The notes: generated by a model from the letters alone, not told the origin. 64,000 nucleotides of DNA from a virus (IMGVR_UViG_3300028048_000066:84164-148163); one strand, 5' to 3'. Shown: positions 1 to 64,000, counted from the stretch's first letter. Numbers and translations are program-made.

Positions 1-114
1 ATACTACTATATATCTCTATTATAGTACTAGGTAAAGTAATTTTTCCAAAAGAAAAATTACAATAAAAAGAAAAGGTAAGGGCATTAAAGAAATAAATAA
101 AAAGTAATTAAGGA

Positions 115-143
115 TTGAAATTATTTAAAAAAAGTGGTATAAT
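115..143 (+). promoter_or_regulatory. sigma-A/sigma70-type early promoter (TTGAAA-N17-TATAAT, extended -10 TG)
   Basis: TTGAAA 115-120, TATAAT 138-143, 17-bp spacer, AAAAGTGG before -10 as in the other early promoters. Confidence 0.75.
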
Positions 144-213
144 ATTATTAGTAACCTCAGCAACTTCAAAAGAGTTGGAAGTATAAAATAAAGTTTTAGA
201 AGGAGAATGAAAT

Positions 214-1071
214 ATGTCAATTTATAGTGGCAAGTATGATTTAGCAGACCACATTGCAGGTCAAGGTGGTTGGTTTAACAAAGAAGGTAAACCAGTAGAG
301 TTTGGTGATAAAGATACTTATGTGTTTTGTTCAGATGAGTATAGAGACTTTTTAGCATTTAAGAAAAAGACAGGTGGAGTTATTCATCAACACATTAAAG
401 TTGAGGTAACCCCTTGGAATTTAGATTTTATTAAAGAGCATTGTAAAGATTTTGACTATATCAAGAATGTTGAGAAAGTTCCAGACAATAGAACAAAAGA
501 AGGTTATAGAGAAAAGACAACCTTTACTTATTACTATTGGAAACAAGAACACAATGACTTAAAGAAATTAAACAAGCAAGGTGTATATATTACTCTTGAT
601 ATTCATTTCAATACAATTTTAGATTTGATTCCATACTATCCTTATTTAGTTGGTGTTTGTTATACTGATAATGATGGTAGACAGGTTGTTTATATTTCAA
701 ATCAAAGTTTCGTTATTAAAGAAAGAAATGAAATGTTACGAGGTGGATTTGAAGACCTATGGGAATATTACAATAAGAAATTACAAGACCATTATAGAGA
801 AGTTGTTTTAAGATATTTTAATCCAGAAGGTAGGGAACATATAGAAGAATTAACCTTTGATGAAAATAGACAATCAAAAGTATCTAAACCTATTGATGAA
901 AACTTTGATGTTGAGTGGGATACTAATAAACCACATTGGACATCACCAAAAGTAATAGATTATGATAAAGGTATTATTGAAATGTCAGAAGAAGATTATA
1001 ATTACTATTTAGGTAAGACAATGAAAGTTAAATATGTAGAAAAGAAAGAACACGAGGTGCATTTATGGTAA
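214..1071 (+). CDS. hypothetical phage protein (285 aa)
   Basis: ORF with AAGGAG RBS; no recognisable family. Confidence 0.85.
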   Translation: MSIYSGKYDLADHIAGQGGWFNKEGKPVEFGDKDTYVFCSDEYRDFLAFKKKTGGVIHQHIKVEVTPWNLDFIKEHCKDFDYIKNVEKVPDNRTKEGYREKTTFTYYYWKQEHNDLKKLNKQGVYITLDIHFNTILDLIPYYPYLVGVCYTDNDGRQVVYISNQSFVIKERNEMLRGGFEDLWEYYNKKLQDHYREVVLRYFNPEGREHIEELTFDENRQSKVSKPIDENFDVEWDTNKPHWTSPKVIDYDKGIIEMSEEDYNYYLGKTMKVKYVEKKEHEVHLW

Positions 1072-1310
1072 GTAAAGACAGAATAAAATTAAGAGAAATT
1101 ACTGAACAAGTTAGCGATTTTATATGGATGCTAATAGAAGTAAGTGGTGACTTGAAAGATATAGAAGATAACAATGAAGATACTGAAGAAATTAAATGTG
1201 AATTGGATAATGCAGATGAGTATTTGAATATGGCAGTAAGACATTTAAGCACTTTCTGTGAATCTATTGATAAAGCATACAATATAGTTAAGGGGCAAGA
1301 GAACAAATGA
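1065..1310 (+). CDS. hypothetical protein
   Basis: GAGGTG RBS, overlaps neighbours in operon fashion. Confidence 0.75.
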   Translation: MVSKDRIKLREITEQVSDFIWMLIEVSGDLKDIEDNNEDTEEIKCELDNADEYLNMAVRHLSTFCESIDKAYNIVKGQENK

Positions 1311-1942
1311 GAGAAATTAAGTTTAGAGGAAAAAGAATAGATACTGGTGAGTGGGTATATGGATACCTTGTCAATAGTGGGCATCAAATAAATCCATATG
1401 AAGAGTTTTGGTGGATTGCTAAAAATCGTTATGATATTGGAACAGTATTTAATGAAGAAAGTTGTGATGATACATTTATCTGGAATAGAGTAGAACCAGA
1501 TACAATAGGTCAATATACAGGTTTAAAAGACAAGAATGGTATAGAGATTTACGAAGGAGATATTATTAAACTTTCAGCCATTAGAAAAGATTCTCGCACA
1601 GGAAAGGTTGAATACGACATTAGTTCTTGTAGTTATAGAATTACTGGAGATAAATTTAATTATTCACTAGTTATTTCAAAAGAAGATACTGAAGTTATAG
1701 GCAACATTTACGATAATCCAGAACTTTTTGAAGATAATAAAATGGAAGAAGATATAATTACAGAACAATTCGGAGCAAACCAAACAATTATTGACACAGA
1801 TGAGGAAAAATGTGTTGGAGATGTTAGACCAGAAGATATTCCTTATGATGAATATATGCAGGTTGTTAGAGAGAATGAAGAACTAAAAGAAACCATTGTT
1901 AAATTAGTAAAGAAATTAAATGGATGTTTATTTTTTGATTAA
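1307..1942 (+). CDS. yopX: YopX-family protein with extra C-terminal module
   Basis: MREIKFRGK..GEWVYG, TIGQYTGLKDKNGIEIYEGDII, EVIGNIYDNPEL are YopX hallmarks; about 65 extra residues follow the usual end. Confidence 0.9.
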   Translation: MREIKFRGKRIDTGEWVYGYLVNSGHQINPYEEFWWIAKNRYDIGTVFNEESCDDTFIWNRVEPDTIGQYTGLKDKNGIEIYEGDIIKLSAIRKDSRTGKVEYDISSCSYRITGDKFNYSLVISKEDTEVIGNIYDNPELFEDNKMEEDIITEQFGANQTIIDTDEEKCVGDVRPEDIPYDEYMQVVRENEELKETIVKLVKKLNGCLFFD

Positions 1943-1948
1943 GGAGAA
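1797..1948 (+). repeat. direct repeat copy 1 (about 150 bp; copy 2 at 7760-7910; 26-bp tail also at 8083-8108)
   Basis: CAGATGAGGAAAAATGTGTTGGAGATGTTAGACCAGAAGATATTCCTTATGATGAATATATG is identical at 1797-1858 and 7760-7821, then diverged similarity through stop/RBS. Confidence 0.95.
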
Positions 1949-1953
1949 TAAAA

Positions 1954-2580
1954 ATGAAACCAATGATAATACCATATAATGAAAAAACATTCACACCAGA
2001 AGAAGTTAAAGCGGGAATGGTGATAGAATTTATAGACTTTTTAATGAAACAAGATGCAAAGTCAAATGAAATTAAAGATAAAAAAAGAAGTTCAAATTAT
2101 GGTTATACGAATATTAACATAATAAGTAGTGATGGTTATTATGTGACTGTTCAATGGTGTGAGGTGTTATTTAATGATGATTCACCAAAGTTTGAGTTTG
2201 TAAATGAAGGTGAAACAGTCGCAACAGTATTAGAACTTCCAGATAATTCTACTATACTTTGTTGGGATGAAGATGATGCAAAAGAAACATTAGATGAATT
2301 CCTTAAAGAACATCCATATTACAAAAAGAATGAATATGGACACTGGTATAACGAGAATGAGCAAAAAGAGTGGGAAGAATGGGTAAAGAAAAATAATCCA
2401 GAATATGCAGAAGTGTTTGATATAAAGGATGATTTAAGCAATTTACATATAGGTGACCATACAGACCATACAGAAGATGGGTATGATATAGTGGAGTGTA
2501 TTGCTAATGATGAACAAGGTGAAAATTGTGATAATGATTGTGATACTTGTAAATATAATTTAAATAAGAAAGGTGAATAA
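1954..2580 (+). CDS. hypothetical protein, C-terminal Cys cluster (CDNDCDTC)
   Basis: AAGGAG RBS, ORF. Confidence 0.85.
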   Translation: MKPMIIPYNEKTFTPEEVKAGMVIEFIDFLMKQDAKSNEIKDKKRSSNYGYTNINIISSDGYYVTVQWCEVLFNDDSPKFEFVNEGETVATVLELPDNSTILCWDEDDAKETLDEFLKEHPYYKKNEYGHWYNENEQKEWEEWVKKNNPEYAEVFDIKDDLSNLHIGDHTDHTEDGYDIVECIANDEQGENCDNDCDTCKYNLNKKGE

Positions 2581-2582
2581 TT

Positions 2583-3095
2583 ATGAGTGATAAAAATAAA
2601 AAACAATATAAACAAGATATTAAAAGACATCAAAAAGAATTAGTTAAGATTGCAAAGTCTACATACCCTTGGGACTATTTTTATTCATTTGATTTTATCA
2701 TTGAGCATCTTAAAATGATGAAAGATTATTATAATGTTGGTTATAATGTTTGGAGTATTGAAGAGGATGTGTTGGAAAGAAAAGAAATTATAGATAAATT
2801 ACTTTATGAGTATGATTCTTATCTTGACTTACCAAGAATTGAAAGAGAAAAAATTGCAAAAAAGTTGGGTGTAGAAGTAGATAAAGTAGAGGACAACTTT
2901 AATCGTATTGAAACAGAAGAAATAATCAAATTAGATGGTAAAGAAACTAAATGCACTGGTATGAAGTTTGAAGAAAAATATTATCCATATGAAGTGTGGA
3001 CAAATTATATTAGAATGGTAAGCAAAACAGAAGAAAAACACTTTGATAATTTTATAGAGTTAATGAAAAGTGGATTTAGAAAATTATGTGATTAA
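2583..3095 (+). CDS. hypothetical phage protein
   Basis: AAGGTG RBS, ORF. Confidence 0.85.
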   Translation: MSDKNKKQYKQDIKRHQKELVKIAKSTYPWDYFYSFDFIIEHLKMMKDYYNVGYNVWSIEEDVLERKEIIDKLLYEYDSYLDLPRIEREKIAKKLGVEVDKVEDNFNRIETEEIIKLDGKETKCTGMKFEEKYYPYEVWTNYIRMVSKTEEKHFDNFIELMKSGFRKLCD

Positions 3096-3105
3096 GGAGT
3101 ATACT

Positions 3106-3591
3106 ATGGGATGTAATTATTATTTAGAACATAAAAACGGAGATTATTGGAATTTACCTAAGTCAGATAAACTTGGTGAAAAGGTAAACAGATTAGTAGT
3201 AAGTTCTAAAAACTATGGTTGGAGAACACAAACTTTATACATTGATGATTTAACTGAAAAGACTTATAAATTACATATTGGTAAAAAGTCTGCTGGTTGG
3301 AGATTTTCTTTATGTATGTATCCTTTCTTAAATATTTACACATTAGATGATTGGAAGATAAAACTAAATAAGAAAGATTCATATGTAGTTGTAGATGAAT
3401 ATGGGGATGAGGTTAGTGTTGAAGATTTGCTGAAAGAAATTGAAGATAAAGATGAAACATTATTAGCACACACAACAAGTTTTTATGACACAAGAGATAA
3501 AAGTGGTTTTGATGACTTCTTACCAACAATCTCAACATATATCAACACTTCAGGTGGATATGATTTAACACCTGATTGGGATTTTTGTTAA
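3106..3591 (+). CDS. conserved hypothetical phage protein (MGCNYY...LHIGKKSAGW)
   Basis: start moved to ATG 3106 behind AAGGAG; HIGKxSxGW motif is recurrent in phage hypotheticals. Confidence 0.8.
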   Translation: MGCNYYLEHKNGDYWNLPKSDKLGEKVNRLVVSSKNYGWRTQTLYIDDLTEKTYKLHIGKKSAGWRFSLCMYPFLNIYTLDDWKIKLNKKDSYVVVDEYGDEVSVEDLLKEIEDKDETLLAHTTSFYDTRDKSGFDDFLPTISTYINTSGGYDLTPDWDFC

Positions 3592-3647
3592 TTTAATGGT
3601 GGTATTTTTCTATGTCACTGTAGATGGAGAGGAAAGGAGAAAGAATT

Positions 3648-3947
3648 ATGAAATTAAAAAAGTATCAAGTAGTATTTGTAGATGAGTATAACAATTGGTA
3701 TCTTATTGGTTTCTTTGATAATTTATTAGATGCCGAACCAGAAGTAAATAGTATGTTAAAAGACTATAAGATGATAGATGATGATGGTGAAGAAGTAGAG
3801 TGTCAATTTGGTAATGATACACTATTAGGACATTTAGAAGAATATCCTAGCACTTTCTCTATGTGCTTTGATAGAATTATTGAAGTAAGTGAGGGGTGTG
3901 TAGAAGTTAGAGGATTTATATTTAATGAGGTAGAAGATGAAGATTAG
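3648..3947 (+). CDS. hypothetical protein
   Basis: start moved to ATG 3648 behind AAGGAG. Confidence 0.75.
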   Translation: MKLKKYQVVFVDEYNNWYLIGFFDNLLDAEPEVNSMLKDYKMIDDDGEEVECQFGNDTLLGHLEEYPSTFSMCFDRIIEVSEGCVEVRGFIFNEVEDED

Positions 3948-4431
3948 AAAGTGGGAAGAATTTTATAGAATCTGCAAAGAGTATTTAGATTTAATTATAG
4001 AAGCAGCACAAGATTCCGTAGTATTAAGTAAAGATTCACAAGATAAATTTAAGTTCTATTCAGAGTGTATTAAGAATTTGTTTGCACTTATATATGATAA
4101 CTGGGACTATGTTGAATGCACACCTGATTTCTTTAATATTGAAACAACAAGTGAAGATAGAGAGAAGTGGAAAGATGACAATGAGGTTTGCACATTTGAA
4201 GGTATGTGGGAATTCTTTGGATATAGGATTCCAGTATATGTAGATGATAATGGTCAACAAATGTACATCAAGTTTGAGATGTGTGATGGAGATGTTGTAG
4301 AATTATATAATGGTGCATATAATATTTCCAGTGATGGTTGTGCCTATCAAGTATTAGAATTCATTGAGAGAGACATTATAAATCAACTCAAAATCTATAT
4401 TAAAAAAGTATCTGGAATTGATTTTGATTAA
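3937..4431 (+). CDS. hypothetical protein
   Basis: GAGGT RBS, overlapping operon structure. Confidence 0.8.
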   Translation: MKIRKWEEFYRICKEYLDLIIEAAQDSVVLSKDSQDKFKFYSECIKNLFALIYDNWDYVECTPDFFNIETTSEDREKWKDDNEVCTFEGMWEFFGYRIPVYVDDNGQQMYIKFEMCDGDVVELYNGAYNISSDGCAYQVLEFIERDIINQLKIYIKKVSGIDFD

Positions 4432-4447
4432 AAGTTTTAAAAAGTTC

Positions 4448-4476
4448 TTGACATTTGTGATTAAAAGTTGTATAAT
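4448..4476 (+). promoter_or_regulatory. sigma-A early promoter (TTGACA-N17-TATAAT)
   Basis: perfect consensus: TTGACA 4448-4453, TATAAT 4471-4476. Confidence 0.9.
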
Positions 4477-4503
4477 ATATATAGTGAGAAAAAGGACATC
4501 AGT

Positions 4504-4710
4504 ATGAGAAAGGAAGATATTGATATTTATTTGAATAAAGATGTTTTAGTGACCACATTTAGTGAATCTTTGCTTTGTGGTCATTTAGAATATAATACAA
4601 GTGAGATGTTTAGAAACAATAATTATATGCTCACTAATACAGGTAGTGATTATACATACTACTTTAATGAAGATGTAGTAGAGAATATAAAAGAAAAGAA
4701 AGGAGAATAA
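4504..4710 (+). CDS. hypothetical small protein
   Basis: ATG 4504 behind AAGGA, downstream of promoter. Confidence 0.7.
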   Translation: MRKEDIDIYLNKDVLVTTFSESLLCGHLEYNTSEMFRNNNYMLTNTGSDYTYYFNEDVVENIKEKKGE

Positions 4711-4712
4711 AA

Positions 4713-4892
4713 ATGGCAAAAAAGAGTTTAGAAACAAGATTATTAGAGGATGCAAACAGTTTACTCAAAGAAGAGTATGATATTTCCAATGACAATGACA
4801 ATGCAGAAGTTCTTGTTAAAGAAATGGCACTTTTGAGAAAACTCATTGAACAAGTTGTATTTATGCTTAAGAAGTATAAGAGTGGTAAATAA
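4713..4892 (+). CDS. hypothetical 59-aa protein (MAKKSLETRLL...), not in ORF track
   Basis: AAGGAG RBS, ATG 4713, TAA 4890-4892. Confidence 0.75.
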   Translation: MAKKSLETRLLEDANSLLKEEYDISNDNDNAEVLVKEMALLRKLIEQVVFMLKKYKSGK

Positions 4893-4948
4893 TATAAATG
4901 ACATCTCATACTGTAAAGATGTTATATTATATTAAAGGATGATGAGAA

Positions 4949-5146
4949 ATGAAAAAGAAATTAAAACCGATGAAGGACTACAAATTAAGTGAAGTCAAAG
5001 ACATTTGTATTAAACAAAAACAATCAGCACATAGTTGTGTAGGATGTATGCTAGAAGAGTATTGCGATAAATACTTTGGTTTTTCTTATTCACCATCTAT
5101 GTGGGATATTGAAGAGGGTAAAAAGGATGGAATTAACAACAAATAA
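4949..5146 (+). CDS. Cys-rich small protein, paralog of 5425-5679
   Basis: shared MKDYKLSE.K.IC...C..C....C...P..W pattern. Confidence 0.75.
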   Translation: MKKKLKPMKDYKLSEVKDICIKQKQSAHSCVGCMLEEYCDKYFGFSYSPSMWDIEEGKKDGINNK

Positions 5147-5438
5147 ATGTAATGGTTGTATATATTACACAAAAATAAATACTTACACAACATCTCCATC
5201 TACAACACGAGATGAGTTAGTTGAAAAATATGGTGAATATTATACCTGCTCTAAACCTTATACTGTAAGGTGTCCAAGAGAAAGTGGTTGTGTTGTAGAA
5301 ATACCATCTACATCAATAATCGTAAATAGATGTATTATATGTGATAAAACTACTTCTAATGCGGAAGAAATGATTTGTGATGAATGTAAGAATGCAATAA
5401 AGAAATTAAAGGAAATGTTAGAGAATGAAAGATTATAA
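5127..5438 (+). CDS. Cys-rich (CxxC pairs) putative zinc-binding protein
   Basis: start moved to ATG 5127; CNGC, CIIC, CDEC. Confidence 0.7.
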   Translation: MELTTNKCNGCIYYTKINTYTTSPSTTRDELVEKYGEYYTCSKPYTVRCPRESGCVVEIPSTSIIVNRCIICDKTTSNAEEMICDECKNAIKKLKEMLENERL

Positions 5439-5679
5439 GTTAAGTGAAATTAAACAAATTTGTACAGACCAGGTAAGTTGCGAAATGTGTCCTATTAGTA
5501 AATTATGTGATGGTTGTTTTTATGATACGATAAGACTTCCTTGGCAGTGGGATTTAACTGAATTAGATAGAGAAGAAGAAACTTTTTATACAACATCAGC
5601 ATCAACATCGGATGAACCATTAGTAGTAGAAGTAAAAACTCCAGATGAATTTATTATCTATAATGAGAAAGGAGAATAA
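5425..5679 (+). CDS. Cys-rich small protein, paralog of 4949-5146
   Basis: MKDYKLSEIKQIC..CEMC..LC. Confidence 0.75.
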   Translation: MKDYKLSEIKQICTDQVSCEMCPISKLCDGCFYDTIRLPWQWDLTELDREEETFYTTSASTSDEPLVVEVKTPDEFIIYNEKGE

Positions 5680-5681
5680 AT

Positions 5682-6002
5682 ATGGATATTAAACAAAAAA
5701 GAATAGCAGTTAGTTATGATGATATATTAAAGTTTAAAGCAAATGTAACAGTAGAACAAGTTACAGAAGGACTTATATCTCAACTTGCTCGTCAGTTTGA
5801 CAATGCTATTTTCTATACCAGTTTTGAGTATATTAAGAATCAAATAACAAAACTAGAAAAGAAAAAACCAATTACTAAAAAAGGAAAAATAAAAAAAGAG
5901 ACTGCTTTGGTAGGTTTAAACACAGCCAGATTTACAATGGAGTACTATATTAGCGTAAACAAGGATTATTTTGAACTAATAAATAGTAACGAGAAACTTT
6001 AA
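5682..6002 (+). CDS. hypothetical protein
   Basis: AAGGAG RBS. Confidence 0.75.
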   Translation: MDIKQKRIAVSYDDILKFKANVTVEQVTEGLISQLARQFDNAIFYTSFEYIKNQITKLEKKKPITKKGKIKKETALVGLNTARFTMEYYISVNKDYFELINSNEKL

Positions 6003-6027
6003 TAAGAATAAGTGAGGTGGAATAAAT

Positions 6028-6159
6028 ATGGATAAGATATTATATATTTGTTTAGGTATTCTTGCTATATCAACTATTTTAATGACAATCATTGACCTTG
6101 CTATATATAAAGTTAAACTAAAAATTAAGATGGAGAAAGAAAATGATAACAATAACTAA
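6028..6159 (+). CDS. small single-pass membrane protein (43 aa), not in ORF track
   Basis: GAGGTG RBS; MDKILYICLGILAISTILMTIIDLAIYK hydrophobic helix. Confidence 0.65.
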   Translation: MDKILYICLGILAISTILMTIIDLAIYKVKLKIKMEKENDNNN

Positions 6160-6415
6160 TAAAGAATTAGGTGAAGAAATTAGATATATAATTTTAGAGT
6201 TTGTAAACAAAGCAGGTGGACAAACAAAATATGTTGAAGAACTTTGTGATATATTAGATGAAAGATTGGTAGAATTAGACATATTAAAAGAAAAAGTTTT
6301 ATTAGATTTCGTAAATTATTTAAACAAATCATTGAAAGGAAACATTGATGAGACAGTAAATATTATGTGGATAAGTTCACAATTAACTAATTATTTAAGG
6401 GAGAATGATTTATGA
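6143..6415 (+). CDS. hypothetical protein
   Basis: GGAG RBS. Confidence 0.7.
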   Translation: MITITNKELGEEIRYIILEFVNKAGGQTKYVEELCDILDERLVELDILKEKVLLDFVNYLNKSLKGNIDETVNIMWISSQLTNYLRENDL

Positions 6416-6699
6416 TAAGTAAAGAAGCAATGAATGAATTAGGAATAACTATAAATAAAAAATATAAATATAGAAAAATTCCAAGTAATATCCATAAAAT
6501 GTATAGCACTATCTGTAGAAGATTGATAGCATTCAATTATATAAAGAAATTAACTGATGTAAGTTTTGTAGAAACGCCTGATGGTGAATATATTATGTTG
6601 ATAAACAATATGGATAGTCCAATTACAATTAAGACTAAGTTTGAATATGAATTGTTAAAAGAAGCATTTGAAGAAGAGGATAAAGAAGATGACAAATAG
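6412..6699 (+). CDS. hypothetical protein
   Basis: GGGAG RBS, ATGA overlap with upstream stop. Confidence 0.75.
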   Translation: MISKEAMNELGITINKKYKYRKIPSNIHKMYSTICRRLIAFNYIKKLTDVSFVETPDGEYIMLINNMDSPITIKTKFEYELLKEAFEEEDKEDDK

Positions 6700-6970
6700 A
6701 GAAAATAAAAGACCATTAACTAAAACAGAAGATAAAAAACTTAAGCAATTTGAGATGGAAAAGGAAAAAATTGAGTTTTCAATTAAAAGAGCATTAGAAA
6801 TAATTAGAGAAACAGATAGTGAAAACCAAATGGATGAAGCAGCATCATTTATAATGTCAAAATTACCAGAGTTTGTGAAAGTAAGTAAACAAGCAAATGT
6901 ATTACAACTTAAGGTAGATAAATTTTTAAGAGAAAAACACAATGAATGGTTAAGAAAAATAGGAGAATAA
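6689..6970 (+). CDS. hypothetical protein
   Basis: start moved to ATG 6689 behind GAGGA. Confidence 0.7.
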   Translation: MTNRENKRPLTKTEDKKLKQFEMEKEKIEFSIKRALEIIRETDSENQMDEAASFIMSKLPEFVKVSKQANVLQLKVDKFLREKHNEWLRKIGE

Positions 6971-6972
6971 AA

Positions 6973-7194
6973 ATGACAAATAGAGAATGGTTAAACACTT
7001 TAACAGATGAAGAATTTGCAGAATGGTGTATAGTAGACCACTTCTACAGATTTAAGCAAATAGAGGGAACACTAGAATCTGGTGAAAAAGTTATTATTGA
7101 TGTTCCAGAGCAAGAAACATTAAGAGAAATCGCATCAAGTAATACATCTTCTCTAGGTGGTGTATTAACTTGGTTAAAGAAGGAGAGATATTAA
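6973..7194 (+). CDS. conserved small phage protein (MTNREWL..LTDEEFAEW)
   Basis: start moved to ATG 6973 behind AGGAG; N-terminal motif common in Firmicutes phage small proteins. Confidence 0.75.
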   Translation: MTNREWLNTLTDEEFAEWCIVDHFYRFKQIEGTLESGEKVIIDVPEQETLREIASSNTSSLGGVLTWLKKERY

Positions 7195-7195
7195 A

Positions 7196-7507
7196 ATGAC
7201 AGATAAAGAAGCGTTTGATAATATAGTATTTCAAAGAAGAGGTAGTAATATGCATCTAGGGGATATTTATAAAGATGATATTGCTCAAGTATACAATGCT
7301 CTGGAGATATTACAAATTATAAAGGAACATTTGCATATTTATGAAAACGATGCTTTTGCTTTTGCCGATGCTTTTGCAATGTATTGGGGTGCGGGTAGTA
7401 GTGATTCTGAATATAAAAAATATAATGAAGAAGAGTATAGGAAAAAAGAAAGAGTAAAAGAATGGTGGAAAGGATGGTATTATCCTAATTACAGAAAAGG
7501 AGAATAA
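7196..7507 (+). CDS. hypothetical protein, LE(I/V)L.IIK...(E/K)W family
   Basis: shares LEILQIIK and KEW motifs with 8689 and 9744 genes. Confidence 0.75.
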   Translation: MTDKEAFDNIVFQRRGSNMHLGDIYKDDIAQVYNALEILQIIKEHLHIYENDAFAFADAFAMYWGAGSSDSEYKKYNEEEYRKKERVKEWWKGWYYPNYRKGE

Positions 7508-7509
7508 AA

Positions 7510-7902
7510 ATGAAGTACATTAAGAAACCAGTAGAAATAGAAGCAATACAATACAATGGAGATAACCTACAAGAATGTATTAACTTTCTTGATTATGCCA
7601 ACTATTATACAGCGTGGAATGGAGATGGCGAAAGAACATTATTTATTAAAACTCTTGAAGGAGATATGAAGGTATCTTTAGGTGATTATATTATCAAAGG
7701 TGTTAAAGGAGAATACTATCCTTGTAAACCTGATATTTTTGAAGAATCATATAATAATGCAGATGAGGAAAAATGTGTTGGAGATGTTAGACCAGAAGAT
7801 ATTCCTTATGATGAATATATGAAAATTGTTAGAGAGAACGCTGAATTAAAAGAAACTATTATTAAATTAGTTAAAAAAATTAAATGGGTGTTTATTTTTT
7901 GA
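7510..7902 (+). CDS. conserved phage protein (KKPVEIEAIQ...TLEGDM..GDYIIKG..GEYYPCKPDIF) fused to the C-terminal module shared with yopX
   Basis: widespread phage hypothetical motif; last about 45 aa duplicate the yopX C-terminus. Confidence 0.85.
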   Translation: MKYIKKPVEIEAIQYNGDNLQECINFLDYANYYTAWNGDGERTLFIKTLEGDMKVSLGDYIIKGVKGEYYPCKPDIFEESYNNADEEKCVGDVRPEDIPYDEYMKIVRENAELKETIIKLVKKIKWVFIF

Positions 7903-7910
7903 TTAGGGAG
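7760..7910 (+). repeat. direct repeat copy 2 of 1797-1948
   Basis: 62 bp identical then diverged; a 1-nt insertion changes the last codons. Confidence 0.95.
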
Positions 7911-8114
7911 TTTGAATATGAAAAAGGGTAAGAAACTAATTAGGACAAATATGAATATCCATAATAATATGTTTCGTATTACTGTAAAATATGGTAAGCA
8001 AATATTTAAGTGTTTTTTTGATAGAGAAGTATTTAACTGCTATAAAATGGTGAGAAAATAAAATAGAAACTTTAATAAGATAGATGTTTATTTTTTGATT
8101 AAGGAGAAAGAGAT

Positions 8115-8699
8115 ATGAAAATTGATAAAACAAAATTAAAAATAGGATTGTGGTATGAAGACAAAGATGGAAATGTTGTGAACTATCCAGAGGATGAAGT
8201 TACATCTGAAAGAATTAAAGAATTAGGAATAGATACTTACCACACAAGTTATCCATTAGAAATTACACATACAATAAACAAGTTTTATGATAACAAAGAT
8301 ACTTGCAAACACCCATTAAAATATCGTAAAAGAACAGGTGGGTGGATTAAAGGCATTAAAGGTTGTAAATGCACTAAATGTGGTAAAGAGAAAGTAGGTA
8401 AATCTTATGTACCATTTGTGTTTATGAAATGGGAAGATGGTGCTGATAGTTTTAAATTGTTGACAGGACATACTCATCTTGGTAAGGGTAGTGAAGAGTT
8501 GATACTAGCAATGGTAAATAGTGGAGATTATACATTAAGTGAAGCAATGTGTATTCTTGGCAATTGCTGTGAAAGATGTCTAAATGTTTTGTCATATAAA
8601 TATTTAGATGGAAAAGATGGGTATCCTGAATATTCAGAAGAGTGGAAGAAAACAAATACATCTTGTGAATTTTGTGAAGGAGAAGAAAATGACAAGTAA
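8115..8699 (+). CDS. Cys-rich hypothetical protein
   Basis: AAGGAG RBS; CKH, CTKC, CCERC, CEFC. Confidence 0.85.
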   Translation: MKIDKTKLKIGLWYEDKDGNVVNYPEDEVTSERIKELGIDTYHTSYPLEITHTINKFYDNKDTCKHPLKYRKRTGGWIKGIKGCKCTKCGKEKVGKSYVPFVFMKWEDGADSFKLLTGHTHLGKGSEELILAMVNSGDYTLSEAMCILGNCCERCLNVLSYKYLDGKDGYPEYSEEWKKTNTSCEFCEGEENDK

Positions 8700-8991
8700 A
8701 GAAGCATTATGCGAAATATTAAAAAGAACAGATAAAAAAGAAAGCGAATACACAACTAAATGTGCAGAGATTATTGTTAGAGATTTAGAAATATTAGATA
8801 TTATTAAATCACACATTATCAATAAAACTTTTATTATGGGTAGCGATTATGATGATTATAATATAATTCAATTTGAAGTGGCTATAAAAGAATTAAAACC
8901 ATATATTAAAGAAGATATAAAATGTGTGCCTATAACAGTTGCTAATAATTCTTTTACTTTGATAAAGGAATGGTTGGATAATGACAAGTAA
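8689..8991 (+). CDS. hypothetical protein, LE(I/V)L.IIK...(E/K)W family
   Basis: start moved to ATG 8689 behind AAGGAG; MTSKEAL...DLEILDIIK...IKEWL. Confidence 0.8.
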   Translation: MTSKEALCEILKRTDKKESEYTTKCAEIIVRDLEILDIIKSHIINKTFIMGSDYDDYNIIQFEVAIKELKPYIKEDIKCVPITVANNSFTLIKEWLDNDK

Positions 8992-9259
8992 AGAATATTT
9001 ATTTAAAGTAGGAGATAAAGTAGTATTAAAAGAAAATTTGCTTATAGTTGAAATTGTAAAACTAGGTAAGAAAAATGAATATGAAGTACTTTATCCGCAT
9101 CTTAGAGAAAAAAATACCTTTTGGGTTAAAGAAAATGAATTACAAGAAAAGCCATATGATTATAATGAAAAAATATTTATGGCATATATAGAATATCGTG
9201 TTAAATATTATGATTTATTAAAAAGATTGTATAGTCCAAGTGTAAGAGATAGATATTAA
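8981..9259 (+). CDS. hypothetical protein with SH3/KOW-like N-terminus (FKVGDKV)
   Basis: FKVGDKVVL...YEV...WVKENEL pattern. Confidence 0.7.
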   Translation: MTSKEYLFKVGDKVVLKENLLIVEIVKLGKKNEYEVLYPHLREKNTFWVKENELQEKPYDYNEKIFMAYIEYRVKYYDLLKRLYSPSVRDRY

Positions 9260-9269
9260 GGAGAGAAAA

Positions 9270-9458
9270 ATGGCAACTAATTTAACATTAATTAATAAAG
9301 ATTTACAAGAATCAAAGAACACAATTTTTATTAAAGTTGATAAAACAGACTTCCAATCATTAGGAAGAATATTAAATGAAATAGGATGGGAAAACATATT
9401 ACAAATAATTCCATCGGTTGAATTCAATACTACTTTATATACAATTATTCACACATAG
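9270..9458 (+). CDS. hypothetical small protein
   Basis: AAGGAG RBS. Confidence 0.7.
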   Translation: MATNLTLINKDLQESKNTIFIKVDKTDFQSLGRILNEIGWENILQIIPSVEFNTTLYTIIHT

Positions 9459-9504
9459 ATAAATAGTAAATTAAAAATAGATAATAACATAAGGAGAAAT
9501 AAAA

Positions 9505-9741
9505 ATGTTAAGAATAGATAATTATATATTGATTGGAAAAGATGATATGCCTGATGAATTAAGAGAAAAGCAATCATTTACAATAATGATAGATGAAAAT
9601 ATGTTTAGAACAGCGTATTCTTTTGGTGAAGAGTGTTGTAAAGATATGTTTGGAGAAAAAATAAAAAGAGAGATAATCAAACGAGTTAATGAAGCACTTG
9701 AAAATAGTGAGTATATTAGAGATTTAATGAAGGAGGAATAA
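9505..9741 (+). CDS. hypothetical small protein
   Basis: AAGGAG RBS. Confidence 0.75.
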   Translation: MLRIDNYILIGKDDMPDELREKQSFTIMIDENMFRTAYSFGEECCKDMFGEKIKREIIKRVNEALENSEYIRDLMKEE

Positions 9742-9743
9742 AA

Positions 9744-10043
9744 ATGAATAGTAAAGACAGATTACAAAAGGTGACTAACCTATTACTAGAAAACAACTTA
9801 TATGATTTAAGAGTTGAAAGTTCATTAACATCTATAAGAGAAGATTTAGAAGTATTAAACATTATAAAAAAGTTCTTCTTTGTTGAAGCATATTCAAACA
9901 AAAGACTAAATGCAGACTTTTGTAAGATAACTTCAATAGAAGATAAAGAAGCAAATATAGACAACTCTGCATTATCTTTTATTGATGGAGATTCATTAAA
10001 AATATTAAAGAAGTGGTTAAGGAGAGTAAAGAATGACAAGTAA
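9744..10043 (+). CDS. hypothetical protein, LE(I/V)L.IIK...(E/K)W family
   Basis: GGAGG RBS; DLEVLNIIKK...LKKWL. Confidence 0.8.
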   Translation: MNSKDRLQKVTNLLLENNLYDLRVESSLTSIREDLEVLNIIKKFFFVEAYSNKRLNADFCKITSIEDKEANIDNSALSFIDGDSLKILKKWLRRVKNDK

Positions 10044-10206
10044 AGAATACGAAAACATTATAGAACAACAAAAGGAAATAATTAAACAGCAGAAATGGAT
10101 AATTGATATTCTTACAACTAAAATTATTGTGGTAAACAATGTAAAAATACCAGATGAATTGATTAAAGATACATTAGAAAACCCAATTAAGTTTAATATA
10201 GGTTAA
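10033..10206 (+). CDS. hypothetical 57-aa protein (MTSKEYENII...), not in ORF track
   Basis: AAGGAG RBS, ATG 10033, TAA 10204-10206. Confidence 0.7.
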   Translation: MTSKEYENIIEQQKEIIKQQKWIIDILTTKIIVVNNVKIPDELIKDTLENPIKFNIG

Positions 10207-10219
10207 AAAGGAGAATAAA

Positions 10220-10441
10220 ATGAAACCAATATTAGTAGTAGTTAAAGAAAATAATAAGAAAATAGAATTAACACCTGTGGAATTAAAAAATATGCTTGAT
10301 AAAGCATATGAGCAGGGGTATAATGATGGTGCTAATGAAAATCGTATAGTAATTTCAAATGCACCACATACACCAACTCCACAAGTATTTTATGATAGTT
10401 CTGGAAATCCTTATCAATATTGTGCTACACCAACAATTTAA
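10220..10441 (+). CDS. hypothetical small protein (AYEQGYNDG motif)
   Basis: AAGGAG RBS. Confidence 0.75.
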   Translation: MKPILVVVKENNKKIELTPVELKNMLDKAYEQGYNDGANENRIVISNAPHTPTPQVFYDSSGNPYQYCATPTI

Positions 10442-10463
10442 GATGAGAAAAAGTAAAAAACCA

Positions 10464-10492
10464 TTGACTTTCTTTTAAAAAAGTTGTATAAT
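10464..10492 (+). promoter_or_regulatory. sigma-A early promoter (TTGACT-N17-TATAAT)
   Basis: TTGACT 10464-10469, TATAAT 10487-10492. Confidence 0.85.
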
Positions 10493-10523
10493 ATTAAGTG
10501 GTAGTAAAAATAAGGAGATTTAT

Positions 10524-10799
10524 ATGGTAGGATATTTAATTTTATCGGTTTATGATGGTGGATACAATTGGACAATAAAAAGTTCATTAGGTGATTATAC
10601 TGCTGATACATATGATAGCACCAAAGTTCCACCTGTAATCAAAGATATTGTAGATGAAGTTGTATTGGGTAGAAACTATGTTCCAATCGGTAGTTCTGCA
10701 AAAGATATTTTAGAAGTATTTGGAATCTATTTTGATTTGATTATGCTTTGTGAAGATGGTGATATTAAAATTATCAAAGATGAGATGGGGGTATTCTAA
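10524..10799 (+). CDS. hypothetical protein
   Basis: AAGGAG RBS after promoter. Confidence 0.8.
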   Translation: MVGYLILSVYDGGYNWTIKSSLGDYTADTYDSTKVPPVIKDIVDEVVLGRNYVPIGSSAKDILEVFGIYFDLIMLCEDGDIKIIKDEMGVF

Positions 10800-11047
10800 T
10801 GGTAGACATAGATAAAGTAAGATGTAAAATTAGAACAATGCAGGAAATCACAAGACAAAACTATGTTGCAAAGAGAAAAGAGTTTGAAGAATATAAAGTA
10901 AATCAAGAAGATAAAGATGACTTTGTAAAGTATGTTCAAATTGGTTGTGATGCAGCAGCACTTTGTGGTGAAGTATTAGCATATGAAGAAGTGCTAAGAG
11001 AGATTAACTTATTTATATTAGGAGATATGACAGCAAATGAACAATAA
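10799..11047 (+). CDS. hypothetical protein
   Basis: TAATG stop/start coupling. Confidence 0.75.
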   Translation: MVDIDKVRCKIRTMQEITRQNYVAKRKEFEEYKVNQEDKDDFVKYVQIGCDAAALCGEVLAYEEVLREINLFILGDMTANEQ

Positions 11048-11327
11048 ATTTATAAGATTACGCATATTAAAACTTCCTGAGATTGAAGAAGAAATAGAAG
11101 AAGAAGAATCTGTAGTAGGTTTTAGTGATAAACAAAAGAGCAAACCAAAGAAGAAAAGGAAACATAAGAAGGCAGAAGCAGAGGTCATACCAATTATTTT
11201 ACCGATAGATTGCATCACAGGTGTAGCATTGGTAGATAATAAAGTGTGGTTAGATACATTAGATAATAAAACTTTTCAATTAGTAGATGATTTCAATTAC
11301 ATAGCAAAAAGATTAAAAGCAAAATAA
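11037..11327 (+). CDS. hypothetical protein with acidic and basic tracts
   Basis: AGGAG RBS; followed by terminator. Confidence 0.75.
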   Translation: MNNKFIRLRILKLPEIEEEIEEEESVVGFSDKQKSKPKKKRKHKKAEAEVIPIILPIDCITGVALVDNKVWLDTLDNKTFQLVDDFNYIAKRLKAK

Positions 11328-11352
11328 GATGGACCACAAATCCATCTTTTTC
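11326..11352 (+). terminator. intrinsic terminator
   Basis: AAGATGGA-ccacaaa-TCCATCTT stem plus T-run. Confidence 0.75.
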
Positions 11353-11390
11353 AATTTTTGCAATTTCTTGTATACAAGGTTTAAATATAT

Positions 11391-11405
11391 TGCTAAATTA
11401 AATGA
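11391..11405 (+). promoter_or_regulatory. putative phage late-promoter motif TGCTAAATTAAATGA
   Basis: exact 15-mer recurring upstream of virion genes. Confidence 0.8.
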
Positions 11406-11465
11406 TTAAGTGAGTTATACTTAAACTCATTAAAAACAAAGTATAAAAGGAGAATAAAAATCGTA

Positions 11466-14400
11466 ATGGGTAAAATCAAAAGTATTTTAAATGAAGATTG
11501 TGACAATGGACAAGAAGAAGTCCTAGAACAAGCATTAGAGCAAGAAGAAAAATCCAAGAAAGAAATGGAAAAGGTTATGAAGGACAGAAGTAAAGATGCT
11601 GACCAAAAAGAACCTAAAGCACCAAAGACAAACGAGATGGGATTAGTAGAGAGTTTATTAGAAGGAACTCAATATGAACTCAAGGAAGATGTTTATAGTT
11701 TGGATGTTAAAGACAGAAAAGAACTTGGTGGAATCATTTCTAAATTAAAAGAGAATAAAATCAATTTCAAGATTTCAAGAAGTGTTAAAGAAGGTTTTAG
11801 ATATACATTAAGTGTTAAGAAGTTAAATGAATCACAACAACTTAATGAAATTTATCCTGATGTTTTAATTAAATATGTTGAGAGAGCAAAGAAAGACTTC
11901 CCAGAGTTAATTAGTTCAACACAAGCAGAATTAGATGCAAGTGATTCAAAAGCAAAAGACTATGTTATTTTAGGAAATTTCTGGAATAATTTTATGGAAG
12001 ATGCTATTGATAAGTGGTCTGATAGTAGTGCATTATTTTTAGATGATAATTCAATGATGCCAATGCCTGAAAGTGTATGTAAGCAATTCCTTGTACATCT
12101 TTTTAATATTAAGAATTTAAATCTTTTATATGATTTAGATGTATATACTGCATTTGATGAATATATAGGTATGAAAGAAGATGGTGGAATATCTGATGAA
12201 GATATAATTAAATACATTGAAGAAAATAAGTGGTTTGAAAATGAAGAAGAGATAAAAGAAGACATTGATGACCAAGAAGAACCAGATTTCAACACTATGG
12301 CAATTGATGATATTTTCTACTATGTTGTAGGTAATAATGATTTTGATGTATTTGATGATGAGGGATATTTCACAGATGCAGCAATGGAACACTACAATGA
12401 AGTAGCAAATGCATATGAAGAAAACACAGGAAATGTTTTTGATGCTTTATGTGAGAGAGAAAGATGTTTTAGACCAGATGATGATATTCAAGTTGGTGTT
12501 GATGGAACGCATTATGAACCACAAATTGATTATTATGCTGATACAGATATGAATAATGATATTATAACAGCAGTTGTAAAAGAACCAGGTAAATTAGCAG
12601 AAGTTAAGGATATTAAAAACACATTAAGAGGATACCAAAAGTTAGTAGATGGTTATATTGAATCTGTACCAATGCCTGGACTGGAAGATGATATAGATAT
12701 TGTTATGAATGATGAGGGAGTTACATTAAATCTCCCTGCTAATATTGAAGTTCCTGATTATCGTACAACCCTTGTTGGTACTTTAGTTGCAGTTGGTCTC
12801 ACACCAGATTTAACTTGGAGAAGTCTTACATATGAAGAGATTGATTATGCTGTTAAATTTTTCAATGAACACGATGTATCTGAGATAAATGGAAGTAGAA
12901 AAGCAACAGCAGAGTTAAGAAATAGATTTAACCTTCCAGATTTACCAGGTTTAGAAGAATCTAAAGAACTCAAGGAAGATGATGATATGTCTGATGAAGA
13001 ATTAGCAGCAGAAGAAGAAAGAGAAAGAGCAGAGTTTGAAGCAAAAATCAAAGAGAGAAGAGATGCTATTATAAAGAAGAGAGAAGAGGCAAGAATCAGA
13101 AAAGAGAAAGCAGAACAAGCATTAGCAGAGATTGGCAATGACTGGTCTTATACAAATCTATTTGATATTTTATATGAATCTGAATCTCTTGCTGGAGAAC
13201 TTATCAGAGCAATGGATTTTGTTGAAATTAGTTATAAAGACAACGATGAAGTATTCTATTCTGGTGAAGGTTTAATTGATGATACAGCAAATGCAGCAGT
13301 ATTTATTATGAAGTATACAGACACCTCTGAAGATGATGAATATGGTGGAGAAGAGGATGACAAATTAAATATGTTATTTAAAGATATTGCTGGAGAACCA
13401 GACCACAATTTATATATAGATTTTATTGATGATGCTAAAGTACAATTAGCAAAAGTTATTGCATCACACCCTGAAATGATTGGCGATGATAATTACTATT
13501 CATTTAGCCAAGCAGAAGGTGAAGATTATATTATATACAATGAATACTATGAAGTTTATGATGCAGAAGCAGATTTACCATACGATTTACAAGTACTTAT
13601 TAACTGCGATATAATTGATTATCGTGAATTAGAAGAAATTATTGGAGAGATGTATTCTAACTATTCTGATGGAGAATCTGCTGATGTAAGTGTTTATGAT
13701 ACATATATTTCAGTTGGTAATATTGGTGAGAATGCTCTAAATGGTGTTGACCTTCAAAACGAGATTGATAACTACTCCGATATGTTCTATAGCACAATGG
13801 ATGAAGAATGTGTAGGAGCATTTGACAGGGGTGATGTTGGATATTTAGTAGATAATGGTGATATTGATAATAAATATAGTTGTGAAGTACTTGGAGAAAA
13901 GGACGGTAAAATATATATCAAAGGAAAGGTGATTGATATTGCTGCTTTAGTATATGACACAAGTGCTGATATTCAATATGGTGACATTGCATTTGATGGT
14001 GACTTTGACTATGACATTTTTGATGAAGAGGAAGAAGATGAAGAGGAAGAAGATGTAGAAGAGTCATTAAAAGAAGATGTAGAATCAGAAGAAACTGAAG
14101 AAGAAGTTGCTGTAGAAGAAACAGAAGTTGAAGATACTGATGTTAATGATGACGGTGCTATAGATACAGCAATTGACACAGAATTCATTAAATTAGAAAA
14201 TACAAAATTTAACTGCTATGAAAACCTTGAAGAATGCAAAGATAGTATGTTGTTTGATTATGGTACTAATATTGCATCACTTTCACTTGAAGCACCAAAC
14301 GGTAAAATATATTCGGTTGACTTAATGGTTGATGGCGAAGTGTATGTTGAGTATGACGATGATTATTATCGTAATGCAAGTGACTTCCCTGAGGAATTAT

Positions 14401-15650
14401 ACAATATGTTTGTAGATGGCACAGCATATGATAGTGATGATGTTTACATTGATGATAATAACTGGTTTGAAGTATTGTTTTATGTCAATGGTTATTGTTA
14501 TGATAGCGAGATGTTTGATGGTGATTCTGACCTTTCTATGTATACAAAAGATGAACTTAAAGAAGGACTATTTGATTACTTGTCTCATTTTATTGAAACA
14601 GAGATTGAAAATGAAGCGGCCAATGAAAGACTAAAAAAAGTAGAGGCAGAGAGGGAAGCAGAGAAAGAAAGAATTAGAAACACAGCACACAAATATGACC
14701 TTCCAGATATATTTGATGACCTTGATGAGTCTTCTAGTGCTTTCAAGAAGTCAGTAAAACTTGGTGGAGAAAACACACAAGACTATCTTGATGGACAAGC
14801 AATAGGAAAAGTAGCAGACCCAGATGAAAAAGCAAGACTAATTGCAGTAAAGAAACTTGAAAAATCTGGTAAGTTAGGAAATAGACCAACAGTTGCACAA
14901 GAGTTAAAGAGAAAAGTAGACCAAGTTGCACCTAACTATGAAAAGAAAGCAGGTAAGTTTGCAAAGAAAACTGGTATGACAGAAGAAACAGAATTAAATG
15001 AAATGGCAAAACTTCCTTACTATGTTCTTGCTTACAAACTTGGTGAGGTTATGTGGTCAATGAATAATGAAGAAGCATATTACGATTCAGGTTGGTTATA
15101 TTACTGGGGAGATGATATTGAAACAGTAAATGATGCAAAAGATTACTTCAATACAAAAGAAGACTATGAAGAATTAAAAGAAGTATTTGAAAGCATCTAC
15201 AGTGACAAAGAATATCACGATGATGGTTTATTCACAAATAGACAAGACATTGTAGATTATGCACACCAAATTGATAAGAAGTTAGGTCTTGAACCAATTA
15301 AGAACTATGGTGAAATCAAAAATGAAGGTGGAGATGACCCATACGCAGAGTCTTGTGAAAACTGTGAAGAAAAGAAAGAGGAAATCAAAGAAGACCTCAA
15401 AATCTTAGCAGACATCAATGATTATCAACCTTGGTCTGGTGCAGTAGATTTCTATTATGAAATTGTTGATGCAGACAAGTTATATGATTTAGAGTTCATA
15501 CTTGAAGACATTTATCCAGACGGTCTTACAATGACACAATTAAATGACTTATTATGGTTTGAAGAAGATTGGTTAAGAGATATGTTAGGTATGAAAGAAG
15601 ATAAATCAGAAGACGATACTGATGACATTGATGATAGATTTTTAGACTAA
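11466..15650 (+). CDS. 1394-aa very acidic modular protein (contains DUF3846-like domain about 12560-12870); putative internal head polyprotein
   Basis: VVKEPGK..NTL..YQKLVDGYIE..NDEG..LPAN..LVG matches DUF3846 pattern; many LNE/LKE/ESLKE linkers; late motif upstream. Confidence 0.75.
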   Translation: MGKIKSILNEDCDNGQEEVLEQALEQEEKSKKEMEKVMKDRSKDADQKEPKAPKTNEMGLVESLLEGTQYELKEDVYSLDVKDRKELGGIISKLKENKINFKISRSVKEGFRYTLSVKKLNESQQLNEIYPDVLIKYVERAKKDFPELISSTQAELDASDSKAKDYVILGNFWNNFMEDAIDKWSDSSALFLDDNSMMPMPESVCKQFLVHLFNIKNLNLLYDLDVYTAFDEYIGMKEDGGISDEDIIKYIEENKWFENEEEIKEDIDDQEEPDFNTMAIDDIFYYVVGNNDFDVFDDEGYFTDAAMEHYNEVANAYEENTGNVFDALCERERCFRPDDDIQVGVDGTHYEPQIDYYADTDMNNDIITAVVKEPGKLAEVKDIKNTLRGYQKLVDGYIESVPMPGLEDDIDIVMNDEGVTLNLPANIEVPDYRTTLVGTLVAVGLTPDLTWRSLTYEEIDYAVKFFNEHDVSEINGSRKATAELRNRFNLPDLPGLEESKELKEDDDMSDEELAAEEERERAEFEAKIKERRDAIIKKREEARIRKEKAEQALAEIGNDWSYTNLFDILYESESLAGELIRAMDFVEISYKDNDEVFYSGEGLIDDTANAAVFIMKYTDTSEDDEYGGEEDDKLNMLFKDIAGEPDHNLYIDFIDDAKVQLAKVIASHPEMIGDDNYYSFSQAEGEDYIIYNEYYEVYDAEADLPYDLQVLINCDIIDYRELEEIIGEMYSNYSDGESADVSVYDTYISVGNIGENALNGVDLQNEIDNYSDMFYSTMDEECVGAFDRGDVGYLVDNGDIDNKYSCEVLGEKDGKIYIKGKVIDIAALVYDTSADIQYGDIAFDGDFDYDIFDEEEEDEEEEDVEESLKEDVESEETEEEVAVEETEVEDTDVNDDGAIDTAIDTEFIKLENTKFNCYENLEECKDSMLFDYGTNIASLSLEAPNGKIYSVDLMVDGEVYVEYDDDYYRNASDFPEELYNMFVDGTAYDSDDVYIDDNNWFEVLFYVNGYCYDSEMFDGDSDLSMYTKDELKEGLFDYLSHFIETEIENEAANERLKKVEAEREAEKERIRNTAHKYDLPDIFDDLDESSSAFKKSVKLGGENTQDYLDGQAIGKVADPDEKARLIAVKKLEKSGKLGNRPTVAQELKRKVDQVAPNYEKKAGKFAKKTGMTEETELNEMAKLPYYVLAYKLGEVMWSMNNEEAYYDSGWLYYWGDDIETVNDAKDYFNTKEDYEELKEVFESIYSDKEYHDDGLFTNRQDIVDYAHQIDKKLGLEPIKNYGEIKNEGGDDPYAESCENCEEKKEEIKEDLKILADINDYQPWSGAVDFYYEIVDADKLYDLEFILEDIYPDGLTMTQLNDLLWFEEDWLRDMLGMKEDKSEDDTDDIDDRFLD

Positions 15651-15681
15651 TTAAAAGAAAGGAAATAAAGGAGAATATAAA

Positions 15682-16908
15682 ATGAAACTTTTAGAAGGAA
15701 AATTAACATTGAATGAAGAACAAGTTGAATTAAAACCACTTGAAGAAACTAAATATTCAATCAAATATTGGTATGATGAAGATGCAAGAGATTTGGGTGA
15801 ACCAGATGACTATGATGAAACATTTGATAATCTAGTTGATGCAAAGAAACAAGCAGATAGACTTTTTGATAAGGAAGGTTATGCAAGTGTAGAAATATAT
15901 GATGAAAATGATAAAGTTGTATATGGAAGATACCCAGAAGAGTATGAAGAATCATTAAAAGAAGCAAAGAAGAGCATTAAAGAAGCAATAAAGGTTGAAC
16001 ACCCAGATGATTATGATTTTAATGATGTTGTAAAAATATTCTATGACCAATATTATAAAACATATAAGCATTCACCAAAAGATGAAGTAAAAGAATTTAA
16101 GAAGTTTGTAGATTTCTTAATTAAGTCTGGATTACTTGACAAAGATGTAGTTAAATCTTGGGGTGAGATTAAATTAGAATCTCTTAAAGAAGCAAACGAT
16201 GATGATAAGAAAGATGACAAGAAGAAGGATGACAAAAAGTCTTCAAAGAAAGATGATAAGAAAGAAGATGAAGAAGACATTGACATTGAAGATGAAGTAG
16301 ATATTGATGTAGAAGATGACAAAGACCTTCCAGATGTAGATGTTGATGATATGCTTTCATTAGATGATTTAGATATTGATGCCGAGAATGATTTAGATAT
16401 TGACATTGATGCAAATAATGAAGAAGATGTGCCAGAAGAGATTGTAACAAATGCAAAAGCAATGAGTATTAGTGATATAGTAAGAAATGAGTTTGATTCT
16501 ATTGATGCTCTTAAAGGTGTTATTGCAACTTTAACATTAACAAACGATGATATTAACGAAGATGATGAGAAAGTCATTGATATTCTTAATGAAATTGTTG
16601 ACCTTAAACTTGAAACAGTCGGTATGCTAAACAAAGCACTTGAAATCACAGATGGAGATTTAGTTGATTCTATGTTAGATGGTGCAGATAAAGCAGAAGA
16701 AATTATTGCTGATACAGATGATGAAATTACAATAGAAGATGATATTGAAGATGTATTTGGTGCAGGACAAGATTTAGAAGTATCAGATAACTTTGATGTA
16801 GAAAGAGATAACAAAGAAAAGGGTCTATTTGATTTGGATGATATTGATGCATTACCAGATGAAGAAGAAGACAATGAGATAATCATTAAAGACAAAAAAA
16901 CTAAATAA
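15682..16908 (+). CDS. acidic low-complexity protein, putative prohead core/internal protein
   Basis: D/E-rich, KKDD repeats, LNE and ESLKE motifs; co-transcribed with 11466. Confidence 0.65.
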   Translation: MKLLEGKLTLNEEQVELKPLEETKYSIKYWYDEDARDLGEPDDYDETFDNLVDAKKQADRLFDKEGYASVEIYDENDKVVYGRYPEEYEESLKEAKKSIKEAIKVEHPDDYDFNDVVKIFYDQYYKTYKHSPKDEVKEFKKFVDFLIKSGLLDKDVVKSWGEIKLESLKEANDDDKKDDKKKDDKKSSKKDDKKEDEEDIDIEDEVDIDVEDDKDLPDVDVDDMLSLDDLDIDAENDLDIDIDANNEEDVPEEIVTNAKAMSISDIVRNEFDSIDALKGVIATLTLTNDDINEDDEKVIDILNEIVDLKLETVGMLNKALEITDGDLVDSMLDGADKAEEIIADTDDEITIEDDIEDVFGAGQDLEVSDNFDVERDNKEKGLFDLDDIDALPDEEEDNEIIIKDKKTK

Positions 16909-16932
16909 TAAATATAAATAGGAGAGAAAGGT

Positions 16933-17343
16933 ATGTTTACAATTTCAAACAATAACATAATTACTTTAACCAGAGGTGATGAGGTTACTACTCCTATTTT
17001 TATTAACTGGGGAACACAATTAGTCCCAGTAAGATATGAACTACAAGAATATGATGAGTTGTTATTCTGTTTATATGAACCAGGATACAAAGAAAGACTT
17101 ATCCTAAGAAAAGTGTATACAAGAGATGACTTAAATAAATATGGAGATGTTGTATTACATTTGGATAGAAGTGATACAATAAATCTTTTAGCAGGTTGTT
17201 ATTATTACGAAGTTGATGTTATTAGAAGAGTAGTAGAAGATGATTCAAGTGACAGTGATAGTTCAGATTCAAGTGATGAACCTGAAATAGAGGAAGTATA
17301 TAACACAGTAGTTCCTAGAACAAAATTCTTTATAGTGGAGTAA
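16933..17343 (+). CDS. BppU-like baseplate/fibre attachment Ig-fold protein
   Basis: ITLTRGD...DT..L..G.YYY.V pattern of BppU N-terminal domains; precedes fibre gene. Confidence 0.65.
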   Translation: MFTISNNNIITLTRGDEVTTPIFINWGTQLVPVRYELQEYDELLFCLYEPGYKERLILRKVYTRDDLNKYGDVVLHLDRSDTINLLAGCYYYEVDVIRRVVEDDSSDSDSSDSSDEPEIEEVYNTVVPRTKFFIVE

Positions 17344-17347
17344 GATT

Positions 17348-20300
17348 ATGAATTATATTTATGGACAATTAAATCAAAAAGTAGTAAAGATTGAATATGA
17401 AGGTATTTCAACAGATACATCTACTACAAGTGTAGACAATAAAGGGTGTGCTATTGGTGTAGATGTAAGATGTGTGCCATATTCTTTACTTATAAATGAC
17501 GAAGGAAGACAAACATCCTACAATGGAAGTAGTGAAGTTGCATTCTCTTTGCATAATTATACAGTTTCAAAGTTAGATGATGCAGGAGAGGGCAATGTTG
17601 CTGCATATGAACTCAAAAAAGACGGTGTAAAAATTGGAGATACTATTGAAATTCCAACACAAGCACCTATTACAAGTGTTTCATTAGATGAAGATGATGG
17701 ACACTTCACTTTAATATTCACAACAGCAGATGATTCATTTGAAGTAAGTGCAGATGACCTTATTATGAGTTGTGAAGGAAGTGAGTACATACTTGTAGAC
17801 AGAGTAGAAGGAAGTAACACATATACAATATCATTAAATATTGATGATTTAAAGAGTGAGTTAGATATTAGTGGTATTGAAGGTGACATTGATTCACTAC
17901 AAGACAGAGTAGATATTTTAGAAAGAGATATAGCAACAAAGCAAGATGCGTTAGAAGCAGGTGATAATATTTCTATCAGTGGAGGCGTTATAAGTGCTGT
18001 AGACACAACTTACAGTGCTGGTAATGGTTTATCATTAGATGGAACTCAATTTAGTGTAGACACGACTACAATCGCTACAAAGGGTGATGTAGATACAAAA
18101 CAAGATGTATTATCAGAAGCACAACTCAATGCAGTCAATAGTGGAATCACAACAGCAAAGAGAGAAGGATATGATGCTACAGTTACAACAGTAGGAACAA
18201 TTACAACAACAACTTTACCTACAATTAACAATAGTATTACATCTTTGGGCAACCAAATTGATGAAGTTAAAAATGACTTAGATACAGTAGAAGGTGACAT
18301 TGAAGATGAAGTATCAGATAGACAAGATGCAGATGATGTATTAAGTGGAAGAATTGATGATGCAGAAACAGCAATTGCAGGAAAACAAGATACATTAACA
18401 GCAGGTGCTAATATTACAATTGAGAATAATGAAATTAGTGCAACAGATACTACATATACAGCAGGTACAGGATTAGATTTAACTGGTACAGAGTTTAGTG
18501 TTGATGAAACAGTTATTGCTACAAAACAAGACTTAGAATCAAAGCAAGACACATTAACACAAGCACAACAAGATGCAGTAGATAGTGGAATTACAGCAAC
18601 CATATTAAGTGAAATGCAAAGTGATATTGCAGGTAAGCAAGATACTTTAACCTTTGATGCAGAACCAACAGAAGATAGTACAAATCCTGTAACAAGTGGT
18701 GGCGTATTTACTGCATTAGAAGGCAAACAAGACACACTTACTGCTGGTGAAGGGATTACTATTGAAGGTAATGAAATCAGTGCAGAAGGAAAAGAATATT
18801 TTGCAGGAACTGGTTTATCACTTACTGGTGTAGATGAAGATACATTTGCAGTTGACACAGATGTAATTGCAACCAAAGAAGATTTATCTGGAAAGCAAGA
18901 TACATTGGATGCAGGAGATAACATTATTATTAGTGGTAATGAAATCAGTGCAATTGATACAACTTATGAAGCAGGATTTGGTATTAAGATTGCAGATGAC
19001 TCAGATGAAGATGAAATAAGTGCAATTAGTATTGATGAAGGCATTGTTGCTACAAAATTAGATTTAGAAGGAAAACAAGATGTATTAACTGCTGGAGATA
19101 ACATTACAATTGAAGATGGTGTTATTAGTTCTAGTGGTAAGATTTATAGTGCAGGATATGGAATTGACCTTGTTGGTTACGATGATACATTCCAAATTGA
19201 TACAGAGGTAGTTGCAACAAAGAATGATTTATCAGGACTTGAAGGGGAAATTTCAGATATAGAGACAGCATTAGATGGTAAACAGGACACATTAACTCCA
19301 GAGCAATTAGCAGAATTAAACAGTGGTATTACAGAACAAAAGGTTGCAGATTATGATGCACACATTAACAACCAAGTTATTCACTGCACACAAGAAGATA
19401 AAGATTTATGGGATAGTAATCATCTTGCACCAGAAGGTGAATTAAATATTGAGTTCAATGCTGATGTTCCATCTACAGTGGAAACAGCACCACTACAAAA
19501 CATTTTAGTAGGAGATAAGAACTACAAGATTTACGGAAGTGGTGACTCTGGTGGTAGTTCTGGTGGTGGAGACAGTGTTATTACAAATGAAACAATATTA
19601 CCAAGCAGTTTAACATATGCAAATCCAGGCGGTATGTATGCAGTTAATTTAGAACCAGAACAAAAGACATATATTCAAGTTGGTGATGCGGTTAAGAATC
19701 TTTATTTTGATACTAGAACAACTCCTGATATTGCTAAATTAGATTTCAAAGGTGCAGAATATACAACCCTTGTAAGATTTGTTTCTGAGGATAACTACGA
19801 ATGGAGACAAGTATATACTTATTCATCAGAACCAGCAGAACCAAAGACTGGTGAATTGTGGTTAGATATTCAATATGATACTGATGAAGAAACTCATATA
19901 ACAACAGTTACAAAGACATTGAAAAGATTCAGTGGAGATATTTGGGCAGTAGTAGAATACACAACAGAACTACCACAAAATCCAGAAGTGGGTCAATATT
20001 ATATTAGTAATACTAGCAGTAATGTATTTATTTATACAACAGTGGTTAGAAACTTACTTGCATCCGCAGGTGGTATGTGGGGAGGTGCAACAATAAGATT
20101 TGCTTATGGAACAGAACCAGATGAATTTAAGTATTATTTATTGAATGGTGTTATTTATTATTATGACAATGGTGCTTGGGTAAATACACATTATGTATTA
20201 GATGACTCAAACCCAGAAGAGGGACAACACTTCCTTAAAGCAGAACCAAGCAATAAATATACACTTAAGAAATATACAAACGGTGCTTGGTATACAATTT

Positions 20301-21328
20301 TCTCAGAAAAATCTATTACCTTGCGTGGTACAGATATGAATACAACCTCTTACTATATGGGTTATGATGATGAAACCTCTATTGTTAGATATATTGGTAA
20401 TAGTAGTTATACAATAGATGTCACAGGAGACCACTCAGGTCCAATACCAAATACAGCATATGATATTTATGAAATCCCATTTGATGTAGTAAGTGAAGCA
20501 CCATCTAATATTGGACATTTATGGTGGGAGGAGGATACATACTCATCTTTTATTAAAGGTTATGCTGAACTAAGTAGTATAGTGTACAGTTCTATTGACT
20601 TGTTAAATGAGGATATAAGCATTTCAGAATCAGAAGGTCGTATTATAAGAAACAACGGACAACGAGAGAGTGTTGTAGAAGTACCTGTTTACTTTACTCC
20701 AATGGGTTCAATTGGATTATTTACTGGTTGGTATTTCAAATCACTAAATTTAAATGCTGTTGGTGTTGGAACTGAACCTTTCACAGTAAATGTTGAAACT
20801 TCTTATAAGTTTAAGGTAGATTCCATACCACAAAATGTGTTTACAGATTCATTTGCTTATGAGTATTTTGTCCCATCAAGAACACAAGATTTATTCTTTA
20901 CAACACAGGGTGGTAATGTAAAGAAAGAAGATGTTTATGGCATATATACATATTTATCAACATTATTCTTATATAAATGTCTCGGTTTAATTTTACCAAT
21001 TGACACACATACATATACAATAGAAACAAGTGATTGGGTAGCAGCAAGTTCAGATTATAGTCCGTTTACATATACATATACAACACCAATAATAATGAAT
21101 GGACAAACAGTAGAAGATTTAACAATGTTCAAAACTATTGAGATTGCACCACAACAAGCAGTTTTAATTGCAAAAACAGGAATTGCTATTGTAGATGTAG
21201 TAGATGTTGATGGCGATGCAAATGTTGTATTTGGTGTATTAACACAACCAAGTGAAGCAATAGATGTTGTAGTATATAATCGTGGTATAATAGAAGACTT
21301 TGTTGGAATGCGTTATGATATGAATTAG
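17348..21328 (+). CDS. long tail fibre protein (1326 aa)
   Basis: multiple KQD(T/V)LTAG.NITI...Y.AG.G...F..D...ATK.DL repeats with coiled-coil segments; H.NN.VIH motif; variable C-terminal half. Confidence 0.8.
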   Translation: MNYIYGQLNQKVVKIEYEGISTDTSTTSVDNKGCAIGVDVRCVPYSLLINDEGRQTSYNGSSEVAFSLHNYTVSKLDDAGEGNVAAYELKKDGVKIGDTIEIPTQAPITSVSLDEDDGHFTLIFTTADDSFEVSADDLIMSCEGSEYILVDRVEGSNTYTISLNIDDLKSELDISGIEGDIDSLQDRVDILERDIATKQDALEAGDNISISGGVISAVDTTYSAGNGLSLDGTQFSVDTTTIATKGDVDTKQDVLSEAQLNAVNSGITTAKREGYDATVTTVGTITTTTLPTINNSITSLGNQIDEVKNDLDTVEGDIEDEVSDRQDADDVLSGRIDDAETAIAGKQDTLTAGANITIENNEISATDTTYTAGTGLDLTGTEFSVDETVIATKQDLESKQDTLTQAQQDAVDSGITATILSEMQSDIAGKQDTLTFDAEPTEDSTNPVTSGGVFTALEGKQDTLTAGEGITIEGNEISAEGKEYFAGTGLSLTGVDEDTFAVDTDVIATKEDLSGKQDTLDAGDNIIISGNEISAIDTTYEAGFGIKIADDSDEDEISAISIDEGIVATKLDLEGKQDVLTAGDNITIEDGVISSSGKIYSAGYGIDLVGYDDTFQIDTEVVATKNDLSGLEGEISDIETALDGKQDTLTPEQLAELNSGITEQKVADYDAHINNQVIHCTQEDKDLWDSNHLAPEGELNIEFNADVPSTVETAPLQNILVGDKNYKIYGSGDSGGSSGGGDSVITNETILPSSLTYANPGGMYAVNLEPEQKTYIQVGDAVKNLYFDTRTTPDIAKLDFKGAEYTTLVRFVSEDNYEWRQVYTYSSEPAEPKTGELWLDIQYDTDEETHITTVTKTLKRFSGDIWAVVEYTTELPQNPEVGQYYISNTSSNVFIYTTVVRNLLASAGGMWGGATIRFAYGTEPDEFKYYLLNGVIYYYDNGAWVNTHYVLDDSNPEEGQHFLKAEPSNKYTLKKYTNGAWYTIFSEKSITLRGTDMNTTSYYMGYDDETSIVRYIGNSSYTIDVTGDHSGPIPNTAYDIYEIPFDVVSEAPSNIGHLWWEEDTYSSFIKGYAELSSIVYSSIDLLNEDISISESEGRIIRNNGQRESVVEVPVYFTPMGSIGLFTGWYFKSLNLNAVGVGTEPFTVNVETSYKFKVDSIPQNVFTDSFAYEYFVPSRTQDLFFTTQGGNVKKEDVYGIYTYLSTLFLYKCLGLILPIDTHTYTIETSDWVAASSDYSPFTYTYTTPIIMNGQTVEDLTMFKTIEIAPQQAVLIAKTGIAIVDVVDVDGDANVVFGVLTQPSEAIDVVVYNRGIIEDFVGMRYDMN
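17930..19330 (+). repeat. intragenic fibre repeats (KQDTL / AG.G..I units)
   Basis: recurrent AAACAAGA(T/C)AC(A/T)TTA-type codon runs; about 9 KQD units in the protein. Confidence 0.8.
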
Positions 21329-21340
21329 TAAAGGAAGATT

Positions 21341-22189
21341 ATGTCAAAAGTATTAAAATTAAATGGTGAAGTAGTCCATAAAGTAAATGGAAAATATGTG
21401 AAGAAAGTCAATGATGATTTTGTTCAATGTGGTGCTATCACTATCCCTAAAGGAACAATTATAAATGTTGATTTCAATGGGGATGGTGAGGTTGAACCAT
21501 ATAGAGTTCTTGAATGCAAAATAACTAACACAGCAGTAGAATGTGAGTTGATGTGTATGTATGATTGGGCAAAATCTAAATATTATGAAGATGGAATTCA
21601 CGCAACATTTAGTAATGGTGTCATAGGATTAAAATATGAGGATTCTTTAGTAGATGAACAAGTTGGTTTATTCTATGACAGATTACTATATAAAGTAAAG
21701 CAATCCATTTTACCACAACATAAAGAGCAAGAAATGTGGGAGTATACTTATTTAGGAGATACACCAGGAACAATTGCGGAAGATGGATACTATGGCACAA
21801 TCAATTACAGAGATAATGATTACTACAAATTAACAAAGCAAGAGGGTGTTTTAGATTTAGGTGAAAGAAAAGTATATTTACCATCAGTAGAAAAGATTAT
21901 GCAATACTTAGGAAAAGAATATGGAGATATTACAACCTATGAAGAAGTATATGAAATGTTCTATGAAAGTGAAGAGATGGGAAATATCACAGATTCTGTT
22001 TGGTTAATGGATGCTTCATTTAGAGGAACACCAGAAGATAACCAAAATAAGAATGCTATGTTCTTTGCAAATAGACAATATGGAAACCTAGCAAATTATC
22101 ATTATCACAATGTATTTGGAGTAAGACCAATATTTGTAGTTGACTTATTAAAACTTATGGATGTTTATAATATGGTTATAGAGTTTTAG
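21341..22189 (+). CDS. DUF6273-like (C-type-lectin-like) virion protein
   Basis: YRVLE...Y..S.VD...KVYLPS.E...VWL...GVRP pattern. Confidence 0.55.
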   Translation: MSKVLKLNGEVVHKVNGKYVKKVNDDFVQCGAITIPKGTIINVDFNGDGEVEPYRVLECKITNTAVECELMCMYDWAKSKYYEDGIHATFSNGVIGLKYEDSLVDEQVGLFYDRLLYKVKQSILPQHKEQEMWEYTYLGDTPGTIAEDGYYGTINYRDNDYYKLTKQEGVLDLGERKVYLPSVEKIMQYLGKEYGDITTYEEVYEMFYESEEMGNITDSVWLMDASFRGTPEDNQNKNAMFFANRQYGNLANYHYHNVFGVRPIFVVDLLKLMDVYNMVIEF

Positions 22190-22204
22190 TGCTAAATTAA
22201 ATGA
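22190..22204 (+). promoter_or_regulatory. putative late-promoter motif TGCTAAATTAAATGA
   Basis: exact copy immediately after TAG of upstream gene. Confidence 0.8.
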
Positions 22205-22228
22205 GTAAAAACAAAGGAAAGAAAAGAA

Positions 22229-23236
22229 ATGGCAATAGATTATATTTATGGTAGTTTAGATGAATCAGTAGTTCCAGTATTTTATAATGGTAGTGAAACA
22301 AGCACTGCTATTACTACTGTTGACAATGATAAAAGAGTTATAAAAGTAGATGTAAAGAATAGTTCTAGTTATGAAGGTGGAGAAGGTATTGTTGTAAGTG
22401 ACAATACTATATCTATTGATGATGAAGTAGTTGCAACAAAAGAGGATGTAGCAAATGTTAGAACATACAAGACATTTAATAGTGGTTGGAATTTATCTGG
22501 AACAACACAAGAGTTTTGTCAAAGTGTTGAAGAAGATATACTAGCACCAGAAGGAACTGCATATTTAGGAACATTAAATTGTAAAGATTTACCTAATGAT
22601 ATGGTTCAAGCAGAAGCAATTGTAGAAATTATTTCAAGTGGTGCTAATGGTAAGTGCATTGATATTACTCTTACAAGTTTAGAAGTGTCACCTTATAGAT
22701 GGACATACTCTTATGGTAGAGTTAATGGTAGTGTAGTTACTGTTGGTTGGAAAGGTAGTCAAGAAGAATTAGTTAGTGGAACGAATATTAAGACTATTAA
22801 CGGTAGTTCAATATTAGGCAGTGGAGATTTAACTATTAGTGGTGGAACAACATTAAATTATTATACTTATAGTTTAGGAACTTCTTTAATTGGTAAAACA
22901 AGTAAAATAATAAATATATTAAAAAATGCAAAAGGGCGTATACTTGGTTATTTACGATTTAGAGTAAGTGAAACGCCTATTGTTGATATGATAGTTCATT
23001 TTAATAATGCTGAATATTATAATGATAGTTATGCAAACAATATAAGATTTAGAGGTGTACATTATACACAAAGTGCATTATACCTATATGATATTTATTT
23101 AATCAATGGCGTAAATGAGGGTATATTTTCTAATTCGTGTTTAAAAATTGAAAATAATACAATAACAAGTGCATTAAATCTTGGTATGCAATTAGGGGGA
23201 TATATTGCTTACTTTAATGATACACAATTACACTAA
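22229..23236 (+). CDS. short tail-fibre-like protein; N-terminus paralogous to 17348
   Basis: YIYG...T.T..TVDN....I.VDV shared with 17348; QEELVSGTNIKTINGSSILGSGDLTI fibre motif. Confidence 0.75.
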   Translation: MAIDYIYGSLDESVVPVFYNGSETSTAITTVDNDKRVIKVDVKNSSSYEGGEGIVVSDNTISIDDEVVATKEDVANVRTYKTFNSGWNLSGTTQEFCQSVEEDILAPEGTAYLGTLNCKDLPNDMVQAEAIVEIISSGANGKCIDITLTSLEVSPYRWTYSYGRVNGSVVTVGWKGSQEELVSGTNIKTINGSSILGSGDLTISGGTTLNYYTYSLGTSLIGKTSKIINILKNAKGRILGYLRFRVSETPIVDMIVHFNNAEYYNDSYANNIRFRGVHYTQSALYLYDIYLINGVNEGIFSNSCLKIENNTITSALNLGMQLGGYIAYFNDTQLH

Positions 23237-23294
23237 TTATGAACGAAGCATTAGTAAAATTAGATACACAAATATAACGCAAAGGAGATAAATT

Positions 23295-23405
23295 ATGCAC
23301 ACAGCAAGAGAACTATTAGCATATATAGAGCAAAAGATTAAAGAGCAATTAAAACAAATACAACAACCAGAAGAAGATAATGATAATTCTTCTGATGATG
23401 AATAA
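23295..23405 (+). CDS. 36-aa small protein (MHTARELL...), not in ORF track
   Basis: AAGGAG RBS, ATG 23295, TAA 23403-23405. Confidence 0.6.
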   Translation: MHTARELLAYIEQKIKEQLKQIQQPEEDNDNSSDDE

Positions 23406-23424
23406 TATAAGGAGAAAATAAACT

Positions 23425-24003
23425 ATGAGCAAAACATTTATAGAAAGTATTATTCCTTTTATAACATCAATGAGAAAAGGAATTAGTGATGAAGGTGGTT
23501 CTACACCAAAGTTCATTAAGTTCAATAATGGTGATAATTTCATTGATTTCCATTTTGATACAACTTCAACACCTACAAAAGATGACTTTGACCTAGTAAC
23601 TATGGAAGGAGAATTATTTAGTGTAATTGCTGGTTTTGAATGGCATCAAAAAGATGGAAATATTAAATATGATGGATTTGCAGTTGAGGTTATACCAGAA
23701 GGAACAGAAATGGAAGGTGAAGTATTAAAAGGTGATTTTTTCACAATTATTGACTTTGAAGGTTATGGTATTTATTACAATGATATAGCAGCAGAATATA
23801 TGAGTAAAGATGGTGAGGTGATAGAACCAGGTTGGAAAACAGATTCATTTAGATACTTTGCAAAAAACATAAGACAAAGTTTTGATTTAGATGAAGGGTG
23901 TTATGGTACAATGATTGATGCACTTGGTGGTATGGATGCAAATTATGACCAAGAAGCAAATGGTAAAATATATGGTTTCCTAGATGGAGATATAAAACAA
24001 TAA
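23425..24003 (+). CDS. PFIxNMR-leader family member 1 (one variable domain)
   Basis: MSKTFIESIIPFITSMRKG N-terminus. Confidence 0.85.
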   Translation: MSKTFIESIIPFITSMRKGISDEGGSTPKFIKFNNGDNFIDFHFDTTSTPTKDDFDLVTMEGELFSVIAGFEWHQKDGNIKYDGFAVEVIPEGTEMEGEVLKGDFFTIIDFEGYGIYYNDIAAEYMSKDGEVIEPGWKTDSFRYFAKNIRQSFDLDEGCYGTMIDALGGMDANYDQEANGKIYGFLDGDIKQ

Positions 24004-24032
24004 GAAAATAATTTAATGAAGGAGATATAATT

Positions 24033-24176
24033 ATGACAAAAGAAGAATTTGTAAAAGCATTTAGAGAAAAATTAAGAAAGGCACTAGAAGAGCAAAACAA
24101 AAAGAATGCACAAGTAGTTGAAGAAGCACCTAAAAAGAAAAGGGGAAGACCATCAAAGAAAGTAGAGGAGAAATAA
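24033..24176 (+). CDS. 47-aa basic peptide with AT-hook-like motif (KKRGRPSKK), not in ORF track
   Basis: AAGGAG RBS, ATG 24033, TAA 24174-24176. Confidence 0.7.
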   Translation: MTKEEFVKAFREKLRKALEEQNKKNAQVVEEAPKKKRGRPSKKVEEK

Positions 24177-24177
24177 G

Positions 24178-25140
24178 ATGAGTAAAAGTTTTATTGAAAA
24201 GTTAATACCATTCATTACAAATATGAGAGTAGGTGAAGGTGAAGATGCACCAGTAACAAGTTTGACACCATTTTCAGTTGGTCAAATAATTAAAGGTTTT
24301 GATTTTGGTAATGTTAAGAATGGAGATGTAAGTGCTGAATTAGATAACTTCTTACTTACACAATTACCTGATTTTGGTGGAAGCGAGTCTACAATTGGCT
24401 ATTTTATGATTGGAGATGGTGATATTTCATTGATGGGTTATAATATGAACAATATACAAGAAGGTCTTGGTATTATATTTACTTCTGATAATAATTTGAC
24501 TGTGTTATATGCAACACAAGATTTTGATATTGAGGGCACAAGTGGTACAAAAGGTTTCCAAAACTTAACAGGTGGCAAGTATAATTTAGATTATAGTTCA
24601 ACTATTGTTGAAGTTAGTGAAAATATTGAAGATACATCTTGGAATGGAACACTTATTGGTGCTATTGAAGAAGAACCAGGTCCAGAACCACCAACACCTC
24701 CAACACCAGGGGATTTAACACCATTTGAATCAGGTGGAAGTTTACACGCAGGAGATAAACTTGTAGTAGATTTAAGTGCATCTAATAGTGATATTGTAAA
24801 TTATTTATCAACATTAACATATGACCCACAATCATATAGTTGCTTATTATTAAATACAACAAATGAACCAGGACATTCAGGTCAATCATTTAGAATTGCA
24901 GCAATGCAATTTGGTACTCAGTATGTTATTATGGGAACAGATGCAACAGGTTACCCATCATCTTTCTGGGGTTATGATACAAGCACAGGTGAAGGTGGTT
25001 GGCAATTAAAAGAATTTGATGGAGATAATTATTACACAATTAAAGTTGATGGTGGTGTAGAATATTATTCAAATATTGTGCTAAATGATACAGCAGAAGG
25101 ATGGAATGGTGTATTCATTGGCGTAGAAAAAGGAGAATAA
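24178..25140 (+). CDS. PFIxNMR-leader family member 2 (two WNGxxIG domains, Pro/Thr linker)
   Basis: MSKSFIEKLIPFITNMRVG; WNGTLIG and WNGVFIG domain ends; EPGPEPPTPPTP linker. Confidence 0.85.
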   Translation: MSKSFIEKLIPFITNMRVGEGEDAPVTSLTPFSVGQIIKGFDFGNVKNGDVSAELDNFLLTQLPDFGGSESTIGYFMIGDGDISLMGYNMNNIQEGLGIIFTSDNNLTVLYATQDFDIEGTSGTKGFQNLTGGKYNLDYSSTIVEVSENIEDTSWNGTLIGAIEEEPGPEPPTPPTPGDLTPFESGGSLHAGDKLVVDLSASNSDIVNYLSTLTYDPQSYSCLLLNTTNEPGHSGQSFRIAAMQFGTQYVIMGTDATGYPSSFWGYDTSTGEGGWQLKEFDGDNYYTIKVDGGVEYYSNIVLNDTAEGWNGVFIGVEKGE

Positions 25141-25141
25141 G

Positions 25142-25672
25142 ATGGAAAAAAGTTACATACAAAAAATTATACCTTTCATAGATAATATGAGAGTACAAAG
25201 TGAAGGTGGAGAGCCAACACCAGGCAAAGAAGGAACACCATTTGAGGTAGGTCAAGTTTATAATTATGCTTATTATAATACAGAATTGTCTTATACACAA
25301 ATCAATTCTATTTTAGAAAATCTTAATTATGATATTGGTGATGAGGATTTCAAAATTGCTCAAATTATAATTGATAATGAAGAGAAACCAACTGATTATT
25401 TTTCATTAACTGCTTGTAGATTAGATAAATCAATGTTTGACCCAGAAGCAACTGGTTATGTATATGGGTTTTTAGCAGACAATGATGCTGGTAGTGTTGT
25501 AGATGGTTTCATATATATGAGTGAAACACTAGATGTTGAAGGCACTATAGTTGAACAAGGTTGGCATACAACAACACCAGGACAAATTACATTATCCGAT
25601 AGAGCAATAGTTGAAGTAAAGAATTGGGATAAAGTAAATACAATATTTAGTTCAACACCATTTGAAGAATAA
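25142..25672 (+). CDS. PFIxNMR-leader family member 3
   Basis: MEKSYIQKIIPFIDNMRV; GGEPTPG linker. Confidence 0.85.
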   Translation: MEKSYIQKIIPFIDNMRVQSEGGEPTPGKEGTPFEVGQVYNYAYYNTELSYTQINSILENLNYDIGDEDFKIAQIIIDNEEKPTDYFSLTACRLDKSMFDPEATGYVYGFLADNDAGSVVDGFIYMSETLDVEGTIVEQGWHTTTPGQITLSDRAIVEVKNWDKVNTIFSSTPFEE

Positions 25673-25682
25673 GGAGAAAAAT

Positions 25683-26969
25683 ATGGAAAAGACATTTTTA
25701 GAGAGTATAATCCCTTTCATTACTAATATGAGAAAGGGTGTAAGTGAAGACCAACCAATAGTTAGTTTAATTAAGTTTAAGGGTGGAGATACATTTAAGG
25801 ATTTCCACTTTGATACAACAAAAACACCAGTAAAGGATGATTTTGATAATTGGACAGATTCAGATTTTGGTTCATATTCTTTAATGTGTGGTTTTGATTG
25901 GTATTGTGAAGATGAAAAATCACACGAACCAGTGGAACTAGACACAATGATTATGGCATATTTCTTCCCAAAAGGTATGCCTATGGGTGAAGGTGTAGTA
26001 GTAGAGCAAGACTCGTTTGGTATTATATATGGTGCTGGTTATCCAATTTATTGTGATGAAGGTATGGCACAGGTGTTATCGCTTATGATGGGTGGAGAAG
26101 TCCCAGTTGGTTGGGCATCTGATTCAATGAAGAACGGATATACATCTCAATATTATTTACAAGAAAATGCTTATGGACATCTTTGGAATCAAGGAACAGA
26201 AGGTGTAGATTATAATAAAGATTGGAATGGAAAGTTTATTGGATTCAAAGAAGAAGACTATTATGAACCTGGTCCAGCACCAACAACATATACTATCACA
26301 ACAAATAGTATAGACAACACAACAATTTCAGGTGAAGGGACATATGAAGAAGGAACAGATGTTGTAGTTTCTATTCAAGCAAATAATGGATACAGTTTTG
26401 TAGGCACACCAACTGCAACAGAAAACGGTGAAGCACTTGAATTAACAAATGTTGAAGGTGTATATTCAGCAACAATTACAGTTAATCAAAATGTTTCAAT
26501 AGAGTTTACAGCAACAGTAGAAGAGCAACCAACACCTATTACAATCTTACCTTTATATAATGGATTAACTTTACATAATAGCGATAAGTTAGCAGTAGAT
26601 ACAACAAAAGGTGATGAGTTTGCATCTTATTTAGGAACACTTGCATATTCAGAAAGTAGATATACTCTAATGACATCACAATATCAAGGTCAACAAGTTA
26701 GACTAATGAGAGCAAGACAAGGAGATAACCCAGGTGAATATTTTGTAATTATTGGAAATAAACCAATTTACGCAACATATACAGGAAGTTGGAATGGTTG
26801 GATGGATGGTGTAGAATATGATGTATCATTCACAGAAGGTTTCAATAATGTGGAAAATGGTTATTATGCAGTAGACCTTTCAATATTCAGTACTGATTAT
26901 CAAGATATTTTAGCAATTACAGATACAGACCCAGCAACTTGGAATGGTGTTATTATAGGAACATATTAA
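25683..26969 (+). CDS. PFIxNMR-leader family member 4 (domain + Ig/InlB-B-like repeat + domain)
   Basis: start moved to ATG 25683 behind AAGGAG; MEKTFLESIIPFITNMRKG; central GEGTYEEGTDV...ANNGYSF Ig-like repeat. Confidence 0.85.
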   Translation: MEKTFLESIIPFITNMRKGVSEDQPIVSLIKFKGGDTFKDFHFDTTKTPVKDDFDNWTDSDFGSYSLMCGFDWYCEDEKSHEPVELDTMIMAYFFPKGMPMGEGVVVEQDSFGIIYGAGYPIYCDEGMAQVLSLMMGGEVPVGWASDSMKNGYTSQYYLQENAYGHLWNQGTEGVDYNKDWNGKFIGFKEEDYYEPGPAPTTYTITTNSIDNTTISGEGTYEEGTDVVVSIQANNGYSFVGTPTATENGEALELTNVEGVYSATITVNQNVSIEFTATVEEQPTPITILPLYNGLTLHNSDKLAVDTTKGDEFASYLGTLAYSESRYTLMTSQYQGQQVRLMRARQGDNPGEYFVIIGNKPIYATYTGSWNGWMDGVEYDVSFTEGFNNVENGYYAVDLSIFSTDYQDILAITDTDPATWNGVIIGTY

Positions 26970-27052
26970 AAATGTATGGACTTATTACATTGATTATGAT
27001 AGGTGTTACTTGTGTGTGCATACTAATTGCACTATCAAAATAACACACACTT

Positions 27053-27088
27053 AAAATAAAAGTTGTCCTAGCGATAACTTTTATTTTT
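27053..27088 (+). terminator. intrinsic terminator (possibly bidirectional)
   Basis: AAAATAAAAGTTGTC...GATAACTTTTATTTT inverted repeat. Confidence 0.7.
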
Positions 27089-27111
27089 ATGCATTTAGTG
27101 TTATATTTTAA

Positions 27112-27126
27112 TGCTAAATTAAATGA
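27112..27126 (+). promoter_or_regulatory. putative late-promoter motif TGCTAAATTAAATGA
   Basis: exact copy. Confidence 0.8.
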
Positions 27127-27151
27127 TAAAGAAATATTAGGAGAAAGGCAG

Positions 27152-27547
27152 ATGATACAACATATTGACCCAATATTAAATCCAGATAATAGGAGAAAAC
27201 CTTTAGATATAAACATAGAGGATATAATAGTCGGTGGAACAACAATTCACACTTTTGAAATTCCTCTAAATATTATCACTGATGTTTTATCCCTTGATAT
27301 TCTCTATGGATATGGAATTGATGTTGTTATAGATAAAACACTTAATGATTATCCTAGTGTTAGTTATACAGTTAAAGATGGGGTTACAAGTTTAAAATGT
27401 GTGTTAAGTCCAGAAGATACAATTAAGTTTAAAGATTGGTATAGAGATGCTACAGTTCAATTAAAATTTGTTATGTTTGATGGTGGCACGACAGATTATA
27501 GTGACATTTATTATTTAAGGGTATTGAAGACATTAGATAATAACTAA
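27152..27547 (+). CDS. BppU-like baseplate Ig-fold protein
   Basis: start moved to ATG 27152; GGTT.HTF.IP...LSPEDT.KF...VQL pattern. Confidence 0.6.
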   Translation: MIQHIDPILNPDNRRKPLDINIEDIIVGGTTIHTFEIPLNIITDVLSLDILYGYGIDVVIDKTLNDYPSVSYTVKDGVTSLKCVLSPEDTIKFKDWYRDATVQLKFVMFDGGTTDYSDIYYLRVLKTLDNN

Positions 27548-27561
27548 AGAGGTATAGAGTT

Positions 27562-28386
27562 ATGGCAATAAAAGTTAATATCAAAGGAAACTCAACTATA
27601 CCTGTTGATATGTCAACCAATAATACAAACATTGAGATGACTAATAACTGTGAAGTAGCACATAAGATACTTCATAGTGAAATCGTTGCAGAAACACATA
27701 GAGCAACTGCAAGAGAAGATGAACTAGATAGAGAAATACACACAAAACAAAATCTTGGGTATATTAAGTTAGATAAATACTTAATGAACCCAGATTGTGG
27801 TGTAATTACTGATAGAGATGACTTATTTCAATTAAACTCTTATCTAGTAAATAAAGTGTCAGTCAATAATGATATTTATTATCTAACAGTATCAGACAAT
27901 ATAGATTTGGTTTATTTTTGTACAAGTGTATTAGCAACTAAAAACCAAATAACTGTTAAAAGAGCAACAGGACAATTTCAAGTAACAGAAGTAGAAGTAG
28001 GAACAACTTTCCACAACTTACTTCATAACCTAGATTATTTAAGTAGTGGGCATACAGGGTTTGCAGGAATTGAGTTTGGAACAACAGCACAATGGAATAG
28101 TAGGCCAGATTATAGGCCAGTAGAAGGTATGATAGTTGTTTATACTGATTATGCAAAGGATAGTCAAGGAAAAGATGTGTATGGTATAAAGGTTGGAGAT
28201 GGTAATGCTTATCTCAAAGACAAAGGTTTTATTGCAGGAAATATAGCAGATATATTAAGAGAGCATATAAACAATGAAGTAATACACATAACAGAAGCAG
28301 AAAGACAAAGATGGGATAATAAAATAAATCTTGAAAAACCTACAACACCAGGTATGGAAGATTTATTGATATTTAATAGAAATTAA
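27562..28386 (+). CDS. tail-associated protein with Mtd_N/hyaluronidase-N-like domain
   Basis: GTTAQW..P.EG.IVVY.D...IKVGDG motif; HINNEVIHIT..ER..W. Confidence 0.65.
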   Translation: MAIKVNIKGNSTIPVDMSTNNTNIEMTNNCEVAHKILHSEIVAETHRATAREDELDREIHTKQNLGYIKLDKYLMNPDCGVITDRDDLFQLNSYLVNKVSVNNDIYYLTVSDNIDLVYFCTSVLATKNQITVKRATGQFQVTEVEVGTTFHNLLHNLDYLSSGHTGFAGIEFGTTAQWNSRPDYRPVEGMIVVYTDYAKDSQGKDVYGIKVGDGNAYLKDKGFIAGNIADILREHINNEVIHITEAERQRWDNKINLEKPTTPGMEDLLIFNRN

Positions 28387-28416
28387 AAGATAAAAGTAAA
28401 AGGAGATAAAAAATTT

Positions 28417-29745
28417 ATGGCAATTTATACAGACTTATCACAATTAGGTAGAGTCCAATTACCAGGTGGAACTACCAAATATGAACTTGTAGATGTAGAT
28501 GGTCGTTTGATGTTAGCACCTGAATATAGCACTACTGCATCTTACAGTGTAGGTGACCACATAAGATATGATGGTTCACCTTATGGTTGTAATCTTTATA
28601 GAGCAAAAGTAGATATTCCAGCACCAGCAGGAGCATTTGATGCAACAAAATGGGACAATGTAACAGTTGATAGCGAAATTAGAAGATTAGAAGGTATAAT
28701 GGCAGGTGGTGTTCATTACAGAGGAAAAACCACAACAGTATTATATGACGGTGCAACAACAAATCCAATTACAATAAATGGAGCATCTTACACAGCAGAA
28801 AGTGGAGATTTAGTATTATTAGATTTAACAAGTGCAAGTGTTGTAGTAACTTATGCAACAAACACTGCTTATGCAATTCATACATACATTAAGGATGGTG
28901 CTTTATATTATATCACAACTGATGCTATTACTGCAATAGAAAATACTTCTATTGATGCAATTTCAAGTAAAATAGACCAACTTAAAAATGAACCAGAGTT
29001 TTTATTTGATGGAACAAGTTGGGCAGTATTGGGTTCAATTAGCGAAGGTCTTGGTGATTTAGCATATAAAGATAGTGCAAGTGGTCCATACACAAGACCA
29101 ACAGGCAGTGGTTCAGTAACTATTAAGAACTATACAGAAACAACAAAGTATTTAGTAAGAACAACTATTACAGGAACAAATGGAACAGATAGTGCTACAT
29201 TAGTAAGTGGTGGTTCTTCAAAGAATCAATGGAAACAAGATTCAACAAACCCAACAGTTGTTTATGGAACAGCAGATGTAGGCACAGCAGTTACTTACGG
29301 AACAGCAAACCCAGGAACAGCAGTAACAGGTGTTGCCCAAGTAGACTCTCAAAAATCATTTGATACAGATGGTGCAAAAGTTGTTGGTGTAGAAGGGGAC
29401 TGTTTAGTATTTGATTATGCTACAAAAGGAAATATCTATGGAGTTAAAGATGCAACAGGTGTTTCAATTACACCAGCAGTTGCTTCAAATACAACACTAA
29501 CACCAGCAAAGGCAGCAGATTCTACAAGAACAATAAACAACCTTGTATCAGATGGAACACTCACTGGTTCATATACATTAACTGATAAGACATTAGCAAA
29601 AGTAGCAAGTTCAGCAACTTATGTAGCAACAGGTGCAGTTGGTGATAGTGCAGATGGTAATGCAGTTCTTACAGCACTCACACCAGGAACAGAAAGTGCA
29701 ACAGTCACAGTTGGAACAGAATCAGCAACAGTTACAGTTAAATAG
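28417..29745 (+). CDS. Thr/Ala/Gly-rich virion structural protein with CBM5/12-like module
   Basis: EYSTTASYSVGD...LYRA...FDATKW carbohydrate-binding-like motif; LGDLAYKDSASG fibre motif. Confidence 0.7.
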   Translation: MAIYTDLSQLGRVQLPGGTTKYELVDVDGRLMLAPEYSTTASYSVGDHIRYDGSPYGCNLYRAKVDIPAPAGAFDATKWDNVTVDSEIRRLEGIMAGGVHYRGKTTTVLYDGATTNPITINGASYTAESGDLVLLDLTSASVVVTYATNTAYAIHTYIKDGALYYITTDAITAIENTSIDAISSKIDQLKNEPEFLFDGTSWAVLGSISEGLGDLAYKDSASGPYTRPTGSGSVTIKNYTETTKYLVRTTITGTNGTDSATLVSGGSSKNQWKQDSTNPTVVYGTADVGTAVTYGTANPGTAVTGVAQVDSQKSFDTDGAKVVGVEGDCLVFDYATKGNIYGVKDATGVSITPAVASNTTLTPAKAADSTRTINNLVSDGTLTGSYTLTDKTLAKVASSATYVATGAVGDSADGNAVLTALTPGTESATVTVGTESATVTVK

Positions 29746-29770
29746 TGTCATAAATATAAATATAAAAAAT

Positions 29771-29797
29771 AAAGAGAGTTGAAATATACTCTCTTTT
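29771..29797 (+). terminator. intrinsic terminator
   Basis: AAAGAGAGT-tgaaatat-ACTCTCTTT stem plus T-run. Confidence 0.8.
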
Positions 29798-29811
29798 ATG
29801 CTTTTAAAGAG

Positions 29812-29826
29812 TGCTAAATTAAATGA
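29812..29826 (+). promoter_or_regulatory. putative late-promoter motif TGCTAAATTAAATGA
   Basis: exact copy right after terminator. Confidence 0.8.
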
Positions 29827-29891
29827 GTTAAAAAGTATCTTGAAAATTGATAGATACACCAAACCTTCTTGAAAGTGATAGGAGAAAGCAA

Positions 29892-30101
29892 ATGAGAAAG
29901 TCTAGTGCTATTGTTAAAGTAGATAGTGCAGAGAATTGGGAAAAAGCAAAGAACTATATTCCTGATAATTTTACTATAATAGTTTATGAGTTTGAAGACA
30001 ACTCTCCTATGGTAAAAATTGGTGATGGTATTCATAATGTAAATGAACTACCTTTCCTTTCAAGAAGACAAGAAGTAAAGGAAGACACACTGATTTTATA
30101 A
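29892..30101 (+). CDS. stand-alone Mtd_N-like small tail protein
   Basis: start moved to ATG 29892; ENW...YIP...IVY...VKIGDG...LPF. Confidence 0.65.
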   Translation: MRKSSAIVKVDSAENWEKAKNYIPDNFTIIVYEFEDNSPMVKIGDGIHNVNELPFLSRRQEVKEDTLIL

Positions 30102-30117
30102 TAGGAGATTTTTTAAT

Positions 30118-32979
30118 ATGTCATTACCAGTAGGAAACATTAAGAGCATTCAAACACCAGATACTGTTAATCACGAGATTATACCTAGAAGATTAAAGGG
30201 TAGTGATTTTAGGTATGCTTTTGAATTAAACCAAACATTAAAGTGTAGAAAAGTAAGAATCTATTTTGATACAAACTATGAAACACAATTAGGTACTTAT
30301 TTAGCAGGACTTACTTACGATTCAAGTAATCCTCTAGGTGTTCCTATTTGTAATTTGATGACAATAACAAACAGTAATTACCCATCAAGTCCTAGTTATT
30401 ATTTAGTAGCGGTTGATTTAACATCTGCAAGTATGGGTTATTGTTTAGCAACATTTGATGATTATTCAGCAGGAAGTCAATATCATTTAACAGTTAGATA
30501 TGCAACTGCAAATGGTAGTGGTTATGGTATGACTTGGACACAGGGTTATAATAATCTTGATGCAAGTAATGGTTTTGACTTTGTTAGTGAAGATGCTGCT
30601 GATTGTACAGTTGCTTTCTTAAATAATACTTCAACAACTTGGAATGGTGCTTATATTTATCCAGATGCTGGTAGGTTAGTATCTGCTGGAACAGAGTTAG
30701 AAGTTAAATTACCACCTATAAAACAAGAATCAGTTTTGGCATTACAAAGTGATTTAGAAGATTTTGTAAAAGAAGATGATTTAGCAGATGTTGCTTTAAG
30801 TGGAAGTTATAATGACTTAACTAATAAACCAACAATAGTTAGTGATGTTAAAGTAAACAATACAACAGTTGTTTCTAGTGGTGTTGCTAATATCATTACA
30901 AACACTGCTTATAACGCTTCTACAAATAAAATAGCAACGATGGCAGATATTCCATCAGTTCCTATAACAAGTGTTAAAACATTAGATACAACTGCTACAA
31001 CAGCACAATCAACAAGTGCAAGTGAAACAATTAGTGGAAGCGGTAGTATTACATTACATAAAGTTGCTAAAACAGGAACATATAGTGATTTAATTGGAAA
31101 ACCAACAATACCAACAGTAAATAATAACACAATTACTTTAACACAAGGTGGAGTAACAAAAGGTTCATTTACACTTAACCAAAATAGTGATGCAACCATT
31201 TCATTAGATGGTGGTGGAGCAGCAGATTATAATGACTTAACAAATAAACCAATTACAAACATAGTAAGTGGAACAACATATAGTGAAGGTAATTATTATA
31301 GAAAATCTGTTGATACTTATCTTGAACCATTTATGGTAGGTAGAACACTATCACAAGGAGATAAGATTTACTTTGATACAACAAAGGGTGATGAAGTAAG
31401 TTCTTTATTAGCAACACTTCCATATAGTGGTGGTGCATATAATTTACTTAGTATAGGTGATGGTAAAGGTATTGGTGCTGTTTCATTAAGTGGTTACAAA
31501 CTTTTAGCAATGATAGATGATAGTGGTGGACAATATATTGGTGGAACTATTATATTTTCAAATAGAGCAGGAACAGTAACAAGTGGATTAACAGTTACAG
31601 CAGGATGGCAAAACCTAGCAAGTGATGGTTCTTATACTTGGGCAAAGAGTGGAACAAGTACAATACTTTCTTTAAGTGCTGATGACTGGAACGGTATAAT
31701 TGTTGGAACAAGTTGGAATGATACAAAAGCATTAACCAAATATGAAATAGGTGATTTACCAGTAGATTTAAGTACAGATGGTATTTATGTAGATGTCTCA
31801 AAAGAAAAAGAATTAAGAGCATTTTTAGAGGGTTTATCATATGAAGAGGGAGAACCAGCAGGATTTGCATTATGTCAATTATTACAAATAGGTGGTGATG
31901 GTGGTGTTTATGCAATTAGAGATGCTACAGGAGATACAACAAAATATCTTACTTGTTTATTGATAGAAAGTTTTAGTGTATTCTATGCTACAGATAGTGG
32001 AACAGTAATGCCAGACACACCATATGAAACAACTTATGGTAAAGGTTTCCAAAACTTAAATTCTGATAATTGTCATTTATATGCATCAGGACAATCGGGA
32101 ACAGGCACTTTCTCAATTCGTGCTATAGTAAATAGTGAGTGGAATGGTAAGTTCTTTGGTAGTAATATCTCAAATAAAGAAGGTGCTATCTATAGATATG
32201 AAGGTGGGGAATTAAAGAGAGTATTAGTAGAAGGAGATGCTGCCGCTTCTGGTGGTGGAAGTGTAGAAATTCCAGTAACAGATGTTCAAGTAAATGGAAC
32301 ATCAATATTAAGTAGTGGGGTGGCAAATTTAGTTACGGAAACTGCTTATGATGCTTCTTCTAATAAGATTGCTACAAAGAGTGATTTACATAGTCATAGT
32401 AACAAGAGTGTATTAGATAATATTGCAACACAAACAGCATATACATCAAAAGGAACATCAACAAAGGTAGCAACAATAACAACAAATACAAGTGGTCAAG
32501 TAACAAGTATTAGTGAAACAAGTATTGCATTCCCAGTTACAAGTGTTAATGGTTCTACTGGTGCTATTACTGGATTAGCAACAACAAGTCAATTGCCAGA
32601 TATGACTAATGTTGCTTATAAGAATGTAAATAATAATTTTACAACAGGACAAACTATTAGTGGAAATTGTAGAGCATCTGCATTCACGAGTGATAATTCA
32701 GGTTGTGTTATGAGTATAGGTAATGGTAATGAAATATCATTTGGTATGAGTTCAGGTAATGCAATTTACTTTGGTTATGACAATAGAACGAGTAGCACAG
32801 CATTTCCAAATACTTATAACTTCGGAGCAGGAACAGGAAGTGCAGGGGCAACATCAGGCACTATTAACTGTGGTAATCTAAATGGAAGTAATATAGTAGC
32901 ATATGGAACAGTTAAGGTTGGAAATACTGCACTATTAACTTACAACTCTACAACACAGTCATTAGACTTTACATTCTAG
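30118..32979 (+). CDS. tail fibre protein with three embedded WNGxx(I/F)G domains
   Basis: LADVALSGSYNDLTNKPTI / DV.VN..S...SGVAN fibre repeats; three inserted domains homologous to the PFIxNMR family cores. Confidence 0.8.
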   Translation: MSLPVGNIKSIQTPDTVNHEIIPRRLKGSDFRYAFELNQTLKCRKVRIYFDTNYETQLGTYLAGLTYDSSNPLGVPICNLMTITNSNYPSSPSYYLVAVDLTSASMGYCLATFDDYSAGSQYHLTVRYATANGSGYGMTWTQGYNNLDASNGFDFVSEDAADCTVAFLNNTSTTWNGAYIYPDAGRLVSAGTELEVKLPPIKQESVLALQSDLEDFVKEDDLADVALSGSYNDLTNKPTIVSDVKVNNTTVVSSGVANIITNTAYNASTNKIATMADIPSVPITSVKTLDTTATTAQSTSASETISGSGSITLHKVAKTGTYSDLIGKPTIPTVNNNTITLTQGGVTKGSFTLNQNSDATISLDGGGAADYNDLTNKPITNIVSGTTYSEGNYYRKSVDTYLEPFMVGRTLSQGDKIYFDTTKGDEVSSLLATLPYSGGAYNLLSIGDGKGIGAVSLSGYKLLAMIDDSGGQYIGGTIIFSNRAGTVTSGLTVTAGWQNLASDGSYTWAKSGTSTILSLSADDWNGIIVGTSWNDTKALTKYEIGDLPVDLSTDGIYVDVSKEKELRAFLEGLSYEEGEPAGFALCQLLQIGGDGGVYAIRDATGDTTKYLTCLLIESFSVFYATDSGTVMPDTPYETTYGKGFQNLNSDNCHLYASGQSGTGTFSIRAIVNSEWNGKFFGSNISNKEGAIYRYEGGELKRVLVEGDAAASGGGSVEIPVTDVQVNGTSILSSGVANLVTETAYDASSNKIATKSDLHSHSNKSVLDNIATQTAYTSKGTSTKVATITTNTSGQVTSISETSIAFPVTSVNGSTGAITGLATTSQLPDMTNVAYKNVNNNFTTGQTISGNCRASAFTSDNSGCVMSIGNGNEISFGMSSGNAIYFGYDNRTSSTAFPNTYNFGAGTGSAGATSGTINCGNLNGSNIVAYGTVKVGNTALLTYNSTTQSLDFTF

Positions 32980-32989
32980 GAGATAGTAT

Positions 32990-35563
32990 ATGTCATTAGT
33001 AGTATGGTTTCCACTAAATAACAATGTAAATAATCAAGGAACTACAACATTATCTATGACTTCTTTGAGTGGTTCTACCTTATCTAATACTGGTAAGGTA
33101 ACTAGATATTGCTATGGAAATACAAGTTTTACTGGTGGTGGTTATGTATCATCTCAACAAATAACATTGGGACAAAATCAGTCTATATTTGCTTGGGTTA
33201 AGTTTTCAAGTTTAACAAGTGATAGTTCATTAGGTGGTTCTATTGCGGGTCAACATAGGTATCCAAGTAATGTAGGAATGGGAATGACATTAAAATATGT
33301 TTCATCTACTACTGGTTATTTGAGTGTTAATACTGGTAATGGAAGTGCGAGAACATTTAACACCTATTGTGGTTCAACACTATTACAAGCAAACACTTGG
33401 TATCATTTAGGTTATACTTATGATGGTTCAACAATTAGATTATATGTAAATGGTGTTTTAGATGGTTCACATAATTTTACTGGAATGTCAACACCAGCAG
33501 ATTACTTTATGATAGGCTGTTGGTCTTTTAGTGGTTCTAGTGGTAACAGTGTTTATGGAAACTATAAATTAAATGGTTATATAAATGATTTAAGAGCATA
33601 TAATCACACTTTATCAATAAAGGAGATTAAAGAACTAGCAAAAGGTTTAGCATTACATTATAAATTTAATTTTGAAGATTTATATGTTCCAGTAGAGTAT
33701 ATACAAAGTAGTGCATCAAGCACAAATTCTGGACAATTTATAGATACTGGGTGGACTTATCCAAATACTGGTATTATTACATTAGAAAGTAAGTTTGCTT
33801 TTACAAAAGAAGAAAGTCAAAGAGCATTATGTGGAATACAAAAATCTGGGTATGGTCAACAATTATATGTTTATAGACCATCAAGTTCAACAATACAGAC
33901 ATATTTAGGTGGTGTAGGTGGAACAACCATAAACTTACCTTCTACTGGACAAATAATTAACTTAAAACTAGAATTAAATGTTTCAACAACAACTGCAAGT
34001 TTTAGTGTAAATAATACAACTTTAACATATTCTTATACAAATGATATTGCATCTAATTCATTAAGAATATTTAGTGGAAGGCAAGGAGATGTTATTGAAG
34101 ATTGTTCTTCCCTTAAAATGTATAGTTTTAAGATATTAGAAAATGGGAATCCAGTTCGTGATTACATACCTTGCATAAGAAAGTGTGATAGTAAACCAGG
34201 ATTATTTGATTTAGTAACCTATAATTTCTACACAAACTCAGGTAGTGGAGAGTTTACTTATCCTTCAACAACAGTAGTAGCACAAGTTCCAGATGCAAGT
34301 GGTTATGGAAATAATGCAAGTTATAAATCTGCTTGTTCAACAACTGGAACAACTCCAATAGGTAGCACATCTTTGATATGTCCATCTACTGGTGTTTGTG
34401 TGCCTTATAATTTACCAATGAATCAATATACTATTGCTATGTGGTTTAAGTTGGGTGCAACAGGTAAAATGCCATTAGGTTCAAATACAACATCTTCTAA
34501 TAATAGCAACTTTTATTGTTTTGGTGATAACTCTTGGAAGTATGTAACAAGTGCAGGTAGTCAAGAATATTATTATCAACATAACGGTGGTGCAGTAAGC
34601 ACAAGTAACTATGTGTTCTGGGTTGCTACTTATGATGGAACTAATACAAAAATATATAGAAATGGTGTATATGAAGGAAGTCAAGCAGTTACAACTTCTG
34701 GTGCAACAGTAACTTTTAATAATATATCTATTGGTTTTGGTTTTAGTGATACAAGTTACTGGACTACAAATGAAGTAGCAGAGTTTAGATTATATGCAAC
34801 AGCATTATCACAAGCAGATATAACTGAATTGTATAAAACAAAAGAGAGTATAGATAAAAAAGGAAACCTATATTGTAATACTATAAATGAATTAGGAAAT
34901 AGTATGAGTTTCAAAAAGAGTGGTATTATAGAGTGTAATTCAATAACAGAGGGATTTAATAAGACATCACTACAAGGTGCTTATACTCAATTAGAGTATA
35001 TCAAAACAAATGGAAATCAAATTATAAATACGGGTGTAGCAGATACATTACGAACAACAGTTGATTTAGATATGCAAGTTGACTCTGGTATAGGTCAATA
35101 CTGGTATGGTTCAACTCAAAATAGTGGAAGTATGATGTATAATGGTTTATATAATATAACAGCATTAGAATATAATTGGTTGACAATTAGTAGAACTTCA
35201 AATAATAGATGTATTATGACTCAAAGATTAAATGGAAATAATATTACAATTACTATGAATGGAGTAACTTCTACAGTAAGTGTAGGTAGCACTGCACCAA
35301 CTGGTAATCTATATATATTCGGTTGTAATAATGGGAATCGTTATTATGGCACAGGGATATTATGTAGATATTTTAGGATATATCAAGATAATGTTCTAGT
35401 AAGAGATTTTATACCAGTAAAAAGAAATAAAGATAATGCAATAGGAATGCTAGATTTAGTTCACAACACTTTCTATGCAAATGCAGGAACAGGTTCATTC
35501 ACTGCTGGTAATGAAATAAATAAAAAGTATGCAATATATACAAATAATATAATAGAAAATTAA
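32990..35563 (+). CDS. concanavalin A/LamG-domain tail (adhesin) protein
   Basis: two LamG domains (WYHLGYTYDG..IRLYVNG; ATYDG..KIYRNG) alternating with EYI...I.TG...RD(Y/F)IP...DLV..FY.N.G domains. Confidence 0.85.
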   Translation: MSLVVWFPLNNNVNNQGTTTLSMTSLSGSTLSNTGKVTRYCYGNTSFTGGGYVSSQQITLGQNQSIFAWVKFSSLTSDSSLGGSIAGQHRYPSNVGMGMTLKYVSSTTGYLSVNTGNGSARTFNTYCGSTLLQANTWYHLGYTYDGSTIRLYVNGVLDGSHNFTGMSTPADYFMIGCWSFSGSSGNSVYGNYKLNGYINDLRAYNHTLSIKEIKELAKGLALHYKFNFEDLYVPVEYIQSSASSTNSGQFIDTGWTYPNTGIITLESKFAFTKEESQRALCGIQKSGYGQQLYVYRPSSSTIQTYLGGVGGTTINLPSTGQIINLKLELNVSTTTASFSVNNTTLTYSYTNDIASNSLRIFSGRQGDVIEDCSSLKMYSFKILENGNPVRDYIPCIRKCDSKPGLFDLVTYNFYTNSGSGEFTYPSTTVVAQVPDASGYGNNASYKSACSTTGTTPIGSTSLICPSTGVCVPYNLPMNQYTIAMWFKLGATGKMPLGSNTTSSNNSNFYCFGDNSWKYVTSAGSQEYYYQHNGGAVSTSNYVFWVATYDGTNTKIYRNGVYEGSQAVTTSGATVTFNNISIGFGFSDTSYWTTNEVAEFRLYATALSQADITELYKTKESIDKKGNLYCNTINELGNSMSFKKSGIIECNSITEGFNKTSLQGAYTQLEYIKTNGNQIINTGVADTLRTTVDLDMQVDSGIGQYWYGSTQNSGSMMYNGLYNITALEYNWLTISRTSNNRCIMTQRLNGNNITITMNGVTSTVSVGSTAPTGNLYIFGCNNGNRYYGTGILCRYFRIYQDNVLVRDFIPVKRNKDNAIGMLDLVHNTFYANAGTGSFTAGNEINKKYAIYTNNIIEN

Positions 35564-35579
35564 AAGGAGAATTAAATAT

Positions 35580-36140
35580 ATGGCAATTTTAGATTCAACA
35601 ATAGTTAATGGTGATTTAAGTGTTAATGGTTCTGGTGGAAATATAGTATTAAAAAATAGTTCAGAAACACAAACTATTAGCATACCAGGGACTACAACAG
35701 TAGCAGGGGGTACAGTATTAACATTAAAAACTAATTCAACATCAAGTTATTTGGGATTTAGTAATACTTATGGTGTTCAAAGTTATATTGGAGTTAATGC
35801 TAATAGGAAACCTGTGTTTTATGATACAGCAGCCCATACTCTTGCTTATGTGAGTGATATTCTAGCATTGAAATTAACTTGGGTTGCAGATGTTACTCTT
35901 AAATCAAATCTTAAAACAATAGTAGGGGGTAATGGAAATTATTTACTACTGCCACTTCCAGATGCTGTTCGTATATATAATACTGATACATTGGCTTTAT
36001 GTAGTAGTTATCCTGTTTCTGTTAGTTTAAATTCGTATGGTAATTTTTATATAGTGACAGGGCAAGGAGCACAAACATACGTAAGTATATCATCTGCAAA
36101 CTTTAATGTAAATACTGTTCGTATTTATCAAATAGGTTAA
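35580..36140 (+). CDS. distal tail fibre-like protein
   Basis: MAILDSTIVNGDLSV N-terminus, beta-rich composition, position in fibre operon. Confidence 0.6.
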   Translation: MAILDSTIVNGDLSVNGSGGNIVLKNSSETQTISIPGTTTVAGGTVLTLKTNSTSSYLGFSNTYGVQSYIGVNANRKPVFYDTAAHTLAYVSDILALKLTWVADVTLKSNLKTIVGGNGNYLLLPLPDAVRIYNTDTLALCSSYPVSVSLNSYGNFYIVTGQGAQTYVSISSANFNVNTVRIYQIG

Positions 36141-36153
36141 GGAGAAAATTAAT

Positions 36154-36648
36154 ATGATAGTTGCATTAGAATTAGATAATAAAAATATAATCAAAGGTTA
36201 TGTTTGTATCGCAAGTGAAGATTATACAAATCTAATGGCAGACGATAATCGTTTTACATTAGCAGATGTAGATAGTTTAAGGGATATTGTAGAGTATAAG
36301 ACCAAGTATGAAGATGGACAATTAATTCAGTTAGAAGATTATTGCCAAGAATATTATGAAAACCAAAGAAAAGAGGAACAAAGATTTTTAATTCAAGCAC
36401 AAATAACTGAATTAAATAACTGGTTTGATAAATATGATATGCAAATAAAACAATATGAAAGAAATAAAAGATTAAATATTGAAGGTGTATATCATATAGA
36501 TGGAGAAGATTATACAATAGATGAATTAGATGAACAAGCAGTAAATGTAGCAAATCAAATAAAGGAATTAAGAAAACAATTACAAGAACTAGAAAATCCT
36601 ACACAAGAAATTATAAATGAAAATGTAGATAATAGTAGTGAAGAATAA
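36154..36648 (+). CDS. tail fibre assembly/chaperone-like protein
   Basis: follows fibre genes; C-terminal coiled coil typical of fibre chaperones. Confidence 0.55.
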   Translation: MIVALELDNKNIIKGYVCIASEDYTNLMADDNRFTLADVDSLRDIVEYKTKYEDGQLIQLEDYCQEYYENQRKEEQRFLIQAQITELNNWFDKYDMQIKQYERNKRLNIEGVYHIDGEDYTIDELDEQAVNVANQIKELRKQLQELENPTQEIINENVDNSSEE

Positions 36649-36672
36649 GTCTATAAAGTAGTCAAGTTTTAG

Positions 36673-36703
36673 AAAGAGTTTAGCAAAAGTTAGACTCTTT
36701 TTT
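36673..36703 (+). terminator. intrinsic terminator ending tail operon
   Basis: AAAGAGTTTAGC-aaaa-GTTAGACTCTTT plus T-run. Confidence 0.8.
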
Positions 36704-36722
36704 AATTTTATGCAAAAAGTTG

Positions 36723-36751
36723 TTGACATTTCATCTTAAAAGTAGTATAAT
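36723..36751 (+). promoter_or_regulatory. sigma-A early promoter (TTGACA-N17-TATAAT)
   Basis: perfect consensus. Confidence 0.9.
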
Positions 36752-36780
36752 ATAACTAGATAATAAAGGTGAGGTGTCTT

Positions 36781-37911
36781 ATGGTTTACAATATTCCACT
36801 TTGTAATGAAGAACTTTTCTTGAAGAAGGTCAAGAGAATTATGAAGAAGTGTCATAATGGCGAAGTAGTAGTTTTGCCAATGGACACCATTTTGGTTAAA
36901 GATGAAGATAGAAAAATCTCTTACAAGTGTAGACAATATGAAGTAAGAGGTGAATATAAGATTGAAGGTTGGGAATTTGTAGCAGAGATTACTCACAAGG
37001 ACTCTGGCAATGTTATTAGATGTATCAAATCAGACTATTCAGATACAATTGCTCAAAGATATGGTGAAAAGATGTCTACTTGTGAACATTGTGGTAAGAG
37101 ATTGTTTAGAAGAAATACATTTATTATTAGAAACCTTAATACAAACGAATTGAAGCAAGTGGGTTCAAGTTGTGTTAAAGAATACACAAATGGATTGAGT
37201 GCTGAATTGTGTGCTAATATCTCTTCTTTCTTTGCTGATATTGAAGATGAGTTGATGTATAGAGATGAGTTTAGATGTTCATACTCTTCTAATACATACT
37301 TTGATAGAATCTCATCCTTGAAACTTATGTATTATATTGTTAAGAATCAAGGATATGATAAAGAAACAACAAAACAAGTATTTATTGAAACATATAGAGA
37401 GATGGACTATAAAGACATTGATGCTCTTGTAAATGATGGAGAGTTGTTAAATGTTTCTAATTGGTTGGAGAATAAATCTAATTCTAATGCCTATTGGTGT
37501 TCTTGTAAGACATTATATAAAAGTGATGAAGTAGAGTTTAGAGATTATAATTATTTACTTTCTATGTTCTCTGTATACTTCAAGGAACAATTTGAATCAC
37601 AAAAACAAAAGAATGATGCAAAAGACATCAATGAGTATGTAGGACAAGTTGGAGATAGAATCACTTTTACAGCACACCAAGTTAGATATTTATTTGGTAA
37701 AGGTAAATATAGTTATTACGGACCAGAAGTATACTTAGTAGAATTGCTTGATAAAGAAGGACACACATACATTTGGTCTACATCTTCTTATATCAACATT
37801 GGAGATATTATTAAAGCAACCATCAAAGAACATAAAGACTATAGAGGAACAAAGCAGACAGTCATTACAAGAGGCACAATTCTCGGTAATATAAAGAAAC
37901 AAGAAGCATAA
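36781..37911 (+). CDS. conserved phage protein with Zn-finger (CEHC...QVGSSC) and C-terminal OB-fold-like domain
   Basis: start moved to ATG 36781 behind GAGGTG; YVGQVGDRITF...ATIKEH..Y.G.KQTVITR OB-like end. Confidence 0.75.
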   Translation: MVYNIPLCNEELFLKKVKRIMKKCHNGEVVVLPMDTILVKDEDRKISYKCRQYEVRGEYKIEGWEFVAEITHKDSGNVIRCIKSDYSDTIAQRYGEKMSTCEHCGKRLFRRNTFIIRNLNTNELKQVGSSCVKEYTNGLSAELCANISSFFADIEDELMYRDEFRCSYSSNTYFDRISSLKLMYYIVKNQGYDKETTKQVFIETYREMDYKDIDALVNDGELLNVSNWLENKSNSNAYWCSCKTLYKSDEVEFRDYNYLLSMFSVYFKEQFESQKQKNDAKDINEYVGQVGDRITFTAHQVRYLFGKGKYSYYGPEVYLVELLDKEGHTYIWSTSSYINIGDIIKATIKEHKDYRGTKQTVITRGTILGNIKKQEA

Positions 37912-38030
37912 TACCTCTGTGAGTGATTGTAGAGGCATTGTAAGAGCATTTAGAGTAAAAGTAGATAAGTATATCAAAAAACATATAAAATAGATTATAG
38001 AGCAAATAAGAAGGTGAAAGGAGAATAGAT

Positions 38031-38396
38031 ATGAAAAGTAAAGTTTATACATTATATCAATTACCAGCAAATAGTAAAAAACTCTTTAGGTCTTATAATA
38101 GTAAATCACCTATTGACATCTTTGATTATGTAGGTGTATATCAAGGAGAGATGGATAGTGAAATGAATGACATTAGTATTTGTGATGAGTTGTTTGAGGT
38201 ATTCAACATCAGACATCCTAATGGTTTTGCTGGACACAGTATGAGTACAAGTGATGTAATCTGTATTGATACATTTGAAGGTGATAGTTGTGTGGGTCGT
38301 AGTTTCTATTATTGTGATAGTTTTGGTTGGAAAGACATAACAGATGAAATAGAAACAGAGAAAAAATATGACAACATTCATTGCATAGTATTGTAA
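38031..38396 (+). CDS. YodL-domain protein
   Basis: LYQL...Y..VY.GE...LFEVFNIRHP.GF.GHSMSTSDVI...YYCDSFGW is the YodL signature. Confidence 0.85.
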   Translation: MKSKVYTLYQLPANSKKLFRSYNSKSPIDIFDYVGVYQGEMDSEMNDISICDELFEVFNIRHPNGFAGHSMSTSDVICIDTFEGDSCVGRSFYYCDSFGWKDITDEIETEKKYDNIHCIVL

Positions 38397-38419
38397 AATT
38401 CTCAAAAAAGTGGTATAAT
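38391..38419 (+). promoter_or_regulatory. sigma-A-type promoter (TTGTAA-N17-TATAAT, extended -10)
   Basis: AAAAAGTGGTATAAT same as promoter at 115. Confidence 0.65.
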
Positions 38420-38541
38420 ATAAATAGAAGGATTTTTTATGTTGACTGCAAATCATAGGTGTCAGCATATTAAATCATATAGAAAAAGTATTGGTTCTGC
38501 AAAATGAAAAATATGCACAATAAAATAAAAGTGTTCACCAA

Positions 38542-38556
38542 TGCTAAATTAAGTGA
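38542..38556 (+). promoter_or_regulatory. late-promoter motif variant TGCTAAATTAAGTGA
   Basis: 14/15 match. Confidence 0.7.
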
Positions 38557-38611
38557 AATAAAACATTATATAAACATTATACTAACTATATAATGTAAAG
38601 GAGAAAAGAAA

Positions 38612-39604
38612 ATGAGAAAAAAAGGACTCTTAGTAGCAACAATTGTTATGGTACTCGTATTGGCAGTATCATTAACAACAGCAACTTATGCTTGGTTCAG
38701 TGCAACTGCTTCTGCAACTGTTGAAACAATCAGATTAGAAGCAACAGCAGCAGATGGTCTTATCATTGGTGCATTAGGAACAGCAACAGCACAAGCATCC
38801 AGAACTTATACTGATTACAGATACGGTGACATTGTATGGGATGGTTCAAAGTGGAATGGTGACTCCTATATGGGAACAAACCTTAACTTCCAAATCCAAA
38901 ATGGTGAAAATGTTGACAATATGGTAATTGGTGCAAGTAAGGCAGTATCTTATACAACAACATCTATTAGTGGAACAGGTGATGCAGTAGGTACAACAAT
39001 TCCAGCAAATAGTTGGTATAAGGCAAATGGCGATGCAGCAACATTGGATACGGGTTCTATTGCAGTAGCAAATGTACAAGAAGACTATATTGACTTTGAT
39101 TTAGCAGTAACAACTTCTAAAGCAAACAGTGTAAAACAAGCATATATGACATTACAAATTGTTCCAACTGCAACAACACAAATCAAGATGGCAGCAGCAA
39201 TTCACTTCTATCTTGCAATTTATGATGGTACAACAACTACAGAAATCACAAATACAATTGCAAATAAAGGAATGAGTGCATATCCAGGAAAAGTACAAAG
39301 CAATAACTTTGGTGACAATGTAACAGCAGGAACATATGTAAGCACAAATGGAACAACACTTGATACACATCACACAACCGCAGCAGGTGATTGGTATTAT
39401 ATCGTACCACTCTTTGATAGTGCAACAGCAATGACTCCATTTGAAGACTTAATTCAAATCAAGTTAATTGTTTGGATTGAAGGTACAGATGATGCTTGTA
39501 TTATTGCAAACGCAGGAACTGGTGCAGATGTTAAGATTTTCTTTGACTATGATGCAGCACAAACTTATCAATGGTCAAATGGTGTTATGACATTAGCAGC
39601 ATAA
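38612..39604 (+). CDS. secreted protein with SipW-class signal peptide (TasA/camelysin-like)
   Basis: MRKK + hydrophobic helix + TTATYAWFS cleavage motif; C-terminal IVWIEGTDDAC; Ala/Thr-rich. Confidence 0.75.
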   Translation: MRKKGLLVATIVMVLVLAVSLTTATYAWFSATASATVETIRLEATAADGLIIGALGTATAQASRTYTDYRYGDIVWDGSKWNGDSYMGTNLNFQIQNGENVDNMVIGASKAVSYTTTSISGTGDAVGTTIPANSWYKANGDAATLDTGSIAVANVQEDYIDFDLAVTTSKANSVKQAYMTLQIVPTATTQIKMAAAIHFYLAIYDGTTTTEITNTIANKGMSAYPGKVQSNNFGDNVTAGTYVSTNGTTLDTHHTTAAGDWYYIVPLFDSATAMTPFEDLIQIKLIVWIEGTDDACIIANAGTGADVKIFFDYDAAQTYQWSNGVMTLAA

Positions 39605-39763
39605 AAAATTAAAAAGTAGCAAACAAAAACAAATAAAACTTTTTTCTTACAAGTATATATAGATAGATACAATACATAAAGGGCAAGAAGCATAGTAGAG
39701 TATCGGTGTCATTACATAAGAGAGCAAGAAGCATTAGTAAGGCATTTTAATGAAAGGTAATAA

Positions 39764-39793
39764 TAAGACCACTCTTAAAAATGGGGTGGTCTT
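39764..39793 (+). terminator. intrinsic terminator
   Basis: AAGACCACTC...GGGTGGTCTT stem followed by T-rich run. Confidence 0.75.
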
Positions 39794-39833
39794 TATTTAT
39801 TTGAAAAAAAATTATCAATGATGTAAAAAGTAG

Positions 39834-39862
39834 TTGACTTTTCTTTCAAAAGGTAGTATAAT
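39834..39862 (+). promoter_or_regulatory. sigma-A early promoter (TTGACT-N17-TATAAT)
   Basis: TTGACT 39834-39839, TATAAT 39857-39862. Confidence 0.85.
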
Positions 39863-39897
39863 ATAATCAGATTAAACTTATAGGAGATTTATTTTTT

Positions 39898-40311
39898 ATG
39901 GCAACAAGAGAAGAAATGAAAAATGAAGCGATTAGAAGATTACAAGAACTTGATATTTATAAACCATATATCAATGGATTCAAAACAAAGGCACAAAAGG
40001 TTTGTTTCTATGAAAACTTTGGTGGATACTGGGTTTGGCAAGAACCAGAAATTGAAGCAAAGATGAAAGACCTTGAAGAGAGATATGAATGTGTTGTTTA
40101 TGCTATCACACACGAGTTTGCAGAGTTTGGTGAGTGTTGGTCATTCTTGTTTGTATCCAAGTATGATGAAGAATGGGAATATGAATTTGAAAGAATGGAT
40201 AGAGTCAACTTCACTGCCGATGCATATGTTTGGAATAAGACAGAAGATTTTGTTGAAGGTGGTTCAATTTGTGTTCAATCATTTGGTGGTGGAATCAGAA
40301 GAGTTGGTTAA
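39898..40311 (+). CDS. conserved hypothetical phage protein
   Basis: AGGAG RBS after promoter; ends GGGIRRVG. Confidence 0.85.
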   Translation: MATREEMKNEAIRRLQELDIYKPYINGFKTKAQKVCFYENFGGYWVWQEPEIEAKMKDLEERYECVVYAITHEFAEFGECWSFLFVSKYDEEWEYEFERMDRVNFTADAYVWNKTEDFVEGGSICVQSFGGGIRRVG

Positions 40312-40325
40312 TAAGGGGGTGCAGT

Positions 40326-40619
40326 ATGGATAAGAAGAATATCGTTATTTTAGTGTTAGTAGTAGTAACAGTAGCATCTTTAATTTGCACCATTGTATTA
40401 GCAACAAACACAAATAAAGATAAAGATGATTACAATGATTACAATATTGCTTATGTAAAAATTGGAGACAGTTGGAATTTTGTAGCAATAAGCAACTATA
40501 AGATTAAAGAGGGTGTAGTAGAATTGACAGATGCAGTTTATAGAGTAAAAATGAAATTAAGTATGGATAACTGTATTCTTATGAAAGATGATACTATGTA
40601 TTATGAATTAACACACTAA
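40326..40619 (+). CDS. small membrane-anchored protein
   Basis: start moved to ATG 40326; N-terminal TM helix. Confidence 0.75.
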   Translation: MDKKNIVILVLVVVTVASLICTIVLATNTNKDKDDYNDYNIAYVKIGDSWNFVAISNYKIKEGVVELTDAVYRVKMKLSMDNCILMKDDTMYYELTH

Positions 40620-40632
40620 TAAGGAGAAGACT

Positions 40633-40926
40633 ATGGGAGATTTAAATTTTGATGTAGTAGAGAGCAAATTAAGACAAGGTGTTGACAATGTTATTATTTT
40701 ACCATATTGGTGTGGTAGAACAATCAGGTTGTTTTCTATTGGTGATTATGTATATGAAGCATACTTATCATATTTTAACAAGAGTGTAGACGAGATTACA
40801 CAAGAAGACATTGACAGCATTGATGCAGAAGATTTCTATCGCTTCTTATATGAGTACTTTAGAGAAGATGTAGAAGATGATGATTTTGATGAAGAAATTA
40901 CATTAAGTGATATTGAAGATATGTAA
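40633..40926 (+). CDS. acidic small protein, tandem paralog of 40973
   Basis: LNFDVVE.KL...YVY..YL...ITQED.D.ID...FY.FL. Confidence 0.85.
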   Translation: MGDLNFDVVESKLRQGVDNVIILPYWCGRTIRLFSIGDYVYEAYLSYFNKSVDEITQEDIDSIDAEDFYRFLYEYFREDVEDDDFDEEITLSDIEDM

Positions 40927-40933
40927 TAAAACC

Positions 40934-40948
40934 CGCTAAATTAAATAG
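40934..40948 (+). promoter_or_regulatory. late-promoter motif variant CGCTAAATTAAATAG
   Basis: GCTAAATTAAAT core conserved, 24 nt before ATG. Confidence 0.6.
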
Positions 40949-40972
40949 AATGATATTAAGAAGAGGTGAATT

Positions 40973-41329
40973 ATGAGTTTGAATTTTGATGTAGTAGAAG
41001 AGAAGTTAATGAATGATGATGAGGAAATCATCTTATTCTATGATATGTTAGATTGGGATGTTGATGTATTAGGTGATTATAGTGGTAGATATGTTAGAAA
41101 AGCATATGATGTTGAATATCCTATTTACTATATTAGCAAATATGTTTATGCTTCATACTTAAAGAAGAAGGCAGAGGACATTACTCAAGAAGATTTAGAT
41201 AACATTGATGTTGACAAGTTCTATGACTTCTTGTGTGACTATTATATTGATGAAGCAATGAATTATGCAGCAGACCATAATAAATATGATGACTATGATG
41301 GTGGATGGGATGATAGAGATGACTATTAG
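40973..41329 (+). CDS. acidic small protein, tandem paralog of 40633
   Basis: same motifs as 40633; GAGGTG RBS. Confidence 0.85.
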   Translation: MSLNFDVVEEKLMNDDEEIILFYDMLDWDVDVLGDYSGRYVRKAYDVEYPIYYISKYVYASYLKKKAEDITQEDLDNIDVDKFYDFLCDYYIDEAMNYAADHNKYDDYDGGWDDRDDY

Positions 41330-41376
41330 TATTTATGTCAATTAAACCTTACATAAAAAGAGAAAGTTGAGAAATT

Positions 41377-41413
41377 AAGAATCAAGATTTTTTGTAGGTC
41401 TTGGTTCTTTTTT
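41377..41413 (+). terminator. intrinsic terminator
   Basis: AAGAATCAAGAT...GTCTTGGTTCTT plus T-run. Confidence 0.7.
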
Positions 41414-41416
41414 AAT

Positions 41417-41431
41417 TGCTAAATTAAATGA
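41417..41431 (+). promoter_or_regulatory. putative late-promoter motif TGCTAAATTAAATGA
   Basis: exact copy. Confidence 0.8.
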
Positions 41432-41459
41432 TAGAAAATAACGGTAAGGTGAAGTTTAT

Positions 41460-44400
41460 ATGAAGATACTAAAAGATTATAATCCTAAAAATGTTAAGAA
41501 AGCATACAAAGTATTTAGAGTAAAAGATGGAAAATTATATCCACCTATGGTTGCCAATGCTAATAACGAACCTACTCCTATTGGTGTGTGGTTAGGTGCA
41601 GAAGAAGGTGCGTTTGCAGGATTATCTAAAACAGGTAGACCACAAGTTAAATCAATTGGTAGTGGTACTCTTTCATATAGACCAGGATGGCATTTAGGTG
41701 ATATTCCAAGAGCAAAACAATTTGATAGATTAAACAAAGAAACAGGGGAAGTGGAATTCCCTAAAGATTTTGTTTGGGCAGAATGTGAATATGTAGCAGA
41801 TAAAGACTACCAAAAAGACAGCGATGAACAAGGACATATGAGAATAGGCAAAGATGGTAAACCATATAGAAGTGACAAATATCAACACTCACTTGCTGGA
41901 CTTCAAAAGATTCCAGACAATGGTTATTACAAATATAGAACAAACCCTAATCCAGACACTGTACCGTGGGTTATAACAGGTGCTATTAAGGTTGACAAGT
42001 TATTAAGTGATGATGAGGTCAACTCTATTCTTAAACAAAATGGGATTGAACCTATACATAGACAAGGTGGAGATAAATCATTAAAAGAATTAGGTCTTAA
42101 TGAAAGTTTAATTAAGGAAACAAAGAGTGTTAAGTCATTAAGCACAGATGATTTATTGTCAAGATTTAGTGAGAGTGATAGTATTAAAGTTTATGATACT
42201 CCACAGTCTGGTTCTCAATATATTCTCCCTAATGGCAAGTTTTTATTCTGGGGGAAAGATTTTATTCACTCATCTTTAATGGAGTATATTTATGTATCAA
42301 TTTTAGGTGGAAAGACAGATGATAAAGGAAGGGTTAAAGACCATCAAAAACTTTACTATGTTATGGACTACTTGGAAGAAAACTTGGGTTGGATAAGAGT
42401 AAATGATAATGTTTCTGGTTATCACAGAACTTCTTATATTGCATTAGATAAAATAGCACCAACACAAGACCAATATAACTCATTGGAAATATTTTTAGAT
42501 GTATGCTATGAAAAAGGCAATGGTGGTGTTGAGATAAACAGAATGGATTTAAGAAAAAATAAAACATATTCATTTGATGACTATATTGCAGATGATATTA
42601 TAAAGAAGATAAAGCAGTCATATTCTAGTGGAGTACTATATGAAAGTTTGAAAGAAGATATAAACAATAAAGAGTTATCTAATGAGAAAAAGGAACTTAT
42701 TGTTAAAACACTCAAAGACCACTTTGGAAAGGACATAACAGAAGATTCCCAGTCTTATATATTTTTCCCAAATGGGGATATTATTAGATGTGAGTTCCAT
42801 CCAGACTTAATTGATTATTTATGTGATTGTGGTTTATTTACTGATGAAGAAGCATACATTATTGATGGTATGGGTGCAAGTTTATTTGTTAAGTGGTTTA
42901 ATTGTGTAAGAGCAACAAAGTGTGTAGGAGAAAACTATATTGAATTACCACACGACACTTTAACATCTGCTCAATATTCAAATATATTAGAACTTTTAGA
43001 TATAATGTCATTAGATGTTGATATTGATGAAGTTGAAATAAGTGCATACACAAGTGTTAGAAATGGTGAAAGTAAGTATTATAGTTTCTATGAATATACA
43101 CCAGATGAAATATTAAAGAAAATTAAGAGATATTATGCAAGTGGTGTGTTATATGAAAGTTTGAATGAAGATAAACAACTTTCAAAAGAAGAAACACTTA
43201 AACTTATGGATGATAAATTTGGTCAAAAAGAGTTATATCTTTGGTCAACATATATTCTTCCTAATGGTCATTTCCTTAACCCAGATAATGGTTGGGATGA
43301 GTTTGATGATGAACCCGAATATGAACATAGTGATTTTATATATAACTACTACAATGATTATGGTGAAACCTTGTTTGATGATTGTATTAAAATGAATGTA
43401 AATTATCCATTCTTAACTTTACCTAAACAACCAACACAACAACAATGGAATAGAGTAGAGGAAATCATTGATAATTATGATGATGGACTAGATGCAGACG
43501 GTGGTGTAGATGATTTATTTGATTGGGCAGAAGTTGACTCTGAAAAAGAAAGAGGCATTATAAGAGGGTTTCAAAGACCTTTACTAATTGACCTTGAAGG
43601 TATTGGTGCTAAAATTGTTGATGCTTCTTGGGGTGGAAGAGAAATAGTAAAAGAGATGAAGAAAGCAAAATCTAGTGGTGGTTTTTATGAAAGTTTAAAA
43701 GAAGATAAAAACCAAAAACAAACTATAATTGCCTATCACGGAACAAATAATAAGTTTGATTCATTTAGAGGTGGTAGAATTGATTGGTTCTCACAAGATT
43801 TAGATTTGGCACATCACTATGGAGATAGAATCAAGAAGTGTGAAATTACATTTAATAATCCTATTGATGTTGGTGAAGGCGATTATTATTTAGATGAAAT
43901 AGATGAAGGTGATGAATACTATGATGAGAAAACAAATACACTTGTCCCTTCTAATTTATGTGATATAGCAAATAAACTTGGTGTTGAAGTTTCAGAGTTA
44001 ATAGATATGTATTGCGGAGATGTTGAGTATTGTGATGCTTATGGTTATGATAATGTGAACTTATTACTTGGTCAACAATATATGATAACAAGTGAAATGG
44101 CATTTGGTGATTTATGCAGGTCAAAAGGATATGATTGCATCATTCAAGGTGAATGCGATATTGCTACTTATGGAATATTAAATCCAAATAACATAAAGAT
44201 ACTAGAAACACTTACAGAAGAATTAGATATAGAAATGTCTAATGTAGATAGTCTAGGAAACGAATTAAGTGCACAACAAGTAGAATATTTCAAAGATAGT
44301 AAAATAAGAGATGCTAAAGGTAACTTACTTGTAGTATATCACGGGTCAGCAACAAAAGGACTTGAGATATTTGATGCTAATAATCAAGAAGGATATAAGT

Positions 44401-47400
44401 TTGAAGGCGAGTATGTTAATTTCTTTACTGCTAGTGAAAAAGTTGCTAGAACTTATATGTATGATAAATCAAAAGATGGTGAGTTATATTCTTGTTATCT
44501 AAACATTGAACATCCTTACTATGTTAAGAATAGAGTAAAGAAGAAGAGTGAAAGAACTTGGTCTAATATCAAAGACTCTAAAACAAGGGAAATGAGGGAA
44601 ATATTGGTAGATAATTTCCTAGATAAGTGGTTTGGACAAGATGTTACAAAAAATGACATTGATAAAATAAACAAAGACTTAAAGTACTTTGGAATGTCTG
44701 TAGTACCTTCTAAAGATGAAACCAACATTGCACATAGAATGTTCAAGAGAGATGATGAGAACCTCTACAATGTACATAGAGAGAATAGAGTTATACCAGA
44801 GTTATCTTGTTTACCACTTGATAAATTATTTGGAAAGAATCCTGTTGATAACAAAGGATACTATACTGATGAAGATTGGACTATGGCATTAGAAGGGTAT
44901 ACAATGCAAGATGAAGAAGGAAATTGGGCAGGACAAACAACCAATGATGTTATAAGATGTATCCTTTATGGAAATGAATATGAGCAATTTAAGCAAGGTA
45001 AATATGATGGTATTATTATAAGAAACATTAAAGATAGTGCTAATGGTGATTCAAATATACCTAATTCTACTATTTATGTGACAATTAAATCTCCTAACCA
45101 AATAAAGAGAATAGATAATAAGAATCCTACAGATAGCAATAAGATAAATGAATCAAAAAATGACATAGAGAAGTTTAGACAATGGGCAGGGGAAGACCTT
45201 GCTAATAAGTTTTTCAAGTTAAAAGATAGATTACAAGGTAAACAAAAGGATATTTACTATTGGATGGGACAAGAGAAACAATTAGGCAAAAACAGTGCTA
45301 TAATGAATCTTTATATGACAATGAAAGAACTTGAGAGAAAACCAACAAAGAAGGGTAGAAATCAAAACGCAAGAGAGGGTTCAGAGAAGGTATATGAAGA
45401 TGCTAATTGGTTAGTTCTCAAAATTAACAATTATGAAGCAAGTAGGAAGTATGGTAAGGGAACTGCTTGGTGCATAACTGGAGACAAGAGTGATAATGGT
45501 TATGATGAAACAGAAGGAAGAAATTATTGGAATAACTATAGTGATGCTGATATTTATTTCTTTGTTGACAAGAAAAACACTCATAAGTATGCTTTAGTTG
45601 TGTATGATATAAATGATTGGATGTTGTTTGATGAGATGGACTTTGTTGATTTAGGTGATGGTGAACATTTTGAAGAAGCGGTTAGCGATGAATGTCTTGT
45701 ATATGATGATATTGTTCGTGACTATTTATATGAACACTTTAAGGACCTCCCAAAAGTTAAAGGATTACCAGACTTTGAAGCAAGATTTAAGTATTTACAA
45801 GACCATCCAGAAGAGTTTCCTGGATATGTTGAGGAATCATTAAAAGAGGAAAAAGAATCTAGTAAATTAGATATAGTTTTTGATGAGTCTTCTTATGAAC
45901 CTGTTGTAATTGGTGGTAAAGAATATTCAGATGAAGATTATGAATGTGAAACATATTATGGTATCTTATTAAATGGAGAACATATAGGAAATATTGCTTT
46001 AAATTCTAATGAAATTGAAGGATTTGAGATTTACCATAAATTTAGAAAGAAGGGATTTGGAAAGGCGGTAATTAAGGAACTACTTAAACAACATCCAGAC
46101 TTAGTATTTGTTGAGTCAATACCTGAAGCAAAAAAGTTCTGGGAAAAGGTTGGGTTTAAATCTAGTTATTATGATGATGACAGTGGTCTTTATGTTATGA
46201 AACTAGACAAATCTATAAAAGAATCTTATGAAAGCAGCAGTGTTTATTACAGGGGTTATGATAGTAGATATGGTGTGTTTGATAGTGGAGATAAATATAG
46301 TTCACTTTATACTTGGTTGACAGATGACTTTGAGTATGCAGTAGAATATGCTTCAGAAAATAAGTATGGAAAAGTAGCAAAGATAAAACTTACTTGTAGT
46401 GAAGATGATATTGGTTCTTTATATGACTTACCAGAAGAATGCGATTATTATGACCCAGGTGATGATGACTTCCAAGAATACATTTTAGATGAAGGATTAT
46501 GTGGTTATGACTTCTATGCAAACGATGATGAATCTTATTGTCTTTGTGTATCAAAAGATGTATGTAAAGTAATTGACAAAGATGTTAAGTTTGATATGAT
46601 AGATGAAGAAATGAAAGATGGAAAATTGATTGTATATAGAGTAGGTAAAACTGATGATTTTGAACAAGGTTTATTCTTTTCTGATACATTAGACTACTAT
46701 GATTATTCTGATACTGGTTATGATAAAAAAGATGCTATTCCATATGAGTTAGATTTGAAAGGTGCAAAAGTTGTTGACCCAATAATAGAGTGGGATTTAG
46801 ATGTATCAAATTGGTATGACATTAGACAAACAGAAGAAGTTTTCTTAAAACACAACTTTGAGTATTATGAAGGTTTTCCAGAAATTGATTATGATGACCC
46901 AGAAGAATATCACGAAGTTTATACAGATACTGACTATTTAGCACAATGGGCATATGAAAACGGTTATGATGTATGTATATTAAGAGATATTCCTGGTAGT
47001 AGAGAGTTTGGCGATAAATCTTCAACAGAATACTGTGTGTTTAATAAAAATATAATTAAACCATTAAAGGTAAAAGAATCCTTAGATGAAGATAAAGATA
47101 GTAAGACAATAACTGCATATCACGGTAGTCAAGATGGTAATTTAGAATTAAGTGAAGAACCTATTTACTTAACAAATGATTTAGAGTTAGCAGAACAATT
47201 TGCTATGGGTTATGCTTTCAACTTTGACTTATTAGACAGTGATGACCCTACTGTATATGAAATAGAAGTAAGTATGAGTAATCCATTATATATCAAAACA
47301 GAAGATGAATATGATACTTTAATGGATATTACAAACATAGAAGAAACAAAGAAGTATTTAGATGAAAACAATTATGATGGTATTATTTATCAAGATGAAG

Positions 47401-47573
47401 AATATGAACCAGATACAATTTACTATATGCCACTAAATGCAAAGAAACAATGTAAGATAGTAGATAAAGTAGTTGTAGATTTAATACCACAAACAGATGA
47501 TGCAGAAGTAGAAGCACAACAACTTTCTACCTATGAAGCATTTATGAATTTGAAAGGAGAAGATGATGAATAA
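41460..47573 (+). CDS. 2037-aa polyvalent protein: N-terminal YRPGWH domain, 3x ILPNG domains, 5 ADP-ribosyltransferase-like (YHG/YR) domains, WC-motif domain, GNAT acetyltransferase
   Basis: SKIRD..GNLLVVYHGS..FFT..A.TY..YDGIII.N..D..QIK = ART-PolyVal pattern; FRKKGFGK...FWEKVGF = GNAT; domains separated by ESL(K/N/D)E-type linkers. Confidence 0.8.
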   Translation: MKILKDYNPKNVKKAYKVFRVKDGKLYPPMVANANNEPTPIGVWLGAEEGAFAGLSKTGRPQVKSIGSGTLSYRPGWHLGDIPRAKQFDRLNKETGEVEFPKDFVWAECEYVADKDYQKDSDEQGHMRIGKDGKPYRSDKYQHSLAGLQKIPDNGYYKYRTNPNPDTVPWVITGAIKVDKLLSDDEVNSILKQNGIEPIHRQGGDKSLKELGLNESLIKETKSVKSLSTDDLLSRFSESDSIKVYDTPQSGSQYILPNGKFLFWGKDFIHSSLMEYIYVSILGGKTDDKGRVKDHQKLYYVMDYLEENLGWIRVNDNVSGYHRTSYIALDKIAPTQDQYNSLEIFLDVCYEKGNGGVEINRMDLRKNKTYSFDDYIADDIIKKIKQSYSSGVLYESLKEDINNKELSNEKKELIVKTLKDHFGKDITEDSQSYIFFPNGDIIRCEFHPDLIDYLCDCGLFTDEEAYIIDGMGASLFVKWFNCVRATKCVGENYIELPHDTLTSAQYSNILELLDIMSLDVDIDEVEISAYTSVRNGESKYYSFYEYTPDEILKKIKRYYASGVLYESLNEDKQLSKEETLKLMDDKFGQKELYLWSTYILPNGHFLNPDNGWDEFDDEPEYEHSDFIYNYYNDYGETLFDDCIKMNVNYPFLTLPKQPTQQQWNRVEEIIDNYDDGLDADGGVDDLFDWAEVDSEKERGIIRGFQRPLLIDLEGIGAKIVDASWGGREIVKEMKKAKSSGGFYESLKEDKNQKQTIIAYHGTNNKFDSFRGGRIDWFSQDLDLAHHYGDRIKKCEITFNNPIDVGEGDYYLDEIDEGDEYYDEKTNTLVPSNLCDIANKLGVEVSELIDMYCGDVEYCDAYGYDNVNLLLGQQYMITSEMAFGDLCRSKGYDCIIQGECDIATYGILNPNNIKILETLTEELDIEMSNVDSLGNELSAQQVEYFKDSKIRDAKGNLLVVYHGSATKGLEIFDANNQEGYKFEGEYVNFFTASEKVARTYMYDKSKDGELYSCYLNIEHPYYVKNRVKKKSERTWSNIKDSKTREMREILVDNFLDKWFGQDVTKNDIDKINKDLKYFGMSVVPSKDETNIAHRMFKRDDENLYNVHRENRVIPELSCLPLDKLFGKNPVDNKGYYTDEDWTMALEGYTMQDEEGNWAGQTTNDVIRCILYGNEYEQFKQGKYDGIIIRNIKDSANGDSNIPNSTIYVTIKSPNQIKRIDNKNPTDSNKINESKNDIEKFRQWAGEDLANKFFKLKDRLQGKQKDIYYWMGQEKQLGKNSAIMNLYMTMKELERKPTKKGRNQNAREGSEKVYEDANWLVLKINNYEASRKYGKGTAWCITGDKSDNGYDETEGRNYWNNYSDADIYFFVDKKNTHKYALVVYDINDWMLFDEMDFVDLGDGEHFEEAVSDECLVYDDIVRDYLYEHFKDLPKVKGLPDFEARFKYLQDHPEEFPGYVEESLKEEKESSKLDIVFDESSYEPVVIGGKEYSDEDYECETYYGILLNGEHIGNIALNSNEIEGFEIYHKFRKKGFGKAVIKELLKQHPDLVFVESIPEAKKFWEKVGFKSSYYDDDSGLYVMKLDKSIKESYESSSVYYRGYDSRYGVFDSGDKYSSLYTWLTDDFEYAVEYASENKYGKVAKIKLTCSEDDIGSLYDLPEECDYYDPGDDDFQEYILDEGLCGYDFYANDDESYCLCVSKDVCKVIDKDVKFDMIDEEMKDGKLIVYRVGKTDDFEQGLFFSDTLDYYDYSDTGYDKKDAIPYELDLKGAKVVDPIIEWDLDVSNWYDIRQTEEVFLKHNFEYYEGFPEIDYDDPEEYHEVYTDTDYLAQWAYENGYDVCILRDIPGSREFGDKSSTEYCVFNKNIIKPLKVKESLDEDKDSKTITAYHGSQDGNLELSEEPIYLTNDLELAEQFAMGYAFNFDLLDSDDPTVYEIEVSMSNPLYIKTEDEYDTLMDITNIEETKKYLDENNYDGIIYQDEEYEPDTIYYMPLNAKKQCKIVDKVVVDLIPQTDDAEVEAQQLSTYEAFMNLKGEDDE

Positions 47574-49557
47574 AGAGGAAATATTAAAAGATATTACTAG
47601 ACACTTTGGTATAGATAATGAACCACAAGAAGAGACTGCTATGTTTATTCTTCCAGATGGTAGATTTATGTATACTGATTTATCTCCAGAGATTGAGGAT
47701 GAAGAAGATGATGATTTTGATGATTCCTTAATATCTCAACATAATAATGTGGATGAGTATATTATTTATAAAGGATATGCTAAAGAAAGCAATAAAAAAC
47801 CTAGTGATGAAACATTATTTCAATCAATGTTTAATGCTATAAGGTTTCAAATATTTGATGAAGATGTTAGTTATTTAGCATTACCAACAAATCCACCAAC
47901 ATCTTCTCAATATGATTCAATATTAAAAGTATTAGACCTTGCAGAAAATTGGGTAGGAAGCATTGAGATTTGTGGTAGCAGTCCTTCAAGTAGAGGAATA
48001 AGATATTACTTTAATGATTGGGATGAGGATGCAGATAATATATATACAACTGATGAGGTTTTGAAAAAGATTAAAAGATACTATGCAAGTGGAATATTAT
48101 ATGAAGATTGTTTAGATGAAAAGACCATCTATCGTGGTGAGTTTAACAAATACGGTAAAGATGAATATGGTCACAACAATTATAGTGACAAACATCCAAT
48201 ATATTCTGGTATATTCTTTTATGCTGATGATGGTGATTATATGTTAGACAATCCTAATGAAATGGGAGATTATGGTTATATAAGTGCTTATGAACTAGAT
48301 GATGATGCAAAGATTTTTACTGGTTATAGAAGAAGTGAAGACTATGTTAAGGATAACAATTTAGGTGACATAAAAGATGCAACACTTACATATTTTGTTG
48401 TTGAAGCAGGTGGTTTAGATGATTCTTATTTAGGCACACCATTATCACTAAATGAACTTGTTGAAATGGAACATAATGATGAAGCAGAAATTTGGGAATC
48501 TGATGACCCAGGTTGTTGGTGGGCGATGACTCAATATCTAGCAAAAATGGATTTAGAGAAGAAAGGTTATGATGGTGCATTGTGGGATGATGAAGATTAT
48601 TCGGAAGCATCAAATCAATATCAAATATGGAATTTAGATAAGATACATAGAGTTGAAAACAAAAACGAATCACTTTCAGAATCACTTAAATTAGATGAAG
48701 CAACAAGAAATCAGTTAATAAATAAGACTAAAAACTCTGATAACTATAAAGACCAATCTAAAGGAAAGAATAGATATGAGAGAAGAACAAAGTCAAGAAT
48801 TGCTACAAGTGTTGCACAATATAACAAAGTAGATATGGATGCACTATTCAAGAGAGATATTCTTACTCTTGGTGTAGATGTTCACGGTGAAACTGATGAC
48901 TATGTTGTTACAGTAAGATTTGTAGGTTTACTTAAAGAAGTTCAAAGAGAGATTAAAGCAAACGATGGTAAACTAGAATATAAAGTAATAGCAAGAGCAA
49001 TGTCAAGAGTATTCAATAGTGGAGATGTAAGTTTACACTGCACTTGTCCAGACTTCAAGTATAGACAAAGTTACAACGCTAGTAAGCAAAACTATGGAAC
49101 ACAATATGAACCAAGACCATCTAATATTACAAACCCTAATGACACAAAGGGTGGTGGATGTAAGCATTGTATGTTAGTTTTATCTAACCTTGACTGGATG
49201 ATGAAAGTCTCTAGTGTAATAAACAATTATATTAAGTATTGTCAAGAACATATGGAATATAACTATGCAACCTACATCTTCCCAAAGGTTTATGGTATGC
49301 CTTATAAACAAGCAGTTCAGACAAGTATGTTTGATAATGGTGGTTATCTTGCATCTGACCAAAAGACAGTTGGTGATGTTGCAAAGAGAAATACTGCTGA
49401 AAAAGATGATAAAGGAAGATTCATTGTTGGCAATAAGTATAGATTCAATAAAAAGCAGAATGGTGAGTTAAATGAACCAGATGAGAACCAATTAAAGTTC
49501 AATTTTGATGAAAAACCAAAAGAAGTCATTCCAGATGAAAATGGCACAAATAAGTAG
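47563..49557 (+). CDS. 664-aa polyvalent protein: ILPDG domain, ART-like domain, C-terminal SWIM zinc-finger domain
   Basis: FILPDG..KKIKRYYASG repeat; IYRGE..GIFF..GYDG; CTCPDF...CKH SWIM motif; linkers LYEDCLDE and ESLSESLKLDE. Confidence 0.75.
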   Translation: MMNKEEILKDITRHFGIDNEPQEETAMFILPDGRFMYTDLSPEIEDEEDDDFDDSLISQHNNVDEYIIYKGYAKESNKKPSDETLFQSMFNAIRFQIFDEDVSYLALPTNPPTSSQYDSILKVLDLAENWVGSIEICGSSPSSRGIRYYFNDWDEDADNIYTTDEVLKKIKRYYASGILYEDCLDEKTIYRGEFNKYGKDEYGHNNYSDKHPIYSGIFFYADDGDYMLDNPNEMGDYGYISAYELDDDAKIFTGYRRSEDYVKDNNLGDIKDATLTYFVVEAGGLDDSYLGTPLSLNELVEMEHNDEAEIWESDDPGCWWAMTQYLAKMDLEKKGYDGALWDDEDYSEASNQYQIWNLDKIHRVENKNESLSESLKLDEATRNQLINKTKNSDNYKDQSKGKNRYERRTKSRIATSVAQYNKVDMDALFKRDILTLGVDVHGETDDYVVTVRFVGLLKEVQREIKANDGKLEYKVIARAMSRVFNSGDVSLHCTCPDFKYRQSYNASKQNYGTQYEPRPSNITNPNDTKGGGCKHCMLVLSNLDWMMKVSSVINNYIKYCQEHMEYNYATYIFPKVYGMPYKQAVQTSMFDNGGYLASDQKTVGDVAKRNTAEKDDKGRFIVGNKYRFNKKQNGELNEPDENQLKFNFDEKPKEVIPDENGTNK

Positions 49558-49572
49558 TGCTAAATTAAATGA
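49558..49572 (+). promoter_or_regulatory. putative late-promoter motif TGCTAAATTAAATGA
   Basis: exact copy right after TAG. Confidence 0.8.
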
Positions 49573-49610
49573 ATAAAAAATAGAGCAAAAGACAAGGAGA
49601 TATAAGCATT

Positions 49611-50144
49611 ATGCCAGTATGGTTGACAATTATTCTAGCATTAGGAGGTTCAGCACTTATAAGTGGTGTTATTGGTTATATTCTCCAAAGAACCATTTAC
49701 AAGAGAGCAGAAGAAAGAGATAAACTCCAAGCAGAAGAACAAGAAAAAGAATTAAATGAAAAGAAAGAACTTGAATCATTAAGAGATGAAAAGATAAGAC
49801 AAGAAAGAATTGATGATATTAAGTCTATCTTAAAACCTATTAGTGACAAGATTGATAAAATAGACAAGAAATTAGATGCAACAGCAGAAGGAACATTAGC
49901 ATCATTAAGAAATGATATATTAACTCTATATTACAAATGTTGTGAGAAAGGTTATAGAAATGATTATGACTATCAAAATATTCACGAAATGTATGATGCT
50001 TATAAAGAGTTAGATGGTAATTCATTTATATGTGATATTATGAAAAGGTTTGATGAGTTACCAGTTAAAGAAACAACAGTTGCAACAAAAACAGTAGAAA
50101 GAAAAACAAAGAAGCAAATATTAAATGAAAAAATAGGAGATTAA
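49611..50144 (+). CDS. membrane-anchored coiled-coil protein, putative lysis-associated (holin-like)
   Basis: N-terminal TM, coiled coil, LR..I...Y..C..KGY...Y.AY..L.GN motif typical of lysis-module proteins. Confidence 0.6.
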   Translation: MPVWLTIILALGGSALISGVIGYILQRTIYKRAEERDKLQAEEQEKELNEKKELESLRDEKIRQERIDDIKSILKPISDKIDKIDKKLDATAEGTLASLRNDILTLYYKCCEKGYRNDYDYQNIHEMYDAYKELDGNSFICDIMKRFDELPVKETTVATKTVERKTKKQILNEKIGD

Positions 50145-50149
50145 ATTAA

Positions 50150-50656
50150 ATGAGTAAAAGTTATATCCAAAAAATTACTCCATTCATTGATAATATGAGA
50201 GTTAGTAGCAATGGTGGTGAAGAACCAACTCCAACACCTATGAATGCTTTTTATATGGGTCAAGTATTACAAGAAGGTGATATAATTGTATTCAATAGAA
50301 ATGCTGACTGGGATTCTATTTTAACAAACCTTACTTATGAAGGTGGTAGATTTAGTTTCTCAACAAGATACAACCATTGTGGGTGGATAGATGCTTATGA
50401 TTTAAGTGTTTTAACTGGTGGTGGACTTACTGGTTATGCTGTGTCAATGCCAGCATCTCACTTACCAGGTGAAATTGATTTTGTATATTCCACAGTTGAG
50501 TTTGATATGGGTGAGGGAATCACTTGTAAAAAAGGTTGGGCAGATAGTGTAGATACAGAAGGTTATTATGCTATGAAAGAAAGTCAAAATGAAATAGATG
50601 GTTTAGATGAGAGTTTAGATTGGAACGGAACTTTAATAGGAACAAAAGTAGAATAA
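50150..50656 (+). CDS. PFIxNMR-leader family member 5 (remote copy)
   Basis: MSKSYIQKITPFIDNMRV, EEPTPTP linker, WNGTLIG end. Confidence 0.85.
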   Translation: MSKSYIQKITPFIDNMRVSSNGGEEPTPTPMNAFYMGQVLQEGDIIVFNRNADWDSILTNLTYEGGRFSFSTRYNHCGWIDAYDLSVLTGGGLTGYAVSMPASHLPGEIDFVYSTVEFDMGEGITCKKGWADSVDTEGYYAMKESQNEIDGLDESLDWNGTLIGTKVE

Positions 50657-50688
50657 ATAAAAAATAAAAAGAAAGGAGAATATATAAA

Positions 50689-51063
50689 ATGCCACAAGAA
50701 GTATTAAACATTATTTATTCAGTAATTAGTATTATTGCAACAGGAATAGCAAGTCTTATTGTTGCAAAAGTATCACAATGGTTAAATGCTAAAATTAAAG
50801 ATAAGAAATTAGCAGAAGCAATGACACAAATCTTATCAATCGCAGAAAATTGTGTTAAAGAAGTATTCCAAACTTTTGTAGATTCATTAAAGAAAGAAGG
50901 AAAGTTTGATAAAGAAAAACAACAAGAAGCATTTGATAAGTGTAAAGAAAAGATTAAATCACAACTATCTAACACATTAGTTCAATTCATTACAGATAAC
51001 TTTGGTAGTGTAGATAGTTACATTGGAAGTTTGATTGAAAGCACAATTTATAATCTTAAATAA
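50689..51063 (+). CDS. LL-H-type holin-like protein
   Basis: single N-terminal TM; V.QT.V..LKK.GKF...AF...IES.I..LK pattern. Confidence 0.65.
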   Translation: MPQEVLNIIYSVISIIATGIASLIVAKVSQWLNAKIKDKKLAEAMTQILSIAENCVKEVFQTFVDSLKKEGKFDKEKQQEAFDKCKEKIKSQLSNTLVQFITDNFGSVDSYIGSLIESTIYNLK

Positions 51064-51110
51064 TTTAATCAAACTTATAATTTAATAGTGTAGTTTTAGG
51101 AGATTCCTTG

Positions 51111-53117
51111 ATGAACATACCACTAGAAGAAATAATAAAACACAAGAACGAACTCTTAAAATCTTTGAATGAAGATGAAAAAAGGGTAGTTCTTTCTATT
51201 TTACAAGAGTATGAAAATGATGGGTATTCAAAGACCTATAATGATTTGTTATACTCTGATTACAGAGAAATTCCAGTAGATATTGAAACATTCTTAACAG
51301 ATGATAATTATATTGGACTTGCTTGGAAGGATTTAGAGGGTAAGTCTAAGTTATATCCATTTTGGTTAGAACAACTCAAGAAATTATTCCCTGATAACAT
51401 ACATATATCAGCAAACACATTTATAGCATCTGGTGCAAGGGGTCTAGGTAAATCTGAAGTCTGTGTCAATGCTATTATGTGTTATTTGTTATATAGAACG
51501 ATGTGTTTAAAAAATCCTCTTGATTTCTACCACTTAAAACAAACAGACAAGATTGTATTTGCTTTGATGAACATTAAGTTAGAGTTAGCAGAGGAGATTG
51601 CAATCAGTAAATTTCAAAACACTGTAAAACACTCAAAGTGGTTTTTAGACAGGGGATATGTCACAGGAAGAACAACGAAGATATGGCAACCTAATGATGA
51701 ATATAATATAGACATTAAGATAGGTTCTCAAGCAGATGACTTAATTGGTTTGCCTATTTTATTTGCGTTTTTTGATGAAATTTCATTTATGAGAAACCAA
51801 GATATAGACAAGCAAAAGCAAAAGGCAATTGATATGATTGATACTGCTAGAGGCGGTATGATGACCAGATTTGTATTTGGTGGAGTAAATCATTCATTAC
51901 TTTGTTTGGCATCATCTAAGAGAAGCGAGAAGTCATTCCTAGAAGAACACATTAAAGCAAAGTTAAAATCAGAACCAGAAAATGTTATGATTATTGATAG
52001 AGCAGTATGGGATGTAAAACCAGAAGGCACATATAGTAAAGAAAGATTTAATGTTGCTGTAGGTAATAAATTTTTAATGTCACAAGTATTAAATGACAGT
52101 GATGATGTAACTGAGTTTATAAAGAAAGGATACTCAATTATATCACCACCTGTAACATTAAAACCAAATTTTATTGATGATATAGACAGAGCATTGTGTG
52201 ACTTTGCTGGAATTTCATCAACAGAATTAAGTAAATATATTAGTGGTTCAGCAGTTACAGATTGTCTAAATGAAAACAGAAAGAATCCATTTACTAAAGA
52301 TATTATTGAAGTAGGTAATGCTAAAGATGATAAAGCAGAATACAAGGATTTCTTTAATATGGATGTAGTAGATAAGGATTTGATGAGAAAACCTCTGTTT
52401 ATTCACTTGGATATGTCTGTAAGTGGGGATATGACTGGTATTGCTGGAGTGTGGATTAAAGGAAAGAAACCAAGTCAAGATAAAGCAAATCAAAGTAAAG
52501 ACTTATTCTTTGAACTTGCATTCTCTGTAAGTATTAAAGCACCAAAAGGAAGACAGATTAGTTTTGAAAAGAATAGAAACTTTATCAGATGGTTAAAAGA
52601 GCAAGGTTTTAACATTAGAGAGGTAACCTCAGATACATTCCAATCTTATGACTTACAACAACAATTAAGTGCAGAAGGATTCAATTGTTCTATATTGTCA
52701 GTAGATAGAGTTGATTCAGACCACATTTGTAAACCTTATCAATTCTTAAAATCAGTTATATATGAACAAAGAATTGATATGTATGAATCGTCAACACTTA
52801 TAGAGGAATTAGTAAACTTAGAAAGAAACATTAACACAGGTAAAGTTGACCACCCAGAAGGATTTAGAAAGGATATTGCTGATGCTGTGTGTGGTGCTAC
52901 ATTCACTGCAAGTAAGTATGCAGAAGAATATGCTTATGACTATGGTGAAAGTTTAGAACAAGTATTAGAAGTTAATGAAGACAAAGATGTTGCATATATG
53001 AAGCAAATGACTACAGACTTTGAAGAAGAACTTAAAAAAGCATTTGCACATAGACCACAACAATTTAATGAACCACAAAGTGTATATTTGCAGAATAGCG
53101 ATATTTTAGTGTGGTAA
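51111..53117 (+). CDS. terL: terminase large subunit
   Basis: Walker A GARGLGKS, Walker B FAFFDE, nuclease IHLD and DHP....KD.AD; adjacent to portal. Confidence 0.92.
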   Translation: MNIPLEEIIKHKNELLKSLNEDEKRVVLSILQEYENDGYSKTYNDLLYSDYREIPVDIETFLTDDNYIGLAWKDLEGKSKLYPFWLEQLKKLFPDNIHISANTFIASGARGLGKSEVCVNAIMCYLLYRTMCLKNPLDFYHLKQTDKIVFALMNIKLELAEEIAISKFQNTVKHSKWFLDRGYVTGRTTKIWQPNDEYNIDIKIGSQADDLIGLPILFAFFDEISFMRNQDIDKQKQKAIDMIDTARGGMMTRFVFGGVNHSLLCLASSKRSEKSFLEEHIKAKLKSEPENVMIIDRAVWDVKPEGTYSKERFNVAVGNKFLMSQVLNDSDDVTEFIKKGYSIISPPVTLKPNFIDDIDRALCDFAGISSTELSKYISGSAVTDCLNENRKNPFTKDIIEVGNAKDDKAEYKDFFNMDVVDKDLMRKPLFIHLDMSVSGDMTGIAGVWIKGKKPSQDKANQSKDLFFELAFSVSIKAPKGRQISFEKNRNFIRWLKEQGFNIREVTSDTFQSYDLQQQLSAEGFNCSILSVDRVDSDHICKPYQFLKSVIYEQRIDMYESSTLIEELVNLERNINTGKVDHPEGFRKDIADAVCGATFTASKYAEEYAYDYGESLEQVLEVNEDKDVAYMKQMTTDFEEELKKAFAHRPQQFNEPQSVYLQNSDILVW

Positions 53118-53129
53118 ATAGAATATAAA

Positions 53130-53144
53130 TGCTAAATTAAATGA
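53130..53144 (+). promoter_or_regulatory. putative late-promoter motif TGCTAAATTAAATGA
   Basis: exact copy before portal. Confidence 0.8.
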
Positions 53145-53164
53145 TTAAAATAAAGGAGTAAAAT

Positions 53165-55030
53165 ATGCCAACAGCAGATAACAGAAATTTAATAGGAAAG
53201 AAGGCAGAACCGATTCCAGTTCCACAAAAAGAAATTGGTATTGATACTAATAATGTGTTCCAAAATGACATATTAGATGCTGCTGAAGTTAGTGAATTAA
53301 ATTTAAGTACACTACAAAACTTTTCCAATGTTGCACAGACAAGAGAAGAAATTTATACTTTGATTGACACAATGGCACAAGATGATACAATTTCATCTAT
53401 TCTTGAAACCTATGCAGAAGATATTGTAGAATCAAATGATAAAGGTCAAATTGTTTGGTGTGAATCTAGTGATGCAAAAGTATCTGAGTATGTATCATAT
53501 TTATTAGATGTATTAAATGTAGACAAGCACATTTATGACTGGTCTTACAATCTAGTTAAGTATGGTGATTTATATTTAAGATTATACAGAGAAAGTGATT
53601 ATGGTGATGACTTATTGTTTGGTGATGAAAAGAGCAAGAAAAAAGATACTTTGAATGAAGATATTAACTTAAAGGTATCAGAACCAAATGACCACTATGT
53701 ACATTATGTAGAAGAAGTATCTAATCCAGGTGAAATGTTTGAATTAACTAAGTTTGGTAAGACAATGGGTTATATTCAAGCACCAGCAAATGTTCAACAA
53801 CAATATGATAAGAGTTCCTCATTGGATTATATTCTTAACTACAAGATGAGAAAAGGTGATGTTAATGTTTATAGTGCAACTGATTTTGTACACTGTTGCT
53901 TACAAACAAGCAGTAACAGGTCACCTGAAGAAATCTCTATCTTTATGAATCAAGAAGATTTAGAAGCAAATAAAGTAAGTGCTACATATAAAGTAAGAAA
54001 AGGACAATCTTTACTTGCAAATAACTTTAAGATTTGGAGAGAGATGTCATTACTTGAAAATAGTATATTATTAAATAGATTAACAAGAAGTGCTATTGTC
54101 AGAATCCTCAATGTAGATACTGGTGATATGCCAAAAGAACAAGTAAACAATTTCATTTCAAGATTAAAAGAAAGAATTGAGCAAAAGAGTGCAATTAACA
54201 CAGATGTATCATTAACAGAGTACACAAACCCTGGTCCTATTGAAAACATTATTTATGTTCCAACACACGGTACACAAGGCAGCATTACTGCAAGTGTTAT
54301 TGGTGGAGATGGAGTTGATGTAAAAGGATTAAGCGATTTAGATTATTTCCAAAACAAGTTATATGGTGCATTCAGAGTTCCAAAACAATTCTTTGGCAAC
54401 ACAGATGATGGTGCAGGATTCAATGGTGGACAATCATTGGCAATCATTTCATCAAGATATGGTAAAGCAATCAAAAAAATCCAAAACACTATTTGTCAAT
54501 GTATTACTGATGTCATTAACCTTTTCTTATTAGATAAAGGACTTGATAACTATGTAAACAACTTTGTTATTAGAATGCAATCTCCAGTCACACAAGAAGA
54601 GTTAGATAGAAGAGAGAATATGAGAAATAGAGTTGGTGTAATCAACGACATTATGAGTCAAATTGATGGTGTAGTAACAGATGAAGTTCTTAAAGCAAAG
54701 ATATTGAAGTCATTGATGACAAGTGCAGTTTCTGACCCAGATGTAATTGGTTATTTACAAGACCAAATTGATATGTTGGAAGAAGGTGAAGAAGAAGGCG
54801 AAACCAAGAAAGAAGAAGGCGAAGAAGAGGAAGAACCAAAGAGACCAAAACCAATGAGTGACTTTGGTAGTACTGAACCAACATTTAATGAACCTATTGA
54901 AGAACCTGAAACTGAACCAGAGGTAGAAGAACCAACAGAAACTGAGATTGGTGGAGCAGAAGAAACAATTGAAGCACCAGAGGATTCATATTTACCAAGT
55001 CCAGATGAATTAGGGATTTCAATGGTCTAA
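53165..55030 (+). CDS. portal protein (T4 gp20-like) with acidic tail
   Basis: KYGD.Y, LLE..ILLNRL.R, VDTGDMP, D.DYFQ.KLY.A..VPK.F motifs; between terL and protease. Confidence 0.88.
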   Translation: MPTADNRNLIGKKAEPIPVPQKEIGIDTNNVFQNDILDAAEVSELNLSTLQNFSNVAQTREEIYTLIDTMAQDDTISSILETYAEDIVESNDKGQIVWCESSDAKVSEYVSYLLDVLNVDKHIYDWSYNLVKYGDLYLRLYRESDYGDDLLFGDEKSKKKDTLNEDINLKVSEPNDHYVHYVEEVSNPGEMFELTKFGKTMGYIQAPANVQQQYDKSSSLDYILNYKMRKGDVNVYSATDFVHCCLQTSSNRSPEEISIFMNQEDLEANKVSATYKVRKGQSLLANNFKIWREMSLLENSILLNRLTRSAIVRILNVDTGDMPKEQVNNFISRLKERIEQKSAINTDVSLTEYTNPGPIENIIYVPTHGTQGSITASVIGGDGVDVKGLSDLDYFQNKLYGAFRVPKQFFGNTDDGAGFNGGQSLAIISSRYGKAIKKIQNTICQCITDVINLFLLDKGLDNYVNNFVIRMQSPVTQEELDRRENMRNRVGVINDIMSQIDGVVTDEVLKAKILKSLMTSAVSDPDVIGYLQDQIDMLEEGEEEGETKKEEGEEEEEPKRPKPMSDFGSTEPTFNEPIEEPETEPEVEEPTETEIGGAEETIEAPEDSYLPSPDELGISMV

Positions 55031-55056
55031 TAAAATAATGAAAGGAGAGAAAGGAA

Positions 55057-55518
55057 ATGTTACAAAAAAATGATTTAATTTTACTTCTAACTGATTTAGA
55101 AGAAAATGGAATAGATGTATCAAAACAATTAAATGAAGTTATCACTTCTAACTCTATACCTATTGATGTTGTAAGATTCATCAATGAGAACAGACAATTA
55201 GATGTATCTGCTTTCTATGAGAGAATTAGAAAGAACTATAATGACAAGAGAAGTGATTTATATAAGAATATTGTAAAAGAAATAGATGAACCAAAAGAAG
55301 TTATTACAACATTGAGTGCTTTTGTTTTACAAGTAATATTATATAGCAAACACGCAGAAGATGAGCAAATGTTCTTCAAACACATCAGAGCAGAAGAAGT
55401 AACAAGAGTTCTAAACAACTATTATAAAACATACGATATTTCCTCTGCATTAAAGATGTTAAGACTAATAAAATGCGATTTAGTAGCGTTTGAAACTATA
55501 GTTGGAAGAAGAAAATAA
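55057..55518 (+). CDS. hypothetical head-module protein
   Basis: between portal and protease; strong RBS. Confidence 0.8.
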   Translation: MLQKNDLILLLTDLEENGIDVSKQLNEVITSNSIPIDVVRFINENRQLDVSAFYERIRKNYNDKRSDLYKNIVKEIDEPKEVITTLSAFVLQVILYSKHAEDEQMFFKHIRAEEVTRVLNNYYKTYDISSALKMLRLIKCDLVAFETIVGRRK

Positions 55519-55519
55519 G

Positions 55520-55545
55520 AATTTATACAAAATAGTGTATAAATT
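55520..55545. repeat. perfect 10-bp inverted repeat (AATTTATACA-N6-TGTATAAATT) abutting the late motif
   Basis: seen directly; could be an operator or weak terminator. Confidence 0.6.
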
Positions 55546-55548
55546 GAG

Positions 55549-55563
55549 TGCTAAATTAAATGA
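55549..55563 (+). promoter_or_regulatory. putative late-promoter motif TGCTAAATTAAATGA
   Basis: exact copy before protease-capsid operon. Confidence 0.8.
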
Positions 55564-55602
55564 AATAATAGTATATTCTACTTATGGGGGAAATATTATA
55601 GT

Positions 55603-57192
55603 ATGTTAGAAAGTTTTAAAAGCGGTAAATTCTTATATGAGAAGTTATCCAAAGAAGAGCAAGACAAAAGAGGCATTCTAGGAAGACTAGAAGGTCCAAT
55701 TGCTGATTTCAAAAACCCAACAAGAAATGGTAGACTATATTCAGAACCATTATGGGAAAAGGTATTTGAAGACCCTATAATGCAAGAGAAGATTAAGAAT
55801 AGATGTTGCTTTGGTGAGTTAGGACATCCAGAAGATAGACAAGAAGTAGATATGGAGAAAATTGCTATTTGTCTAGCAGAACAACCAAAGAAAGGTGATG
55901 ATGGAAGTCTTTATGGTATATTTGATATTCTTAACACACCTAATGGAAAGATTTTAAAGGCATTATGCGATTATGGTTGCAACATCGGTGTATCTTCAAG
56001 AGGAACAGGCGACTTATATACTGATGATGATGGTAATGAAGCAGTTGACCCAGAAACATATGAATGTGAATGTTGGGATGCAGTTTTAATTCCAGCAGTA
56101 GAAACAGCAAGAATGAATTATGTCACTGAATCTTTAAGTAACAAGAAAACATTAAAGCAAGCATTAAGAGAAAGTTTAGAAAGTGCTAGTGAAGAAGACA
56201 AGAAAGTTATGGAAACAACACTTAATGAACTTGGAATTGATGTAGAAGAAAAACAAGAAGAAATCAAAGAGGAAGTTCAAGAAGAACAACCAGAAGAGCA
56301 AATTGAAGACAACAACACATCTAATGAAGAAGCAGATGTAGTAGATGAGAAAAAGGATGCCAACGATGATGGGTCTAATAAGGTCATTGAAAGTCTAAAA
56401 GAAGCAATCAAGGAAAAGGCACAACTAGAGAAGTCTGTCAAGGAACTTCAAGAGAAGTTAGCAGTTAGTGATACCAAAGTTAATGAACTTAATGAAGAAC
56501 TTAACAAGTACAAAAATGCAACAAGTAGATTAAGTACTTATGCAAAGAGTTCTAGGGACTTAACCAAGAAAGTTTCAGAATTAGAGGGTGAGTTAAATAA
56601 AAAAGATGAACTTATTGAATCTTTAAACAAGAAATGTGATGTCTACAAAAAGAAATCAACATCTTTGAATGAGAACATTTCAAAGCAAGTAAAAGAGTTA
56701 AATTCACAATCTAAGTCCAAAGACAGTGAGATTAAAACACTCAAAGAGGAATTGGAAAAGAAGACTGCTGAATATGATGAAAATACTAAATCTTTGAATG
56801 AGTCTATTAAAGCAAAAGATAATAAGATTCTTGGATTAGAGAAGAAGATAAATGAATCTTTAACTGTAGCAAACAAGTATAAGAAGTTAGCACAAGATAC
56901 AGTAAACAGATACATTGAAAGCAAAGCAACAATGTTAGGTTTAAGTGCAAATGAAATTAAGAACAAACTTAATGAAACTTATACAATTAGTGATATTGAT
57001 AAAGTATGTGAAGATTTGAAATCATACAAACTCAATATGAGCAAATTACCTTTCAATCTTAATGATGGTAAGGTAAGAGTAAAAATTAAAGAGTCTACAA
57101 ATGACCCACTAATGAACAGAGTAAAACCAGGTATTATTGGTGATGATGATGTTGATGAGGGTTTAATTAAGATGGCAGGACTCACAGACTAA
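55603..57192 (+). CDS. prohead (head maturation) protease, T4 gp21-like, fused to coiled-coil scaffold
   Basis: NGRLYS, GELGHP, GVSSRG.G catalytic motifs; about 340-aa coiled-coil C-terminus rich in ESL/LNE. Confidence 0.9.
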   Translation: MLESFKSGKFLYEKLSKEEQDKRGILGRLEGPIADFKNPTRNGRLYSEPLWEKVFEDPIMQEKIKNRCCFGELGHPEDRQEVDMEKIAICLAEQPKKGDDGSLYGIFDILNTPNGKILKALCDYGCNIGVSSRGTGDLYTDDDGNEAVDPETYECECWDAVLIPAVETARMNYVTESLSNKKTLKQALRESLESASEEDKKVMETTLNELGIDVEEKQEEIKEEVQEEQPEEQIEDNNTSNEEADVVDEKKDANDDGSNKVIESLKEAIKEKAQLEKSVKELQEKLAVSDTKVNELNEELNKYKNATSRLSTYAKSSRDLTKKVSELEGELNKKDELIESLNKKCDVYKKKSTSLNENISKQVKELNSQSKSKDSEIKTLKEELEKKTAEYDENTKSLNESIKAKDNKILGLEKKINESLTVANKYKKLAQDTVNRYIESKATMLGLSANEIKNKLNETYTISDIDKVCEDLKSYKLNMSKLPFNLNDGKVRVKIKESTNDPLMNRVKPGIIGDDDVDEGLIKMAGLTD

Positions 57193-57239
57193 CAAACAAA
57201 AATAAAAATAATATAATAAAAAATTTAAAGAGGTACAAA

Positions 57240-58577
57240 ATGAACTTATTAGAAACTTACGCAAAGAGATTAAAGATTTCCGAAAGTGTTTATGCAAAAG
57301 AACACGGAAACGCAACTCTTGACACACACAAGAAATTAGTAGTAGCAAAAGTTTTAGAGAACACAAGCAAGTACTTAAACGAAGCATTCTCTAACTCAGT
57401 CGGTACACAAAGAGCAGACCTTGGTACATTCAAGAAATTCTGTCTTGACTTAACAACAGTTGCTATCCCTAACTTAATCGCAAATGATTTAGTTATCGTA
57501 AAACCAATGGCATCTATCACAGGATACATCCAATATTTGAAGTTCACAGCAGGTTCAAATAAGGGTGGAGTTGCACAAGGCACAGTATTCAATGACCCAT
57601 TCAGACTTGGCAAGATGACAGATGAGAGAGTAAACTACACATCAAGTGCAGTTGCAGAAGTTCTCACAGATGGTCAAACCAAAGTTGCTTGGACACCAGT
57701 TGTTGCTGATTCAGCAAAATTCCTTGATGCAGAAGGCAATGTATTAGAAGGTGGTTCAGTTGCAGCAGATGGTACAATTTCTGATGCACCAGCAGGAGCA
57801 GTAAAAGTTGCATATGTTTATGACAATGTTTACATCCCACAAAATGACCTTCCAATCCTCAATGCAGAAATGGCAGGTATTGCTCTTGAAGCAAAAGCAA
57901 GAAGAATCTCCATTTACTATTCACAAATGGCAGCATTCCAAGCAAAGACAGAAACTGGCACAGATTTAGGTGAAGTTCTTGCAACACAGGCCTGTGCAGA
58001 GTTATCATATGAAATTGATACAGAAGTTGTTAAACTCCTTGATTCTGAAGCAGGTGTAGCAGTTACATCTACAACATTCAACAAGAGAGTACCAACTGGT
58101 GTTTCTAAAGCAGAGCATTATGAAGGTTTTGCAGAAGTTATTGAATCTGCATCACAAATCATTTATGACAGAACACAAAAACACGCAGCAAACTATATGG
58201 TTATTGCTTCTAACATCAAACCAATGCTTTCTCTTATGAGAGGTTGGAAAGCAGCATCTACAGGCAAAATCAATGGTCCTTACTTTGCAGGTACATTAAA
58301 CGGAATCAAAGTTTATGTTTCTCCAGCAATCGCACCATCAAGATTCTTCCTTGGATTCAATGGTGATGACCTTGTAACATCAGCAGCAGTTTATGCACCT
58401 TATATGGCAGTTGTTCCAACTCAATTATTAGGTTTTGCAGATGGCGGAATGAGTCAAGGTTTCTCAACAATGTATGACTTAAAGATGTTGAATGCTGACT
58501 TATTAGTAGCAGGTGCAATCGTTGATGAACCACAACCAGTTGCAGTCGTAGCAATTGACGATTCTTCAAACGCATAA
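57240..58577 (+). CDS. major capsid protein (T4 gp23-like)
   Basis: PNLIA.DL..V.PM...TG, AK.R.., E.S.EID.EV, YAPY motifs; strong codon bias; followed by terminator. Confidence 0.93.
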   Translation: MNLLETYAKRLKISESVYAKEHGNATLDTHKKLVVAKVLENTSKYLNEAFSNSVGTQRADLGTFKKFCLDLTTVAIPNLIANDLVIVKPMASITGYIQYLKFTAGSNKGGVAQGTVFNDPFRLGKMTDERVNYTSSAVAEVLTDGQTKVAWTPVVADSAKFLDAEGNVLEGGSVAADGTISDAPAGAVKVAYVYDNVYIPQNDLPILNAEMAGIALEAKARRISIYYSQMAAFQAKTETGTDLGEVLATQACAELSYEIDTEVVKLLDSEAGVAVTSTTFNKRVPTGVSKAEHYEGFAEVIESASQIIYDRTQKHAANYMVIASNIKPMLSLMRGWKAASTGKINGPYFAGTLNGIKVYVSPAIAPSRFFLGFNGDDLVTSAAVYAPYMAVVPTQLLGFADGGMSQGFSTMYDLKMLNADLLVAGAIVDEPQPVAVVAIDDSSNA

Positions 58578-58603
58578 TTACTAGGTAACTAGAATTTATA
58601 ATA

Positions 58604-58632
58604 AGAGGGACATCCGTAAGGGTGTCCTTTTT
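58604..58632 (+). terminator. intrinsic terminator after capsid gene
   Basis: AGGGACATCC-gtaa-GGGTGTCCTT plus T-run. Confidence 0.9.
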
Positions 58633-58657
58633 AATTTCATTTGTGTATCATAGATAG

Positions 58658-58672
58658 TGCTAAATTAAATGA
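58658..58672 (+). promoter_or_regulatory. putative late-promoter motif TGCTAAATTAAATGA
   Basis: exact copy. Confidence 0.8.
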
Positions 58673-58694
58673 GTAAACTGTATTAAAGGGAAAA

Positions 58695-60017
58695 ATGAAA
58701 AACATATTATTTGAAGGATTTAAGAATTATTATAAGAAGTTGGAAGAAGGGTGTTTTGGTGTAGATTTGGAAGAATCTGCTAAAACTGATTTTATAAACA
58801 AGTTTGGTCAAGAAACATTCAATAAGTTTGAAAAGGCAAAACAACGACTTAAAAATAATGGATACTCTACTGATTATCAACAGTACTTGAAGATGAACGA
58901 CAAAGAGTTACAAGACCTTATACTTTCTTTATATGATGACAAAAAAGATGCCCAAAAGAAAAGAATAATAAGTGGAAAAGATAAAGAGATAAGAGGTAAG
59001 TATAAATATCTCGGTGAAAAAGATGGTTATAAAGTATATCAACCTTTAAACTATCTTGCATCTATGGATTTAGGTGTTAATACTGGTTGGTGTACTGCTG
59101 GTAGATATGGACATTACGGACACCCAGAGTTTACACCTAGTCTTAACGATGCGAGAAAACATTGGAAAGATTATACTAAACAAGGAATTAAATTTTATTA
59201 CTTCTTAAATCCAACAACAATGTATGGTGAGTATGCTATTGCTTTGTATCCGAGAGTGTTAGATGTTTATGAAGAATATGGTAAATATTATATAAATAAA
59301 ACAAACATTGAACTATTTAATGCAGAAGATAATTTAGATTATAGTTCAATCGGTAAACTTCCATTAGACTTAATTCCAGAAAAAATAATTTTAGACTATA
59401 AAGAGTTAGAAGAAGTTGAAATTGAAGATGGAGTTTTGGTTAAATATAGAGGAAACGATAAAAAGTTTGTTGTCCCAAATAATGTAACAAGCATAGGTAA
59501 TTATGCATTTAATTTGAGTCATAATCTAACAAGTATAACGATACCAAACAATGTAGAAAGTATAGGGGCTTGTGCATTCGCTGGTTGTGCAGGTTTAACA
59601 AGTATAGAAATACCAAATAGTGTGACAGATATAGGGGAGTATGCATTCTATAACTGTGTAGATTTAAAAAGTATAACGATACCAAATAGCATAACAAGTA
59701 TAAGTGATTGTGTATTTTCTGCCTGTAAAGGTTTAACAAGTATAACGATACCAAACAATGTAACAAAAATAGGAGACTTTGCATTCTATGGCTGTATAAA
59801 ACTTACAAGTGTAACTATCTCAGATAGTGTAACGAGTATAGGTAATAATGCATTCTGTGAATGTAGAGGATTAACAAACATAACGATTCCTGATAGTGTA
59901 ACGAGCATAGGAAAGTCTGCATTCTATAGGTGTAGTAAAATAACTGTAAAAACAAATAGTAAGTATGTAATTGATTATTGTCAAAAGAATGATATAGAAG
60001 TAGAATCAATTAGATAA
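58695..60017 (+). CDS. WC-motif domain fused to BspA-type leucine-rich repeats (LRR_5)
   Basis: LTSITIP.SVTSIG..AF..C 23-aa repeats (about 7); N-terminal domain resembles 45150-45830 region of the 2037-aa protein. Confidence 0.85.
   Translation: MKNILFEGFKNYYKKLEEGCFGVDLEESAKTDFINKFGQETFNKFEKAKQRLKNNGYSTDYQQYLKMNDKELQDLILSLYDDKKDAQKKRIISGKDKEIRGKYKYLGEKDGYKVYQPLNYLASMDLGVNTGWCTAGRYGHYGHPEFTPSLNDARKHWKDYTKQGIKFYYFLNPTTMYGEYAIALYPRVLDVYEEYGKYYINKTNIELFNAEDNLDYSSIGKLPLDLIPEKIILDYKELEEVEIEDGVLVKYRGNDKKFVVPNNVTSIGNYAFNLSHNLTSITIPNNVESIGACAFAGCAGLTSIEIPNSVTDIGEYAFYNCVDLKSITIPNSITSISDCVFSACKGLTSITIPNNVTKIGDFAFYGCIKLTSVTISDSVTSIGNNAFCECRGLTNITIPDSVTSIGKSAFYRCSKITVKTNSKYVIDYCQKNDIEVESIR
59480..59935 (+). 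repeat. 69-bp-period tandem repeats encoding LRR_5 units
   Basis: recurrent AACAAGTATAACGATACCAAA / GTAACAAG(C/T)ATAGG / GCATTC. Confidence 0.85.
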
Positions 60018-60044
60018 AATAGTAATTAGAAAGGAGTTAATTAT

Positions 60045-60968
60045 ATGAACTTTGATATTGATTATGTATTTCCTTATGTTAATAATGGTGAACCTGTATG
60101 GCAACAATCATTTATTGACTACTGCAAGAGAAAAGGAAAAGAAGAAAAGATAAAATCTATAAATGGTGAAAGGTATAACGATATGGGGTTATTACCTATT
60201 TTAATTAAGTGTATTAAAACCAATATGAGTTGGATTAGAAAGATACATCTTATTGTTTCTAATATTGAACAAGTACCACAAGAGATTATAAATGATGAAA
60301 AAGTTAATGTTGTTTTACACAAAGACATTATACCAAATAAGTTTTTACCTACATTCAATTCAACTACAATAGAAATGTTTGTTCCAAGAATCAAGGATTT
60401 AGCAGAACATTTCATTTATGGTAATGATGATATGTATCCAATTAACCCTCTACAACCTTCTCAGTTCTTCACAGAGGACGGTAATGGTATTTTAATAAAC
60501 TTACACAGGGAAGTACTTAAACTCATTCCTAGTCAATTTAGAAAGGTCTGCTGGAATAATAACAGACTGATTATAAAGTCATTTAAGATTGAAACTAAGT
60601 TAAGCGAGAAAGAATATTACAGACCTTATCACAGCATTACACCTTGTATTAAATCTCATTGTATTGAAGTATTAGATAAATGCAAAGATAAGATTTATGA
60701 AGTTATTAGAGCATTTAGAACAGATAAACAATACAATCAATATATTTATCCTGTGTATGAGAAGTTTAATGGAAGAGTACAAGACACAAGCATTAAGTTC
60801 AAATATGTAAGTAATAAGAATCCAGCAGCAACTATATGTGATGAAATTTTAAATAAGAACCACGATGTTATATGTATAAATGACAATGCTGGAGCATATA
60901 GAAGCGAAGTAATTGCAAATAAAGCATTGATTAAAGAGAGTTTCAATAAAAGATTAAGCAACAACTAA
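60045..60968 (+). CDS. Stealth-family hexose-1-phosphate transferase
   Basis: CR1 IDYVFPYVN, CR2 WIRKIHLI..LPTFNS..IE..EHFIYGNDD, CR4 ICIND. Confidence 0.9.
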   Translation: MNFDIDYVFPYVNNGEPVWQQSFIDYCKRKGKEEKIKSINGERYNDMGLLPILIKCIKTNMSWIRKIHLIVSNIEQVPQEIINDEKVNVVLHKDIIPNKFLPTFNSTTIEMFVPRIKDLAEHFIYGNDDMYPINPLQPSQFFTEDGNGILINLHREVLKLIPSQFRKVCWNNNRLIIKSFKIETKLSEKEYYRPYHSITPCIKSHCIEVLDKCKDKIYEVIRAFRTDKQYNQYIYPVYEKFNGRVQDTSIKFKYVSNKNPAATICDEILNKNHDVICINDNAGAYRSEVIANKALIKESFNKRLSNN

Positions 60969-60969
60969 T

Positions 60970-61785
60970 ATGAAAACCTCAGATATATTTAATGTTAGAA
61001 AATATAACGCAGTAGTTTGTGCTATTGCTAAAAATGAACACTTATATATCAATGAGTGGGTTGGTCACTATATCAAACTAGGTTTTGATAAGATTTTTAT
61101 TTTTGATAATGATGAAAAAGATTCTAAGTATATAGGTGATTGTATTGATAAAAAGTATTTACCAAAGGTTAAGATATTTGATAAAAGAGGGGTTCATCAA
61201 GACAAGTTTCAACATAAATGTTATCAAGAGTTTTATGACAACTATAATGAGTCTTTTAATTGGTGTCTATTTTGTGATGTAGATGAGTTCCTAGACGGTT
61301 TAAAAAATATAAAAGATGTGCTTAAAACTATCCCTAAGAAAATAGGACAAGTTAGAGTAAAGTGGAGATTGTTTGGTGATGACAATCTTGTAGAAAGAGA
61401 TGTTACAAAACCTGTTTACAAATTTTTCAAAGAGGTTAAAAGTGGAAGACTAGAAAATCAAGGTAAGTTCATTTTAAGAGGTGGACTTAAAGATGTTGTA
61501 ATAGTATCTGCTCATTTTGCTAGTATCCTTGAAAGAAACAATTTAGTTCCATCTTGTTTACCTTCTGGTAAGAGATGTAATGATAAAATAGATATTACAA
61601 CAAACTACTCAAATGAAAAGATTTATCTTAATCACTATATGACAAAGACCTTAAGTGAGTTTGTTAATCAAAAGATAAATAGAGGAGATGCTGTATTTGG
61701 AAGTAGAACAATTAACCTTGATTATTTTTGGAATCTTAATGAAAAAACACCAGAAAAGGAGGAGTGGATAAAAAATAATTTATAA
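60970..61785 (+). CDS. glycosyltransferase, GT2/GT92-like
   Basis: CAIAKNE..YI.EW..HY..LGFD.I.I.DN and DVDEF (DxD) motifs, LNHY. Confidence 0.88.
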   Translation: MKTSDIFNVRKYNAVVCAIAKNEHLYINEWVGHYIKLGFDKIFIFDNDEKDSKYIGDCIDKKYLPKVKIFDKRGVHQDKFQHKCYQEFYDNYNESFNWCLFCDVDEFLDGLKNIKDVLKTIPKKIGQVRVKWRLFGDDNLVERDVTKPVYKFFKEVKSGRLENQGKFILRGGLKDVVIVSAHFASILERNNLVPSCLPSGKRCNDKIDITTNYSNEKIYLNHYMTKTLSEFVNQKINRGDAVFGSRTINLDYFWNLNEKTPEKEEWIKNNL

Positions 61786-61813
61786 ATATTTTTTAAAAAC
61801 TTATTAAAATCGC

Positions 61814-61842
61814 TTGACATTTGTTTCAAAAAGTACTATAAT
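61814..61842 (+). promoter_or_regulatory. sigma-A early promoter (TTGACA-N17-TATAAT)
   Basis: perfect consensus. Confidence 0.9.
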
Positions 61843-61896
61843 GGTTAGTGTAGGATGAAAGTGTCTTACCTAACTATTTTTAATTTGAGGTGGAAT

Positions 61897-62061
61897 ATGT
61901 ACAAAACAAAATTAGACTATATTGAAATTACAGTTTGTGTCAAATGTGATTTAACTTGGGATGAGAGAAAAGAACTCATTGAAAATTATAATAAACAAGG
62001 ATTCAATCTTGAGAATCAATGCAAGAACACATATTATTTTGTAAAATATTTTAAGGCATAA
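61897..62061 (+). CDS. hypothetical small protein
   Basis: start moved to ATG 61897 behind GAGGTG. Confidence 0.65.
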   Translation: MYKTKLDYIEITVCVKCDLTWDERKELIENYNKQGFNLENQCKNTYYFVKYFKA

Positions 62062-62073
62062 GGAGAAGCATTT

Positions 62074-62541
62074 ATGGAATTTGTCTATTCAGACGGGGGT
62101 CGTAGTAAATATTTTAAAGCAGGTAATGTTGGAGATTGTGTTGTAAGAGCAATCTGTAATGCTACTGGCAAAGACTATAAAGAAGTCTATGATGCAATCA
62201 ATAAGATGTCTAAAAGTGAAAGAACAGGTAAAAGAAAGAAGAAGACATCTAATGCAAGAAATGGTGTATACAAGACAACCTATAAGAAATATATTGAAGA
62301 TGTTCTTGGTTGGAAGTGGCATCCAACAATGAAAATTGGTGAGGGTTGCACAATGCATTTGGTAGAAGGTGAGATTCCAGATGGCACAATTATTGTATCA
62401 TTATCAAAGCACAATACCTGCGTTAAGAACAAAGTTATTTATGATACCTATGATTGTTCTGAAAAAGAGTATTATGATGCTTGGGGAAATTTGATGGTAA
62501 ATAACGAAAGATGCGTTTATGGTTACTGGAGTGAGTGCTAA
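62074..62541 (+). CDS. conserved phage protein (DGGR..GDCVVRAI; papain-like Cys/His fold possible)
   Basis: GDCVVRAI..ATG..Y..VY, H..CV...YDT.D motifs. Confidence 0.8.
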   Translation: MEFVYSDGGRSKYFKAGNVGDCVVRAICNATGKDYKEVYDAINKMSKSERTGKRKKKTSNARNGVYKTTYKKYIEDVLGWKWHPTMKIGEGCTMHLVEGEIPDGTIIVSLSKHNTCVKNKVIYDTYDCSEKEYYDAWGNLMVNNERCVYGYWSEC

Positions 62542-62550
62542 ATTAAAAGA
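62536..62550 (+). promoter_or_regulatory. late-promoter motif variant TGCTAAATTAAAAGA
   Basis: 14/15 match; overlaps upstream stop codon and lies only 8 nt before the next ATG. Confidence 0.5.
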
Positions 62551-62558
62551 AGGGAAGT

Positions 62559-62723
62559 ATGAAAAAGAAGATTGTTGATAAGAAAACAGGTAAAGTTGTT
62601 AGAGAGTTTAAAGTAAGGGATTACTCTATTCTTTTAGGACAAATCAACAATCCTCATACTGTCCAGAAAAATAAAAAGAAATATACAAGGAAGCAAAAGC
62701 ACAAAAAGGACTATAATGAATAA
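62559..62723 (+). CDS. 54-aa basic peptide with ArfA/BrfA-like C-terminal motif (KNKKKYTRKQKHK), not in ORF track
   Basis: AAGGGA RBS, ATG 62559, TAA 62721-62723, overlaps next start. Confidence 0.65.
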   Translation: MKKKIVDKKTGKVVREFKVRDYSILLGQINNPHTVQKNKKKYTRKQKHKKDYNE

Positions 62724-63408
62724 AGGTGATAGAGTAAGAATCACAGATACTGGAACTGCTTTTGATGGCAAAGAAGGAGTACTAGAAGAAATCATTGAAA
62801 ATGGTGATAATACACAATGCACCATTTTTGTTGATTTTATTCCAGATGAGGGAAAAAAGGTTAGACAAAACTTTGAGATTGCTAATGTTGAATTTTTAAC
62901 TGAAGGTAAAAACAAGAACAATAAAGGCAAGAAACCAGTTAAAGATGACACCAAAAAAGAAATAGACTGCAGTGCTTATGATTTATCATCTTTAGTACCA
63001 ATTAAAGAAGTGTTTTCAGTAGATGGTAAATATCCAAAAGAAGTATTAGTATCTGATTACTTTAAAAACTATCTTAATGATTGCTATAAATCAGTTTGTT
63101 ATTCAGCAAGATTAAAGACAGATTTATTACATAAGGTAGATGTTGCTTGTAGTAGAATAACCAAGTCTTGTTGGTTTGAAGGGTATGACCAACCACCACT
63201 TCAAGGAGTTCCAGAGTTTTATGGTAGTAAGGTAAAAGAATTAAAACTTGGTTCTATAAATAATAATCAAATAAGAATATTGTACTTTGTTGTGTGTGAT
63301 AAGATAGTATTTACAAGTATATTAGTACATAAACAACCTGCACTTACATATAAAGAAAAGGAAAGTTCTTTTAGATGTGTAGATGTGGTATATAAAAGAA
63401 AAAAGTAA
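62716..63408 (+). CDS. KOW/SH3-like N-terminus plus C-terminal RelE/Gp49-like domain
   Basis: KGDRVRI; C-terminal KELKL...IRILYF....IV..S...HK...L..KE pattern of phage-derived RelE family. Confidence 0.55.
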   Translation: MNKGDRVRITDTGTAFDGKEGVLEEIIENGDNTQCTIFVDFIPDEGKKVRQNFEIANVEFLTEGKNKNNKGKKPVKDDTKKEIDCSAYDLSSLVPIKEVFSVDGKYPKEVLVSDYFKNYLNDCYKSVCYSARLKTDLLHKVDVACSRITKSCWFEGYDQPPLQGVPEFYGSKVKELKLGSINNNQIRILYFVVCDKIVFTSILVHKQPALTYKEKESSFRCVDVVYKRKK

Positions 63409-63437
63409 TTGACAAACACATAAAAAAGTAGTATAAT
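63409..63437 (+). promoter_or_regulatory. sigma-A early promoter (TTGACA-N17-TATAAT)
   Basis: perfect consensus. Confidence 0.9.
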
Positions 63438-63470
63438 ATATGAAAGGATTAAAATCAGGAGATATTATAT

Positions 63471-64000
63471 ATGGCAATTGATTATAGCAGATTGACTAAA
63501 AAAGAGCAAGAGTGGGCAAGATATTATGAAGAATGTGATAAAAGACTTGAAGAAGGTTTGACCACAGAAGATATTGATGCACCAGAAGAAGATATGAGAG
63601 CAGTTAAACTTGCTCAATATTTAGGCATTACAGAAGATGAAATTGAACAATCAGAACACAATCAAAATGTTTACAGTGTAGATGGTGGAGAACAAGAATG
63701 GTTCGTTGGTACTTTTGAAGAAGCAAAAGATGAGGCACTTAAAATTGTTGAAGAGTTCTGCGATGAAGTTGGACTTGAAGGATTAAGTGATTGGATGCAA
63801 AGGTGGGCAGTGAATTATGCTGTTGACACTGATAGACTTGCAAATTGGTGTTTGGATGATGTCGCAGACTGGGTAGATGGAATGTCTGATGATGATGTGA
63901 TTTATGAAGTTGTTGAAAGCAGACTTTATGATAAATCTGATGTATATGAAGTTGATGAAGAAGAATCAATTGAACAAAGAAAGGTTGTATATTCTGATAA
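63471..64000 (+). CDS. acidic hypothetical protein, truncated by window end (MAIDYSRLTKKEQEW...)
   Basis: AGGAG RBS, ATG 63471, open frame to end of window. Confidence 0.8.
   Translation, partial: MAIDYSRLTKKEQEWARYYEECDKRLEEGLTTEDIDAPEEDMRAVKLAQYLGITEDEIEQSEHNQNVYSVDGGEQEWFVGTFEEAKDEALKIVEEFCDEVGLEGLSDWMQRWAVNYAVDTDRLANWCLDDVADWVDGMSDDDVIYEVVESRLYDKSDVYEVDEEESIEQRKVVYSD

Follow-up and report, generated by a model that had tools for sequence, protein, structure and literature searches.

The window analysed here, a stretch of 64,000 nucleotides, covers the right-hand part of a metagenomic phage genome that is complete at 148 kb. Between tail and structural genes on one side and the terminase, portal, protease and capsid genes on the other lie the genes for two large proteins, P0001 and P0002 (Table 1), with the start of the second overlapping the stop of the first by 11 nt. 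Both reading frames are open as claimed in the preliminary description, and the late motif that it had placed at the operon start, TGCTAAATTAAATGA, is located there. Motifs of this type occur in about 18 copies across the 148-kb genome, and are also found 5' of the portal gene, the protease-scaffold gene and other polyvalent genes. The same phage encodes a T4-type portal, an S77 protease-scaffold fusion and a gp23-type capsid protein.

Table 1. Features of the polyvalent operon and of the related late genes in the window
Feature	Residues	Nucleotides in window	Strand	Basis or remark
Two more late multi-domain proteins (1394 aa with DUF3846; 408 aa)		11466..16908	+	same ESLKE linkers
Terminator-like hairpin, closes upstream unit		41377..41409	+	14-pair stem, then T run
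Late-promoter-like motif TGCTAAATTAAATGA, 5' of 2037-aa gene		41417..41431	+	about 18 copies in genome
P0001, 2037-aa polyvalent protein		41460..47573	+	open ORF; 11 modules and C-terminal tail
P0001 N-domain	1-213			phrog_30118
Linker 1 LNESLIKE	213-220	42096..42119	+	after N-domain
P0001 repeat copy A1	224-392
Linker 2 LYESLKED	393-400	42636..42659	+	end of repeat copy A1
P0001 repeat copy A2	401-563
Linker 3 LYESLNED	564-571	43149..43172	+	end of repeat copy A2
P0001 repeat copy A3	572-741
Linker 4 FYESLKED	742-749	43683..43706	+	one natural terminus projects to 752
P0001 ART-like module	750-914			weak ART-PolyVal match, E 4e-4, under Pfam cut-off
Linker 5 LETLTEE	915-921	44202..44222	+	before ART-PolyVal; 7 natural termini at 906-926
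P0001 ART-PolyVal module	922-1227			PF18760, 76.4 bits (cut-off 31.2)
Linker 6 KINES	1228-1232	45141..45155	+	before D7; 48 natural N-termini project to 1210-1226
P0001 D7	1232-1456
Linker 7 VEESLKEE	1457-1464	45828..45851	+	D7/GNAT border; termini at 1451-1459
P0001 GNAT	1465-1584			23.8 bits (cut-off 23.6)
Linker 8 SIKES	1585-1589	46212..46226	+	GNAT/D9 border; termini at 1582-1593
P0001 D9	1590-1712
Linker 9 IDEE	1713-1716	46596..46607	+	D9/D10 border; termini at 1699-1718
P0001 D10	1717-1870
Linker 10 VKESLDED	1871-1878	47070..47093	+	D10/D11 border; termini at 1867-1883
P0001 D11	1879-2005
P0001 tail	2006-2037
P0002, 664-aa polyvalent protein		47563..49557	+	open ORF; 3 modules
P0002 repeat copy A4	1-180
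P0002 linker LYEDCLDE	181-188	48103..48126	+	degenerate; end of repeat copy A4
P0002 module without assignment	189-366
P0002 triple linker NESLSESLKLDE	368-379	48664..48699	+	directly 5' of SWIM module
P0002 SWIM-zinc module	380-664
T4-type portal protein		53165..55030	+	Pfam Portal_T4, E 5e-43
S77 (T4 gp21-type) prohead protease fused to coiled-coil scaffold		55603..57192	+
Candidate protease self-cleavage site VTE↓SL	174-178
gp23-type major capsid protein		57240..58577	+	
Candidate capsid maturation site YLNE↓A	45-49	57372-57386	+

Module borders were set by Pfam matches, internal repeats and the natural termini of homologs. Both proteins had been called strings of unrelated domains; they are indeed modular chains, but not all of their modules are unrelated, since A1 to A4 are four paralogous copies of one repeat domain, ending ...KKIKxxYxSG[VI]LYE, and P0001 has a second ART-like module. 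D11, the last P0001 module, likewise begins with an AYHG[ST] string and matches no Pfam family. Several P0001 modules match no known fold. The AF2 model of the N-domain has a pLDDT of 69, and Foldseek returned nothing significant for it in the PDB, with only faint PARP/ART rows at E >2. Scanning with a back-translated pattern of full-length P0001 turned up no related viral contig, and tblastn against cultured phages gave one weak match only, so that no cultured relative was found to carry these modules.

By sequence and context, P0001 and P0002 are polyvalent proteins as Iyer 2017 uses the term. Members of that class, which come from phages and conjugative elements, have many disparate domains (2-15) in one polypeptide, and here there are 11 modules in P0001 and 3 in P0002. 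Its signature domains are represented by ART-PolyVal and GNAT in P0001 and by DUF3846 in the sister proteins, and its late, virion-gene neighbourhood by the shared late-type motif and the adjoining virion genes.

Every linker listed in the preliminary description was found at its place in the two proteins. Do these peptides mark domain borders, as had been proposed? The natural N- and C-termini of homologs define borders independently of the linkers, and 147 of 155 such termini project no more than 20 aa from a linker, in agreement with the proposal; 8 of 12 terminus clusters lie within 15 aa of one (random P about 3.5e-4). P0001 and the related protein P0006 differ by whole cassettes that have linkers as their bounds. 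Linker 5 is a breakpoint between the two, and P0006 reads QLKEN at the place of linker 10 and thus keeps L-x-E. Homologs with GNAT only begin at P0001 residue 1465, immediately after linker 7, and [LI]-x-E-[SA] precedes D7 in 53 of 56 internal D7 copies. The ends of BLAST alignments among 97 multi-domain proteins fall near the motifs 3-4x as often as random, a signal that is real but noisy. Three or four of the linkers in P0001 and P0002 are conserved ends of paralogous repeats and, because the copies are paralogous, are not independent.

In the whole proteome the string ESLxE is seen 14 times where 1.7 would be expected (Poisson P 3e-9), and all 14 are confined to six multi-domain late proteins and the scaffold. 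Five are in P0001, a number reached in 0 of 20000 shuffles. Two relatives, G001 and G003, have 20 against 2.1 expected and 18 against 1.6, so that the enrichment is 8-fold to 11-fold across three genomes, and strings with E, S and L in another order number 1-6 each; the relaxed pattern E[SG][LMFIV]x[ED] (45 observed, 22 expected) is too loose. Enrichment at boundaries beyond that of an E/L/K-rich proteome had been set beforehand as a test of the proposal, and on the proteome counts chance or composition was rejected as the cause of the motif.

The motif borders many unrelated domains in >100 proteins. The N-domain, found in >100 metagenome proteins, is followed either by the protein end at ...ELGL or by x-E-S-[LMF]-x-E: where it is terminal it ends in ...ELGL (40 cases), and where it is internal x-E-S-[LMFIV] comes next in 43 of 58. 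N-domains of other lineages are followed by different text. These patterns indicate that the linker belongs to the junction, not to a domain. A related arrangement is seen in the SWIM module, which G001 and hundreds of phages carry as a separate gene. The stand-alone protein has a variable leader of 5-35 aa ending in a nearly invariant L-x-E (L kept in 113 and E in 116 of 117 family members), and it is at precisely this site that cargo domains, ART-PolyVal among them, are fused upstream. AF2 models the SWIM module with a pLDDT of 82, with no match in the PDB and matches in BFVD only to jumbo-phage SWIM proteins, and places the leader L-x-E in an unstructured stretch, with pLDDT <50 over NESLSESLKLDE. 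The L-x-E before D7 and before the SWIM module could instead be part of the folds.

What might read such a peptide? The gp21-type protease noted earlier downstream of the operon does belong to the S77 family, according to Pfam PF03420 (50.6 bits, cut-off 27), phrog_207 'head maturation protease' (E 2.7e-34) and PDB 5JBL (E 1.5e-5). Its GELGHP and GVSSRG strings align with 5JBL, and H75, S131, S132 and D159, which by likeness to T4 gp21 are the putative catalytic residues, are invariant in four relatives. The scaffold part, said to be rich in ESL, holds five copies, and the YLNE↓A reported for the capsid protein is present. Among six related phages, the capsid site keeps its E in every case, with L, F or I at P3, the protease C-end reads [VM]-x-E-[SG]-[LV] and the scaffold tail [IV]-x-E-[SA]. 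From these conserved Phi-x-E sites (Phi being a hydrophobic residue), the protease is predicted to cut after Glu in L/I-x-E. T4 gp21 cleaves after L/I-x-E, and T4 Alt, an ART, is packaged and gp21-trimmed (PMC9026906). The linker core E-S-[LMF]-x-E carries one or two Phi-x-E sites and, as a sequence, fits the T4 rule. Which linker glutamate would be P1 is ambiguous: a hydrophobic P3 precedes both in G000 and only the second (L-x-E) in G001.

Protease and linker also vary together. Of the five records in the linker lineage four have S77, compared with none of the five from other lineages, and ESLxE is enriched in three of the four S77-positive genomes (the exception is the relative G004) versus none of the five that are S77-negative. 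The S77-negative lineages, whose five records gave no S77, S78 or ClpP match, have their own junction motif, [KR]-[FY]-S-[LIV], so that a junction motif is not necessarily a site for a prohead protease.

The existence, enrichment, junction specificity and lineage distribution of the linker are observed. As to their purpose, we lean towards the view that P0001 and P0002 are packaged in the prohead, cut by the phage's own S77 protease into about 14 single-domain effectors, and injected. The polyproteins would be built into the prohead and cut there, after a junction-peptide glutamate, by the S77 enzyme, for which the capsid propeptide, the scaffold and the enzyme's own C-terminus are further expected targets; the single-domain products would be kept in the head and delivered to the host along with the DNA. 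The roughly 14 modules include two that are ART-like, one GNAT, four repeat copies and one SWIM-zinc protein. Apart from its overstatement that all the domains are unrelated, the preliminary description's appeal to the phage's own protease is favoured by the fit of the linker to L/I-x-E, the presence of the S77 protease and the co-variation of the two.

How would the polyproteins reach the prohead? Neither P0001 nor P0002 has a T4-like N-terminal targeting peptide (a CTS of ~10 aa ending L/I-x-E), in that no [LIVM]-x-E ends at residues 5-14; such a string is present in 10 of 19 sister polyvalent proteins versus 70 of 288 others (P 0.01, post hoc). A precedent for a polyvalent protein in the virion is gp47 of phi24B, a phage whose 2811-aa polyvalent protein was found in virions by proteomics.

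Perhaps the linker is instead a standard spacer and recombination junction, with cassettes shuffled in the DNA around a neutral hinge and the proteins left uncut, packaged or not. This we regard as unlikely, even though it would explain why P0006 and P0001, in a check of domain gain and loss between relatives that had been suggested beforehand, differ by whole cassettes bounded by linkers. In addition, TCN is favoured among the linker Ser codons (in G001, TCT accounts for 16 of 20; P 2e-5), a sign of common ancestry or recombination of the linker DNA; in other lineages the junction motif is a different one and no head protease was recognised; and large proteins are packaged in the cases of the N4 virion RNA polymerase and phi24B gp47. 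However, it is difficult to see why a hinge should depend on E, S, a hydrophobic residue and E in set positions, why the same pattern should recur at the protease C-end and in the scaffold, or why the motif should track S77-positive genomes. Moreover, the residues are kept while the Ser and Leu codons vary, with Ser using both TCN and AGY, and the substitutions are conservative (L/M/F and S/G), from which it appears that selection acts on the linker at the peptide level.

Alternatively, some other protease might cut the linkers before packaging or after injection, either a glutamyl endopeptidase of the host or a peptidase module within the polyproteins that went unrecognised. The conserved E-S exceeds the T4 gp21 rule, and the motif may therefore serve another reader; Iyer 2017 predicts domain release via embedded peptidases, and the P0001 modules without a known fold could accommodate one. 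Nevertheless, this alternative seems quite improbable, given that a profile search detected no peptidase family in P0001 or P0002, that no module is common to all linker-bearing proteins, and that the phage's canonical protease substrates carry matching sites. Even the most widespread module, the N-domain, is missing from G001, which has 20 linkers, and it was rejected as an embedded processing protease for that reason. Finally, that the motif is a functionless by-product of an E/L/K/S-rich proteome and domain duplication is scarcely credible, for while some linkers are ends of paralogous repeats, the enrichment in three genomes, the scarcity of other E/S/L orderings and the many unrelated domains flanked all argue against it.

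Cleavage by the S77 protease would combine elements of several known systems. Polyvalent proteins are likewise long strings of small domains, including ART-PolyVal, GNAT and, in the sister proteins here, DUF3846; they too lie beside virion genes, and the prediction is that they accompany the DNA and are freed as individual domains. Iyer 2017 likens them to eukaryotic RNA-virus polyproteins and has the domains freed by embedded peptidases (MPTase, C-terminal assemblin-like), and term searches of its text came upon neither a standard junction peptide nor a trans-acting prohead protease (PMC5512222). Here, in contrast, no embedded peptidase was detected, and what recurs is a fixed E-S-[LMF]-x-E junction. 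Eukaryotic RNA-virus polyproteins resemble the proposed system in that one product with standard sites is cut by a viral protease into functional units, but their protease families and domains are unrelated, and here the cutting would occur in the prohead of a DNA phage.

The T4 gp21 system shares with the present one an S77 protease, a cut after L/I-x-E and a packaged ADP-ribosyltransferase, but in T4 short terminal propeptides are trimmed from single-domain proteins (Alt, IPI-III) (PMC9026906). Short N-terminal leaders ending in L-x-E are a further likeness, seen here in the SWIM and D7 families. Unlike the T4 case, the cuts would fall at internal junctions, up to 11 of them per protein, many products would be retained, and P0001 and P0002 are without a CTS-like N-terminus.

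A different cut motif, [S/A/G]-x-E, is described for the phiKZ gp175 and SPN3US gp245 proteases. These diverged gp21-type enzymes likewise cut many packaged proteins, ejection and inner-body proteins among them, after Glu, with the glutamyl P1 inside a short sequence motif (PMC10052503, PMC5694885). For SPN3US, the identified cuts other than protease self-cleavage all yield N-terminal propeptides, which are largely cleared from the head, and no multi-effector polyprotein of the kind proposed here is described for these systems (PMC10052503, PMC5694885).

Polyvalent proteins are common in phages and raise the question of how their many domains are released. What appears to be new, on a known polyvalent background, is a fixed junction peptide in S77-protease phages. 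From a junction that matches the phage's own head protease, about 13 exact cut sites can be predicted for P0001 and P0002, with many more in relatives. If this is true, one late operon could load many anti-host enzymes (ADP-ribosyltransferases, an acetyltransferase) into the capsid. The linker could be used to split uncharted polyproteins into domains for annotation, and linkers of this kind are candidate natural cleavable linkers for loading cargo into phage heads. A more tentative idea, possible at best, is that there are lineage-specific 'junction codes', with E-S-[LMF]-x-E read by the prohead protease and [KR]-[FY]-S-[LIV] by another factor. In that case any domain between two junction peptides, and any domain placed ahead of a carrier's L-x-E leader, as with the SWIM protein, would be a separately delivered effector, and hundreds of uncultured phages would share a general plug-in system for capsid payloads.

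All twelve of the short linkers reported in the preliminary description were found in place in the 2037-aa polyvalent protein (P0001) and its 664-aa downstream neighbor (P0002). Their core, ESLxE, is the commonest of all xxx.E words in the proteome of this phage (G000), with 14 occurrences versus 1.7 expected; permuting E, S and L gives words with 1-6 occurrences, and the five copies in P0001 were reached by none of 20,000 shuffles of its sequence. The 14 copies are confined to seven proteins, namely the protease-scaffold protein and six large multi-domain late proteins (1125, 522, 1394, 408, 2037 and 664 aa), two of which carry DUF3846. Literature searches found no report of an ESLxE-type linker. 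The linked domains had been called unrelated, which does not hold throughout. Four are paralogous copies of one repeat domain ending in ...KKIKxxYxSG[VI]LYE, and the four linkers at these ends (three in P0001, one in P0002) are therefore not independent of one another.

The 148,163-bp virus record is complete, with direct terminal repeats, and the window covers its bases 84164-148163. Downstream of the polyvalent genes lie those for a holin, the large terminase, a T4-type portal, a 529-aa fusion of scaffold to a protease of the S77 (T4 gp21-type prohead protease) family, and a gp23-type capsid protein. The protease domain of the fusion matches T4 gp21 (PDB 5JBL, E 1.5e-5), and the closest cultured capsids, those of Bacillus phages SP-15 and HSE3, Listeria phage LIS04 and Streptococcus phage GXN1, are ~28-34% identical. 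Genes for BspA-type LRR_5 proteins immediately follow the capsid gene and are found among the polyvalent genes as well. A 15-nt motif with ~18 copies in the genome (for example before genome positions 1635, 5236, 95629, 137328 and 139766) precedes the portal, protease-scaffold, polyvalent and other structural genes. It is probably the late promoter of the phage, and its placement fits co-expression of the polyvalent proteins with the head genes.

Features of the polyvalent genes and their surroundings
Feature	Location	Details
P0001 gene	window 41460-47573	ORF, 2037 aa
N-domain of P0001	residues 1-213; window 41460-42098	213 aa
phrog_30118 in P0001	residues 13-203	PHROGs
Second ART-PolyVal match in P0001	residues 750-914	Pfam, weak
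ART-PolyVal in P0001	residues 951-1045	Pfam, 76 bits
GNAT in P0001	residues 1491-1568	Pfam
C-terminal tail of P0001	residues 2006-2037; window 47475-47570	32 aa
P0002 gene	window 47563-49557	ORF, 664 aa
SWIM module of P0002	window 48700-49554	C-terminal 285 aa
BspA-type LRR_5	window 58695-60017	
BspA-type LRR_5	genome 7286-10117	
15-nt motif TGCTAAATTAAATGA	window 41417-41431	just 3' of terminator-like hairpin

Do the linkers mark domain borders? An exhaustive search with P0001 residues 1229-2037 retrieved 862 relatives, many of them single-domain, and the natural N- and C-termini of these relatives were projected onto P0001 together with the N-domain search matches. The distance to a listed linker is at most 20 aa for 147 of the 155 projected termini, and 8 of 12 terminus clusters lie within 15 aa of one (random P ~3.5e-4). 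Eight of the ten P0001 linkers are backed by such termini, and the remaining two separate repeat copies. The claim that domain boundaries carry linkers is thus borne out, as is the expectation that relatives gain or lose domains there. A 1037-aa relative (P0006), with the order N-domain, ART, D7, GNAT, D11, is without the block of repeats A1-A3 plus ART-like and without the D9-D10 block, and the breakpoints coincide with linkers. At the D11 junction the relative has QLKEN where P0001 has ESLDED, which makes L-x-E the conserved core. Stand-alone D11 homologs stop at about residue 2005 of P0001; the extra tail beyond (ending ...KGEDDE), present in P0006 too, could be a docking or targeting peptide.

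The N-domain, 70-80% identical across more than 100 metagenome proteins, allows its junction to be compared in different settings. In the 40 cases with no domain after it, whether terminal or stand-alone, the chain ends in ...ELGL; in the 58 with a further domain, x-E-S-[LFM]-x-E comes next, with E in 49, S in 43, L/F/M in 44 and the final E in 36. Of the 56 internal copies of D7, 53 have [LI]-x-E-[SA] directly in front of them, in many cases as ESLNE/S (slash, candidate cut). As judged from sequence, the linker is part of the junction and not of any domain. Linker codons vary (Ser TCA, TCT, TCC, AGT; Leu TTA, CTT, TTG, CTA) and substitutions are conservative, which shows selection on the peptide. 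The linker DNA may have a shared history as well. In the related phage G001, TCT encodes the ESLxE serine in 16 of 20 linkers, compared with a genome-wide share of 33% (P 2e-5), and AGT is not used at all, a bias suggesting that linkers are also passed on as DNA, by descent or recombination; non-paralogous polyprotein linkers of G000 use only TCN for serine. The N-domain (phrog_30118) occurs in 415 viral contigs, as a protein by itself or within polyvalent proteins in N-terminal, C-terminal or internal position, and its 50-80% identity across phage lineages of 28-54% GC is exceptional conservation; no match to its fold was found.

The SWIM module of P0002 corresponds to a stand-alone 319-aa gene in G001, whose product begins immediately past the site corresponding to the NESLSESLKLDE linker. 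This SWIM-zinc family (with a member at L007:9986-10945) has ~600 phage members, mostly of 270-350 aa, with a variable 5-35 aa leader ending in L-x-E (of 117, 113 have the L and 116 the E) and then A/K-N/T-R-x-x-L-I-x-K-S. In an AF2 model of the module (pLDDT 82), the L-x-E stretch is unstructured (pLDDT <50) and the first confident helix starts 3 residues on. In 31 longer members, which carry cargo that includes ART-PolyVal, the fusion lies N-terminally at exactly this site, via Phi-x-E-x-Phi-L-x-E (Phi, hydrophobic). Such an arrangement is typical of a head protein that is trimmed by a protease and serves as a vehicle, here in a fold without known function; no match was found in the PDB, and the fold resembles that of SWIM proteins without a name from jumbo phages.

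T4 gp21 cleaves behind L/I-x-E (PMC9026906). Three expected protease substrates have conserved sites across six related phages. In the capsid propeptide the E is invariant and P3 is L, F or I (YLNE/A, FLTE/Q, YLTE/T, LFRE/S, FINE/A), the C-end of the protease domain reads [VM]-x-E-[SG]-[LV] (NYVTE/SL in G000), and the scaffold tail reads [IV]-x-E-[SA] (VKIKES in G000). In its variation, this E-[SG]-[LV] at the end of the protease domain parallels the linkers of the polyproteins, which vary as E-[SG]-[LMF]. The conserved E-S of the linker goes beyond the T4 rule. Both candidate P1 glutamates have a hydrophobic P3 in G000, and only the L-x-E one does in G001. In the linker lineage, four of five records have S77 (all three of those at least 90% complete), as against none of five complete records from other lineages. 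ESLxE is also enriched in G001 (20 versus 2.1 expected) and in another relative, G003 (18 versus 1.6), but not in the S77-positive G004 (2 versus 1.0), and it occurs 0-1 times in each of five S77-negative genomes.

The N-termini of P0001 and P0002 revealed no peptide like the T4 capsid targeting sequence. An [LIVM]-x-E ending at residues 5-14 (for example MGKIKSILNE, MIPRERSIKE, MKLEKVNLRE), resembling that targeting peptide, is present in 10 of the 19 polyvalent proteins that G000 and G001 encode, these two not among the ten, versus 70 of the 288 remaining proteins (post hoc test, one-sided P 0.01).

Among 80 viral contigs, the N-domain followed by the linker was seen only in the close lineage (contigs up to ~160 kb). 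Different text follows the N-domain in other lineages, which are complete records of 30-65 kb encoding giant proteins of 3000-8000 aa. The S77-negative lineages repeat a junction motif of their own, [KR]-[FY]-S-[LIV], more fully [DE]-x-x-[KR]-[FY]-S-[LIV]-[KRS] (for example DIRYSLSD, DVRFSIAN, APKFSLK), in 3000-4200-aa polyvalent proteins of contigs L041, L046, L054, L087 and L091. It occurs 6-8 times per protein versus 0.4 expected in several giant proteins and is absent from others, and ES[LMF]xE is seen 0-1 times in these lineages. Since searches of the S77-negative records for S77, S78 and ClpP found none, junction motifs may have a role other than recognition by a prohead protease.

Polyvalent proteins were defined by Iyer 2017 (PMC5512222), which predicted that they are delivered with the virion and that peptidases embedded in them release the domains; term searches of the paper's text found neither a standard linker nor a trans-acting prohead protease. 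Virions of phi24B have been found to contain a polyvalent protein. For SPN3US gp245, the identified cuts all give N-terminal propeptides, except for self-cleavage of the protease. How, then, does the proposal that the head protease cuts these polyproteins apart fare? The unenriched G004 and the N-termini of P0001 and P0002 count against it, whereas the match of the linkers to the T4 rule and their enrichment in the S77-positive G000, G001 and G003 speak for it. Cleavage of the polyproteins at their linkers by the prohead protease is a plausible and strengthened reading of the sequences, one that we would place slightly on the probable side.
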